Part shown: piece after piece, positions 1-54,568 of the stretch
Layout: every line of letters begins with the position of its first letter
How positions within the stretch are numbered: position 1 is the first letter of the stretch
NCBI GenBank assembly: GCA_045631605.1
Contig: JAZQVB010000052.1
Coordinates: 1-54,568, forward strand
Reading direction: 5' to 3'
Source of the DNA: Anaeroplasma sp.
Lineage (GTDB): Bacteria > Bacillota_I > Bacilli_A > Acholeplasmatales > Anaeroplasmataceae
DNA length: 54,568 nt
Position numbers and translations under genes: made by a program
The notes under the pieces: generated by a model
Seen by the model: the letters and a program-made list of their open reading frames with translations, nothing else
The model's database searches: none
What the model was told of the DNA's origin: nothing

Positions 1-140
1 AGCAGGGAAAGCACATTGAACAGGCTCAGTCTTACCACCAGCACCGTTAGTAATTGTGAATGCTGTACCTTCGTAAATAACTTTGCTCTTATCGATACCA
101 GTACCACCAGCAAGGCTTTCTGCAAAGAATTCTTCAGTTG
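1..140. repeat. Inverted repeat copy A (matches 44371-44510)
   Basis: Reverse complement of 1-140 equals 44371-44510 with 3 mismatches. Confidence 0.95.
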
Positions 141-1899
141 AAACAGTTGCAACAGTTAATGTTAATACAACAGTTTCGCAACCTTCAGCAACGAACTTAG
201 CGTAAGCTGTACCATCTTGAGCAAATGCAGCAGCAACGTCAGTAATTTCAGCAGTTAATTCAGCATCAGAATATAATGTCATTGTAACAACTGTGTCTAA
301 CTTAACAGCAGAGTTATCATCATAAATTGTATTAACGAATGCTTTATTTGTATATAAAGTAGCACCTGTAGCAATCTTAGTAGCCATATCTTCAACGTTG
401 ATTACAGTTTCCTTTTCAGCATAGTAAGAAACTACATAAGAATCAGAAACACCACTATATGTAACAACAACTGTATATTCATTAGTATCGCTTGTTGAAA
501 CAGAGAATGCATCAACCTTAGCGCCGTTTAAGAATAATTCAACTGTATATTCACCAGCAACTAATGTCTTAGATAAGTTATCGCTATCTGTAGCAACAAC
601 AGTTAAGCCTTCAGCTGTATAAACATCAGAACCATAGAATAATTTGTCAGTTGCATCAGATGTTGTAATAACAACGTCAGTAATTGTAGCGTTAGGGTTA
701 GTAACTGTAACATCATAAGATGCAGTTAATTCAGTACCATTTAAAGCAACTGTAACTGTATATGTACCTGGAGTTGTAATAGCAGTTAAAGCTTCAGTAG
801 AATCCTTAGCTGTTACTGTAACAGTGTAGTTAGCAGCGTCAACAACTGTTGGAACACCATAGTTATTAATTGACTTAACAACTAAACCAGCAGGAGATGC
901 ACAATCTAATTGGTTATCGCCAGTAGTTGCAAATTCAACATTATAACCTTCAATAGCCATATCTACGTTATCAACAACTGTATCTGCGTCAACAGAGAAG
1001 TCGAATACGAAACCGTAAATATTGATACCGTTATAAGAAGAACAAATTGTATAAGTAACACCAGCTTCAATATCAAATGTATTTACTGATAATGTTTCAT
1101 CAGTAGTCATTTGAAGAACTGATTGGTATGCGTTTCCTTCAGGATCAGTTAAAACGAATGCTCTATCTTGACCTTCAACTTGACCGCTACCTAATAAAGT
1201 TAACTTACCAGATCTAACAGCAGTAACCTTAAGAGCTGATTTAGAAGAAGTGTTAACTTGTAAACGAGTGTTATAAATTACACCATTGTGAGCATGAGCT
1301 ACAGAATTGTTAGAGCTGTCTGTAACTTGAAGTTTAGAGCTAGCACCTTCAATAGTGATATTAACTTCGTCGTTTTGAATAACAGTAACAGGATCAGCAG
1401 TATAAGTTGTATTAACTAAATTATCACCCATTGCGTCAGTTGGATAAATCTTTTGGAATACATATTGTTCTTTTTGAACTGTAACAGTATAAGTCTTTGT
1501 TGCTTCACCAACAGCAACTGTAACTGTATATTCACCAGCAACTGTAAATGTATTACCTTCTAATGCAACACCCTCAGAATTCTTAACAGTTACAACGAAA
1601 TCTGTAACAGGAAGGATATCATCATTATCATAAATAGCATTTACCTTTAAGCCTTCATAAGAGAATTCTTCGCCAATAACGAAAGTTTTCTTTTGAGTAC
1701 TTGTGTTTGCAATCATAACACCAATAACTTGAGGTGCTACTGTAGTAGGAGCTTCTGTAGGCGCAGTAGTAGGAGCTGACGTAGGAGCTTCTGTAGGCGC
1801 AGTAGTAGGCGCCTTTGTAGGTTCAGGATTGTTGCCACATGCAGCTAAAGTAACTACAGCAGCAGCTAAAATAGAACCTAATAATAATTTCTTTTTCAT
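1..1899 (-). CDS. Large surface lipoprotein (partial, continues beyond window start) with Pro/Thr linker, bacterial Ig-like repeats and CBM-like beta-sandwich modules
   Basis: Not in the ORF track because it has no stop in the window. Manual translation: MKKKLLLGSILAAAVVTLAAC (lipobox LAAC) GNNPEPTKAPTTAPTEAPT..., Ig-like KTFVIGEEFSYEGLKVNAIY...GEYTVTV, ending FFAESLAGGTGIDKSKVIYEG at the window edge. GAGGA RBS upstream. Confidence 0.85.
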   Translation of the reverse strand, partial: MKKKLLLGSILAAAVVTLAACGNNPEPTKAPTTAPTEAPTSAPTTAPTEAPTTVAPQVIGVMIANTSTQKKTFVIGEEFSYEGLKVNAIYDNDDILPVTDFVVTVKNSEGVALEGNTFTVAGEYTVTVAVGEATKTYTVTVQKEQYVFQKIYPTDAMGDNLVNTTYTADPVTVIQNDEVNITIEGASSKLQVTDSSNNSVAHAHNGVIYNTRLQVNTSSKSALKVTAVRSGKLTLLGSGQVEGQDRAFVLTDPEGNAYQSVLQMTTDETLSVNTFDIEAGVTYTICSSYNGINIYGFVFDFSVDADTVVDNVDMAIEGYNVEFATTGDNQLDCASPAGLVVKSINNYGVPTVVDAANYTVTVTAKDSTEALTAITTPGTYTVTVALNGTELTASYDVTVTNPNATITDVVITTSDATDKLFYGSDVYTAEGLTVVATDSDNLSKTLVAGEYTVELFLNGAKVDAFSVSTSDTNEYTVVVTYSGVSDSYVVSYYAEKETVINVEDMATKIATGATLYTNKAFVNTIYDDNSAVKLDTVVTMTLYSDAELTAEITDVAAAFAQDGTAYAKFVAEGCETVVLTLTVATVSTEEFFAESLAGGTGIDKSKVIYEGTAFTITNGAGGKTEPVQCAFPA

Positions 1900-1944
1900 A
1901 TTTTTTTTCCTCTTTCTTTCGAATTTTTTGCTGAAAACATTTAT

Positions 1945-2010
1945 TGAAAACGTTCACAGCATATATATGTTCATTATAGCACAGAAAAAAAAGGATGTAA
2001 AGCGTATACA
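1945..2010 (-). promoter_or_regulatory. Sigma70 promoter (TTTACA-17-TGnTATAAT) with cre/LacI-like operators
   Basis: -35 at 1996-2001, -10 at 1973-1978. TGAAAACGTTCACA at 1945-1958 fits the cre consensus TGWNANCGNTNWCA. A second imperfect site TGTAAAGCGTATACA at 1996-2010 overlaps -35. Confidence 0.6.
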
Positions 2011-2033
2011 TATAATTTTAATTATATGGAAAG

Positions 2034-2062
2034 AAAAAAGATGGTTTTTTCAAACCACCTTT
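2034..2062 (-). terminator. Intrinsic terminator after CE8 lipoprotein gene
   Basis: aaagatggttt/aaaccaccttt imperfect hairpin with an adjacent A-run (U-tract on minus strand). Confidence 0.55.
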
Positions 2063-2069
2063 ACAAAAA

Positions 2070-4787
2070 TTAATTTAATTGAGGACTCCAGCTATCAGGA
2101 TATGTAACATTTCCGTTAGTTGAACCAAAAATAACGCTAAAGTCATTATATTTTGAAGCCTCTGCTTCAGTAAGAATCCTACATCCGTCGATTGCTTCTG
2201 TGATTGCACCAGCACCGGTATTGTTATATTCTGTGAATTGAACAGAAGGGATAGTTACTGAGCAGTTCATAGAAACATATCTTGGAGAAACAGTTGCTGA
2301 TTTACTAATATGGTTGCCTAAATTTGAATTCATAACCATAACGGCGGCCGCCTCACCCCATGTTCTACCAATTGCAGTACCTTCAGCAGCAACATCACTA
2401 TCACAAGTGAAATTACAAGCGTCAAAGATTGCGCCATACTTGATATCATCTGTACCAATATTCTTATTTAAACCCTTAAATGCAGTAATATAACCATTCT
2501 TACCACCGATTGAGCGAATTTCACATTGATAGAAATAAGTAGTATTATTTGTACCAAAAATGAAGTCTGTAATACCGGCAATATATGTATTTGAAATATA
2601 TTGTCTACCTGTAAATAGCTCAAGAGTATCTTGGTAGCCTAACAACGAACAGTTATCCATAATAAATTTATCAGATTGAACTAATAAAGCTAAAGCTCTA
2701 TGCTCAGAATATTTTTCGCCTAAATCCTTATCGAAAATTTCTTGACAATTCCAATAGTTAGATAAAGTTAAATTCTTCATAGTACAATTTATTGCAGTAT
2801 CTCTTACTGAAATTGTAGGAGTTGAATCTGTTGTATGAACAAAGCCAGTTACATCAGCAATACCATATAACGCATCGTATTCAATAATTGTAGCTGCATT
2901 ATATGCTGCTGCATCATAATTATCATCCTCTTCGTGTGTAGCGATACAAGAACCAGCACCAACAATTGTTAAATTAGGAGTAACAATTTCTAATTTTTCG
3001 TTATAATAACCAGCACTAATTTTTAATAACTTTTGAATGTTGGCATCTAAGTTGCAATTTTCAATGAATTCTAATGCATTTTGAATAGTAGAGAACATAT
3101 TATATCCATCTACTATTGCAGCATTTTGTCCATTGTATGATTTGTCTACACAAACTTGAGCAACTCCATTTACCATTGAAATTGGAGTATCAACAACCTC
3201 AACTATAAATGAATTAGTAATCCCTTCTTTAAAAGATAAACCGATATTAATTTCGTATTTACCAGCCTTTGTTGAATCAAATTGAGAAGAATCAATAGTA
3301 TAACCGCCAGTAAGCTTAAATTCTTTTTGAGAATTATCTTCTGGATGAGAAGTAATAATCTTAACTGTTAAATAGCTTGGATCAAACTCTTGGTTAATTG
3401 CATAAATTTCCTTAGTTAACCCGGTAATATAACGGCCGTTATCTACATATGAATTTTGAGAAGATTTAAATGTTCTATTAAAATACAAATTAATTTCATC
3501 TACACTGTAAACATAAACATTAAATGTTTGAGCCTCATAATTTTTATATTTAACTGTTACAGGATATACACCTGCAGTTTTCTTAACGGCAGAATAATCT
3601 ATAGATAAATTAGCATTATCGCTAGCCAATTCGCTTGTTCTACCATTTGCATAGCAATTGCTTACGATTAGGTTTGTAGGCTTATATTTTTGTCCTTCAA
3701 AAATTTCAACATTACCAGTGTTTGTAATTTCGAAGCCTGTTTCAGCTGCACGCTCTAATGTAGAGGTTACTCGTACATAATAAATAAACAATGTACCAGT
3801 ATTTCTATTAATATGATATGTACCAGCATCAAGCTTTTCAACAATCTTACATACAGGATTTCCAGCAGGATAATTACCAACAGCTGAAGAACCAGAAATT
3901 TTTACAGTCTTTGATTTTCCACCACTTAGATTTTTTAACATTACATCCTTATCGGCAGAGCCAGAAGAGCCGTTTTGTGCAAAAATTTCAACTACCGCAT
4001 CACCTTGAATTGTAAATTGAATTCCGGTATTGTTATCACCAATTCTAATCACCTTTGAGAACGATAATGAATTAGTACCATCTGTCCATGATGCGCTTCT
4101 TTCGGATACCTCGGTAGATTTAACAATTTTAAATCCGTTTTTAAAAATATCGTTATCGCCATCAACTCCAACAGATAATGCATTAGAAATATCTAAATTA
4201 GCTTCAGCAAGCTCATAGCCTAATTCAGGAGCTTCTTCCCATCTTGCGTATAAAGTAATATCGCTAGTTAATTCTGTACCTCTATTTAATTGGTTATAGC
4301 ATAAAGTATCTGTAAACCATCCTAAGAAAGTATAACCAGTACACTTTGGTGTAGGCAAAGAACCAATAGTTGAAGCATTTATGCTATCAACCGTTACAGA
4401 AGATTGATTTGTAACAAAAGAAATTTTATAGCACTTATTAAATTTGGCATATAAATTTATGTTTCCATTTACCGCCTCAGCAAAATCAAATTCAGAGAAT
4501 TCATTTAAATCAGCCTCAGTAAACCATCCTTCAAAAGAATAACCATCCTTAACAGGATCCGTAGGCTTAGAAATTAATCCATTTTGAAGCTCTACACTTG
4601 TATATAAATTATCACCATCATAAAAATATGCTGTATCTACAAGCGGAGCTGTAGTTGTAGGTGTCTCAGTTGGTGCCGTAGAAGGCGCTGTAGTAGGGGC
4701 TGTAGTTGGATTTTCAGAGCCGCCACATGCAGTAACACCTAAAAGTAACCCTAATAAAATTAAAGAGCTAATCTTTTTAATTTTCAT
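2070..4787 (-). CDS. Lipoprotein pectin methylesterase (CE8) with InlB-B/Flg_new repeats, CBM-like and Ig-like domains
   Basis: Lipobox VTAC; PTTAP linker; two K.GY.F.GW...LYA repeats; CE8 motifs STIQNAL, GYYNEKL, GYQDTL, DFIFG, IGRTW, FTEYNNTGAG. Confidence 0.88.
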   Translation of the reverse strand: MKIKKISSLILLGLLLGVTACGGSENPTTAPTTAPSTAPTETPTTTAPLVDTAYFYDGDNLYTSVELQNGLISKPTDPVKDGYSFEGWFTEADLNEFSEFDFAEAVNGNINLYAKFNKCYKISFVTNQSSVTVDSINASTIGSLPTPKCTGYTFLGWFTDTLCYNQLNRGTELTSDITLYARWEEAPELGYELAEANLDISNALSVGVDGDNDIFKNGFKIVKSTEVSERSASWTDGTNSLSFSKVIRIGDNNTGIQFTIQGDAVVEIFAQNGSSGSADKDVMLKNLSGGKSKTVKISGSSAVGNYPAGNPVCKIVEKLDAGTYHINRNTGTLFIYYVRVTSTLERAAETGFEITNTGNVEIFEGQKYKPTNLIVSNCYANGRTSELASDNANLSIDYSAVKKTAGVYPVTVKYKNYEAQTFNVYVYSVDEINLYFNRTFKSSQNSYVDNGRYITGLTKEIYAINQEFDPSYLTVKIITSHPEDNSQKEFKLTGGYTIDSSQFDSTKAGKYEINIGLSFKEGITNSFIVEVVDTPISMVNGVAQVCVDKSYNGQNAAIVDGYNMFSTIQNALEFIENCNLDANIQKLLKISAGYYNEKLEIVTPNLTIVGAGSCIATHEEDDNYDAAAYNAATIIEYDALYGIADVTGFVHTTDSTPTISVRDTAINCTMKNLTLSNYWNCQEIFDKDLGEKYSEHRALALLVQSDKFIMDNCSLLGYQDTLELFTGRQYISNTYIAGITDFIFGTNNTTYFYQCEIRSIGGKNGYITAFKGLNKNIGTDDIKYGAIFDACNFTCDSDVAAEGTAIGRTWGEAAAVMVMNSNLGNHISKSATVSPRYVSMNCSVTIPSVQFTEYNNTGAGAITEAIDGCRILTEAEASKYNDFSVIFGSTNGNVTYPDSWSPQLN

Positions 4788-4801
4788 AATTTTCCTCCTT
4801 T

Positions 4802-4853
4802 AGAAAACGTTTTTTACAAAAAATAGTATAGCATACAAACAATATTTAGTAAA
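4802..4853 (-). promoter_or_regulatory. Sigma70 promoter (TTTACT-17-TGnTATACT) with GAAAACGTTT operator-like site
   Basis: -35 at 4848-4853, -10 at 4825-4830, GAAAACGTTT at 4803-4812. Confidence 0.55.
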
Positions 4854-4854
4854 G

Positions 4855-4891
4855 AAAAAAGCACTATATCTAATTTTGGTTATAGTGCTTT
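4855..4891 (-). terminator. Intrinsic terminator after pectate lyase gene
   Basis: aaagcactata...tatagtgcttt inverted repeat with A-run. Confidence 0.65.
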
Positions 4892-4896
4892 AAATA

Positions 4897-7467
4897 TTAA
4901 TATTGTATAGAAATTAAATAGAAATCAATGCTTGAATTCGTTGAAGAAATGAAATAATTTCCGGCCTCAACCGTATTAAATGTATAGCTTTGAATAGATC
5001 CTGTTGTTGCAGATGCTTTTTCAATTTGTTCACCAGTGGATAAGCATAATTCAGGTGTTCTTCCTGTTGAGCCACTTCTATAATATATAGTTATTTGTGC
5101 TGCTTTAGCTGTAGAAAAATATATTCTTCTATAATCATCGCCATCAGCTCCACCAACATTTACAAGCTTAGTAACTGATTGTCCATTAATAGTTTCATTA
5201 CATTCATAAACTGTTATATTTTTTGTAGATGTTGCAGTAATATAATATAAGCTTTCATTTATATTAGATGAAACTGCTCCGGCAGATAAAGAATTAAAAT
5301 TAATAACATAAGAGCTATTAATATCTCCAGGAGTTATAGGAGTGGATGTAGAAGGTGTAGTTGAAGCAGATGGAGTAGTAGTTTGCTCTGGCTCACTAGG
5401 TGTAGCTGGTGGCTCAGGATTTTGAGAAGAGCTATCATTGTTAACTCCACTAAAAGAACCGGCTAACGATCCAGCAGTATTTTTAACAAAAGCAGCTACA
5501 TCCTCTACATTTGTCATAATTTCTACATTAGATTTTTTATTTACAGAATCATAATAAAATTGAGTTGAATTTGTATCAAAATCATTACAAAACACATTTG
5601 AATTTGTAACGATTTGATCTCTAGCTGACACAACAGTGCCTCTAACGTTATTGCTATTTATTGTTAAGCAATTCCAAAGCTTAACAGCTCCGCCAGATTG
5701 AATATCTATTGTATTTTTACAGTCTTCAAATACTGAATTTTCAATAAATGCGTATGCGTTAGCACGGATAGACATATTTGTTCCGCTTGATTTATAGTAA
5801 TAATTGTTATACATATGCATATTTGCTTGTCTACCTAAAGGTAATCTAGATGAGCATTGATCATAAAAATTATGATGGAAAGTCACATTAGCTGTTGTAA
5901 CTGAATCGTCGCCACCGACTAAACCGGTTTTGTGATTTTTATAATAATGATTATATGAAATAGTTAGATTTTTATTACCTTTTAAATCTGTCGCCCCGTC
6001 GCCCTCGTGCTTATCTTGCTCGCCAGTAACATCCCAATAATTAATTCCCTCGTTAAAAGTATTATGATGGATCCAAATGTTACCTGTTTTAAATGATGAA
6101 ATAGAAGAAACGCTAGTTTCGCTTCCTTCAAACGAGCAAGCATCCTCAGTATAATCATCAAATATTAAATTTCTTACCTCTATATATGAACAATTTTTCC
6201 AAGTAAATCCCCATTGGAAAATCATCGCGTTAGGACCAACACCCTCAAGTGTTACATTTTTCGCATTAGAAATGTCACACATATTCCAATAAGAATCATA
6301 TTCAGATGAAGAATATTTTAATTTGTTTGTAAGATTATTTAATTTAGAATAAACAGATTCGTTAAGAGTATTAACGCCCTTACTTATAATATCTGATTCA
6401 TTTAATGATGACTTTATAACGTTTCCGTTTTTATCTTTTATTGCTTGTTTAGCTAAAGGATCGCCATTATATTCTATTCTGTTCCACGTTGCGGCACCAA
6501 CAGTACCAATAATTCGTACAACAAGAGGAACGTCAGAATATCTTTGAGCTTGTAAAATAGAAACAATACCAGTATACGATTTACCATTAATTGTTGCAGT
6601 AACTGTATTTTTGTTAGTTTCAGAAACATAAACAACAATAGCGTTATTTTTTAGTGTGCCATCATTGTTATAAGCACCAACACCAGTAGATGTATTAAAA
6701 TGAGCATATCCCGAACGGTCAAACTTTGTAACAACTAATTCATCGGTTTCTGCAGAAAGTATTAAATTATTTATTTTAGACTCTACTTTAAATTTATAAC
6801 TGCCTGCAACAAGGCCTAAAACATCACATCTAATTGTTCGATTATCAAATCTTATTAGTTCTTTGTCGATAGGTAAATATGTTGAACTTGAAGAAGGTTT
6901 ATATGTAATTGTATAATTTGACGTACTAAATAAGTTGCCAATAGTTTTAAATTCTATAGCCATTCCCTCGTTATATCCATACGCTTTAGTAAATTCGATT
7001 TTTAAATCTTCTACCTTAATTTCTTCAAACTTCGCATATAATGTCATTTGGGAAGTAATTGGTGTTGTCGTATCAAATAAGGTTAAATAATCTTTATTAG
7101 TAAACCAACCAACAAAGGTATAATTATCTACATAAGGATCAGTTGGCAATTCAACGAAACTGCCAGCCTCTACAGCAAATTCATTGTAAATTTCACCATT
7201 AACAACGAAATAAACGCTATATTTAGCCAACGTAACAGTTGGTTCAACTGTTGTAGAAGGCTTGGTGTTAGTATTAGGTGTAGTTGTGCTTAAAACAGTT
7301 GTCGGCTCCTCTATATCAGTTGTAGGAGTATTAGTTGATGGAACAGTTGTCGGTTCCACAACGCCTGTTGTAGGGTTATTGGTTGCCGTCTCTTTTGGTG
7401 TAGTACAAGCAGAAATTAAGAAAACAATGCTTAAGCATCCACATAAAAATATTTTTTGAAAATTCAT
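4897..7467 (-). CDS. Lipoprotein pectate lyase (PL1) with InlB-B repeat and C-terminal CBM77-like module
   Basis: Lipobox ISAC; Pro/Thr linkers; PL1 motifs NIWIHHNTF, DGATDLK, TISYNHY, TFHHNFY, SRLPLGR; C-terminal VGG...RRIYFSTAKAAQITIYYRSGSTGR module. Confidence 0.88.
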   Translation of the reverse strand: MNFQKIFLCGCLSIVFLISACTTPKETATNNPTTGVVEPTTVPSTNTPTTDIEEPTTVLSTTTPNTNTKPSTTVEPTVTLAKYSVYFVVNGEIYNEFAVEAGSFVELPTDPYVDNYTFVGWFTNKDYLTLFDTTTPITSQMTLYAKFEEIKVEDLKIEFTKAYGYNEGMAIEFKTIGNLFSTSNYTITYKPSSSSTYLPIDKELIRFDNRTIRCDVLGLVAGSYKFKVESKINNLILSAETDELVVTKFDRSGYAHFNTSTGVGAYNNDGTLKNNAIVVYVSETNKNTVTATINGKSYTGIVSILQAQRYSDVPLVVRIIGTVGAATWNRIEYNGDPLAKQAIKDKNGNVIKSSLNESDIISKGVNTLNESVYSKLNNLTNKLKYSSSEYDSYWNMCDISNAKNVTLEGVGPNAMIFQWGFTWKNCSYIEVRNLIFDDYTEDACSFEGSETSVSSISSFKTGNIWIHHNTFNEGINYWDVTGEQDKHEGDGATDLKGNKNLTISYNHYYKNHKTGLVGGDDSVTTANVTFHHNFYDQCSSRLPLGRQANMHMYNNYYYKSSGTNMSIRANAYAFIENSVFEDCKNTIDIQSGGAVKLWNCLTINSNNVRGTVVSARDQIVTNSNVFCNDFDTNSTQFYYDSVNKKSNVEIMTNVEDVAAFVKNTAGSLAGSFSGVNNDSSSQNPEPPATPSEPEQTTTPSASTTPSTSTPITPGDINSSYVINFNSLSAGAVSSNINESLYYITATSTKNITVYECNETINGQSVTKLVNVGGADGDDYRRIYFSTAKAAQITIYYRSGSTGRTPELCLSTGEQIEKASATTGSIQSYTFNTVEAGNYFISSTNSSIDFYLISIQY

Positions 7468-7479
7468 ATGAAAACCTCC

Positions 7480-7521
7480 TTGAAACGATACAATTATATT
7501 TTATTTAATTAAATATGTAAA
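7480..7521 (-). promoter_or_regulatory. Sigma70 promoter (TTTACA-17-TATAAT) with CG-centred palindrome over the start site
   Basis: -35 at 7516-7521, -10 at 7493-7498, TTGAAACGATACAA at 7480-7493. Confidence 0.5.
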
Positions 7522-7585
7522 GTTGAAAATAGTTTCATTTATGATACAATTATATTGTAAATATTTACAGAAAGGACTGATAAAT

Positions 7586-8797
7586 TTGTTTACAAAATTA
7601 GATAGAACTAAAGTATTTAGTGATCCTTTATATGGATATATCTCTGTTGATTATAAAATTATTAGTGATTTAATAGATTCTAAAGAGGTGCAAAGGCTTA
7701 GAAGAATTAGACAACTAAGCGGTGTTTGTATGGTGTTCCAAACAGCCGAGCACTCTAGATTTACTCATTCTTTAGGCGCATATCAAATGGCTAATTTGGT
7801 TTGTCAAAATGTTGAGGGAATGGATGAAATAACAGAATATGAAAAGCTTGTATTTTTATGCTCTGCATTATTACATGACATAGGACATGGTCCGTATTCT
7901 CATGCATTTGAGCACACAATGGAGGCAGATCATGAGGAAATGACGGTTAAGATCATTTTAGATAAATCAACTACAGTTAATAAGGTTCTTTCAATATCTG
8001 AAACATTAGCTGAGGATGTTGCGTCAGTTATTTCTCATAGCTCAAAATTCCCGTTAATAGAATCTTTAATATCATCACAGCTAGATGTTGATAGAATGGA
8101 CTATTTATCAAGAGATGCCTATTTTACAGGCGCCGAATATGGCTATATTGATTATTTAAGAATTTTAAGAAGCATGAAAATAGTTAATAGAAAACTATGC
8201 GTAAGAGCAAGCGGCATTCACTCAATAGAATCATATTTAATGAGTAGATATCACATGTATTTCCAAGTATATTATCATCCAATTTCTAGAGCATATGAAT
8301 GCTTACTTGAGGGAATTTATTCAAGAGTTAAGGATTTAGCTAAGGCTGGAATTAAGGTAGAAGGCTCTGTTGATGCATTCCTAAAGGTTTTAAATAATAA
8401 TGATGATATTCAATCATATATTGAAATTGATGATGCATATGTTAATGGATTTATTAAGCAATTTACAAAATCTGAGGATCCAGTATTAAATAAATTAGCA
8501 AATGCATTTGAAAATAGACACCTATTCTCGTTTGTTGATTTAGCAAACGAGCCATCTGAGGAATTTTTAAAACAGCTTGAGGAAAAATATAATAATGAGG
8601 AAAATAAATATTATTATATTAAGGCTTCTGTATCTGCGGTTGCATATTTACATAGCAAGAAAAGTGATATTAATGATATAAAGGTGCTACTTCCAGATGG
8701 AAGAATTAAATCATTAGATCAATATTCTAGAGTCGTTAAAAGCCTAGCAACATCAAGCAGTAAAACAGTAGATAGAATATATTATTTTGAAGATTAA
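7586..8797 (+). CDS. HD-domain dNTP triphosphohydrolase (YwfO/SAMHD1-like)
   Basis: QRLRRIRQL, AEHSRFTHSLG, LLHDIGHGPYSHAFE, LDVDRMDYL. TTG start at 7586 after AAAGGA is preferred over the ORF-track start 7523. Confidence 0.88.
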   Translation: MFTKLDRTKVFSDPLYGYISVDYKIISDLIDSKEVQRLRRIRQLSGVCMVFQTAEHSRFTHSLGAYQMANLVCQNVEGMDEITEYEKLVFLCSALLHDIGHGPYSHAFEHTMEADHEEMTVKIILDKSTTVNKVLSISETLAEDVASVISHSSKFPLIESLISSQLDVDRMDYLSRDAYFTGAEYGYIDYLRILRSMKIVNRKLCVRASGIHSIESYLMSRYHMYFQVYYHPISRAYECLLEGIYSRVKDLAKAGIKVEGSVDAFLKVLNNNDDIQSYIEIDDAYVNGFIKQFTKSEDPVLNKLANAFENRHLFSFVDLANEPSEEFLKQLEEKYNNEENKYYYIKASVSAVAYLHSKKSDINDIKVLLPDGRIKSLDQYSRVVKSLATSSSKTVDRIYYFED

Positions 8798-8858
8798 ATA
8801 ATAAAAAACTCTGACTATTATATAGGAAAGAGTTTTTAATTTTGAAATGGAGTATTAT

Positions 8859-9395
8859 ATGGAAGATATAATAATTGTTGAGGGAACACATGATGTTATT
8901 AAAATAAAATCAGTATTTCCTAACGCCGAATGTGTAATTACAAATGGTAGCGAAATAAGTAATGAAACATTAGGATTAATAAAGAAATTAAGCGAAAGCT
9001 ATGGAATTATAATATTTACTGATCCAGATTCTCCTGGGGAAAAAATCAGAACCACAATTCAAAATTTAGTTCCAGAGGCTAAGCATGCCTTTTTAAGAAA
9101 AAAGGATTGTATTAGTGATAATAAGAAAAAGGTTGGAATTGAGCACGCCTCGAAAGAAGCAATTGAGGAGGCTCTTTCAAATATTTATGCCCCATTAAAT
9201 CTACCAGATACAATAGGTATAATAGATTTATATGAATTAGGCCTTAATGGAAGTAAGGATAGTTCAATATTAAGAGATAAAATCTCTGATTATTTAAACA
9301 TTGGAAAGCCCAATTGTAAAACGTTCTTAAAAAGATTAAATTTATTACAAATAACAAAGGAAAAATTGGAGGAGATAATATGCAAGGTAAAATAG
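8859..9395 (+). CDS. rnmV: Ribonuclease M5 (TOPRIM)
   Basis: IIVEG..D, IFTDPDSPGEKIR, GIEHAS; directly upstream of rsmA. Confidence 0.92.
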   Translation: MEDIIIVEGTHDVIKIKSVFPNAECVITNGSEISNETLGLIKKLSESYGIIIFTDPDSPGEKIRTTIQNLVPEAKHAFLRKKDCISDNKKKVGIEHASKEAIEEALSNIYAPLNLPDTIGIIDLYELGLNGSKDSSILRDKISDYLNIGKPNCKTFLKRLNLLQITKEKLEEIICKVK

Positions 9396-10240
9396 GAAAC
9401 ACATCATTTGTTAATAAAACATTAAATGATAATAATCTTAGCGCAAAAAAGAAGTTTGGACAAAACTTCCTAACAGATCAAAACATATTATCCTCAATTG
9501 TTAATTCTGCAGAAATTGATTCAGAAACCCTAGTTATAGAAATTGGTCCAGGATTAGGAAGCCTAACAGAAAGATTATGTCAGCTTGCAGGACACGTTCT
9601 TTGTTATGAAATAGATGGAGATTTAATCCCTATTTTAAAAGACAATTTAAAGGAACATAAGAACTTTACTGTTATACATAACGATATATTAGAGGTTGAT
9701 ATTAATAAGGATATTAGTGAATATGAGGATAAATATAAGAAAATATATTTAGTTGCAAACCTACCATATTACATTACAACTCCAATAATTTTAGGATTAT
9801 TAACAGCTACTACAAAAATAACAAGATACGTTATGATGATGCAGTTAGAGGTTGCTGATAGAATTTGTGGAAAGCCTAAAACAAAGGATTATAACGCATT
9901 AAGCATAGCTATAAAATATAGAGCTAACGCTACAAAGGTTATAAAGGTGCCAAGAACAGTATTTATACCTGCCCCAAATGTAGATAGTGCGGTTGTTAAG
10001 CTAGATTTATATGAAAATAAGGTATATAACGCTCAAGACGAAAATCATTTCTTTGATTTTATAAGAGATTGCTTCAGTCAAAGAAGAAAGACATTAACAA
10101 ATAATTTATCTAATAAGTACAGCAAGGAGTTTATTTTAAAAATGCTAGAGGATAACGAAATTAAGCCAACAGCCCGCGCAGAGGAATTAGATATCTTAGA
10201 TTTTATAAAATTAAGTGACTATATTGTAAACAATAAGTAA
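9380..10240 (+). CDS. rsmA: 16S rRNA adenine dimethyltransferase
   Basis: KKFGQNFL, EIGPGLGSLT, VANLPYYITTP, F.PAPNVDSAV. Confidence 0.96.
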   Translation: MQGKIGNTSFVNKTLNDNNLSAKKKFGQNFLTDQNILSSIVNSAEIDSETLVIEIGPGLGSLTERLCQLAGHVLCYEIDGDLIPILKDNLKEHKNFTVIHNDILEVDINKDISEYEDKYKKIYLVANLPYYITTPIILGLLTATTKITRYVMMMQLEVADRICGKPKTKDYNALSIAIKYRANATKVIKVPRTVFIPAPNVDSAVVKLDLYENKVYNAQDENHFFDFIRDCFSQRRKTLTNNLSNKYSKEFILKMLEDNEIKPTARAEELDILDFIKLSDYIVNNK

Positions 10241-10258
10241 TAATTAACATATGTTTAT

Positions 10259-11038
10259 ATGGTGATTATATTGAATGTTGGAGATTTAGTAGGTAGAAAA
10301 TCATATAATTGTGATGTTATTTTTAAAATAACAAGGATAAATAATGATATTGCAGATTTGTCAGGAGTTTATGTTCGTTTATATGCTGATAGTGATATCA
10401 ACGATTTAATTCTAATTGATTCTAATGAATTAGAAAAAAGAAAAGAGGAATCATTAAGAAGCAAAAGAATAATCGTTGAGGAATATAAAGAAAAAATGAA
10501 TCATATAACGGGTAAAATACTACATTTAGATAGTGATATAGAATATTTAAATAAATGTATGGAGCTATATAAGGAGCTTAATATATATGCCAACGGCATA
10601 TTAATTGACGAAAGTGAAATAAATCAGAAGATAATAGAATTAATAAAAAAATATAGACCTAATATTGTAGTTATTACAGGTCACGATTCCTTTAATAAAA
10701 AGGATATAAAAGAATTAAAAAACTATAAAAACAGTATAAACTTTATGAAGGCTATTATTAAGGTAAGAGAATATTATTCTTTAGATGATATATGTATTTT
10801 TGCAGGAGCATGCGGTTCTAATTTTGAAGCGCTTATAGCCTCTGGAGCTAATTTTGCTTCATCAATTGATAGACAAAATATAGAGGCCTATGACCCTGCA
10901 ATAGTTGCGATATTATCAGCAATAACGCCATTTAATCAGGTAATTGATATAAAAAGCGTTAATGATTATTCTATATTAAAAAACAAATCCATAGGTGGAA
11001 TAGAAACCTATGGAAAAATGAGATTATTAATAAGATAG
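10259..11038 (+). CDS. yabG: YabG-family peptidase (U57)
   Basis: VGRKSYNCDVIF, RLYAD, VITGHD, IFAGAC, GANFASS, GGIETYGK; canonical position between rsmA and ispE. Start may be TTG at 10271. Confidence 0.88.
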   Translation: MVIILNVGDLVGRKSYNCDVIFKITRINNDIADLSGVYVRLYADSDINDLILIDSNELEKRKEESLRSKRIIVEEYKEKMNHITGKILHLDSDIEYLNKCMELYKELNIYANGILIDESEINQKIIELIKKYRPNIVVITGHDSFNKKDIKELKNYKNSINFMKAIIKVREYYSLDDICIFAGACGSNFEALIASGANFASSIDRQNIEAYDPAIVAILSAITPFNQVIDIKSVNDYSILKNKSIGGIETYGKMRLLIR

Positions 11039-11054
11039 ATTGTGAGGTGAGTTT

Positions 11055-11873
11055 GTGGTAAAGGAAATTGCATACGCTAAAATAAATCTAGCATTAGAGG
11101 TTATGGAAAAGAAGGATGGCTATCATATGGTAAATAATATTATGATACCTATCGATTTATATGATGAGTTATATTTCGAGTATGATGATAATATTTATGT
11201 TGTTGATGATCAAATTGAAAACAACATATGTGTTAAGGCTGCAAAGCTAATATTAAATCATTTTAATATTAAATCAGGCGTAAAAATCACACTAAACAAA
11301 AGAATACCTATTGCCGCAGGATTAGCTGGTGGAAGCAGTGATGCTGCCGCAGTACTAAAAGGAGTAGACAAGCTATATAATCTAAACGCATCAATAGAGG
11401 TATTAAAGGATTTAGCTTCAACGCTTGGTAGCGACGTTCCGTTTTTTATTGAAACAAAATGTGCCTTATGTACAAATAGAGGAGAAATAATAAATAATGT
11501 TGAATGTAATCTATCCCCTATAAATTTATATTTAATAAAACCACACAAGGGCACATCAACAAAAGAGGTATATTCCTTATATAAATATGAAGGAATTAGT
11601 AAAAAAAATAATATAGATGAAATACTAAAATCATTAAAAAACAATGATAAAGAGATATTAATTAATAATATATTTAATGATTTAACTATTCCCGCAATAA
11701 AGGCTAATGAGGAATTAGAATCTATATATAATCTATTAATAAATAAGGGATTTAAGCCGTATATTAGCGGTAGTGGGCCTACAATATTTATAATAAATCC
11801 ATCAAATGAAGAAGAAAATTTATTAGACAATTTACAAATAGATACAATAAAAATTAAGACTAAAACGAAATAG
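11055..11873 (+). CDS. ispE: 4-diphosphocytidyl-2-C-methyl-D-erythritol kinase
   Basis: AKINLAL, IPIAAGLAGGSSDAA, GSDVPFF, SGSGPT. Confidence 0.95.
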   Translation: MVKEIAYAKINLALEVMEKKDGYHMVNNIMIPIDLYDELYFEYDDNIYVVDDQIENNICVKAAKLILNHFNIKSGVKITLNKRIPIAAGLAGGSSDAAAVLKGVDKLYNLNASIEVLKDLASTLGSDVPFFIETKCALCTNRGEIINNVECNLSPINLYLIKPHKGTSTKEVYSLYKYEGISKKNNIDEILKSLKNNDKEILINNIFNDLTIPAIKANEELESIYNLLINKGFKPYISGSGPTIFIINPSNEEENLLDNLQIDTIKIKTKTK

Positions 11874-11896
11874 GAGGGTTCAGTGAACTCTCCTAA
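11872..11896. terminator. Bidirectional terminator between convergent genes
   Basis: aggagggttc-agt-gaactctcct hairpin between ispE and the U32 gene stops. Confidence 0.65.
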
Positions 11897-11899
11897 TTT

Positions 11900-14143
11900 T
11901 TATAATATTTCCTTATTGAAATGTGCTCTTGTATCAGTATCCTTATTGAATAAAGATGTTTTATTTTTATTTTTTAATTTATCCTTAAACATATTTATAA
12001 CTCTAATAACCTCATCTTTAGATTCAATTGTAAATTGTAATCTAAATGTACTAATACCCTCAATAGTTTCTAAATCATCAATTAAATTTAAAATTTTACC
12101 ATTGATAATTGTAGTTGTACAATCCGGATGAGAAATGATAGGGAATTCTCCATATTCCTCTTTAATTGTATATTGATGCTTCTTGCATTCCCCACAAAGA
12201 TTATTAGCCTTAAGCGGACAATATTTAGTAAACATTAAATCAGCACGTCCATATACAATCATTTCTAGATTAGGATAATAACCAACCTTAGCTTTATATT
12301 CATTAACTAAATCATTAATTTGGTTTGAATTCATTTCATAAGATAAGCATACCTTTTTAACGCCTTGCTTATGTAATAAGTAAACAGATTTATAATTTAC
12401 AACATTAAATGAAAAATCCGTAGATAGCTCATTTGTTTTTCTATATTTATATAATCCGCCATAGCCACCAACTAAAAGAGGACCGGTCTTTTTAGAATAA
12501 TTATTTTCGTTTCTTCTTACAACATTATCCTTGTAATAAATAGTAGTAATTCCTAGCTCCTTTGCGGCTAAATATTGCTCCTCTGTATTACAATAAACTG
12601 AGATATCAGGATCACTTAATTCATAAGGAATTGCTTTAAATTCTTCAGGATTTAACACAATTTCCTCACGCGGAAGAAGTCTATTTTCGTTGATATAATT
12701 AATGATTTTTCTTCTTAAATCATTAATTTTTCCTGCAGGAATAAAGACATCATTTAAATAATATTCAACCTCCTCAAGCATATAAGGAGTATCATTTAAT
12801 CTATTAAATTGCTTGAAGAAGCCTTCCTCTGTTGTAGGACTATTAATAGCCTTATCAAGTGTAAAATCAGATTCGATATAATATTCATTTCCGTCACAAT
12901 CTATAGTGATAGACACAGGATAGCCAGGATCACCATATAATGATAATCTAATAGGAATTCTTTCAAATTCCTTAGGATAAGATTTCAAAAGCTCATCAGT
13001 ATAATTAATATCCTTTGTTTTATAAACAATAGAACCAATCTTAACAGATTCCTTAATTTTTATATAACAAACACCTTTTGAAGAAGAAATTAAATTATCC
13101 TTTTTATCATAAAGCTTAGATACAGATAAGTTAATATCAAATCCATCATTGTCTATTCTAATTAAATCGTTTTGATTTAAAGAATCATTTAATGTAATTT
13201 CGTATCCCAGCTTATTTTTAGCTGTAATAACACCAATTTTGTAACCAAAATTATTTGGTCTGGAAACATTTGTGATATTTTTCTTATCCTCTCCAAAAAT
13301 ATAGCCCTTTGTATATGTTCTATTAAATGTTTTCTTAAGATTATATTGTAATGAAGGAGTATAGCCATTATCTAGTGCGTCTCTATATTGCTTAATAACA
13401 TTTGCAACATATACAGGCTCCTTCATACGTCCTTCAATTTTTAAAGAGTCAGCAACCTTTAATTTTTCGATATTTTCAATCGTATTTAAATCCTTCATTG
13501 ATAAAATATAGGTGTTAGAAATAACCTTACCTGTTTCATCAATAAGCTCATATTTTTTACGACAAGAGCCTACGCATCTACCTCTATTTCCGCTTCTATA
13601 TCCAATAAGACCAGACATTAAGCAGTTTCCAGAATAAGAAACACATAGTGCACCATGAACAAATATTTCTAAAGGTATTTTAGCCTTTTCTTTAATTTCT
13701 TTAATTTTATCAATAGGAACCTCTCTAGATAAAACTACTCTTTTAGCACCTAATTCCTTAAAAAGAAGCGTACCCTCTAGATCATCTACACCCATTTGTG
13801 TTGAAATGTGTGCCTCTAATAAAGGATAGTTGTCAACTATGTATGATAATAAGGCTAAATCCTGAACAATAATTCCATCTACACCGATTAAATAAAGCTT
13901 ATCAATTTGTTCATAAGCATCCTTAAGCTCGTCAGTGAAAACAATAGTATTCATTGTAACATATATCTTAACATTTCTTAAGTGAGCATATTCAATCGCA
14001 AGCTTTAAATCTTCAAAATCAAAATTATTTGCATATGCACGAGCACCAAACTTGTTCATACCTAAATATACTGCGTTTGCGCCATTAGATATAGCGGCCT
14101 TAAGTGCCTCCATATTTCCAGCAGGAGCTAGTAATTCTGTCAT
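11900..14143 (-). CDS. U32 family protein with DUF3656-like region (RlhA-type RNA hydroxylation protein)
   Basis: ELLAPAG, GANAVYLG, HGALCVSYSGNC, NRGRCVGSCR, LKIEGRMK; the long form is typical of the RlhA subgroup. Confidence 0.85.
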   Translation of the reverse strand: MTELLAPAGNMEALKAAISNGANAVYLGMNKFGARAYANNFDFEDLKLAIEYAHLRNVKIYVTMNTIVFTDELKDAYEQIDKLYLIGVDGIIVQDLALLSYIVDNYPLLEAHISTQMGVDDLEGTLLFKELGAKRVVLSREVPIDKIKEIKEKAKIPLEIFVHGALCVSYSGNCLMSGLIGYRSGNRGRCVGSCRKKYELIDETGKVISNTYILSMKDLNTIENIEKLKVADSLKIEGRMKEPVYVANVIKQYRDALDNGYTPSLQYNLKKTFNRTYTKGYIFGEDKKNITNVSRPNNFGYKIGVITAKNKLGYEITLNDSLNQNDLIRIDNDGFDINLSVSKLYDKKDNLISSSKGVCYIKIKESVKIGSIVYKTKDINYTDELLKSYPKEFERIPIRLSLYGDPGYPVSITIDCDGNEYYIESDFTLDKAINSPTTEEGFFKQFNRLNDTPYMLEEVEYYLNDVFIPAGKINDLRRKIINYINENRLLPREEIVLNPEEFKAIPYELSDPDISVYCNTEEQYLAAKELGITTIYYKDNVVRRNENNYSKKTGPLLVGGYGGLYKYRKTNELSTDFSFNVVNYKSVYLLHKQGVKKVCLSYEMNSNQINDLVNEYKAKVGYYPNLEMIVYGRADLMFTKYCPLKANNLCGECKKHQYTIKEEYGEFPIISHPDCTTTIINGKILNLIDDLETIEGISTFRLQFTIESKDEVIRVINMFKDKLKNKNKTSLFNKDTDTRAHFNKEIL

Positions 14144-14309
14144 AATATCACATCCCACCACATTATACATTAATATTAGGTTTTTTTGAAGAATAAAAGT
14201 AAGATTATATTAATAAATTAATATATAATTTACATTATTTCACATTATTTGCTTATTGAATATTCAATATAAAATAATGTATAATATGAAAATGTTAGGA
14301 TGTGAGACT

Positions 14310-15605
14310 GTGGAACAGCTAGTAAAAAGATTTATAAAAGAAAACTTAATAGCTATTGATAAGCCAATAGTATGTGCTGTTTCAGGCGGTGCTGATTCTG
14401 TTGCCTTATTAAATATTTTACATAATTTAGGCTATAAAATAGTGTTAGCTCATGTTAATCATCATAAAAGAATAGAGTCTAAGCTAGAACAAAGAGCTAT
14501 GGAGGACGCTACTAAGAAGCTAGAAATTCCTTTTGAGCTTCTAGAATATTATCATGATGGCAACGATAATTTTCATAATGATTCTCATCACGCAAGATAT
14601 AGCTTCTTTAAAGAGGTATGTAAAAAATATAACACAAATATAATTGCGACAGCTCATCATTTAGATGACCAATTAGAAACAATTTTAATGAAGCTTCTTG
14701 AAGGATCGAATCTTTATGGCTATGGCGGAATTTCAGTATGCAATGATGATGGAAGCTATAAGATTATTAGACCGCTTCTTTGTGTATCTAAAGCACAAAT
14801 CTATGAATATTTAAATAAAAATTCAATTGAATATTTTGAAGATTCATCTAATGAAGAGGATATTTATTTAAGAAATAGATTACGTCACAATGTTGTGCCC
14901 CTTTTAAAGCAGGAGTCAGAGGCAGTATATGAAAAGGTATTTGAATATTCTATTCAGCTTAAGGAAGCATTTAGCTATATTCGAAATCAAAGTATAGATT
15001 ACTTAAAGAAAACCAATAATATTATAGAGTTAAAAACATTTAATGGATTAGATATCGCATTAAAAAAGGATATTATTTCGTTATTATTTGAAAGAAATAA
15101 TGTCAACAAAAATTACGATATAATAAATAATGCTGTTGAATTTTTAAGTGATGAAAATGGCTCTAAATCAATTGACCTATCAGGGTGTAGATTGATTAAA
15201 AGCTATGATTTAGCGTATATTAAAACAGAGGTTAATCAAATTCCAGAGGAAGTTTGTGTAAATTTAGACAACGACGCAATATATAATGATAAATATCATA
15301 TATATTTTTCAAATTCTATACCGAAAAATAATGAAAAGTATATTAAGTTGTGTTATAATGATATTCGATTTCCGCTTATTGTCAGGGCAGTAAGGGAAGG
15401 AGATTTTATCGAAACACTAGTAGGTAGAAAAAAGATTAATAGAGTGTTTATTGATAAAAAGGTACCTAAGGAGGACAGAGTAAATGTCCCAATTATTACA
15501 GATAATGATAATAATATTTTATGGGTATTTGATTATATAAAATCTAAAAACGTATATGAACAAAAGGAAAATGGAAAAATTTATTTAGTTTGTAAGGAGA
15601 GATAG
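14310..15605 (+). CDS. tilS: tRNA(Ile)-lysidine synthetase
   Basis: AVSGGADSVALL, ATAHHLDDQLET, IRPLL, EDSSN, RNRLRH. Start uncertain (14256-14310). Confidence 0.93.
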   Translation: MEQLVKRFIKENLIAIDKPIVCAVSGGADSVALLNILHNLGYKIVLAHVNHHKRIESKLEQRAMEDATKKLEIPFELLEYYHDGNDNFHNDSHHARYSFFKEVCKKYNTNIIATAHHLDDQLETILMKLLEGSNLYGYGGISVCNDDGSYKIIRPLLCVSKAQIYEYLNKNSIEYFEDSSNEEDIYLRNRLRHNVVPLLKQESEAVYEKVFEYSIQLKEAFSYIRNQSIDYLKKTNNIIELKTFNGLDIALKKDIISLLFERNNVNKNYDIINNAVEFLSDENGSKSIDLSGCRLIKSYDLAYIKTEVNQIPEEVCVNLDNDAIYNDKYHIYFSNSIPKNNEKYIKLCYNDIRFPLIVRAVREGDFIETLVGRKKINRVFIDKKVPKEDRVNVPIITDNDNNILWVFDYIKSKNVYEQKENGKIYLVCKER

Positions 15606-15606
15606 T

Positions 15607-16140
15607 ATGTTTAATGATATTGAAAAGGTTGTTTTTAGCGAAGAAGACATTAAAGAAATTAATGCAAGATTAGGTAAGCAAATTAGCGAAGATTACAAAG
15701 GAAAGAATCCTATGCTTATTGGCTTATTAAAGGGATCAATTCCATTTATGGCGGATTTATCTAGACAAATTACAATCCCAATGACTCAAGAGTTCTTAAA
15801 GGTAAGCTCTTATCATGGTGTTGAATCTACAGGAATTGTTAACATTAGAGGTGACATTCCAAAGGTTATGGGTAGAGATGTAATTTTAGTTGAGGATATC
15901 CTAGATTCAGGTAGAACATTAAAGTCTGTTATTAAATTATTCTTAGAGCATGGAGCAAATTCTATTAAAATTTGTGTATTCTTAGATAAGCCAGAGGGCA
16001 GAGTTAATGAAATTAATGCTGATTATATTGGAGGTATCGTTCCAAACGAATTCGTTGTAGGATACGGATTAGATTATAATGAGCAATATAGAAATCTACC
16101 ATATGTTGGAGTATTAAAAGAAGAAATTTATAAAAGCTAA
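15607..16140 (+). CDS. hpt: Hypoxanthine phosphoribosyltransferase
   Basis: [28 protein letters not shown]. Confidence 0.96.
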
Positions 16141-16151
16141 GGAGGGATTTT

Positions 16152-18110
16152 ATGCAAGAAAATAAAAATAAGAATCAAGCAAACCAACCCAAAAAGAGAT
16201 TTGATTTTATTTTTGTGTTAGTTGTTATTGTTGCAATTGCCGCTATTGGAATTCTTATTAATGGTCTTACAAAATCAGAGCCCGATAATATAACATATCA
16301 AGAATTCTCAGAAAGAATTGAGATGGGTTCTATAGCTGGTGAATTAGTTGCTTCACCTGTTGGTGGTGAAAATTATTTAATCTATAGAATTTCAGGTGAA
16401 TATATAGAAAATAGTAAGGAAGTAAGCTTCATTATGTATGTTTCTGATAGTCAGTTATCAAGCATTATGAATGGAACTACTGTAGAAGGAAGTAAGATTA
16501 CCTTATTAATTAGTCCAATTGAGGATAATATTTGGTTAAGCTTATTAATTTCTTTCTTACCATATCTTATTTTCTTTATTCCACTATTCTTTATTTTTAG
16601 AGGCTTAATGAAGGGTCAAGGTGGAGCTGGGGGTGCAATGGAATTTGCAAAATCAACAGCAAGGCTTTCTCGTGGTAAAACAGTAACATTCAAGGATGTT
16701 GCAGGATGCGATGAGGAAAAGGATGAATTAGTGGAAATTATCGATTTCCTAAAGAATCCTCGCAAATATAACGAAATTGGCGCAAGAGTACCTAAGGGCG
16801 TAATTTTATTTGGTCCTCCAGGTACAGGTAAAACATTACTTGCAAAGGCAGTAGCAGGTGAGGCTGGTGTACCATTCTTCTCTATTTCAGGTTCTGACTT
16901 CGTTGAAATGTTCGTAGGTGTTGGTGCATCTCGTGTTAGAGATATGTTTAAGACAGCTAAGGAAAATGCACCATGTATTATTTTTATTGATGAAATTGAT
17001 GCAGTAGGTCGTCAACGTGGAGCCGGTATGGGTGGTGGACATGATGAGCGTGAGCAAACACTTAACCAATTATTAGTTGAAATGGACGGATTTACTGGAA
17101 ATACAGGTATTATCATTATGGCTGCAACAAACAGACCAGATGTATTAGACCCTGCGTTATTACGTCCAGGAAGATTTGATAGACAAATTACAATCAGTAA
17201 TCCGGATGTAAGAGGAAGAGAAGCAATCTTAAATGTTCATGCTAGAAATAAGCATTTAGATCCAGAAGTAAAATTAGGCGAAATCGCTCAAAGAACACCA
17301 GGATTTAGTGGTGCAGATATTGAAAATCTATTAAATGAAGCAGCACTTTTAGCGGCTAGAGAAAATCGTAAGGTTATCAATACTCAGGATATTGATGAGG
17401 CAATTGATAGAGTTATGATGGGGCCTGCTAAGAAATCTAGAAAGTATACTGAAAAGGAAAGAAAGCTTGTTGCTATTCATGAATCAGGTCATGCCGTAAT
17501 CGGTTTAAGACTTGAAAACGCAAGTGTAGTTCAGAAAATAACAATTGTTCCTCGTGGTCAAGCAGGTGGATATAACCTAATGATGCCAAAGGAAGAAACA
17601 TATTATAATACAAAAACTGAGCTATTAGATACTATTGTAGGATTCCTAGGTGGTAGAGTTGCTGAGGATATTATATTTAATGAGGTAACAACGGGAGCTC
17701 ATAATGACTTCCAACAAGCAACTAGAATTGCTAGAAAGATGGTTACTGAATATGGTATGTCATCCTTAGGGCCTGTTCAATATGAACAACCACAAGGTAG
17801 TGTATTCTTAGGTAGAGATTATCTAAAGGAAAGAAATTTCTCTGACCAAGTAGCTCATGAAATCGATAAGGAAGTTCGTAAAATTATCGAAGAGTGCTAT
17901 GAAATAGCTAAGAAATGTATTACTGAAAATATGGAGCTATTAAACACTATCGCAGACTATCTTTTAAAGGTTGAAACTCTTAATAAATCAGACATTGAAG
18001 AAATTGAAAAAACAGGTAAGCTTTCTTGGTATGAAGAAAAAATTAATCCAACAGTAGCTGAAGAAACTACAGAAGCTTCAGAAAGCACTGACGAAACAAC
18101 AGTAAGTTAA
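16152..18110 (+). CDS. ftsH: ATP-dependent zinc metalloprotease FtsH
   Basis: Two TM segments, [23 protein letters not shown]. Confidence 0.98.
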
Positions 18111-18112
18111 TT

Positions 18113-18373
18113 ATGAGATTAGATAAATATTTAAAGGTTTCAAGATTAATTAAGAGACGCACTCTTGCAAAAGAGGTTGCTGAGGCTGAAAGAATTTTAG
18201 TTAATGGAAATGTCGCAAAGCCATCTAAGGAATTAAAAATAGGCGATATTATTACTATTGAATTTGGTAATAAGATTGTTAATGTTAAAGTTTCTTCCTT
18301 AGAACAAAATGTAAAAAAGGCTGATGCTACATCATTATATGAATTCGTATCAGAAGAGAAAAAGAACATTTAA
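18113..18373 (+). CDS. yabO: S4-domain RNA-binding protein (YabO/RqcP/Hsp15-like)
   Basis: MRLDKYLKVSRLIKRRTLAKE. Confidence 0.9.
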   Translation: MRLDKYLKVSRLIKRRTLAKEVAEAERILVNGNVAKPSKELKIGDIITIEFGNKIVNVKVSSLEQNVKKADATSLYEFVSEEKKNI

Positions 18374-18378
18374 AGCAC

Positions 18379-18409
18379 AAAATGATTGTCAAAATGGCAA
18401 TCATTTTTT
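18379..18409 (+). terminator. Intrinsic terminator
   Basis: aaaatgattgtc/ggcaatcatttt followed by T-run. Confidence 0.7.
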
Positions 18410-18497
18410 ATTTTCTAAATAAAAATTAATATTTCTCAAAAAATTTTTTCTTTTTTTGTCTATTATTATATATGAAGGGAAAAAAGGAGGAAAAAAT

Positions 18498-20198
18498 ATG
18501 AAGAAAATAATTATAACCCTTAGCTTAATTTTATTAAGCTTTTTTGGCTTTGCTAAAATTTCTGCACAAATAATGCCAGATAATCCAAAGGACTATATTT
18601 CTGCAAGCCCAATTACTACAGGCGAATGCGGAAATGTAATTAGAGGACTTAATACAAAGGAGGATGTATTAAATTCAAAATTCTATAATAGTGCTATGTT
18701 AGCCTATAATTATGTTGATGAATTAGAGCTAGAAGCCAATATGCATATAGAAATGGAGGCATATTCTGGAGAACGCTATACTGGAGATCTCTATATATCG
18801 ATATATATGTCACATGATAAAAGCATATATTGTACAATATCATATTTCTTAGATACAATATATGAAATTTATATAAGACAGGATGATGTTGAATTCTATG
18901 AAAATATAACATTAAATTTAAATGATACAATATCAGCTGATATAAAAAGCTGTATATATGATGAACCAATAGTTAATATAATAAATATAGAATATCATGA
19001 GGAATGTACCGAAGACAACATTAAATTCTTATATCAGGATTTGTATTCATGCCTATATTCTATTATGTATAAAAGAAATGAATATTATAATGGAAAAATA
19101 GTTAATTTTATTGTTGAATATTCTAATCCTATACCATTTAATGACTTGCTAAGTACAATTAAAATAACTGACGAAACGGAAGGGACAATTTCGAATTATG
19201 AGGTTATATACAACGAATATGAGCCAGTAGATGGAAAAATAGATGTAGGTAGCTATAATTTCAGAGTTATAGCTAGCGATACTAGCGGTAACACAATTTA
19301 TCAAGATTGTTGTGTTTTAGTTGTGGATGCTAGCGCACCACAGATAGAGGCATCAGATATTACAGTAAGCTATACGAAAAAGCTAACAGAGGATGCAATA
19401 TATAATTATATTACTATTAATGATTCGCACACATATGAATTCTCTTTAATTTGTGAAGAGTATTTTGATAATTATAACGTTCCATGGCAATATGAATATA
19501 CAGTTATCGCAACAGACGAATACGATAATGAAGCTATTAAAACAGGTAAAATAAATGTTATTGATGATGTAGCGCCTATTGTTTGTAAGCAGGATATAAA
19601 AATTACGCATCCTTATAATAAAATAACAGATGAGGATATATTTAATGCTTTAACAATTAAAGATACCATAGATGGTATATTAGATATTAATTATTGTAAA
19701 TTCATAGATTTAGATAATTATAACGAAAATCATTCTACACTAGGAGAATATAAATATGAGGTAATTGTTAGCGATAAAACAGGAAATAGTACATCTGTTA
19801 TAGTTACAATATTTGTTGTTGATAATGATTATCCTGTAATATCATTTGATACATATACACTAATACTTGCATCAAATGAGAAATATACAAGAGAGGATAT
19901 TTTAAATATTTTAAAGCTTACAGGACAAATAGCCTCAACAGACAATATAGTATTAACATCATTATATTTTGAAGATTCTGATCCGGTTGGAGAATATGAG
20001 CTATTAATAAAGCTTCCAACAGGTGAGGAAATAAAAAATACAATATGTATTGCTGAGGACTCTAATATTAGCTATGATAAGCCAACAATTCCTAATAAGA
20101 ACATTAATTATTCCTTATATATAATAATAGGAATAACATTTACAATGATTTGTTGTATTTCTGTTTTAAGTATAGTTGCTTATAAGAAAAAGCATTAA
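18498..20198 (+). CDS. Secreted, C-terminally membrane-anchored protein with Ig-like repeats
   Basis: Signal peptide MKKIIITLSL...SA after AGGAGG; repeats of Y...V.A.D..GN....V.V.D..AP; C-terminal TM helix and AYKKKH tail. Confidence 0.7.
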   Translation: MKKIIITLSLILLSFFGFAKISAQIMPDNPKDYISASPITTGECGNVIRGLNTKEDVLNSKFYNSAMLAYNYVDELELEANMHIEMEAYSGERYTGDLYISIYMSHDKSIYCTISYFLDTIYEIYIRQDDVEFYENITLNLNDTISADIKSCIYDEPIVNIINIEYHEECTEDNIKFLYQDLYSCLYSIMYKRNEYYNGKIVNFIVEYSNPIPFNDLLSTIKITDETEGTISNYEVIYNEYEPVDGKIDVGSYNFRVIASDTSGNTIYQDCCVLVVDASAPQIEASDITVSYTKKLTEDAIYNYITINDSHTYEFSLICEEYFDNYNVPWQYEYTVIATDEYDNEAIKTGKINVIDDVAPIVCKQDIKITHPYNKITDEDIFNALTIKDTIDGILDINYCKFIDLDNYNENHSTLGEYKYEVIVSDKTGNSTSVIVTIFVVDNDYPVISFDTYTLILASNEKYTREDILNILKLTGQIASTDNIVLTSLYFEDSDPVGEYELLIKLPTGEEIKNTICIAEDSNISYDKPTIPNKNINYSLYIIIGITFTMICCISVLSIVAYKKKH

Positions 20199-20249
20199 TT
20201 GAAATTATCATAAATATTATGTATAATATCACCGAGGAGAAGTGGTATT

Positions 20250-21590
20250 ATGGTAGATAATATTTGCGCAATCGCATCTGCGTATGGGGTAGGGGCAATA
20301 TCTATAATTAGATGTAGTGGTCCTGATGCGATAAGCTTGGTAAATAATGTATTCAAAGGTAAAAATTTAAATAAATGTAAAACTCATACTATTCATTATG
20401 GATATATAATGGATGGAGATGAAATTGTAGATGAGGTTGTTTGTAATCTATTTGTAGGACCTAAATCATTTGATGGAGAAAACACAGTTGAAATTAATTG
20501 CCATGGTGGTATTTATGTTACTAATAGAGTGTTACAGGTATTGCTTCAAAATGGATTTAGAATGGCAGAAAACGGAGAATTCTCAAAAAGGGCGTTCTTA
20601 AATAAAAGATTAGATCTAACTCAGGCTGAAGCTATTATGGATATAATTTCTGCAGGCAATAGCTTAGCATTAAGCTCATCTAATCAATCGTTACGAAGCT
20701 CTACATCTAAGCTAATAAAGAAATTTAGAGATAAGCTTTTAGATTTATTAGCTAAAATAGAGGTTAATATAGACTATCCTGAATATGAAGACGCAGTTGA
20801 GGTAACTAATGAATATCTTAAGCCTATAGTTCTAGAAATGCTTGTAGATATGAAGCAAATCTTGAAAAATTCAGAAATTTCAACAATAGCTATTCATGGT
20901 ATTAAAACAGCAATAGTAGGTAAGCCTAATGTAGGTAAAAGTAGCTTGCTTAATATGCTGTTAGATGAGGAAAAGGCAATTGTTTCTTCAATCGCAGGCA
21001 CAACTAGAGATATGATTGAAGGTACATTAAATATTAGAAATGTTACTCTTCATTTAATAGATACTGCAGGTATCCACGAAAGCACAGATTATGTTGAAGC
21101 CATAGGTATTCAAAGAAGCCAAAAGGCAATTAGCGATGCCGATTTAGTTTTATTAGTTCTAGATTCATCTAACGAATTAGAGGAAGAGGATCATAAGCTA
21201 TTAGAATTAACAAAAAACAAAAAAAGAATTATTATTGCTAATAAGCAGGATTTAAATCCAAAATGGAAAATGGATGAATGTATCTACATATCAGCTAAAA
21301 ACAAGGATGGATTAGAAGCCTTAGCTGATAAGATATTAGAAATTACAAGCATTAATACATTTAATGAATTAAATGGTAACTACTTAAACAACAATAGACA
21401 AATATCCCTTATGAATAAGGCATACAAATCATTAATATCAGCACGAAATGCAATTGATATGCTGATGGATATTGATTTAATTGCGATAGATATCAAGGAA
21501 GCATTTGATTATTTAGGCGAAATAACAGGAGAAACACATCCTGAGGAGCTTATAACGGCGTTATTCACAAAATTCTGTTTAGGAAAGTAA
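20250..21590 (+). CDS. mnmE: tRNA modification GTPase MnmE
   Basis: EINCHGG, GKPNVGKSSLLN, GTTRD, DTAG, NKQD, C-terminal FCLGK. Confidence 0.97.
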   Translation: MVDNICAIASAYGVGAISIIRCSGPDAISLVNNVFKGKNLNKCKTHTIHYGYIMDGDEIVDEVVCNLFVGPKSFDGENTVEINCHGGIYVTNRVLQVLLQNGFRMAENGEFSKRAFLNKRLDLTQAEAIMDIISAGNSLALSSSNQSLRSSTSKLIKKFRDKLLDLLAKIEVNIDYPEYEDAVEVTNEYLKPIVLEMLVDMKQILKNSEISTIAIHGIKTAIVGKPNVGKSSLLNMLLDEEKAIVSSIAGTTRDMIEGTLNIRNVTLHLIDTAGIHESTDYVEAIGIQRSQKAISDADLVLLVLDSSNELEEEDHKLLELTKNKKRIIIANKQDLNPKWKMDECIYISAKNKDGLEALADKILEITSINTFNELNGNYLNNNRQISLMNKAYKSLISARNAIDMLMDIDLIAIDIKEAFDYLGEITGETHPEELITALFTKFCLGK

Positions 21591-21600
21591 ATAAGAAAAT

Positions 21601-21629
21601 GGCTCTGTTCAAAAACGAACAGAGCCTTT
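21601..21629. terminator. Bidirectional terminator
   Basis: ggctctgttc-aaaaac-gaacagagcc between convergent genes. Confidence 0.75.
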
Positions 21630-21634
21630 ATTAT

Positions 21635-22003
21635 TTAATCAATATAATAAACAATAGTACCGTATTTGTTTGATGGAGAAGACGATTGTCTTACGAATCC
21701 TTCAGAATCGATATAATAACGAATAGCGCCATATTTATTAGAAGGAGAAGACGACTGTCTTACAAATCTATCAGAGTCAATGTAGAAAACGATATTTCCA
21801 TATTTATTAGAAGGTGATGAAGACTGTCTCACAAAACCATCCGATCCGATATAATAAACGATATTACCATACTTGTTAGAAGGAGAAGACGATTGTCTTA
21901 CAAATCCCTCAGAATCAATATAATAAACAATAGTGCCATATTTGTTTGATGGAGAAGACGAAAGCCTAACAAATGAATTATATAAATAAGACATTACGTT
22001 CAT
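21635..22003 (-). CDS. Small protein made of five 23-aa tandem repeats
   Basis: FVRQSSSPSNKYG(N/T/A)IVYYIDS(E/D)G x5; ATG at 22003 after GAGGT RBS. Confidence 0.8.
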   Translation of the reverse strand: MNVMSYLYNSFVRLSSSPSNKYGTIVYYIDSEGFVRQSSSPSNKYGNIVYYIGSDGFVRQSSSPSNKYGNIVFYIDSDRFVRQSSSPSNKYGAIRYYIDSEGFVRQSSSPSNKYGTIVYYID

Positions 22004-22016
22004 AAATGTTACCTCG

Positions 22017-23012
22017 CTATTTATAAGAAATTTTAATGTTGTTATTAACAACCTCTACTGTAGCTAAACCGCCACAGCGGATTGGTAATGTTGGTCCTAA
22101 ATGACCAATAGGTGCATCTAATATAATTGGCACATTAAATTCTTTTAATATATCTAAATAAGAATCATTAATGCTTACACCAAATGATTTGTCATAATAA
22201 TTTAAGCTTCTACCTATAACAAACATTTTTACATTTGAAAACCAACCAGCATATTTAAGCTGAGTTAATATTCTTCTAACAGAAATAGAGTTCAATTCGC
22301 AAGCTTCAAAGAAAAAGATAATTCCTTCATTCTTATGATTTTCTATATATTCCATAGTATTATCAAATTTTGTGCCACAAATAGTTGATAAGCAATCTAA
22401 ACATCCACCAATAATTCTTCCTTCAACAGGATTAGTATAATTGTTAGCAATAATTTTTGTTCTTTTATCGAAATTATATTTGGCTAATGGATTATCATTC
22501 TTCTTATTAAGCTGAAAGCTTTTGTATCCAGAAAAGTCTTTTTCTCCATGAAGCATATTCCATAAATCTAATGAATCATATTTAAATGGATAGCTATAGA
22601 AGCTTGCCGCGTGAACGCCATAAATAGTTTCTATATCACAAATAGTAGTAATAGTATATGTAAGATTAGTGTTATCAGAATAACCAGAAAACCATTTTGG
22701 ATTATTTTTTATATAATTAAAATCAATGTATTCTAGTGTTTCAATCATTGTTTCTCCACCACCAACAGACATAATCGCATCGCAATTGCTTTTCCAAGTC
22801 TCGTTAAACTCTCTAGCTCTAAGCTCTGGCGTGTTACTGCCGGCAACGCCATCATTTTTATAGACATTATCACCTAATACCACATTGTAGCCTAGTTTTT
22901 TAAAGTTTTTTAAAGATTCTTCTAATCTTTCCTTGTAAGGAGATGTCGTACAGCCAAATGATGGCGCTACAAGATAAATATTAGAGTTTTTATTAATAAA
23001 TTTTGGAATCAC
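22017..23012 (-). CDS. S66 family peptidase (LD-carboxypeptidase/MccF-like)
   Basis: VAPS, GYSDNT (catalytic Ser), GRIIGGCL, FFEACE, IGH. GTG start at 23012 after GGGGTG. Confidence 0.88.
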   Translation of the reverse strand: MIPKFINKNSNIYLVAPSFGCTTSPYKERLEESLKNFKKLGYNVVLGDNVYKNDGVAGSNTPELRAREFNETWKSNCDAIMSVGGGETMIETLEYIDFNYIKNNPKWFSGYSDNTNLTYTITTICDIETIYGVHAASFYSYPFKYDSLDLWNMLHGEKDFSGYKSFQLNKKNDNPLAKYNFDKRTKIIANNYTNPVEGRIIGGCLDCLSTICGTKFDNTMEYIENHKNEGIIFFFEACELNSISVRRILTQLKYAGWFSNVKMFVIGRSLNYYDKSFGVSINDSYLDILKEFNVPIILDAPIGHLGPTLPIRCGGLATVEVVNNNIKISYK

Positions 23013-23133
23013 ATTATCACCCCATAAGTATATTTTATAATATAATAAAAAAATTTCAACTAAAGAACAAAAAACCATAATTTTTTGATTATTTCGTGAT
23101 ATAATACCTATAATGAGTAGAAAGGTGTTTTTT

Positions 23134-23673
23134 ATGAGTCAAAATATAGGAAAGAAAATTTTAAATGTATTATTCCCTAGAAAAGAAAAGGTTAAGGAAA
23201 ATCCGGGTGTTATAGATCATTACGATTGCAAACCATACCATAACTTTAGATGGGCATTAATATATAGTGGCGAAAAGCAATTAATCGGTAAGGAAGGAGA
23301 AAACATTGAGGTTTTCTCTAGAATATATAAGGATACTGTTTTTGTAAATGTATTAGTTAATAAGGAAGAGGGCTTTGATATAAGCGAATATTCTATTGAT
23401 AAATTAAAGCCATTACTTGAGAAAAACGAATTAACAGAATACAAAAACTCAATCGTTTTTGTATTATTCCAGCATACAAATGAATTTACAATTTCTCAAT
23501 GTAAGAAATTCTGTACATCAGATAAAAACAACTTCCAACAGGGCTGTGTTTTTAATCCCAAAAATGTTCAAATGGATTTCTATAAGCCAGTACCTAAATT
23601 CTATAATCTATATGATAAGTTCTGTGAAAATATTTATTTTGATTTAGCGTTTATTGATGATACAAAGCGATGA
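23134..23673 (+). CDS. Hypothetical protein
   Basis: 180-codon ORF with AAAGGTG RBS; ATGA overlap with the next gene. Confidence 0.7.
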   Translation: MSQNIGKKILNVLFPRKEKVKENPGVIDHYDCKPYHNFRWALIYSGEKQLIGKEGENIEVFSRIYKDTVFVNVLVNKEEGFDISEYSIDKLKPLLEKNELTEYKNSIVFVLFQHTNEFTISQCKKFCTSDKNNFQQGCVFNPKNVQMDFYKPVPKFYNLYDKFCENIYFDLAFIDDTKR

Positions 23674-24311
23674 TTAAAAATATAAAAACAAGAACCCTAT
23701 GGATAATAGTAGGTATTCTATTTCTATTAGCTATAGGATTAATAGTTGCCTGTGCATATACAGACGAAAGCTTAAATAAGCTAGTAATAGTTCTTTTAAC
23801 GATTGATTTTATTGCGTTAACAATATTAGTTCAATACACATCGTTAAGAACGTTTAAATATAAGCCTAAATTAGTAAATTACCCACAAAAGAATTATATA
23901 TCAGATATAGAAATTGAAGAAATTTTACAAAAGAAATACAAAAAAAGAAGTAGAATTTATGGAGATAGCTATTTAAAAATAGAAAATAAGGTTGCATACA
24001 AGGTTTCTTTAATTACAGATATTAAAGCATATTTTGAGCCGGAAGAGGAAATAAATGAAAAGCCTAATAAGGAATTAGAAAAATGCACTAAATTTGTTGG
24101 TCTAGAAATATTTGTTGATGTAACTGAGGAGGCTTTGAGTAAAATCGTAGAATTTTCTATTCAAGGTGAAAATGTTTATTATACAGCCCTTATTAAAAAG
24201 GGAAACGAATATTTATGCCTTAACCATTTAGAGCCTAATGAAATTCATAAGGAAAATGTAGAAAAGCTATATAAGGAATTACAATTAAATGTAGTAGAGG
24301 AAGCTCAGTAA
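23670..24311 (+). CDS. Hypothetical membrane protein (two N-terminal TM helices)
   Basis: Two hydrophobic segments; translational coupling; terminator aagctcag/ctgagctt follows. Confidence 0.7.
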   Translation: MIKNIKTRTLWIIVGILFLLAIGLIVACAYTDESLNKLVIVLLTIDFIALTILVQYTSLRTFKYKPKLVNYPQKNYISDIEIEEILQKKYKKRSRIYGDSYLKIENKVAYKVSLITDIKAYFEPEEEINEKPNKELEKCTKFVGLEIFVDVTEEALSKIVEFSIQGENVYYTALIKKGNEYLCLNHLEPNEIHKENVEKLYKELQLNVVEEAQ

Positions 24312-24383
24312 TCTGAGCTTTTTTTGCGTGATTTTTTCCAAAAGTATTTAATTTTTATTACATTAGGTGTATAATGATTTTGG

Positions 24384-24794
24384 GTGGTTACTATGTGGAA
24401 AATTAAAAATGCAGAATATGCAGATCATATTAGAGTTCATAGAGGGCTTTATTATCATCATGGAATATACGCAAATGATAATTGTATCTATCATTTTGCA
24501 GCTCCAGAGGGCTCTGAAATCAGCGAGGAAAACGCAATTGTTTGTGTAACAACATTAGAAAAATTCTTAAATGGTGGATTATTAGAGGTTAGAGAATATA
24601 CTGAAGAGGAGCTACAATCTAAAAAAAGACCTGATGAAATAATTGCGTATGCAAAGGATCACTTAGGTGAGATGGGATACAACCTGATAAGCAATAATTG
24701 TGAGCATTTTGCCAACAGATGTGTAATGGGAAAAAGCGAGAGCAATCAGGTTCAAGATATCTTTAATTTTATTATGGGAGTGTTAAATAAATGA
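24384..24794 (+). CDS. LRAT/HRASLS-family (permuted NlpC/P60) protein
   Basis: YYHHGIY and YNLISNNCEHFAN motifs. Confidence 0.85.
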   Translation: MVTMWKIKNAEYADHIRVHRGLYYHHGIYANDNCIYHFAAPEGSEISEENAIVCVTTLEKFLNGGLLEVREYTEEELQSKKRPDEIIAYAKDHLGEMGYNLISNNCEHFANRCVMGKSESNQVQDIFNFIMGVLNK

Positions 24795-25678
24795 GAATAG
24801 GTATAGATGTTGGTGGTACAACAGTTAAAATAGGAATAATAGATGATAAAAAAATAATTGACAGCTTTGTTGTAGAAACAAAAAAGGAAACATTGTTTGT
24901 TGATGTATGCGAGGCTGTTAAACAATATTTAGCTGATAAAAGCTATCAAATAGAATTTATTGGCTTCGGCCTTCCGGGTCATGTTGTAAATGGATTTATT
25001 TATAATTTACCTAATGTAGGAATTAGAAATGTAGATTTAAAAAAGATTGTTAAAAAATATTTCCCGGATGTTTGTATGCAAGCTACTAATGACGCAAATG
25101 CAGCGGCATTAGGAGAAGCAATTGCTGATGAAAACATGCCTAAATCAAGCTATATGATAACGCTTGGTACAGGTGTTGGTGGTGGATATGTTTACGATTA
25201 TAAGGTTGTTGATGGACATCATTCATCTTGTGGAGAAGTAGGACATATGTATGTCGATTACGTACACAATTATGAATGCAGCTGCGGGCTTAAGGGCTGT
25301 TTAGAAACTGTTGCCTCTGCTACAGGTATTGTTAGAGTAGCTAAGGAATATTTTAATTCCTATGAAACATCATTAGATATAAATAATTTATCTGCAAAGT
25401 CAGTATTTGACGCTGCTAAAAATAAAGACCCGCTTGGACTATTTGTTTTTGATAAGGTTTGTTCATATTTAGGAAGAGGATTAGCTACAATTGCTGCATG
25501 TACTGATGTAGAGGTGTTTTACATTGGTGGTGGTGTGTCAGCATGTGGTGAGATTTTAATTGAAGGAATTACAAAATATTATAAGGAGTATGCACATTAC
25601 GCAATGAAATCTACTAGAATTACATTAGCTAAGCTTGGTAATTCTGCAGGTATGCTAGGTGCTGCATATTTAAAATAA
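24791..25678 (+). CDS. glcK: ROK family sugar kinase (glucokinase-like)
   Basis: IGIDVGGT, NDANAAALGE, TLGTGVGGG, GEVGH, CSCGLKGCLE. Confidence 0.85.
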   Translation: MRIGIDVGGTTVKIGIIDDKKIIDSFVVETKKETLFVDVCEAVKQYLADKSYQIEFIGFGLPGHVVNGFIYNLPNVGIRNVDLKKIVKKYFPDVCMQATNDANAAALGEAIADENMPKSSYMITLGTGVGGGYVYDYKVVDGHHSSCGEVGHMYVDYVHNYECSCGLKGCLETVASATGIVRVAKEYFNSYETSLDINNLSAKSVFDAAKNKDPLGLFVFDKVCSYLGRGLATIAACTDVEVFYIGGGVSACGEILIEGITKYYKEYAHYAMKSTRITLAKLGNSAGMLGAAYLK

Positions 25679-26376
25679 TGAGCAAAATTACACCGATTTC
25701 AACAAAAATATACAAGCCTGAAACATTAACATGTCCAAAATGTGGTCAAGGACTTAAATATGTTTATACTGTCAGTAATAAAGTTATTCAATTTACATCT
25801 GGGAAGCATATAAGGGTAAAAAATTTAGGATATTCTTGTCCATGCTGTAACGATAAAAATGTATATACATCATTAACTGCAGGTAAGCTAAGCTTTAAGG
25901 GGTATACGTATTCAGCGAAGGTAATATGTATGATTGATTATTATAAAAGAAAGCATGTTGGAAGAGAAGGAATATGTGATCTTTTAGCGAACAAGGATAT
26001 AGAAATATCTGATAGAAATATAGATATAATACATAAAAAATTCTTAAGCTTTTATAATTTAAATTCAGAAGAAATCTACAATCAATATAAGAAAATGGAA
26101 GAAAAATATGGCGAAATTAGATTATCGCTAGATTTTATAACTATAGCTAATAGCCGCTATGTAATAATGTATAACGGATTTAATGGAGATTTAATTGCTT
26201 TATTTATTTTCCCTGAATATAGTGAGGAAAAGGCAAAAGAGGAATTAGGTAAATATATAAATTCTACAATTGGTATTAGTAAGATTATTACAGTTAGACC
26301 ATTTTCTAAGTTTATGCCGATTGTTAAATCATTAGTTGATAAAACGACAGAAATAATATCATATATAAAATTTTAG
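25678..26376 (+). CDS. Zn-ribbon/HTH protein resembling a truncated DDE transposase
   Basis: CPKC...CPCC, helical EGICDLL..KDIEISDRNI, RNase-H-like IRLSLD; TAATG coupling to glcK. Confidence 0.55.
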   Translation: MSKITPISTKIYKPETLTCPKCGQGLKYVYTVSNKVIQFTSGKHIRVKNLGYSCPCCNDKNVYTSLTAGKLSFKGYTYSAKVICMIDYYKRKHVGREGICDLLANKDIEISDRNIDIIHKKFLSFYNLNSEEIYNQYKKMEEKYGEIRLSLDFITIANSRYVIMYNGFNGDLIALFIFPEYSEEKAKEELGKYINSTIGISKIITVRPFSKFMPIVKSLVDKTTEIISYIKF

Positions 26377-26385
26377 GAGAGAATT

Positions 26386-27411
26386 ATGAAATATAGCTTT
26401 AAAAATGATTATTCAAGCATCGCACATCCGCTTGTTTTACAAAAACTTTTAGATTCACAAAACGAGCAATGTGTAGGATACGGATTAGATCAACATACGG
26501 AAAACGCAAAAAATTTAATAAAAGACAAAATTAAAAAGGATTCAAAAATTTATTTTGTTACGGGAGGCACCCAAGCTAATATGATAGTAATATCATCTAT
26601 CTTGCGTCCTCACGAGGCAGTTATATGCGCAGATACAGGACATATAAATGTTCACGAAACAGGAGCTATCGAGGGTAGAGGACACAAATGTCTTACAATT
26701 CCAACAAATGACGGCAAAGTAACAATTGAAGAGGTTGAGAAGATTTTAAATGCACATTTAGATTGTCATATGGTTAAGCCAAAGATGGTTTATATATCAA
26801 ACTCTACAGAGGTAGGAACTGTATATAATAAGGATGAGCTTATAAAATTATACAAATTTTGCAAGGACAAGGGTTTATATTTATATCTAGATGGTGCAAG
26901 ACTAGCTTCTGCGCTTGCTGCATCGGATATTACATATGAGGACTTAGGAAGCTATACTGATGTATTTTACATTGGTGGTACAAAAAACGGTGGTTACATA
27001 GGAGAGGCTATTGTAATTAATAATTTAAGCCTAGGTGATGATTTTGATTATTTAATTAAGCATTTTGGTGGTATGCTTGCAAAGGGCTTTGTTGGTGCTA
27101 TTCCGTTTGAGGTTTTGATGGATGGTAATTTATATTACGATATAGGAAAAAAGGAAAACGAAGCAGCGGCATTTATATCTAAGGAACTAAAAGAGTTAGG
27201 ATTCGAATTTTTAAGCGATTCCCCTACAAATCAAATTTTTCCGATAGTTCCAAATTATATTTTAGATGACCTATATAATGAATTTTTATACGAAATTTGG
27301 CAGCCTATAAACGAAGAATATACGGCAATTAGGTTCGTTACTAGCTTTACAACTAGACCATTACATTGTAAAATGCTAATAGAATGCATAAAAAATCTTA
27401 TAAATAGGTAA
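26386..27411 (+). CDS. ltaE: Low-specificity L-threonine aldolase
   Basis: SFKNDY, GGTQAN, HETGAIE, LYLDGARL, GGTKNG (PLP lysine). Confidence 0.88.
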   Translation: MKYSFKNDYSSIAHPLVLQKLLDSQNEQCVGYGLDQHTENAKNLIKDKIKKDSKIYFVTGGTQANMIVISSILRPHEAVICADTGHINVHETGAIEGRGHKCLTIPTNDGKVTIEEVEKILNAHLDCHMVKPKMVYISNSTEVGTVYNKDELIKLYKFCKDKGLYLYLDGARLASALAASDITYEDLGSYTDVFYIGGTKNGGYIGEAIVINNLSLGDDFDYLIKHFGGMLAKGFVGAIPFEVLMDGNLYYDIGKKENEAAAFISKELKELGFEFLSDSPTNQIFPIVPNYILDDLYNEFLYEIWQPINEEYTAIRFVTSFTTRPLHCKMLIECIKNLINR

Positions 27412-27524
27412 AATTTGAATTATTTTCAAAAAAATATTTAAAAATTTGAATAATGTTTGACAAACTGCCCTTTTAGTGATAAAATATTGATAATTATTTA
27501 GTTAGTTTGAAAGGGGTGTTCATT

Positions 27525-27995
27525 TTGTCAACTATTAATTTCGATGAGTATGATAAGAAAATTATTCAATACTTACAAGAGGATTCATCTATTTCTAACA
27601 TTGATTTATCTAAGAAGATTGGTTTAGCTCCATCTTCGTGCTTACTAAGAGTTAAAAACCTTAAGGAGCAAAAGGTGTTAAAGAGTTTTACAGCTGTAGT
27701 AGATGAAAAAATGCTAGGATTTGAAATTACATGTTTTGCAAAGGTGGCTATGGCTCCATTAAACAGAGAAACTTCAACAAAATTCATTGAAGAAGCAATG
27801 AGAATTCCTGAAATTGTTGAGTGCTATACTATTACAGGAGAGGCAGCCTTTTTGTTAAAAATAGTTGCCAAGAGCTTCCAATACTATCGTGACTTTGTTT
27901 TTGATAAGCTATTATCTGTGCCACATGTTTCTAACATTGAAACATCAATCGTTGTTTGCACAGAGAAAAAGTCAACTGTAATTCCATTAGACTAA
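27525..27995 (+). CDS. Lrp/AsnC family transcriptional regulator
   Basis: D.KII..LQED..ISN.DLSKKIGLAPSSCL.RV, IVECYTITGE. Confidence 0.92.
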   Translation: MSTINFDEYDKKIIQYLQEDSSISNIDLSKKIGLAPSSCLLRVKNLKEQKVLKSFTAVVDEKMLGFEITCFAKVAMAPLNRETSTKFIEEAMRIPEIVECYTITGEAAFLLKIVAKSFQYYRDFVFDKLLSVPHVSNIETSIVVCTEKKSTVIPLD

Positions 27996-28037
27996 TAGGA
28001 GGAGCCTTAGGCTCCTTTTATTTTCCGGAGGAAAAAT

Positions 28038-29849
28038 ATGAAGGGATTAATAAAAATATTTAAATGGAGTTTAAAATATATTCCAATACTTGTATTAATT
28101 GTTTTTCTTTGTTCAGTATTACAGCTAATGTATTCATATTTACCTTTATTTGTTAAATACGCCTTTGGAGTTTTAGGCTATGGTAATAAGGATGTAGCAT
28201 TACCAGGCTTTTTACTTAAATGGTATGAAACAAAGACAGAGGTATTAGATATAATACTTGTTGTAAGCTTATCTATGATAGGACTACAATTTATAAGATC
28301 TATAATGAGATTTATGGCTAATTACTATCAAGGAGCATTATCTCATTATATTGGATTTGATATGAGAAATAAGATATATAATCATGTATGTGACTTACCT
28401 TTTTCATATCATAACAACGCGGATGTTGGCGATTTAATTCAACGCTCAACATCAGATGTTGATCAAATAAGTAATTTTGTTGCGGCGCAATTACCTAACT
28501 TTATTAACATTTTCGTTACTGTAGGTATAGGTGCATATCAGGTTTATTTAATATCACCACAACTAATGCTAGTAAGTGTATCGGTTATGCCTATTACAGC
28601 GATATCATCTATTTTATATTTTAAATATTGTAATAAGCTTTTTGATCAAATTGAGGAATCGGAAAGTAATATGACTACGATAATACAGGAAAATGTAAAT
28701 GGTGCAAGAGTAGTTAGAGCATTCGCAAACGAAAAATATGAATTTGAAAAAATGGATAAGGCTAATTTAGATTATTCTAAAAAGAATTCTAAATTCTTAA
28801 CTATTATGTCGTTTTTCTGGGGCTTTAGCGATTGTCTAGTCTTTTTACAATACGCAGTAACATTATTAGTAGGTATTAATTTAGCTAAGCAAGGTAAGCT
28901 AGATGGTAGTGATATTATTGGATGCTTATTATTAATGAATATGCTAATTTGGCCAATGCGTGGATTAGGACGTACTATCGCTAATTTCGGTAAGGCTAAT
29001 GTTGCGGCAAAAAGAATTAATGAGCTATTAGAAATTGATAGCGAATTTGAAATAAACGGCAGCTTAACGCCTGAAATAAAAGGAAATATTGAATTTAAGA
29101 ACGTTACATTTAGATTCAAGGATGATAATAGAGCGCTATTAAATGATATTAGCTTTAAGATAAAGGCCGGTCAAACAATTGCCCTTGTAGGTAAAACAGG
29201 TAGTGGTAAATCTACAATTTGTAATATTTTAGCTAGATTCCTAGAATATGATACTGGAAATGTATTAATTGATGGTGTTGAATTAAAGGATATAGATAAA
29301 AAGCATTTAAGATCAAATGTGAAATACATATTGCAGGATCCATACCTATTTTCTAAAACGGTATATGATAATATAGCTATATCTACAAATAACATATCTA
29401 GCGAAAGAGTTTATGAGGCCGCAAGGGATGCAGCAATACATAATGAGGTTATGAAATTTGAGCAAGGCTATAAAACTATAGTTGGTGAGAAAGGTACTAC
29501 CCTATCTGGTGGACAAAAGCAAAGGGTTGCTATCGCAAGAATGCTTGTAACGGATTCGCCAGTTATAATATTTGATGACTCGTTATCTGCCTTAGATACC
29601 AAAACAGATGTATTAATAAGAGAAGCACTAAAGAAAAAGAATAAGGATCAAACAATGATTATAATAACTCATCGTACAACTACAGCTAAGGAATCAGACC
29701 TGATTTTGGTTTTAGATGAAGGCAAAATAGCTCAAATGGGGACACATGATGAGTTGGTCGATCAAGAGGGTCTATATAAAAAGCTTTGGGGCATTCAAGG
29801 AGCTCTTGAGGAAGAATTCTTTGAGGTTTTAAGAAAGGATGGTGAATAA
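28038..29849 (+). CDS. Heterodimeric ABC exporter, subunit with degenerate Walker B
   Basis: TMD plus GKTGSGKST, LSGGQKQR, IIFDDSLS. Confidence 0.9.
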   Translation: MKGLIKIFKWSLKYIPILVLIVFLCSVLQLMYSYLPLFVKYAFGVLGYGNKDVALPGFLLKWYETKTEVLDIILVVSLSMIGLQFIRSIMRFMANYYQGALSHYIGFDMRNKIYNHVCDLPFSYHNNADVGDLIQRSTSDVDQISNFVAAQLPNFINIFVTVGIGAYQVYLISPQLMLVSVSVMPITAISSILYFKYCNKLFDQIEESESNMTTIIQENVNGARVVRAFANEKYEFEKMDKANLDYSKKNSKFLTIMSFFWGFSDCLVFLQYAVTLLVGINLAKQGKLDGSDIIGCLLLMNMLIWPMRGLGRTIANFGKANVAAKRINELLEIDSEFEINGSLTPEIKGNIEFKNVTFRFKDDNRALLNDISFKIKAGQTIALVGKTGSGKSTICNILARFLEYDTGNVLIDGVELKDIDKKHLRSNVKYILQDPYLFSKTVYDNIAISTNNISSERVYEAARDAAIHNEVMKFEQGYKTIVGEKGTTLSGGQKQRVAIARMLVTDSPVIIFDDSLSALDTKTDVLIREALKKKNKDQTMIIITHRTTTAKESDLILVLDEGKIAQMGTHDELVDQEGLYKKLWGIQGALEEEFFEVLRKDGE

Positions 29850-31665
29850 TATGGAAGATATGAATTATGAACAATCATATACTAAAGTTAATCATCCTTG
29901 GAGAAAAATAATTAAAACAGTATTAAGACATAAGGAATATACTATTGGTCTACTTGCTTCAGTATTATTTACTGCATTTTTAGATGTTTTATATCCTTTA
30001 TTAAATCAATATGCTATAAAAAATTATTTTTCTGAAAACCCTAAATTTGATTCAGCAAATGTATTTATATTTGGTTATATATCAATAGCTATATTATATG
30101 GTATTGCAATATTCTCCTTCTTATTTTTTGCAGGAAGAGTAGAAATTGCAACATCATATGACTTAAGAAAGGAAGCTTATTTAAATCTTCAAAAGCTACC
30201 ATTTTCATATTTTGATAAAACACAACAGGGCTGGATAATGGCTCGTTTAACAAGCGATGCACGAAGATTAAGTGAAATAATTTCTTGGGGTGTTGTCGAC
30301 TTTTTGTGGGGCCTTTTATCAATGATAGGAATATTAGGTATTTTAATTTATTACAATTTCAAATTGTCATTAATCATACTTATTATTCTGCCAATTATAA
30401 TGTTTATTACTATTTTTATTAATAGGAAAATATTAAAGGCCTATAGAAAGGCAAGAAGCGAAAACTCAAAAATAACAGCCGCATTTAATGAAGGATATAT
30501 GGGAGTTAAGGCAACTAAATCCCTAGTTATTGAAGATAAAAATTCAATTGAATTCAAGGCGAAAACTTTAGATTATAAGAAATCATCATTAAGAGCGGTA
30601 ATGCTATCATCTTTATTTGGACCAATAGTATTTATTACATGCTATTTCTGTGTAGGAACAACAATTTATGTTGGTACTATTTTATCAATAAGTATACCAA
30701 CCCTATATTTATTCGTAGACTACTCTATTAAATTCTTTGATCCTGTTATGTCTATTTCTCATATACTTGGTGAATTCCAGCAAGCACAGGCAAGTGCTGA
30801 AAGAATTATATCATTAATAGAGGAAAAGCCAGACATTGAGGATAGAGAGGATGTTATAGAAAAATACGGAACAATATTTGAACCTAAATACGAAAACTTT
30901 GAGGAGCTTTTAGGTGATGTTGAATTTAAGAATGTAACATTCAAATATGAAAAGGGCGAAACAGTTTTAAAGAATTTTAATCTAAAAATTCCGAAGGGCT
31001 CAAATGTTGCCTTAGTTGGTCATACTGGTAGTGGAAAATCAACAATAGTTAATTTAATTTGTAGATTTTATGAGCCAACAGAGGGCGAAATTCTAATAGA
31101 TGGACATAGTTATAAGGATAGAAGTATAACTTGGTTACACTCAAATCTAGGCTATGTTCTTCAAACTCCACAATTATTTACAGGAACGATAATTGAAAAT
31201 GTTCGTTATGGTAGATTATCTGCAACAGATGAGGAATGCATAGAAGCATTAAGGGTTGTTGCGGCAGACACTTTTATTGAAAAGCTAGAGGATAAATACA
31301 ACACCTTTGTTGGTGAAGGTGGAAATAAGTTATCATTAGGAGAAAAGCAACTGATATCTTTTGCAAGAGCAATTGTAGCAAATCCAAAAATATTAATTTT
31401 GGATGAGGCAACATCATCAATTGATACAGAAACCGAAGGATTAATTCAAAGAGCAATAGAAATTGTTCTGAAGGGTAGAACAAGCTTTATGATTGCTCAC
31501 AGATTATCTACAGTAGTTAATGCTGATATTATATTAGTAATGAAGGATGGCAAGGTTGTAGAACAAGGAACGCATTCTGAGCTTTTAAATCAAAGAGGAT
31601 ATTATTTTGAGCTTTATAAAAATCAATTTGCAGAGGAAAGTGTAAGCTCTATATTAAATGAATAG
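29839..31665 (+). CDS. Heterodimeric ABC exporter, second subunit
   Basis: TMD plus GHTGSGKST, LSLGEKQ, LILDEATS. Confidence 0.9.
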   Translation: MVNNMEDMNYEQSYTKVNHPWRKIIKTVLRHKEYTIGLLASVLFTAFLDVLYPLLNQYAIKNYFSENPKFDSANVFIFGYISIAILYGIAIFSFLFFAGRVEIATSYDLRKEAYLNLQKLPFSYFDKTQQGWIMARLTSDARRLSEIISWGVVDFLWGLLSMIGILGILIYYNFKLSLIILIILPIIMFITIFINRKILKAYRKARSENSKITAAFNEGYMGVKATKSLVIEDKNSIEFKAKTLDYKKSSLRAVMLSSLFGPIVFITCYFCVGTTIYVGTILSISIPTLYLFVDYSIKFFDPVMSISHILGEFQQAQASAERIISLIEEKPDIEDREDVIEKYGTIFEPKYENFEELLGDVEFKNVTFKYEKGETVLKNFNLKIPKGSNVALVGHTGSGKSTIVNLICRFYEPTEGEILIDGHSYKDRSITWLHSNLGYVLQTPQLFTGTIIENVRYGRLSATDEECIEALRVVAADTFIEKLEDKYNTFVGEGGNKLSLGEKQLISFARAIVANPKILILDEATSSIDTETEGLIQRAIEIVLKGRTSFMIAHRLSTVVNADIILVMKDGKVVEQGTHSELLNQRGYYFELYKNQFAEESVSSILNE

Positions 31666-31672
31666 AAAATTT

Positions 31673-31700
31673 ACTCCAATTGTGAATTGGAGTTTTTTTT
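31673..31700 (+). terminator. Intrinsic terminator
   Basis: actccaatt-gtg-aattggagt followed by T-run. Confidence 0.75.
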
Positions 31701-31753
31701 CTTAAAAAATATGAACAAAGTAAAAGAATGTGTATCGATTTATTTTAAATGTA

Positions 31754-31807
31754 TTTACTGTACAAATATATAGTGTTATAATTTATATATATTTGAAAAC
31801 GTTTTAC
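31754..31807 (+). promoter_or_regulatory. Sigma70 promoter (TTTACT-17-TGnTATAAT) with TGAAAACGTTTTAC operator-like site
   Basis: -35 at 31754-31759, -10 at 31777-31782, palindrome at 31794-31807. Confidence 0.6.
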
Positions 31808-31840
31808 GTTAAATTTGAATAAGAAAAGGAGAAATGTTCA

Positions 31841-34800
31841 ATGAAAAAGAAAACATTACTAGTAAGTGCTTTACTTGCATCTACAGCTTTAGCGTTATCA
31901 TCATGTAACCCTGTAGAAACACCAACAACAGCACCTACAACAGAAGTGCCAACAACGGCACCAACAGAAACGCCAACAACGGCGCCAACAACGGCACCAA
32001 CAGAAGTGCCTACAACAACAGTAGATCCAACACCTACTACAAGCGAAACGCCTACGGAAACTGAAAAGCCAACTGATGGAGAACAAATTCCGGATGGATA
32101 TGAATTAGTTACATATTCATTAGACGTAACAGCCGATTTAGCTACTGGTGCTGTATCAGAAACAATTAAGAAATCTATTTTCCAAGTTACTGGCGGAGAA
32201 ATTCGTACTAGAGGTAAGTCTTGGACAGATCCAGAAGGCGTTGAACCTAATAAGTCATTTGGTCAATCAATTAAGAATGGTCCGATCGTAGTTACAGCCC
32301 CTGGTGATGGTGTGTTATCTATGTATTTACAAAACGGTTCAAGTGGTGCAGCAACACAATTTGTTAAGATTACTGACAACACAGGAACATCACAAACTAT
32401 CGAATTCTCAGGAAATGACGCAGTTGCACCATATCCATCAGGAAGCCCAGTTGTTAAGATCGATATCGAAATGGAAGCTGGTAAATCTTATACAATTGAA
32501 AGAGGCAATGGTGGTACTATTGACTGGTATTTACTAGAAGCTAAGTGTGTAGTAGAAGTTTCTGATGTATCAGGTTTCTCTATTGTTAATCCTGGTAAGA
32601 CAGAATATTTAATTGGTGAAGAATTTGATTCAAGCAAATTATATTTACAATTAGATTACGCTAATGGTAATGCTGATGAATTACCATTATCAGACGTACA
32701 AATTATTTCTTCACAATATGATTCACAAGTAGCTGGTACATATGAAATCGTAGTTAAATATGGTGAATATCTTCAATCTTATGAGGTTACAGTATATGAA
32801 GCTCAATCTATTCAATTACAATTAGACTATTCTTATAAGCATTCTTCAAATTCAGCTGCAGGTAATGGTCAATACATGAACGGTAAGGTTAAGACTATTT
32901 ACTCTTCAGCAGATGCAGCATTAGATACAACTTATTTAACTGCAGTTGTTTCAGCTAAGGCAGGAGATAAGACAACTGAATTTAATTTAGCTAACACAGC
33001 ATTAGAATATACAGGATTTGTTGCTGGTGCACAAGGTAAGCAAACAATTACAGCTACAGCATCTGGAGTAAGTGCATCTTATGACATTTATGTAGTTGAT
33101 ACAGCAGCTTATACTAATGCAGATGGCGAATATGTTGTTACAGTTGATCAAGCTTATACTGGTAATATCGGTGAGGTTTCTGGTGAAAAGGGTAATATGT
33201 TTACAACTATTTCTCAAGCATTAGAATTCGTACAAAATACAAATAGAGTAGAAAAGGCTGGCGTTAAGATTCTTAATGTTGGTGCTGGTTACTATTTTGA
33301 AAAATTAGAAATCACAACTCCTAACTTAACAATCGTTGGTGCTGGTTATACAACTGGTACTTACTCAAAGGACGAAAATTATAATGCTGAAACATACGCA
33401 ACAGCAACAATTATCGAATTTGACACATTATATGGTGTTACAGATACTAACGGATTTGTTCATACAACAGATTCAACTCAAACAGTAGCTGTTAGAGATA
33501 CAGCTATTAACTGTACAATCAAGAATCTTACAATTTCTAACGCTTGGAACTGTATAGAATACTTTGAAGATCAATTTGGTTATAACCCTAGTGAGCACAG
33601 AGCATTAGCTTTATTAGTTCAATCAGATCAATTCAAGCTAGTGGATTCTTCACTTCTTGGTTACCAAGATACAGTTGAGTTCTTCACAGGACGTCAATTA
33701 GTTCAAAATTCATTCATTTCTGGTACTACAGATTTTATCTTTGGTACTAACAATACAACATTATTTGAAAATTGTACAATTCATTCAATTTACAATGGTT
33801 CTACAGATGGTGGTTATGTTACAGCATTTAAGGGTAGCAACAAGGGTTCATCTGACTATGTAAATTATGGTGCAATCTTCTATAAGTGTAATTTAACTGC
33901 AGATAGCGACGTTACTGAAGGTAATACAGCATTAGGTCGTCCATGGACTAAGTATGCAGCAGTTGCATATATCGAATGTACAATGGGTGCGCATATTTCT
34001 ACAGCAGCTTCAACAGGTTCTTCAAAGAATGAACGTTATGTTCAAATGTCAGGCGCTTTACCAACAGACGAAGCATGTCACTTCGTTGAATTTGGTAATA
34101 CTGGTGCTGGTGCAGTTGCAGAGCAAGTTGCAGGTATGACAATGTTAACTGCTGAAGAAGCGGCTAAATATTGTGATTATTCAGTAATCTTCGGCACATC
34201 TAATGGCTTAGTTTCTTACAATTTAGCTTGGGATCCAACATCAGATGAAATCGTTGAAGATGTAAATACATATTATAACTTCCATGCAAAAGAAGAATTA
34301 ACAGGTACTAACTATTTATGGAGTGCAACAGCAGGTGCAAACGGCGATGGTAAGGTAACTAGTGGTTCTACTTATGCATTAGGTGATTTAACAATCGACT
34401 GTACATCAGGTCAAGCAGCTTGGAATCAAAATTCAGGTATGACTAACTTCAAGACTGGTGCAGTATTAAAGCTTAATGTTACAGCTGGTTCATCTGTAAC
34501 AGTTGTAGCTTACAGTAATCAATATGCTAAGTTCACTATTAATGGTGTTAGTACAATTTCTGATTCATTAACTCAATATTTTGCAGAGGATACAGAAGTT
34601 CAAATCGTAATTACTGGTGACGCTTATATTAAGCAAATCGTAGTTAATCCAGAAGCTGAAGCTGTTAGCGCTGAATTAGATTCATTAGCAGTAACTGGTT
34701 TAGTTAAGGAATATAATGTAGGTGGTTCTTTTGACGCATCTAGATTAGCTGTAAACGCAGTATATACTGATAATACAAGCAAGACTCTTGCCGAAGGCGA

Positions 34801-36115
34801 ATACGCAATCAACTTAGAAGGCGTTAACTTTGATGAGGCTGGTACTTATACAGCAACTATCACTTATAATGGTATATCTTTTGAATTCGAAATTACTGTA
34901 GTTGCAGATGCTAAGCCATATATTGAAGGCTCATTAACTGTATCATTTAAGGATGACACAGCAAATGCAGCAGCAGATTATTTAGTATATGACAATTCAG
35001 CAATTTCAGGTTCATTACAAATTGGTAAATTTACATTAGTTGATAACGGTCAAGGAGTTGTTAAGGATAATAACGATTGGTTAAAGTTCAACACAGGCGG
35101 TAAGGTAACATTCGAGGTTGCAACACCTGCTACATTAACAATTTCATTCTATCAAGATCAAAATAATGTACAAGTAACAGTTAATGGTACAGTTGTTGAG
35201 GTAAACGCAGATGGAACATATACATTAACAGCAGGTAAGGTTGTTATTGAAGCAGTATCTAACGGATACATTGGTAAAGTTTCAGTAGTAGCTGGCTATG
35301 CATTAGATGATAGCTGTACAGTATCATTCAAGGACGATACAGCAAACGCAGCAGCAGATTATTTAGTATATGATAATTCAGCAATTTCAGGTTCATTACA
35401 AATTGGTAAATTTACATTAGTTGACAACGGTCAAGGAGTTGTTAAGGATAATAACGATTGGTTAAAGTTCAATACAGGTGGTAAGATTGTATTTAATCCT
35501 ACACGTGCTTCAGTTTTAACAATCACATTCTATCAAGATCAAAATAATGTACAAGTGACTGCAAACGGTGTAGTTGTTGAGGTAAACGCAGATGGTACAT
35601 ATACATTACCAGCAGGCGAAATCGTTATTGAAGCAGTATCTAATGGTTATATTGGCAAGATTTCAGCTGTATTAGCTGGACGTCCAGTATCTGTTTCAAC
35701 AGGCTTCAATTTTAAGGGTGGAACTTATAACAGCTCTAACACAAATACAGAAAACATTTTAAATGCTAATAACGCAGCTGAATTCAAAATTGAAAACACT
35801 GACGAAGTAACTTTTAATAATGTTACATTTAAGGGTGTTGTATCAAATGGCGATGACAACTGGTTAGCGTTAAAAACTAATGGTACTATTACATTTAATG
35901 TAGTAGAAAATGCAGAATTATACATGTATTATTATAATGGTCAAAATGTTGGTACTGTTACATTAAACGGTGAAGCTGTTACAACATCTTCAGCTACAAC
36001 AACAGATCATGCAACTCCATATGTATATTCATTAACTTCTGCAGGCGAAGTAGTAATTACGTTTACTTCAAACGGATATATCGGCTTCTTTGAAGTAGTT
36101 TATCCAGCAGAATAA
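31841..36115 (+). CDS. 1424-aa lipoprotein pectin methylesterase (CE8) with Ig-like domains and repeated C-terminal beta-sandwich modules
   Basis: Lipobox LSSC; PTTAP linker; CE8 motifs TTISQAL, GYQDTV, DFIFG, LGRPW; paralogous to 2070-4787. Confidence 0.88.
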   Translation: MKKKTLLVSALLASTALALSSCNPVETPTTAPTTEVPTTAPTETPTTAPTTAPTEVPTTTVDPTPTTSETPTETEKPTDGEQIPDGYELVTYSLDVTADLATGAVSETIKKSIFQVTGGEIRTRGKSWTDPEGVEPNKSFGQSIKNGPIVVTAPGDGVLSMYLQNGSSGAATQFVKITDNTGTSQTIEFSGNDAVAPYPSGSPVVKIDIEMEAGKSYTIERGNGGTIDWYLLEAKCVVEVSDVSGFSIVNPGKTEYLIGEEFDSSKLYLQLDYANGNADELPLSDVQIISSQYDSQVAGTYEIVVKYGEYLQSYEVTVYEAQSIQLQLDYSYKHSSNSAAGNGQYMNGKVKTIYSSADAALDTTYLTAVVSAKAGDKTTEFNLANTALEYTGFVAGAQGKQTITATASGVSASYDIYVVDTAAYTNADGEYVVTVDQAYTGNIGEVSGEKGNMFTTISQALEFVQNTNRVEKAGVKILNVGAGYYFEKLEITTPNLTIVGAGYTTGTYSKDENYNAETYATATIIEFDTLYGVTDTNGFVHTTDSTQTVAVRDTAINCTIKNLTISNAWNCIEYFEDQFGYNPSEHRALALLVQSDQFKLVDSSLLGYQDTVEFFTGRQLVQNSFISGTTDFIFGTNNTTLFENCTIHSIYNGSTDGGYVTAFKGSNKGSSDYVNYGAIFYKCNLTADSDVTEGNTALGRPWTKYAAVAYIECTMGAHISTAASTGSSKNERYVQMSGALPTDEACHFVEFGNTGAGAVAEQVAGMTMLTAEEAAKYCDYSVIFGTSNGLVSYNLAWDPTSDEIVEDVNTYYNFHAKEELTGTNYLWSATAGANGDGKVTSGSTYALGDLTIDCTSGQAAWNQNSGMTNFKTGAVLKLNVTAGSSVTVVAYSNQYAKFTINGVSTISDSLTQYFAEDTEVQIVITGDAYIKQIVVNPEAEAVSAELDSLAVTGLVKEYNVGGSFDASRLAVNAVYTDNTSKTLAEGEYAINLEGVNFDEAGTYTATITYNGISFEFEITVVADAKPYIEGSLTVSFKDDTANAAADYLVYDNSAISGSLQIGKFTLVDNGQGVVKDNNDWLKFNTGGKVTFEVATPATLTISFYQDQNNVQVTVNGTVVEVNADGTYTLTAGKVVIEAVSNGYIGKVSVVAGYALDDSCTVSFKDDTANAAADYLVYDNSAISGSLQIGKFTLVDNGQGVVKDNNDWLKFNTGGKIVFNPTRASVLTITFYQDQNNVQVTANGVVVEVNADGTYTLPAGEIVIEAVSNGYIGKISAVLAGRPVSVSTGFNFKGGTYNSSNTNTENILNANNAAEFKIENTDEVTFNNVTFKGVVSNGDDNWLALKTNGTITFNVVENAELYMYYYNGQNVGTVTLNGEAVTTSSATTTDHATPYVYSLTSAGEVVITFTSNGYIGFFEVVYPAE
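34937..35665 (+). repeat. Intragenic tandem duplication, 381-nt (127-aa) period
   Basis: TVSFKDDTANAAADYLVYDNSAISGSLQIGKFTLVDNGQGVVKDNNDWLKFNTGGK occurs identically at 34937 and 35318. Confidence 0.95.
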
Positions 36116-36132
36116 TCTAAATTAATATAATT

Positions 36133-36165
36133 TAAGGTCTTGCCACTTGGCAAGGCCTTATTTTT
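36133..36165 (+). terminator. Intrinsic terminator
   Basis: taaggtcttgcca/tggcaaggcctta followed by T-run. Confidence 0.75.
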
Positions 36166-36231
36166 CTTTGCTTTTAGTTGCTTTTTTTTGAATTTAATTG
36201 TAAAATATATATTATGTTTGGAGGCGAGATT

Positions 36232-37467
36232 ATGAATAAAAATTTATTTATTAAGAATAGAAACAAAATTTTAAATCAAATGGATAACAATTCTTTATTT
36301 TTAATTTTTTCAAGAGAAAAGGAAGAAACAATTGTTAACCAAAGATATAATGTTAATAGAAATTATTATTATGCTTCTGGTGTATTAGAATATGGAAATG
36401 TTCTAATACTTGCTAAAATCAATAATAATAACATGGAAACAATATTCATTAATCCATATGATGAGTTTAAGGCTAAATGGGTTGGTGCACCATTATCTAA
36501 AGAAGAGGTAAAGGAATTATCAGGCTTAAAGGATGTTAGATATTTAGATTCATTTGAGGATACGTTAGATAGAATGCTATCAGCTGTTGAAACTGTTTAT
36601 TTAGATATAGCACCATCAAAGTTAAATTCACTTTTAACACCAGATGAGGAATTAGCCCAAAAAATAACTTCTAAAAAGCCTTGGATAAAAATCAAAAATG
36701 GACGCAAGCTATTTAGTGTAGCTCGTACTTGTAAGGAACCCGAGGAAATAGAAGAAATTAAAAAGGCAATTGAAATTACAAATAAGGGATTACAAGCAAT
36801 ACTAAAAAATATAAAGCCTATGTATGAATATCAAATTGAATCATACTTTGATCAAGCAATTAAATTTAATGGTGCGACAGGATATGCGTTCCCTACAATT
36901 GCTGCGGCAGGTAAAAACGCAACATGCTTACATTATGGCAATAACGATCAAATGGCAAATGATGGAGATTTAATATTGTTAGATTTAGGTGCGTCATATA
37001 ATATGTATTGTTCTGATATTACAAGAACATACCCTGTTAATGGTAAATATACAGAAAGACAAAAGACTTTATATAATATAGTATTAAATGGTCAAAAGCT
37101 AGTATTTGAAAATGCTAAGCCAGGCGTATCAACAAGAGATTTAAATGATATATTAGTTAAATATTTCGCAGTTGAATTAAAAAAGATTGGCTTAATAAAG
37201 GAAGACCGTGAGGTGTCTAAATATTATTATCATGGTGTATCTCATCATATGGGTCTTGATTGTCATGATTTATGTGAATATGCTCCACTAAAGCCAGGAT
37301 GTATAATTTCAAATGAGCCAGGCTTATATATTGCCGAAGAGGGTATCGGAATTAGAATTGAGGACGATGTTTTAATTACAGAAGATGGTGCTGAATGGCT
37401 AAGCCCACAAATTATTAAGGAAATAGATGAAATTGAGAATTTCATTAAAAATAACAAAGGAGAATAA
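36232..37467 (+). CDS. pepP: Xaa-Pro aminopeptidase (M24B)
   Basis: LHY, LLDLGA, SDITRT, HGVSHHMGLDCHD, EPGLY, GIRIEDD. Confidence 0.92.
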   Translation: MNKNLFIKNRNKILNQMDNNSLFLIFSREKEETIVNQRYNVNRNYYYASGVLEYGNVLILAKINNNNMETIFINPYDEFKAKWVGAPLSKEEVKELSGLKDVRYLDSFEDTLDRMLSAVETVYLDIAPSKLNSLLTPDEELAQKITSKKPWIKIKNGRKLFSVARTCKEPEEIEEIKKAIEITNKGLQAILKNIKPMYEYQIESYFDQAIKFNGATGYAFPTIAAAGKNATCLHYGNNDQMANDGDLILLDLGASYNMYCSDITRTYPVNGKYTERQKTLYNIVLNGQKLVFENAKPGVSTRDLNDILVKYFAVELKKIGLIKEDREVSKYYYHGVSHHMGLDCHDLCEYAPLKPGCIISNEPGLYIAEEGIGIRIEDDVLITEDGAEWLSPQIIKEIDEIENFIKNNKGE

Positions 37468-37469
37468 AA

Positions 37470-38699
37470 ATGAAGAAAAGTATTTTAAAGAATTACGCTA
37501 AGCTTATTGTTAAAATGGGCGCAAATGTAAAAAAAGGACAAGATGTAGTTATTAACGCTAATGTTAATGATGCATACTTCGTTAAGTATGTAGTTGAGGA
37601 ATGCTACAAGGCTAAGGCACGTCATGTAACTGTTGAATGGGGATGTGCCGAAATTTCAAAAATTGGCTACAAATATGAGTCAGTTGAAACAATGACTGAT
37701 ATTCCTAACTGGTCATTAGAAAAATTACAATATAGAGTTGATACATTACCAGCAACAATTTACATTTCATCTGAGGATCCAGATGCAATGAACGGTGTAG
37801 ACCAAGAAAAGATGACTAAGGTACGTATGAAAAATGGACCAATTATTATGAAGTATCGTGAGCAAATGGAAAATAAATTTCAATGGACAATCGTTGGTAT
37901 TCCAGGTGAAGCTTGGGCTAAGAAGGTGTTCCCTAATGAAAAGAAAAATAAAGCAATGGAATTATTATGGGATGCTATTTTAAATGTTACTAGAGTATAT
38001 GGTGATTCAATCGAAAATTGGAAAAATCATAACGCAAATATTAAGGATAAGTGCAAAAAGCTTAATGATTTAGAAATTAAGACTTTAACATACAAGAGTG
38101 CAAATGGTACAGACTTTACTGTAGGATTACACAGAGAGAGCATGTTTGCTGGTGGTTATGAAACTACATTAGATGGTACTATTTTTAATCCGAATATGCC
38201 AACAGAGGAATGCTTCACATCACCTGATAAAACAACAGCAAATGGTCTTGTAATGTCTACAAAGCCTCTTTCTGTAATGGGTCAATTAGTTGATAATTTT
38301 GGATTTAAATTTGAAAATGGTAAGATTGTAGAGGTTGTTGCACAAAACGAAGTACACAAGGGATTACTTGAAAAATTAATCTCTATGGATGAAGGAGCAA
38401 GAATGCTAGGTGAGGTAGCATTAGTTCCATTCGATTCTCCAATCAATCAAACAGGATTATTATTCTATAACACATTATATGATGAAAATGCATGTTGCCA
38501 CTTAGCTATTGGTAGAGCATTCAATGAATGTGTAAAGGATTTTGAAAACAAAACAGAAGAAGAAATTAAGGCATTAGATTTAAATAAATCAATGATCCAT
38601 GTAGACTTTATGATTGGTTCAGCTGATTTATCTATCGTTGCTGAAACATATAATGGCGAAACAGTACAAATCTTCAAGGATGGTACTTGGGCTATCTAA
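37470..38699 (+). CDS. Aminopeptidase family M29 (AmpS/PepS-like)
   Basis: NMPTEECF, GEVALV, YDENACCHLAIG, IHVDFMIG. Confidence 0.92.
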   Translation: MKKSILKNYAKLIVKMGANVKKGQDVVINANVNDAYFVKYVVEECYKAKARHVTVEWGCAEISKIGYKYESVETMTDIPNWSLEKLQYRVDTLPATIYISSEDPDAMNGVDQEKMTKVRMKNGPIIMKYREQMENKFQWTIVGIPGEAWAKKVFPNEKKNKAMELLWDAILNVTRVYGDSIENWKNHNANIKDKCKKLNDLEIKTLTYKSANGTDFTVGLHRESMFAGGYETTLDGTIFNPNMPTEECFTSPDKTTANGLVMSTKPLSVMGQLVDNFGFKFENGKIVEVVAQNEVHKGLLEKLISMDEGARMLGEVALVPFDSPINQTGLLFYNTLYDENACCHLAIGRAFNECVKDFENKTEEEIKALDLNKSMIHVDFMIGSADLSIVAETYNGETVQIFKDGTWAI

Positions 38700-38721
38700 T
38701 TAACAAATGAGCTTGCTGATT

Positions 38722-39276
38722 TCAGCAAGCTTTTTCTTCTGTATTATCCTGACTTATTTTTAAAAAGCCATAGGTACTTACCAAAACAATAAAAAATATA
38801 GATTGCCCTCTGCTTCTATCAGTTCTTTGAATTGTTGGCTCTATTAAGCATCGCTTTTGCCAATATCTATAATATTGGGAATGAGCGGTATTATCAAATG
38901 CGTATATTAATAATATTGAAATAATACTATCGAATACAATTTCTACCGCGTTAATAGAAAATTCCTTTTTCTTAGTAATGGATTCAATTAGGTCATATAC
39001 AAACGCATAGGTGGTTATAGAAAAAACAACTACTGCGAACGGGTCCATAAAAATATATAAAACAGAAACAACCATACCACTAGCTACAGACGCATAGTAT
39101 GAAGATATTTCACTTATTTTAATATCATTAAAAACTATATTTTCATTATAAAGCAATAAAGAAATTATTACATCTGATAAAAATTGAGCAATTACTCCAT
39201 TTTTAGCACCCTCAAGTAAATTAGGTAAAATATGAGACCTATCTAATTCTTTATGATATTCTAAATTATATGACAT
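38722..39276 (-). CDS. Hypothetical membrane protein
   Basis: Multiple hydrophobic segments; start 39276 or 39321. Confidence 0.6.
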   Translation of the reverse strand: MSYNLEYHKELDRSHILPNLLEGAKNGVIAQFLSDVIISLLLYNENIVFNDIKISEISSYYASVASGMVVSVLYIFMDPFAVVVFSITTYAFVYDLIESITKKKEFSINAVEIVFDSIISILLIYAFDNTAHSQYYRYWQKRCLIEPTIQRTDRSRGQSIFFIVLVSTYGFLKISQDNTEEKAC

Positions 39277-39380
39277 AAAATCATCTCTATTTATTATATG
39301 TATCAACAAAAAATATGACAAAAAAGAATCAAAATATGATATAATAGATGCAATGATTATAAACTTTTTGAGGTGATATT

Positions 39381-40130
39381 ATGAAGCTAATAAGCTGGAA
39401 TGTTAATGGATTAAGAGCAGTAATGACTAAAGGATTTAAGGAAATATTCACATCGTTTGATGCTGATTTCTTTGCAATTCAGGAAACAAAAATGCAAGAA
39501 AATCAAGCTGAAATTGATATGGATGGATACTATAAATATATGTCCTCAGCAGAGAAAAAGGGATATAGTGGAACGCTGATTTATGCGAAAAAACCGGCAT
39601 TAAATGTAGTTTATGGCATCAATGGATTATATAATGATGAGGGAAGAGTTATAACGCTAGAATACGATAATTTTTATTTTGTAAATGCGTATGTTCCAAA
39701 TAGCCAAGAGGGATTAAAAAGATTAGATTATAGAATGATTTACGAGGACCATTTAAGAAATTATTTAGTAGATTTAAACAAAAATAAACCAGTGATTTAT
39801 TGTGGAGATTTAAATGTTGCTCATGAAAATATCGATATAAAAAATCCGAAGGCAAACGAAAGAAATGCAGGATTTACTATTGAAGAAAGAACTAAATTAT
39901 CAGTACTTTTAAATTCGGGGTTCGTTGATACATTTAGATATTTATACCCAGAAAAGGTACTATATTCGTGGTGGAGCTATAGATTTAACGCAAGAGCAAA
40001 TAATGCTGGCTGGAGAATAGATTATTTCTTAGTTTCAGACATTTTAAAGGATAAAATTATGGATGCTAAAATACATACAGATATATTTGGGTCTGACCAT
40101 TGCCCTGTAGAGCTAGAAATTAGCATTTAA
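39381..40130 (+). CDS. xth: Exodeoxyribonuclease III
   Basis: SWNVNGLRA, QETK, GDLNVAH, WWSYR, GWRIDY, SDHCPV. Confidence 0.96.
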   Translation: MKLISWNVNGLRAVMTKGFKEIFTSFDADFFAIQETKMQENQAEIDMDGYYKYMSSAEKKGYSGTLIYAKKPALNVVYGINGLYNDEGRVITLEYDNFYFVNAYVPNSQEGLKRLDYRMIYEDHLRNYLVDLNKNKPVIYCGDLNVAHENIDIKNPKANERNAGFTIEERTKLSVLLNSGFVDTFRYLYPEKVLYSWWSYRFNARANNAGWRIDYFLVSDILKDKIMDAKIHTDIFGSDHCPVELEISI

Positions 40131-40153
40131 TTAGTAAAAAATGTCGTTTTTAT

Positions 40154-40193
40154 TTGCATAATTTTACAAAAGATATTATAATATCTTTGTAAA
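40154..40193 (+). promoter_or_regulatory. Sigma70 promoter TTGCAT-17-TATAAT overlapped by a long palindrome
   Basis: -35 at 40154-40159, -10 at 40177-40182; perfect 20-bp palindrome AAAGATATTATAATATCTTT at 40169-40188. Confidence 0.7.
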
Positions 40194-40276
40194 TATATGG
40201 CAAAACTAGAGTAATCTAGTGACGCAAAGCTATAGGGTCCGATTTTAAAATACTAAAAGGATAGCCAGTTGCATTA
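40192..40276 (+). ncRNA. c-di-GMP-I (GEMM) riboswitch aptamer
   Basis: GGCAAAACTAGA-GTAA-TCTAGTGACGCAAAGCTATAGGG...GATAGCCAGTTGCA: GGCAAA, GNRA-capped P2, GACGCAAAGC and AGCCAGTTGC hallmarks. Confidence 0.9.
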
Positions 40277-40292
40277 GCAAGTGGCTATTTAT
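40261..40292 (+). terminator. Riboswitch expression-platform hairpin
   Basis: ATAGCCA-G-TTGC-ATTA-GCAA-G-TGGCTAT followed by TTT; overlaps the 3' strand of the aptamer. Confidence 0.65.
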
Positions 40293-40335
40293 ATATATAT
40301 TTTTCTAAAAAACTTAGTAAAGGAGTGAAGATAAA

Positions 40336-41091
40336 ATGAAAAAGAATTATAATTTAATTTCCTCTATTTTATCAATGCTGTTCACTCTTTTTTTATTAGT
40401 TTCTTTAGTAAGAGCTTGGTACGTAAAAAATGCACAAGCAGAGGCAACGGGTGTTACTGCCGTGACTGATAGCGATAAAATTTGGGACATCGAATTAAGA
40501 AGATGTAAGGCAGTTGAGGGAAATAATGATACATATACACTTGGTGGAGATTTATCAGATCCAAGTGTAACTATTGATCCATTTGATTTAGTTGCATCAT
40601 ATGATAAGATAATTTATCAAATAACTTTTAAAACAAATTTACCACAAATTTTATTAACTATGGAAAATACAGATTTGGCTAGAAGCGAGTCGTTTATCAG
40701 TAAACAAACTGAGGGCGTAGAAACAGATGACACATCTGATGACAAGTATATTCACCATAATTATCTAAGCAATGTTGCAAAGTTTTATTTATTAAACACA
40801 AACGATCATCAAAATTTCGAATTAAGTAATTCAGCATATAAATCATTTACATATTCGGGTAACCTACCTGTAGGAACAAATAAGGAAACGATTAGTATTA
40901 TAACTGTTGATGGTTTAGCTGAAGGGTCAAACGCTGAATATCAACAGGTATATGTATATATGCTATTTGATTATAATTCAGATAACATAAATGATTTATT
41001 TAACTATAACCTAGGTGCAGCAGCGTCTGCCTATGGTACATCAATTTTCTTTAAGGAAGACATAAGATTTGTTTTAAATATTATCGAATAA
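40336..41091 (+). CDS. Secreted protein with SipW-type signal peptide (TasA/CalY/BsaA-like subunit candidate)
   Basis: MKKN-hydrophobic-VRA|WYVKN; beta-rich body. Confidence 0.65.
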   Translation: MKKNYNLISSILSMLFTLFLLVSLVRAWYVKNAQAEATGVTAVTDSDKIWDIELRRCKAVEGNNDTYTLGGDLSDPSVTIDPFDLVASYDKIIYQITFKTNLPQILLTMENTDLARSESFISKQTEGVETDDTSDDKYIHHNYLSNVAKFYLLNTNDHQNFELSNSAYKSFTYSGNLPVGTNKETISIITVDGLAEGSNAEYQQVYVYMLFDYNSDNINDLFNYNLGAAASAYGTSIFFKEDIRFVLNIIE

Positions 41092-41114
41092 AAAATTTGT
41101 AAAGGAGAAGCAAT

Positions 41115-44100
41115 ATGAAACGATTAATATACATCATGTTAAACTTAATAGCTACATTTGCCATATTAGTCACTACTTCATATGCTTGGTATACAAATTA
41201 TTATGGAATACATGTATCAGACTCAGATAAACTATCATCAAATGCTAACTATTTCGCATCTGGAGATGGTACAGAGGCGAGCCCTTATGTGATAACAGAG
41301 GCAAGACATTTATATAATCTAGCTTGGCTTCAGGATTTAGGATATTTTGATGCAGATAAGGATTCAGATCCAAACACTGCAGGAAATCAAAAATTCTATT
41401 TTGAATTGGGCAATAACATAGATATGAGTCAATTATCTAAAAATGGTGTTCAATCGCCTATACCTTCAATTGGAATTGATTATCACCCATTTATTGGCAA
41501 TTTTAATGGCAATGGACATACAATTAACAATTTAAGAATTGATACTGACTTTGATAATTCAAATTACATAAAACCAGATAAAATAGTTTTAAATCAACAT
41601 ACCGAAACAATAACGAATAATACTATTTTGACTAGTTATGTAGGCTTATTTGGTCATATCGGACCTGTTGGCGACATTACTCAAGAAATTGAAGAAAAGG
41701 TTTCTAATTTCTATATTGATAATTCAATAATTAAATCAACTGTAAATTGTGTTGCAGGTATTATTGCCGGCTTTGTTAACACAAATGTTGAAGAGGTTGG
41801 TGTACATTATAGTTCTATTCAATTAGCTAGCGGTATTACTAATATCAATGGTCAAACTAACATAAGTAACTATACCCTAATAGGTGATTATAACATAGAG
41901 GATTTAAGCTGGGACGATAAGCCTACTGGTACAGATGATGGCTTATCTTATGGTGGTAACTTCGATGTAAAAAGATTAATGCAAAGATTAGCATTAATTA
42001 AAGATAATAAAGCATCAGACACGCCATCAAGTTATTTACCTAACGTTGATACTGGAAGTTCAAATCCAACAGTAGCCAAAGGACACATCTTACCTTTAAC
42101 AGTTGTTAATGAATTAACAGCGGACGTATATACAGGAGCTGACGCAAAAGAAACTGTATCTCCAGAAAATATAGGATATTTTTGTGGTAATGGTAACAAA
42201 ACAAATGTAATGAACCTTGCATTTGATGATTATACAGCAACAACTGAAGGCGGAAAAACGACATATTCATGGACCTCTGGTCGCGTTCCAAGAACATTCT
42301 TTAAGCGTACCGGCCAAAACGCAACAACAACAAGTGAAAATATTGTCGCAATGACTCCAGAAGAAATAAGTCAATTACCGGAAGGAATTCAAAATTTAAT
42401 TCCAAGTTCTAACCAAACAGTAAGATATGACTTAATAAGACTTCAAGAAAAATATTCAGGAACGCAAGGTGACGGTACTGATAAGTTTGATATGAAAGAC
42501 TCAATAAGTTATCTAGATAATACATACACTAATGTATATTTACCAAATAATGGAATTTGGTTTAAGCCTACATTTACAGGTAAATTTAGATTTGTTATCT
42601 ACACAGGAAGTAACGGCCAGAACTTTTCTCTTTATAAACTTGATAGAGATTCTAATACGACTAATTTACAAACACATTTTGGTACAAATACACTATGGGG
42701 AGAAGCTTTAACTAATTTATATTCGTATGATTTACCTTTATATTCATTAATTTATTTTGAATATGATGTATCTCAAGAAGAGCTTGATGACAATGTAGAG
42801 TTCTTGTTGGCAAATGATCGAGATGGTAATGGTGCATACTTCTTATATCTTGATATCGGTATCAATGGTGGAAATGAAGATGATGAAGAACCAGATCCAA
42901 TCACAACATTTGGTTCAATTGATAACATAGATTTCGTTTACGAAACATCATCTGGCACATTAAGTAATATCGCAAACAATACTTTATATAGTGAAGTATT
43001 CTTCCAAATTTCTGGAACTACAACGGGATTAGTAGAATTCTATTTTAGAAGAAATAATGATGATTTAACAAATAATCAGGATGTAGTATTATATTTCCCT
43101 GATTCAAGTAACAATGGAACAACGCTTGAATGGTCTCAAGCAGGTAAAAAAGGTAAGGCCAAGGATGAAACATGTCACGAATTAGAGGGCAGCTTATCTG
43201 AAGGCGGCATTGTTGGTTCTGGTGGTGGCGGAGGTTCGTCAAGCGGTCCTACAATAACATATAACACAGTTACATATTATGTTGATGAAATAGCTAACTC
43301 AGTACTTGTAAGAAACGGATCTAAGGTATCATTGCCAACTCCAACTAAGGCTGGATACAGATTCACAGGTTGGTACACTAACCAAGCATGTACAGAACTA
43401 TTTGATATGAATACAGCAATTACTGACGATTCTGTAGTATTATATGCAGGATTTGAACCAATTGTAACATACACAGTAACGTTCAATACAAATGGTGGTT
43501 CATCTACTCCTAGTCAAACGGTAGAAGAAAATGGTTTAGCAATAAGACCTTCAAATCCAACAAGAGACGGATATACATTTGAAGGTTGGTATACAACAGA
43601 AAACTTCACAGAAGCATTTGATTTCTCAACGCCAATTACAGGTGATACTACATTATATGCTAATTGGATTGAAAATTCATCTGGTGGAGATACTGAATTA
43701 AGTTACAACTTAAATGTATCTGATTTAACTGCCGGTACTATTAGTGCAGAAACTAATAATGTAGGTAATACTATTTATTCATTAATCGCAGATTCAACTA
43801 ATACACTGGTTATTGATTCAGCAAGTGTTACAGTTGATGGTGTTGATTATTCACTAAGATTAAAAACAGGCGGTTCTGGTTCAACTACTAAGCGTGCAAT
43901 TAAGTTTACAGTTGCTGAAGCTGGTACATTAGAAGTAGTATTAATGTCTGGTAATACTTCTAACGTGAGAGAACTAGTTGTTTCTGATGGTTCTAACGAG
44001 GTTGGTAGATTAACGGCTGGTGCAACTGCAACTAAGGAAGTAATTACATTAGAAGCTGGTACATATTATTTATATTCTGGCAATAGTGGAATTAATATTT

Positions 44101-44834
44101 ACGCAATTAACTTTACTGAAGGTGCTGTTACACCAACACCTAAACAATATACAATAACGTTTGAATCAGATGGTTCAGTTTATAATGAGCAAATCGTTAC
44201 AGAAGGTTCAATAATTACTGAACCAACAGACCCGACAAGAGATGGTTATACATTTGGTGGTTGGTATATTGATGAGAACTTTACAAATGCTTATAATTTC
44301 AACACGCCAATAGAAAATTCATTTACACTATATGCTAAGTGGGATGAAATTCAATCTGGTGGCGATGAAACAACTGAACAATTCTTTGCAGAAAGCCTTG
44401 CCGGTGGTACTGGTATCGATAAGAACAAAGTTATTTACGAAGGTACAGCATTCACAATTACTAACGGTGCTGGTGGTAAGACTGAGCCTGTTCAATGTGC
44501 TTTCCCTGCTGTTGCAAATGACGATTCTAACTTAGTATTCAATTATGGTTTACTTCCTACAGGTGGTGCTAGAACTGCTATCGTAACAGCTAACCAAGAT
44601 ATTACAATTACTATTTACTTTACAAGCTCAGATAGTAAGTTCACTACAGGTGGTGCTGGTTATGGTAAGGGTGGCGAATTAACAGTTAACGGAACACAAG
44701 TTGAAACTGTTGCTGGCAATAAGCTTAACGATGTTGCTTATGCATACACTATGACTTTAGCTGCTGGTGAAACTGCTGAATTTGGTGTTTCTTCTAACAG
44801 ATTCGTATTATTCGGTTTAGTTGCAGAATCGTAA
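41115..44834 (+). CDS. 1239-aa adhesin-like protein: SipW-type signal, GLUG/M26-like domain, three InlB-B repeats, CBM77-like and shared C-terminal module
   Basis: TTSYA|WY; FASGDGTEASPYVI...FIGNFNGNGHTINNL; PT(K/R).GY.F.GWY repeats; RLKTGGSGSTTKRAIKFTV...MSGN..R module. Confidence 0.78.
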   Translation: MKRLIYIMLNLIATFAILVTTSYAWYTNYYGIHVSDSDKLSSNANYFASGDGTEASPYVITEARHLYNLAWLQDLGYFDADKDSDPNTAGNQKFYFELGNNIDMSQLSKNGVQSPIPSIGIDYHPFIGNFNGNGHTINNLRIDTDFDNSNYIKPDKIVLNQHTETITNNTILTSYVGLFGHIGPVGDITQEIEEKVSNFYIDNSIIKSTVNCVAGIIAGFVNTNVEEVGVHYSSIQLASGITNINGQTNISNYTLIGDYNIEDLSWDDKPTGTDDGLSYGGNFDVKRLMQRLALIKDNKASDTPSSYLPNVDTGSSNPTVAKGHILPLTVVNELTADVYTGADAKETVSPENIGYFCGNGNKTNVMNLAFDDYTATTEGGKTTYSWTSGRVPRTFFKRTGQNATTTSENIVAMTPEEISQLPEGIQNLIPSSNQTVRYDLIRLQEKYSGTQGDGTDKFDMKDSISYLDNTYTNVYLPNNGIWFKPTFTGKFRFVIYTGSNGQNFSLYKLDRDSNTTNLQTHFGTNTLWGEALTNLYSYDLPLYSLIYFEYDVSQEELDDNVEFLLANDRDGNGAYFLYLDIGINGGNEDDEEPDPITTFGSIDNIDFVYETSSGTLSNIANNTLYSEVFFQISGTTTGLVEFYFRRNNDDLTNNQDVVLYFPDSSNNGTTLEWSQAGKKGKAKDETCHELEGSLSEGGIVGSGGGGGSSSGPTITYNTVTYYVDEIANSVLVRNGSKVSLPTPTKAGYRFTGWYTNQACTELFDMNTAITDDSVVLYAGFEPIVTYTVTFNTNGGSSTPSQTVEENGLAIRPSNPTRDGYTFEGWYTTENFTEAFDFSTPITGDTTLYANWIENSSGGDTELSYNLNVSDLTAGTISAETNNVGNTIYSLIADSTNTLVIDSASVTVDGVDYSLRLKTGGSGSTTKRAIKFTVAEAGTLEVVLMSGNTSNVRELVVSDGSNEVGRLTAGATATKEVITLEAGTYYLYSGNSGINIYAINFTEGAVTPTPKQYTITFESDGSVYNEQIVTEGSIITEPTDPTRDGYTFGGWYIDENFTNAYNFNTPIENSFTLYAKWDEIQSGGDETTEQFFAESLAGGTGIDKNKVIYEGTAFTITNGAGGKTEPVQCAFPAVANDDSNLVFNYGLLPTGGARTAIVTANQDITITIYFTSSDSKFTTGGAGYGKGGELTVNGTQVETVAGNKLNDVAYAYTMTLAAGETAEFGVSSNRFVLFGLVAES
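44371..44510. repeat. Inverted repeat copy B (matches 1-140)
   Basis: 137/140 nt identity to the reverse complement of 1-140. Confidence 0.95.
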
Positions 44835-44904
44835 TAAAATCAAGCAATAAAACTATCTAACAATAGTTATCGCACCTTTTATTACACTAAAATTTTAATA
44901 ATTA

Positions 44905-44945
44905 AGAGTCAGTTACATGAAAAAATGTGACTGACTTTTATTATT
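44905..44945 (+). terminator. Intrinsic terminator after the 1239-aa gene
   Basis: gagtcagttacat-gaaaaa-atgtgactgactt followed by T-rich tract. Confidence 0.75.
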
Positions 44946-44989
44946 TATAATAATAAATACACAAATAAATTTCTTTTCTTCACATATAA

Positions 44990-45018
44990 TTGAATAAAAT
45001 TCGAAAATGATTTATAAT
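44990..45018 (+). promoter_or_regulatory. Sigma70 promoter TTGAAT-17-TATAAT
   Basis: -35 at 44990-44995, -10 at 45013-45018. Confidence 0.7.
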
Positions 45019-45024
45019 ATAGCT

Positions 45025-45211
45025 GAAGAAGAACGAAAACCCATTTGAATATTTTATGAGAAAAAGTCATTTCTTTTTGGTATGCACTTTTTTCGTAAGA
45101 TAAGAAAACATTTATACTAGAAAATCTAGTAGTAATTATGCTTATCTTCAATGGGATTAATAATTAGCTGTCACTAGATTTTAAAATCTGAATTGACAGC
45201 TAATTTTTTTT
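45025..45211 (+). ncRNA. Unassigned structured leader RNA or sRNA ending in a terminator
   Basis: Nested stems 45040-49/45147-55, 45051-67/45086-101, 45099-104/45141-46, 45115-21/45125-31; terminator 45162-73/45194-205 plus U8 directly before AGGAGG. Confidence 0.6.
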
Positions 45212-45222
45212 AGGAGGCTAAC

Positions 45223-45951
45223 ATGAAAAATAACAATTTAATATTTTCGGTATTTTCTCTGTTAGCTACTATGTTTTTATTAGTGTGCATTGTAACAGCG
45301 TGGTATGCCACTAACACAGAGGCTGACGCTAGCGGAATATTTGGATCAACCTTAGGAAACAATTATTCACTTAAGCTACAAAGAGCTAAGGTAGATAACG
45401 AGGGAAATATAATAGGCTGGATACAAACGGATAACCTAGCGTTTAGTAATATAAATCCAGGTAATGTATTTTTATTTAGAATAGAGCTTAATACAGATAA
45501 GGAAGTAGAATTTAATGTTAGGTTTGCTGATGTATCATCAAGCTTAGTAAATAATAAGCTTGTAGCTATAGATGATTGGATATGCTTAAATCAGGAAGGA
45601 TACAAGCTTTATAAATTAGAAAATAACCAAGTAATAATTCAAGACAAGATTTTATATGAATATAGGGAAGGAGAAGTAAAATTAAAGGATTACCTAATTC
45701 ATAACACCATTTATTTTTATGAATTAAAAGAAGAACCAACCACCACCACAATACCAAATGAATTAAATGGAACAATATTACCAAATGTTTCAAATTATAA
45801 TATCTCATCTACAGATGAGCTGAAGTATTTCTATTTTGCATTAGAGTTTAATGAAGGATTATCATTAGTAGAAATTGATGGATATGAAAGTAGTAATTGT
45901 TATTTATATCAAAAATTAACTATTGGTTATATATCAATTACTAAAATTTAA
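45223..45951 (+). CDS. SipW-type signal peptide protein, TasA/CalY-like
   Basis: IVTA|WYATN; FSNINPGNVFLFRIEL resembles the n..PG motif of TasA/CalY. Confidence 0.68.
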   Translation: MKNNNLIFSVFSLLATMFLLVCIVTAWYATNTEADASGIFGSTLGNNYSLKLQRAKVDNEGNIIGWIQTDNLAFSNINPGNVFLFRIELNTDKEVEFNVRFADVSSSLVNNKLVAIDDWICLNQEGYKLYKLENNQVIIQDKILYEYREGEVKLKDYLIHNTIYFYELKEEPTTTTIPNELNGTILPNVSNYNISSTDELKYFYFALEFNEGLSLVEIDGYESSNCYLYQKLTIGYISITKI

Positions 45952-45969
45952 AAAGGGGGTTGAAGCAGT

Positions 45970-46635
45970 ATGAAAAAGAGAATATTTGCAATAATTTTTA
46001 TGATATTTGCTGTTGTATTTAGTATTGCTTCAATGTCAGTAACGTCTGCATGGTATGTCAATGTTACAAACATTGGTAGAATTGATGCGGAAACAAAGGA
46101 TTTAACATTTGCCTATAGATTTAATGGTAATGAAGAAAATGAATTAGAATATAATGTGAAAAATTTAACATTTTTTGATATAACATCTTCAAGAGAAATA
46201 AAATATTTTTTAAAAATGTGTACTGTAGTTACACTAGAGATATCTAATAATTCTAACGAAAATGTTAATTATTGGATTAATTATTATTCAAATAAAACAG
46301 TATTAAAGGAAAACGATGATATCGTTTCAATATCCTACGCTGCAAGCTTTATTTTACCTAATAGGCTTGAAAGCGTAGATGAATATAATTCGATTAACAA
46401 TTTAATATCAGCGTCTAATAGTAGCTCAAGCTCATATTCAATTTTATTTGAGGATCAATGTTTAGCAAATGATGTAAAAACATTGTATTTATATTTGTTT
46501 GGTGTTCAAGAAATAGCTTCTGCTAACAATAGCTTTTTAATAGATTCAACTGGCAAGGCTATAGAATATGGATTTAATATAACAATACATTCAGAAGCGG
46601 CATATAGCGCTCCTGATGTAAATGAGGTTAATTAG
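45970..46635 (+). CDS. SipW-type signal peptide protein
   Basis: SVTSA|WYVNV; LEISNNSNENVNY strand motif. Confidence 0.68.
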   Translation: MKKRIFAIIFMIFAVVFSIASMSVTSAWYVNVTNIGRIDAETKDLTFAYRFNGNEENELEYNVKNLTFFDITSSREIKYFLKMCTVVTLEISNNSNENVNYWINYYSNKTVLKENDDIVSISYAASFILPNRLESVDEYNSINNLISASNSSSSSYSILFEDQCLANDVKTLYLYLFGVQEIASANNSFLIDSTGKAIEYGFNITIHSEAAYSAPDVNEVN

Positions 46636-46644
46636 GAGGGCAAT

Positions 46645-47382
46645 ATGAAAAATAAAATAATAATACTTATTGGCAGCATTATTATGGTTTTATCATTAGC
46701 TTTTGTATTTGCCGCATTCGTTTTTCATAAGGTAGTAGATGGTACTGCTGAATCTGGAAATATAGTGGTTAATGAAAAATATTTCTTAAATTGTGCTCCA
46801 TTAATAAGTGATTTAGAGGAATCTGATGATTATTTAACAGCACTAAAGGAAAGAAATAGTGAGCCTACTAAAATCAGCACATCATATAAAAACAGTATTA
46901 CATGCTATGCGACAGAGAAAAAGGGATATAACGATGAATTAGAATATGATGGTGAAGAATATTTTTATTTGAATCAATTAGGATTTCAATTTTCATTTAC
47001 TAATACTATTTCAGTATATGTAAGAATTCATTTTGAGGATGCGTGGGTATCTCAAAAAACATATACAAATGGGTCAGTGACTAAAAATTATATTACTAAG
47101 GATAAATTAGAGGATAATAAAACACCATTTGATATTGCTGATGATAGCTGGGTTTATGATGAGGCAACTAACTGCTTATACCTAAAAACAATGGTTAAGC
47201 CTCAAAATAATGAGATGAAATATTCGTTTTATATAAATGAGGAATATTGGTATACGTCTACAAATGTTAGTAAAGCATTTCGCGAACAAATATTAGTAGA
47301 GGTATCTTATTTTGTAGACATTGTTCAAGCTAATAGAGCGGAATTAAAGTGGGGAGTAGATTTTGACAATCTATTCAGCTAA
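46645..47382 (+). CDS. SipW-type/BsaA-like secreted protein
   Basis: FVFA|AFVF; VYVRIHFEDAW and WVYDEATNCLYLKTMVKP motifs; C-terminal VQAN...WGV. Confidence 0.62.
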   Translation: MKNKIIILIGSIIMVLSLAFVFAAFVFHKVVDGTAESGNIVVNEKYFLNCAPLISDLEESDDYLTALKERNSEPTKISTSYKNSITCYATEKKGYNDELEYDGEEYFYLNQLGFQFSFTNTISVYVRIHFEDAWVSQKTYTNGSVTKNYITKDKLEDNKTPFDIADDSWVYDEATNCLYLKTMVKPQNNEMKYSFYINEEYWYTSTNVSKAFREQILVEVSYFVDIVQANRAELKWGVDFDNLFS

Positions 47383-47394
47383 GGAGGCATAATT

Positions 47395-50300
47395 ATGCTA
47401 TTTAAGATTAATAAAAAGCTAATAATTTTAATAATGCTATCAATATTATGTTTCGTTGTAACTGTATGCTTAATTGATTGTATTGAGGTTAAAAAGGGTA
47501 GTGATTTTAAATCATATACAGGTCAATATAATTCACCTCAGCATGAAATATATAGCTATTCAACTCCAACCGAGGTTACAACAACTAATATGAGTGAATT
47601 ATATTCAATCAATAACAATGTAGTTACCTCAACTAATGCAAATGTTGTTGGTACTATAAACATTATGAATGCGACGGATTTATATGCATTTTCAGCTCTT
47701 GCTAATAGGGATGATCGTTTTTTAAGCTATAATTATCAATTGTTATCAAATATTGATTATAATGAAATAAATTATGATTTTATCCCAATTGCTTGGGATA
47801 ATAACAAGTATTTTAAAGGAGCATTTAATGGTAATGGCTATGAAATATCTAATCTAAGCCTACTATCAATTTTATCAGGAGATACAGCCTATAAAATGGA
47901 ATACTACGCAATGTTTTCTAAAATAGGAAGTGGAGCTGTAGTTACTAATTTTGGTCTTAGAGATACAAATATAGTAATAAACGGTATGTGGGATGAGCTG
48001 AAGGGCGTATCAGTGGCGGTAGGATATGTTGATGCAGGAGCTACAGTATCCTATGTATTCTCATCAGATTTAAGAGACCCTATTTTAGATGAATCGGGTA
48101 TTACTGCCTCTGGAGGTCATCGTATATCTGGATTAGTATTTGAAAATAACGGCTTTATGGTTAATTGCTATACAGCGTATAATATCGTATCGAATTATAC
48201 AATTGATGATTATATTGACTTTACTGAAATATTAATGATAAATTCAGGAGAAATAGAGAGCTTATATTTTTATAATGAAACAATTAGTGAATATGTAAAT
48301 AATGATTCAATATATACTATAGTTTATAAGGAGCCTGTAGGTAAAACATTAAAGCTAGTCAATCATTATGGTGAATATTGTGAATCATTAGATTCTCTTA
48401 ATGAAATGGTAAGTGAATCATCTATAAATTGGTTTACGGCAAGCTCGTATAATACATTATCGATATACTTAAATAAAATAATTACTCCAATTACTAGAGG
48501 AATTATAGTTGAATTAAAGGATGGAAAATATATATTTAAAATCAATAATGAGCGTGATTTTAGCTATATGTTTGAGCTTATGAATATAAATGATAATTTC
48601 GCTTCAGATAAGATGGTTTATGAAATATGTAATGATTTAAATCTATCCATGATATCTGAGAATAATTATTATTATTCTAGAGGTATTAATTCAACAATTA
48701 AGGGTGTTGAAACTACAGGAAGCGTAGAGCTATCAAATGGTAAAATATCACCATATCCAACTATTTATTACGCTTCTATTAATAATCATATAACAACAGA
48801 GGGTATAGATGCTCATGGTGTATTTGCATGGCTAACAGGAAGTATCATTGATTTAAACTTTGTTTTACCTTCGAAAATAGAAATTGAAAACACATCGACA
48901 AATTTAAAGGCTATTGGTATTGTTGCCGGATATGTTGATGGTGGGAAAATAAATAATGTTAATGTTTACGCTAATGAATTATGTATATCTAATTCTATAG
49001 GTAAATATTACTTAGGTGGAATATGTGGTATTTTATCAGGAGAAGGAGAAATATCAAATTCTACAGCATCTGGAAGCATTAATAATATAGATGGTGAATA
49101 TAACGGCTCATATAACGTTATTGGCTATATGAACGGCTCTGCCATAGGTGGATTAATAGGATATATTACTAGCACAATGGGCAGTGTGAAATCTAACCTT
49201 TCGGTTATGAATATTACTACAGTAGGTATTGAAGGTGCTGATTTATCTGTTGGTGGTGTAATAGGAGCTGGATATACATATGATGCTTATGAACTTGAAA
49301 ATCAAGGTAATATTGTAGTTGGTAGTCAAGCTTTAAGAGCTAAATATTTAAATCTTTATGTATCAGGTGTAATAGGAAGACACCTTGGCTTAGCTAATCA
49401 AATTAATAAGCTTACAAATCAAGGAGATATTAAGGTTTATTCTAATAATAGTAATAATTCATATTTATATTTATCAGGAATTGAAAATGCTGATATTATA
49501 ACATCTCCAGCTAATAACCTTGCCGTATCAAGGTTGAAATCAAAGGGTAGGTTTGTATTTTATGCAAGCTCACTGGCCAATAGCGGAAGCATAGAAATTT
49601 ATAATACAGACTCTAATTTAGAATATACAAGCGGAATTAATATATTTTCTAAAAATGGATTTGAATCTACATTATCAGGAATATATAACCTAGGCTATAA
49701 AAAAATAAATGGACATATTACAAAGCTTGATAATCAAGAAATTAATATGTCTAATACTAATAAATACGCACCAGTTGTTAATACAATAAACACGAATAAT
49801 TCATCAAATCAAGGCGTTACATTATCTACAGTATATAACCTAAGAAGCTATAATTTTATAAATACAGCCAATATAAATAGCTCAAATTTATTATATTCAG
49901 GCTGTATTTTAGGAAGCTACATTAATTATACTGATGTAAGAAACGAAGGCAATTTAAGCTTTTCAAATTCATATCAAATTGGTAGCTCATCGAATAAAGC
50001 TAATATCAAAATAGTGGGCATATTTAATGAGCTTAATAGCGGATACAAGGCAGACACTCTATTTAATGATGGAAATATTGAATTTATTGTTAATTCATAT
50101 ATTTATGGTGATATCTTTATTAATGGAATTTGTTATTCAAACAGAAATGGATTTAATGATAACGAATTAAAGGAATTTAATCCATCAGATATAAATTACA
50201 ACAACAATAAAATAGGATCATTAAACAATGTTATTAATAATGGTGATATCACATGTACAAGTACAGTATTTACAAATGGTGTATCATATACATCTGAGGA

Positions 50301-53300
50301 CTATAAGGGTATTAATGGCCAACAAACCATCGGTACTAGATGGACAGCTACATTAAACGATTCTACAAGGCTAATAAAGGGTAATATTAATTGTGCAGGT
50401 ATTACATATATTAACGAAAGCGTCATTACAAATACATTTAATTTAGGTAATATATTCGCAGCAAATTATATTAACGAAGCTACAATGACAGATATAAATG
50501 CCGGTGGTATATCTATATTAAATATAGGTAAGTATGCCTATATTGAAAATAGTGCTAATAATGGTAATATAAAGGCTATGAATTTATCCTCATCAGTAAA
50601 TTCTAATGTAAATGCCGCAGGTATTACAGTAAGAAATGATAAGCTTGAAAATGGCTCTGATTATTTAGGTGGAAATGATCATGCTCATCAGCTAATTGCG
50701 TTTACGATTAACTATGGTGGAGTATATTCATATAATTATTGTGAAAATATTACAGACAGCTCATTAGAGGCAGCGTGTAAATCAGCTGGAATTCTTGCGA
50801 TGGGATTATGTAATATAATTAATACAGTTAATTACGGTAACATTTACGGAAGCGAAACCGCAAGTGGAATCTTCGGTATAGTTTATTTCTCTAAATTTTC
50901 ACAGGATGTATCAAATATAAATAAGGTTAATTTAGCTAATTCAATTAATTACGGAAATGTTTATGTAATTGAAAAGGGTACAAATAATTTTACAAATTTG
51001 AATTTAAAAAGCCAAACATATAATGATTTTATAAATATGTCAGATTCTAATAAGGATAGCTTTGCTAAGCTAGAAATTATATTAGAATTTGGTAAAAACA
51101 CATTTAGTGGCTCAATATTTTCAATCATTAACTTTAATAATGATAGAAATGCTGAAAATGTATCGATTAGATATCTAATCAGCTTCTTAGAAAATACAAC
51201 TCTAGTTGGAGCTGAGGCTTCAACTCCTAGCTCAATAAATATTGATATATCAAAAATGTATTCAGCATATTATAAATTTATAAATGGATACGATACCTTT
51301 GATAAATATATGGGCAAGCAGGTAATATATTCTCCTTTAAGCACAGGTGAGGAAAAGGGATATGTTGGTGTATTTAGTGATAAATTTACCTTTAGACAAG
51401 CAATAGAGGGAAAAATAGAGCTTGATATAGATGAAAATCCAACAGATCAATTTATTACAGACTATTTCCAATTTGTCGCATATCAAAAGATTAATAGTAA
51501 TCTATTAGATAAGATTGGCTGGAGAACAATAGCGTATTTTACGGCAGCTAATGATTTTGCCCAAAATCTTGAGGCAGTATCATTATTGCTATCTAATTAT
51601 AAAAATAATATATCGTATACAGGCTATACTATCTTAGTAGAAGAAGCCTTAGATACTGCGTTGTGGATGCAATATTGTAGTGATAATACAATACATTTAA
51701 TAGTCGAAAAGCTGTTAAAGGATAATAATTATGATATGACCTTAGGTATGCTTGAATACCTACTTGATAAGGATAATCCTATATCTATTTTAATTGACTC
51801 ATCTGTAAGAAAGGATGTTGTTGAGTCTTTAATTACAGAGCTAGAAAAAATTAATAGTGATTTTGAATTATCAAATTATATAGATGAGATATTAAATTAC
51901 GAAATTGGCTTTTCTAGTGTAATGGCTGATATATTACTATCGTCAGTAAATAGTGATTTAAAGGATTATTTAACAGCTTATATAGAAGATATAAGCATGA
52001 ACGATAAGGAAGAATTATTAGATTTATATATCAATTATTTATATTTAAATGACTCATCATATTTTAATTACAGTAATAATGAGGCTATTAGATTAGAAAT
52101 ATTAGAGGAGCTATTTAATGATGTTGATGATGAAATATTATATAAATCATTAATTCTATATTTAGAGCTGGATAATGTTATACCTACTGATGAAATTAAA
52201 ATGTATTCTGTATTTAAAGGATTAACATCAGAGGAAAAGCTGAAATTATTCAGTGATATAATTGTTAATAATTCAGCTGAAATTATTCACAATTACTTAA
52301 ATTTGATGAGCTCTGATATTGAATTTTATCAAGAGCTTATTAATAATGGATACTCTATTTCTAGTGTTGATGAGGTATATTCTTTAATTGATATTACAAA
52401 TAAAAATGTTACAAATGAAATAGTAATTAACGAAAGAGTAGCCTTATATAATCAAATAAAAAATACTCAAACATTTAAGGATTATCTTAATACAAAGGTA
52501 TCAACGTATTACGCTTTGGCAACTGAGCATAATAATACCTTCCAATCAACTACAGCCCCTTCAAATAACGGTGCTTATTCAGGAGAGCTAACATATGCAT
52601 ATACTGAAAGTATAACTCCTAGTACATACTTTTATGGTCCATATACTAATGCCTCTGGTGGAACTAGAAGCTTCAACAATCCTGATAATGTAGGAGATAA
52701 TATCGCAAATTCAGGTAATACTGCAGGATATTATTCAATATTCACAACAACAGATTTGGAATATATAACAAGCCTTTATAACCAAGGAATAATCTATAAT
52801 TATGGAGTATTCTATTACGAATTCGGTGCTTCAGGAACAAATAACCAAATGGCTGGGGAAAACTATTTTAATAATGTTTATTACCAATCAGGAACAACAG
52901 ACTTTTCAGGTACAAGATTAGCTGATACAGCAATAACATTTACCGATAACACTAATACCACATATACAATATATGGTGGCACCGTATCAGCATTTAAAAG
53001 AACAGGTAATACCTCAACGGGTGTTAATACTACAACAACTGTCGCAGGTACATATGTTATTACAGATACTAATAACAAGGAATATACAATTAGCTCTACA
53101 CAACAAGGCTGGGTTAATTTTATTAGAAGCTATGGCGTGAAGTATTATATAGCCTATGTTAAAAATACATTCCACTCAACACAAGCTACAGGTATTTATA
53201 AATACAGTGAGCCATGGGGCAGCGTTGCCGCAAACTATTTTACATGGAAGAGTAGCTCTACACAGGTTTATACATCTCAATATATTGATTATAATGTTGA

Positions 53301-54568
53301 AGATTTATTGTTATTAGATGGTGTTTTAACCGGATATGATGATAAGACATTATCTAATGATGAAAGAAATATAATTAATAATTTATTTAATATATATTTC
53401 GCATCAGATAGTAGTAATTTTAAAAATATTATTGAAAAGGCATTATTCGAATCATTAGGTCAAAATGAGGAATATATTAATAGCTTTATAATTAAAAATA
53501 TATATTCAACATCTAAAATTAATAATAAAGAGCCATTTGAATATCTTAATATAAATTCAAATACTACCGTGAAGGATTATTTATTAAGCCAATATGTTGA
53601 GGCTGACTATAAGGAAAAGCTAATCTATTCAGCCTCAAGTAATAAGAATGCATATATTAAATTATTAGAACGTTTAATTTTAGCTAATAATAATACCTTA
53701 ACAGAGGAAGAAAAGGAAAATATATTAGGAAATATTCAAATAGAACAAATATCAGATTATACCGGAGAGGGCTTAGAGCTAAGTAAGGGTAGTGGTGAAT
53801 ACCAATTTGGATTAACCTTTAATACATTAAGCTTAGCTATTGATAACACAGCTAATAGGCTTATTTTAGTAATGGAATCTACTAATGCATCATCAGTGTT
53901 AACAATTACTGATAGCTTAGGTAACACATTACAAGCTATAGCTGCCTCAGCAGTAAATGAATATGTAATAGATTCAACACAATTACCTTCAAATATAATA
54001 TTAAATTCTAATAAGGATATTATTATTTATAAAATATATCAACAAATGGATGTATCTAATAATATATCTGATACAAGCTCAATCGCAGTAACATTATCCT
54101 CAAATACTGGTACATTTATAAACTCTAGTGAGATAGAAAATATAATTTATAATAGCTATCCAGAGCTTACAAATTTATCATATACAGTAGGCGTTACCGC
54201 AAGAGTAAATATTACATCAAATACATATTATGTAAGGTTATATAGTAATAATACATATATTTATTCATCAGGAAGTAGAATATCTAGTGGTACAACATTT
54301 ACAGTAAATAATATTAATAATTATTTAGGTCGTAGCTATTCATTATACGCAAATAGAAATAACGCAAACGCAACAGCTGTAAATCAGGCGGTTACTATAA
54401 ATACACTTACATATAATATTTCATTTACTGGTCAAATTAATAATCAAATAGTTACAGATTTAATATTATATGAGGATATTTTAAATAAGGCCTTAGATAA
54501 TTTAGTATCTAATTCATATATAGATGCGGTATTTAATAATGTATTAGATAATAAATATGATAATTATA
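47395..54568 (+). CDS. Giant (>2390 aa, partial) GLUG-motif surface protein
   Basis: Not in the ORF track because it has no stop in the window. AAGGAGG RBS; MLFKINKKLIILIMLSILCFVV...; FKGAFNGNGYEISNL; GIVAGY, LGGICG, IGGLIG, VGGVIG; many N.G.I repeats. Confidence 0.85.
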   Translation, partial: MLFKINKKLIILIMLSILCFVVTVCLIDCIEVKKGSDFKSYTGQYNSPQHEIYSYSTPTEVTTTNMSELYSINNNVVTSTNANVVGTINIMNATDLYAFSALANRDDRFLSYNYQLLSNIDYNEINYDFIPIAWDNNKYFKGAFNGNGYEISNLSLLSILSGDTAYKMEYYAMFSKIGSGAVVTNFGLRDTNIVINGMWDELKGVSVAVGYVDAGATVSYVFSSDLRDPILDESGITASGGHRISGLVFENNGFMVNCYTAYNIVSNYTIDDYIDFTEILMINSGEIESLYFYNETISEYVNNDSIYTIVYKEPVGKTLKLVNHYGEYCESLDSLNEMVSESSINWFTASSYNTLSIYLNKIITPITRGIIVELKDGKYIFKINNERDFSYMFELMNINDNFASDKMVYEICNDLNLSMISENNYYYSRGINSTIKGVETTGSVELSNGKISPYPTIYYASINNHITTEGIDAHGVFAWLTGSIIDLNFVLPSKIEIENTSTNLKAIGIVAGYVDGGKINNVNVYANELCISNSIGKYYLGGICGILSGEGEISNSTASGSINNIDGEYNGSYNVIGYMNGSAIGGLIGYITSTMGSVKSNLSVMNITTVGIEGADLSVGGVIGAGYTYDAYELENQGNIVVGSQALRAKYLNLYVSGVIGRHLGLANQINKLTNQGDIKVYSNNSNNSYLYLSGIENADIITSPANNLAVSRLKSKGRFVFYASSLANSGSIEIYNTDSNLEYTSGINIFSKNGFESTLSGIYNLGYKKINGHITKLDNQEINMSNTNKYAPVVNTINTNNSSNQGVTLSTVYNLRSYNFINTANINSSNLLYSGCILGSYINYTDVRNEGNLSFSNSYQIGSSSNKANIKIVGIFNELNSGYKADTLFNDGNIEFIVNSYIYGDIFINGICYSNRNGFNDNELKEFNPSDINYNNNKIGSLNNVINNGDITCTSTVFTNGVSYTSEDYKGINGQQTIGTRWTATLNDSTRLIKGNINCAGITYINESVITNTFNLGNIFAANYINEATMTDINAGGISILNIGKYAYIENSANNGNIKAMNLSSSVNSNVNAAGITVRNDKLENGSDYLGGNDHAHQLIAFTINYGGVYSYNYCENITDSSLEAACKSAGILAMGLCNIINTVNYGNIYGSETASGIFGIVYFSKFSQDVSNINKVNLANSINYGNVYVIEKGTNNFTNLNLKSQTYNDFINMSDSNKDSFAKLEIILEFGKNTFSGSIFSIINFNNDRNAENVSIRYLISFLENTTLVGAEASTPSSINIDISKMYSAYYKFINGYDTFDKYMGKQVIYSPLSTGEEKGYVGVFSDKFTFRQAIEGKIELDIDENPTDQFITDYFQFVAYQKINSNLLDKIGWRTIAYFTAANDFAQNLEAVSLLLSNYKNNISYTGYTILVEEALDTALWMQYCSDNTIHLIVEKLLKDNNYDMTLGMLEYLLDKDNPISILIDSSVRKDVVESLITELEKINSDFELSNYIDEILNYEIGFSSVMADILLSSVNSDLKDYLTAYIEDISMNDKEELLDLYINYLYLNDSSYFNYSNNEAIRLEILEELFNDVDDEILYKSLILYLELDNVIPTDEIKMYSVFKGLTSEEKLKLFSDIIVNNSAEIIHNYLNLMSSDIEFYQELINNGYSISSVDEVYSLIDITNKNVTNEIVINERVALYNQIKNTQTFKDYLNTKVSTYYALATEHNNTFQSTTAPSNNGAYSGELTYAYTESITPSTYFYGPYTNASGGTRSFNNPDNVGDNIANSGNTAGYYSIFTTTDLEYITSLYNQGIIYNYGVFYYEFGASGTNNQMAGENYFNNVYYQSGTTDFSGTRLADTAITFTDNTNTTYTIYGGTVSAFKRTGNTSTGVNTTTTVAGTYVITDTNNKEYTISSTQQGWVNFIRSYGVKYYIAYVKNTFHSTQATGIYKYSEPWGSVAANYFTWKSSSTQVYTSQYIDYNVEDLLLLDGVLTGYDDKTLSNDERNIINNLFNIYFASDSSNFKNIIEKALFESLGQNEEYINSFIIKNIYSTSKINNKEPFEYLNINSNTTVKDYLLSQYVEADYKEKLIYSASSNKNAYIKLLERLILANNNTLTEEEKENILGNIQIEQISDYTGEGLELSKGSGEYQFGLTFNTLSLAIDNTANRLILVMESTNASSVLTITDSLGNTLQAIAASAVNEYVIDSTQLPSNIILNSNKDIIIYKIYQQMDVSNNISDTSSIAVTLSSNTGTFINSSEIENIIYNSYPELTNLSYTVGVTARVNITSNTYYVRLYSNNTYIYSSGSRISSGTTFTVNNINNYLGRSYSLYANRNNANATAVNQAVTINTLTYNISFTGQINNQIVTDLILYEDILNKALDNLVSNSYIDAVFNNVLDNKYDNY

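Follow-up and report, generated by a model that had tools for sequence, protein, structure and literature searches.

Predicted linker subunits and adhesins of a sortase-free, TasA-like fibre on an Anaeroplasma contig, with assembly genes proposed on another contig

What would six neighboring secreted-protein genes build on the surface of an Anaeroplasma cell when no SipW-like gene lies on their contig? The genes fill the 3' part of the window, as we call the whole 54,568-nt stretch of DNA analysed, and a first-pass annotation rightly stated that no sipW gene accompanies them. We put the probability at a little over one half (about 0.55) that the window encodes linker subunits (B1, B2, B3 and A1) and adhesins (B4 and A2) of a sortase-free, TasA-like fibre, the assembly genes of which lie on another contig.

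Two units of secreted-protein genes

The six open reading frames lie on the same strand and encode products of 251, 1239, 242, 221, 245 and >2391 aa, the last being a lower bound because the giant B4 is cut by the contig end. This agrees with the six co-oriented secreted-protein genes of the first-pass annotation, as do the signal peptides ending A↓WY or A↓AF in all five smaller products (VRA↓WY, SYA↓WY, VTA↓WY, TSA↓WY and VFA↓AF) and the short motifs NINPG in B1, ISNNS in B2 and YVRI...W in B3. The features are as follows.

40189..40276, + strand: aptamer of a c-di-GMP-I riboswitch, ahead of A1-A2 (RF01051 in Rfam; 63.4 bits, E 3.9e-10)
40336..41091, + strand: A1, 251 aa, predicted adaptor subunit (VRA↓WY)
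41115..44834, + strand: A2, 1239 aa, predicted strand-donating accessory adhesin (SYA↓WY)
44903..44940, + strand: intrinsic-terminator-like hairpin closing the A unit (16-bp stem and T-run; consensus match alone)
44990..45018, + strand: sigma70-like promoter site of the B unit (TTGAAT-17-TATAAT, 10/12)
45024..45222, + strand: structured 5' leader of B1 (fold z = -5.05), with a hairpin and T-run at its end (45162-45211)
45223..45951, + strand: B1, 242 aa, predicted TasA-like subunit (AF2 model and VIA structure search)
45970..46635, + strand: B2, 221 aa, putative subunit with a W-Y N-terminus (alignment of 24)
46645..47382, + strand: B3, 245 aa, putative BsaA/TasA-like subunit adjoining the giant (AF2 beta-sandwich, pLDDT 82)
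47395..54568, + strand: B4, giant secreted protein, N-terminal 2391 aa (the rest is on contig C199)

Of the genome's 164 secreted-like ORFs with ≥150 aa, 10 have the A↓W or A↓A type of motif: five in the window, three at a sipW locus on contig C159, one at a sipW locus on contig C46 and one elsewhere. The pattern was derived from these very proteins, so the count describes clustering and is not a p-value. Judged from the sequences, the cleavage-site motif nevertheless exceeds chance. Residue W1 is invariant in the alignments of B1, B2 and A1, and the mature residue Ala1 is 97% conserved in the alignment of B3. The SipW-cognate signal peptide model TIGR04088, proposed earlier as a check, had no match in the six proteins or anywhere else in the genome; two sister-family homologues of B2 scored 15.3 and 17.1 bits against its cut-off of 19.

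The six genes fall into two units, A1-A2 and B1-B2-B3-giant, rather than the single unit proposed earlier, as the hairpin and the promoter-like site separate A2 from B1. It should be mentioned that sigma70-like sites occur in this region at chance frequency (36 seen versus 45 expected). The A and B cassettes are also separable, with different distributions across genomes, and in the close relative G016 a riboswitch followed by B1 stands directly after the same upstream gene without an A cassette. DNA contigs from four animal-gut runs align to stretches of each of the six genes with 88-99% identity, and none of the pieces listed spans the repeat with which A2 ends; no RNA run was listed as carrying these genes.

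The c-di-GMP-I aptamer scores well above its gathering score of 35 bits and spans model positions 1-87 of 87. The c-di-GMP control proposed for this locus is supported by a real riboswitch that is kept in relatives; the element precedes A1-A2 only and not all six genes, and the Rfam search found none before the window's B1. In the loci of relatives, the riboswitch stands before B1 in 8 of 9 cases and before A1 in 6 of 9, which supports the reading that c-di-GMP-I riboswitches mark these loci, with a control probably conserved on both halves. The B1 leader has no credible Rfam match and is not a recognised riboswitch; among 105 family genomes it has no full-length DNA relative, the only matches being short and at chance level. 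A degenerate c-di-GMP-I or c-di-AMP riboswitch was rejected for this leader, given that the core motifs are absent in the alignment.

Subunits, accessory adhesin and giant

The AF2 model of B1 has a pLDDT of 85, which drops below 50 over the first 19 mature residues. Among 48,161 chains, its best VIA match is the TasA fibre 8aur (rmsd 2.8, 124 aligned), with a Z of 7.9 that is modest, as VIA rates 7-8 as typical of chance best matches; the next row stands 1.9 lower, at 6.0. The same list includes strand-complemented pilins, namely the cannulae 9bac and 9h8b, FimA, PapG and the archaeal thread 7pnb. The model gives modest support to a TasA-like fold of B1 with an unpaired N-terminal strand. The N-terminus of B3 is likewise free in its model, at low confidence in both proteins, and the top VIA rows of B3 are generic Ig-like domains (Z 6.6), with TasA not among the best 50 rows. 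For neither B1 nor B3 did Foldseek give a match at E≤0.001. For the TasA-like fibre proposed earlier, the best match of B1 is thus evidence in favour, and the empty Foldseek search for both proteins and the generic rows of B3 speak against it.

Family searches were largely negative. No family model scored above its cut-off for any subunit, PF12389 and TIGR04090 matched none of the window proteins, and the B3 and B1 alignments, used as profiles against the PDB, found no credible match. Five of 49 distant B3 relatives match the BsaA model TIGR04090 weakly, at 13-18 bits against a cut-off of 60, and the atlas neighbors of B3 include a cluster with 14% PF12389, so that the suggested BsaA and camelysin links of B3 are weak. 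A related-locus search with B3 as the query returned no relatives. The profiles of B1, B2 and B3 have no detectable mutual similarity, and a shared fold for B2 is thus an assumption. In a scan for an Asn-Glu-Lys triad, B1 has N5 (95%) and E182 and no lysine conserved at ≥80%, so its alignment gives no indication of isopeptide locking of the BsaA type; B3 has K129 and no conserved asparagine in its strand. Prediction of a complex of B1, B2 and B3 with the last 168 aa of the giant scored 0.00, which is neutral on binding as the fold of the partner is uncertain.

A1 and B1 align by hhalign over columns 1-30 only (probability 88%, E 2.8e-6); the first ~30 mature residues of A1 thus resemble those of B1. 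A1 is paired with A2 in 11 relatives. A2 itself consists of a conserved core (residues ~1-690) and a lineage-specific tail, within which three features can be placed.

43257..43673, + strand: Listeria-Bacteroides (Flg_new) repeats 1-2 of A2 (PF09479, 188 bits in 3 stretches; TIGR02543)
43686..44144, + strand: A2 module homologous to small pectate lyase domains (PDB 8wc1, E 7.7e-20; 8x8h, E 2.1e-12)
44371..44824, + strand: A2 C-terminal domain, both ends near-identical in DNA to a lipoprotein gene end (an assembly repeat)

A third Flg_new repeat lies at residues ~1012-1079, all repeat boundaries being approximate. Residues 263-594 of A2 recur within some giants. Nine of the 10 complete relatives of A2 are 579-705 aa long and one has 1915 aa; the tail beyond residue ~690 is matched in none of the A2 proteins of 11 relatives. 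The pectate-lyase-type module is a putative carbohydrate-binding module, and a similar sequence ends the pectate lyase lipoprotein encoded in the window. Both 8wc1 and 8x8h are labelled only as pectate lyase chains, and a literature search found no ligand paper for them. The earlier description of A2 as a pectin-binding adhesin is weak, the module belonging to the tail that is missing from A2 in 11/11 relatives. The C-terminal domain, for which there was no PDB match at E<0.05, is 97.9% identical in DNA over 140 nt to window positions 1-140 and 100% over 66 nt to contig C69; by this identity, the last domain of the tail is a copy from a lipoprotein gene.

The C-terminal 1098 aa of B4 were found on contig C199, giving a whole protein of about 3,600 aa. 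The 12 complete giant relatives are 3,616-4,336 aa long and every one has an N-terminal hydrophobic stretch, the only such stretch that the giants share. No Pfam family was detected in 8/8 full-length giants, and no PDB match to the giant fell below E 0.5; it represents a conserved family of 3,600-4,300 aa without a match in either collection. The name of giant GLUG protein does not hold, as GLUG (PF07581) reaches 19.3 bits here against a cut-off of 20.5 and is absent in 8/8 full-length relatives. The W-Y/A-F motif is absent from the giant and no subunit-like domain was found there. The giant's C-terminus was rejected as a subunit-like acceptor, with no profile similarity, atlas scores ≤0.79 and replacement in many sister-family giants. 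In those giants, the hydrophobic stretch ends in A-x-A-like sites (judged by eye), and C-termini are swapped, some for CBM5/12-like repeats. Together, these two features fit a distal adhesin better than the base proposed earlier, and the giant is likely an adhesin.

Peptidases and a GTPase core on contig C159

A SipW peptidase elsewhere in the genome, another check proposed earlier, was found: TIGR02228 has five matches, and the one above the cut-off is on C159. Two SipW genes on this contig keep the Ser, His and Asp motifs. C159 carries genes homologous to the sister-family locus, in which two SipW-like peptidases and further T-x-A↓W-F subunits accompany the B homologues, and a second subunit set, which may hold the shaft. 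Its GTPase is McrB-like and of the NxD type (GISGTGKT, LDEMN and GTANKD, that is N-K-D); the family evidence is a weak AAA_5 match and an E of 0.009 to the E. coli McrB structure, and a hydrophobic stretch lies at residues ~45-92 in all six GTPases examined. The partner is a DUF2357 protein (PF09823, 42-46 bits) with a charged, coiled-coil-like C-terminal sequence, in which no nuclease family was detected. At 20 more distant GTPase loci, DUF2357 comes after the GTPase in 20/20 and SipW-like genes are near in 19/20.

Gene order in related genomes connects this core to the window. Of 18 family genomes retrieved, 15 keep the order B1-B2-B3-giant and all 18 have B3 adjoining the giant; among 106 genomes, B3 is present in 39, the giant C-terminus in 41 and both in 38. 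Twenty stretches from 16 sister-family genomes all combine a B3-like gene, a giant adjacent to it and the GTPase, with SipW-like genes in 19, and the first copies of these loci carry the nuclease-less McrC partner. The synteny in relatives that the first-pass annotation proposed to check is present. Orthology of B1 and B2 to sister-family genes has hhalign probabilities of 92% and 89% (E 2.1e-6 for B2), and single-contig sister-family genomes, e.g. G225-G230, G151 and G238, hold an intact one-piece locus. Order-wide, the GTPase occurs in 130/225 genomes and B3 in 65/225, suggesting that B is an optional module. Within the genus the GTPase is found in 25/25 genomes, mostly as a single copy, at 75-92% identity. 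No PF04203 sortase was matched in this 93% complete genome and no LPxTG anchor lies on a credible protein, in line with the sortase-free assembly claimed before. A wall-less host was considered and rejected, as penicillin-binding-protein and Mur-ligase domains are present.

The C159-type core, as read from its genes, matches the CoCoPALM module. In the accessible text of its description (Bell 2024, PMC11090510), CoCoPALMs are named only briefly, with study deferred, portrayed as CoCoNuT-like and given a peptidase likened to SipA; that text is silent on substrates, on a link to TasA and on a giant adhesin or a riboswitch, and a search of the paper's supplement found no Acholeplasma, TasA or SipW entry. 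Among the open-access matches listed, there is no literature on this locus or on SipW fibres in Anaeroplasma or Acholeplasma.

Proposed assembly, alternatives and known systems

Considering that the core in sister loci matches CoCoPALM, the window most likely supplies one half, the linkers and adhesins, of a CoCoPALM-linked donor-strand pilus regulated by c-di-GMP. We infer strand exchange between the subunits. c-di-GMP would switch the units, and the precursors would be exported by Sec and cleaved by SipW1/2 after a small residue. The W-Y or A-F strand set free in this way would then be the missing strand in the beta-sandwich of the subunit that follows. B1-B2-B3 may serve as a fixed linker by which the giant adhesin is attached; for the shaft, a subunit from C159 (or B1) is the likelier candidate. 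Since A1 carries a B1-like strand, it could plug into the site used by B1 and bring along A2, an accessory tip that could be exchanged; the tail that A2 of this strain would have gained from pectinolytic lipoproteins may add plant-glycan binding. The GTPase/McrC-like pair would organise or power assembly at the membrane. TasA-type fibres are described as assembling by themselves, helped by SipW and by a chaperone or nucleator, and no NTPase dedicated to this fibre type is known to us.

A bolder and tentative generalisation, with the odds somewhat against it, is that in Acholeplasmatales and other little-studied Bacilli the CoCoPALM loci encode a donor-strand pilus that is powered by nucleotides. 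A membrane-anchored McrB GTPase and a nuclease-less McrC would drive or order SipW-cleaved TasA-like subunits, and a B1-B2-B3 linker would display an adhesin of 2,300-4,300 aa, with swappable A1-A2 tips and c-di-GMP riboswitch control. If true, this would be a pilus assisted by a restriction-family (McrBC) motor, predicted to be membrane-anchored. CoCoPALM, named from gene context alone in the accessible account, would gain candidate pilins, adhesins and a regulator, and TasA fibres would be linked to it; a route of sortase-free surface attachment is suggested for a large group of mostly uncultured Bacilli.

Other readings have to be weighed against the linker-and-adhesin reading. The small proteins could be released biofilm-matrix polymers of the C. 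perfringens BsaA/BsaB or B. cereus TasA/CalY type, with the giant and A2 co-regulated and separately secreted, like BsaC. The bsa operon does pair SipW and two TasA-like proteins with a large vWA protein (accessible part of PMC11580942), B3 relatives have the weak BsaA matches, and the giant has no SipW-type N-terminus; this reading is rather unlikely, given the unbroken adjacency of B3 and giant (18/18 and 20/20), their near-identical presence across genomes, and an A2 that has a W-Y strand and stays paired with A1. It is improbable that the six genes form a single riboswitch-driven heteropolymer with A2 as pectin-binding tip and the giant as membrane-anchored base, as first proposed. Co-orientation, the upstream riboswitch, the pectate-lyase-like module, the many pectinolytic lipoproteins in the window and the N-terminal position of the giants' sole shared hydrophobic stretch would suit such a design, which the terminator between A2 and B1, the separate occurrence of the cassettes, the riboswitch-B1 arrangement of G016, the missing A2 tail in 11/11 relatives and the sister-family giants' cleavage-like sites and swapped C-termini speak against.

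A conflict or defence system, in which the McrBC-like pair would work on nucleic acid or against phage and the surface proteins would be sensors, decoys or uptake filaments rather than adhesins, has the slimmest chance. It would draw on the McrB family membership and the DUF2357 partner, and on the likening of CoCoPALMs to CoCoNuT in the accessible text of PMC11090510. The partner's end, however, is coiled-coil-like with no nuclease family detected, and c-di-GMP control suits attachment. Defence genes are typically patchy in spread, whereas this GTPase is in all 25 genomes of the genus, mostly single-copy and at 75-92% identity.

The linker-and-adhesin reading can finally be set beside known systems. 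With CoCoPALM, C159 and its relatives share an NxD McrB-like GTPase with an N-terminal hydrophobic and putatively coiled-coil segment, which in CoCoPALM is of an FtsB-like type, a DUF2357 coiled-coil partner and flanking signal-peptidase-family genes; the window itself differs in having no core gene. The aptamer is a full-length c-di-GMP-I (GEMM) riboswitch with no difference from RF01051. Like C. perfringens sipW-bsaA-bsaB-bsaC (TIGR04090; PMC11580942, as far as accessible), the predicted system combines several TasA-like subunits, SipW and a large accessory protein, and it resembles B. cereus TasA/CalY/CapP (accessible part of PMC13082335) in SipW-linked TasA-like heteropolymers, here predicted from genes; in contrast to both, no vWA or CapP-like family was detected. 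It also differs from BsaA in the low scores of the B3 relatives and the missing conserved lysine of B1. Compared with TasA, there are at least nine small subunit types, adhesins of 600-4,300 aa, two SipW paralogues, a GTPase/McrC-like pair and c-di-GMP-I riboswitches, and polymerisation is predicted from genes and models. The likeness to B. subtilis TapA-SipW-TasA (8aur; PMC9674648, accessible part) lies in a SipW-like peptidase, a small-residue↓aromatic N-terminus, the lack of a sortase and, in the B1 model, a beta-sandwich with a free N-terminal strand. TasA polymerises via this strand, which the N-terminal residues of the accessory TapA resemble, and here A1 shares that of B1.

Gene units of the window and their proposed regulation

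The Anaeroplasma genome G000 comprises 1.84 Mb at 30% GC and is 93% complete; the window is its contig C52. Close homologues carry the labels Anaeroplasma sp. or Acholeplasmatales, and all six secreted-protein genes are covered by contigs from animal-gut runs. The six reading frames of the first-pass annotation are all present, with the N-termini and motifs quoted there:

A1: 251 aa
A2: 1239 aa
B1: 242 aa
B2: 221 aa
B3: 245 aa
B4 (the giant): >2391 aa, its reading frame truncated by the contig end

Alignments show that the cleavage site, a small residue followed by W-Y/F or by A-F, is conserved within each subunit family. Of the 164 secreted-like ORFs in the genome, 10 have this motif, nine of these within three clusters.

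The c-di-GMP-I riboswitch claimed for the system is recovered at 40189-40276 (63.4 bits). The proposed single six-gene unit is not: between A2 and B1 lie a terminator-like hairpin and then a promoter-like site (consensus matches only), and A1-A2 and B1-B2-B3-giant are two units rather than one. The B1 leader (45024-45222) folds strongly (z -5.05), is recognised by no Rfam family, and is possibly a replacement regulatory element; in the relatives' loci, a c-di-GMP-I riboswitch lies 5' of B1 in 8/9 and 5' of A1 in 6/9. It is noted that the leader contains a GEMM-P1-like hairpin and, just 5' of the ribosome site, a terminator-like hairpin, and that near-identical copies occur in gut-run contigs.

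The B1-B2-B3-giant order is intact in 15 of the 18 family genomes fetched, with one B2 among these loci assigned from position and motif only, and the giant adjoins B3 in all 18. Among 106 family genomes, B3 is found in 39, the giant C-terminus in 41 and both in 38. A1-A2 is a separate pair, found in 11 relatives. Since the same upstream genes in the genome G016 run straight to riboswitch-B1, A1-A2 looks inserted in the window's genome. The final ~450 nt of A2 are, at both ends, 98-100% identical to a lipoprotein gene (window 1-140; contig C69). None of the displayed gut-run contigs spans this repeat, so the A2-to-B join rests on assembly and synteny.

In sister-family genomes, the following system loci are preceded by two to four c-di-GMP-I riboswitches in tandem:

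L126 2184-2507: Rfam-confirmed
L129 3529-3877: Rfam-confirmed
L127 14517-14707: Rfam-confirmed
L137 17436-17813: motif only

Putative assembly genes on a second contig

A search of the genome for a homologue of SipW, the signal peptidase that cuts TasA/CalY/BsaA-type subunits, gave two SipW-like genes on contig C159 and one on C46. The latter adjoins further A|W proteins; in this third cluster, at C46 2487-5796 (L081), three proteins of 231-285 aa with GFA-S/A|W-Y/V N-termini are followed by the SipW-like gene. The second half of the system lies on C159:

C159 771-16800 (L006): six subunit-like genes, two SipW-like peptidases, McrB-like GTPase, DUF2357 partner

The order is two GGDEF/EAL-like genes (assigned by reading motifs), then the six subunit-like genes, sipW2, the NTPase (517 aa), the DUF2357 protein (802 aa) and sipW1. 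Two c-di-GMP-I riboswitches accompany the GGDEF/EAL-like genes (12469-12549, 16716-16791), and a riboswitch 5' of a c-di-GMP turnover gene makes a feedback loop possible. The NTPase has a hydrophobic N-terminal stretch, Walker A, Walker B and NxD motifs, and weak matches to AAA_5 and McrB; no nuclease family was detected in its DUF2357-carrying partner.

Of the 225 order genomes, 65 have B3 homologues and 130 the NTPase (25/25 of the genus); with a looser cut-off, the NTPase is present in 147 of the 399 class genomes scored. Both halves form one locus in sister families (20 stretches, 16 genomes), in the order C159-type subunits, sipW2, NTPase, DUF2357 partner, B1-like, sipW1, riboswitch, B2-like, B3-like and giant (2,300-2,500 aa). 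NTPase and giant occur in all 20 (one giant fragmented) and a SipW-like gene in 19; seven stretches are second copies without sipW1 and the DUF2357 partner. For B1 (92%) and B2 (89%) orthology was indicated by hhalign; for the C159 genes the support came from BLAST. In the genome G001 the sipW pair is still 5-11 kb away from B1. Among 20 further NTPase hits, picked for spread, the DUF2357 partner is next in 20, SipW-like genes are nearby in 19 and giant homologues occur in six.

In more distant Bacilli (L156 and L157, from G424 and G382; L147, L148, L151, L158) the core of subunits, sipW2, GTPase, DUF2357 partner and sipW1 persists and the cargo differs, including other secreted-like proteins of 1,200-2,500 aa; L151 and L158 have SipW fusions of 720-830 aa. 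Family members carry paralogous cassettes, sometimes divergent from B1 (L092, G009:C11 1560-12703; L094 126-8128; L099 10953-19999; L091 2280-5812), that encode a further very large protein and a protein of ~1,010-1,070 aa with an A|YF-type N-terminus, and that include A1/B1-like and B2-like genes.

Predicted subunit folds, the giant and the A2 tail

No Pfam or NCBIfam model scored above cut-off for the window subunits, TIGR04088, the SipW-cognate signal peptide model put forward as a check, included. AF2 predicts confident beta-sandwiches for mature B1 (pLDDT 85; residues 1-19 <50) and B3 (pLDDT 82; residues 1-6 <50). Compared with 48,161 chains, the B1 model matches the TasA fibre 8aur best, with a Z of 7.9 in a tool whose best Z is commonly 7-8 by chance (rmsd 2.8, 124 aligned); the runner-up row has Z 6.0, and several strand-complemented pilins rank below. 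The weight of this comparison lies in the top match, TasA, having been predicted beforehand. Foldseek returned no matches for B1 or B3. The B3 model resembles generic Ig-like domains (best Z 6.6), the BsaA model matches 5 of 49 distant B3 relatives weakly, and one cluster of B3 atlas neighbours has 14% camelysin Pfam. The profiles of B1, B2 and B3 gave no pairwise alignment; A1 and B1 are similar only within the first 30 mature residues (prob 88%).

The C-terminal part of the giant was found on contig C199. Complete giants of 12 relatives span 3,616-4,336 aa and share a single hydrophobic stretch, at the N-terminus. Pfam matched none of eight giants, a PDB search gave no match, and the GLUG identity first assigned fell below threshold. 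The first ~1,300 aa and two inner blocks are conserved in sister-family giants. Because their C-termini vary, some ending in CBM5/12-like repeats, and some giants hold a domain common to A2, the sequences favour an adhesin, at base or tip.

The A2 core, which extends to ~690, is part of a family of 127 nameless proteins. Its tail consists of three Flg_new repeats, a pectate-lyase-type module and a copied C-terminal domain. The annotated pectin-binding adhesin survives in part: the module is homologous to the pectate lyase chains 8wc1 and 8x8h, but the tail is absent from the A2 of 11/11 relatives. Its GC (36.6%, against 32.5% in the core) is that of the lipoproteins. From this GC and that absence, pectin binding is judged possible for A2 of this strain and not what the system is about. 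Other features noted are:

window 1-7467 (-) and 31841-36115 (+): two pectinesterases and a pectate lyase; in these large pectinolytic lipoproteins PT-rich linkers, Big_3 and Flg_new domains occur
window 33000-35700: ~125 aa domain duplicated almost exactly near the C-terminus of the 1424 aa pectinesterase lipoprotein (31841-36115)
window 21635-22051 (-): 138 aa ORF built from a ~19 aa repeat, YYIDSEGFVRQSSSPSNKYG-type, in five near-identical copies
C114 3-7433 (-): further secreted protein, 2,477 aa or longer, with Flg_new and pectate-lyase-type modules as in A2

These pectinolytic lipoproteins have tail modules in common with A2, and since one is near-identical in DNA, recent domain swapping is suggested.

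Proposed fibre and known systems

We favour, with a probability of about 0.55, a reading in which SipW would process the fibre subunits and donor strands would join them into a TasA-like fibre. Linker subunits and adhesins would come from the window, the assembly genes and probably the shaft from C159, and A1 would serve as the adaptor bringing A2 onto the fibre. That the result is a GTPase-assisted donor-strand pilus is a more tentative proposal. The subunits could instead form a released matrix with the adhesins separate, which we consider unlikely; the close association of B3 and giant counts against it. Less likely again is the self-contained pectin pilus of the first-pass annotation, given the A2 module on one side and the tail's absence from relatives on the other. 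A defence role, to be set beside the McrB-like GTPase and its partner with no detected nuclease family, appears slightly more doubtful still. No sortase was found in the genome, and cell-wall genes are present.

Within the open-access literature searched, no account of this combination was found. According to the cited texts, TasA fibres assemble via donor strands at the subunit N-terminus and TapA is similar to TasA in this strand (PMC9674648), BsaA oligomers are also modelled with donor strands, plus isopeptide locking (PMC11580942), and TasA/CalY heteropolymers are known in B. cereus (PMC13082335). The likeness to TasA/BsaA lies in the proposed working mode, whereas the window proteins fail the TasA/BsaA sequence models. 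CoCoPALM, a module with a McrB-like NxD GTPase, a DUF2357 McrC-like partner and signal-peptidase genes, was named by Bell et al. 2024, who deferred its study (PMC11090510, PMC10542128); its supplement, figure supplement excepted, has no TasA, SipW or Acholeplasma entry in the material searched. The linked C159-type core has the NxD GTPase, DUF2357 partner and signal-peptidase genes of CoCoPALM and fits that module.
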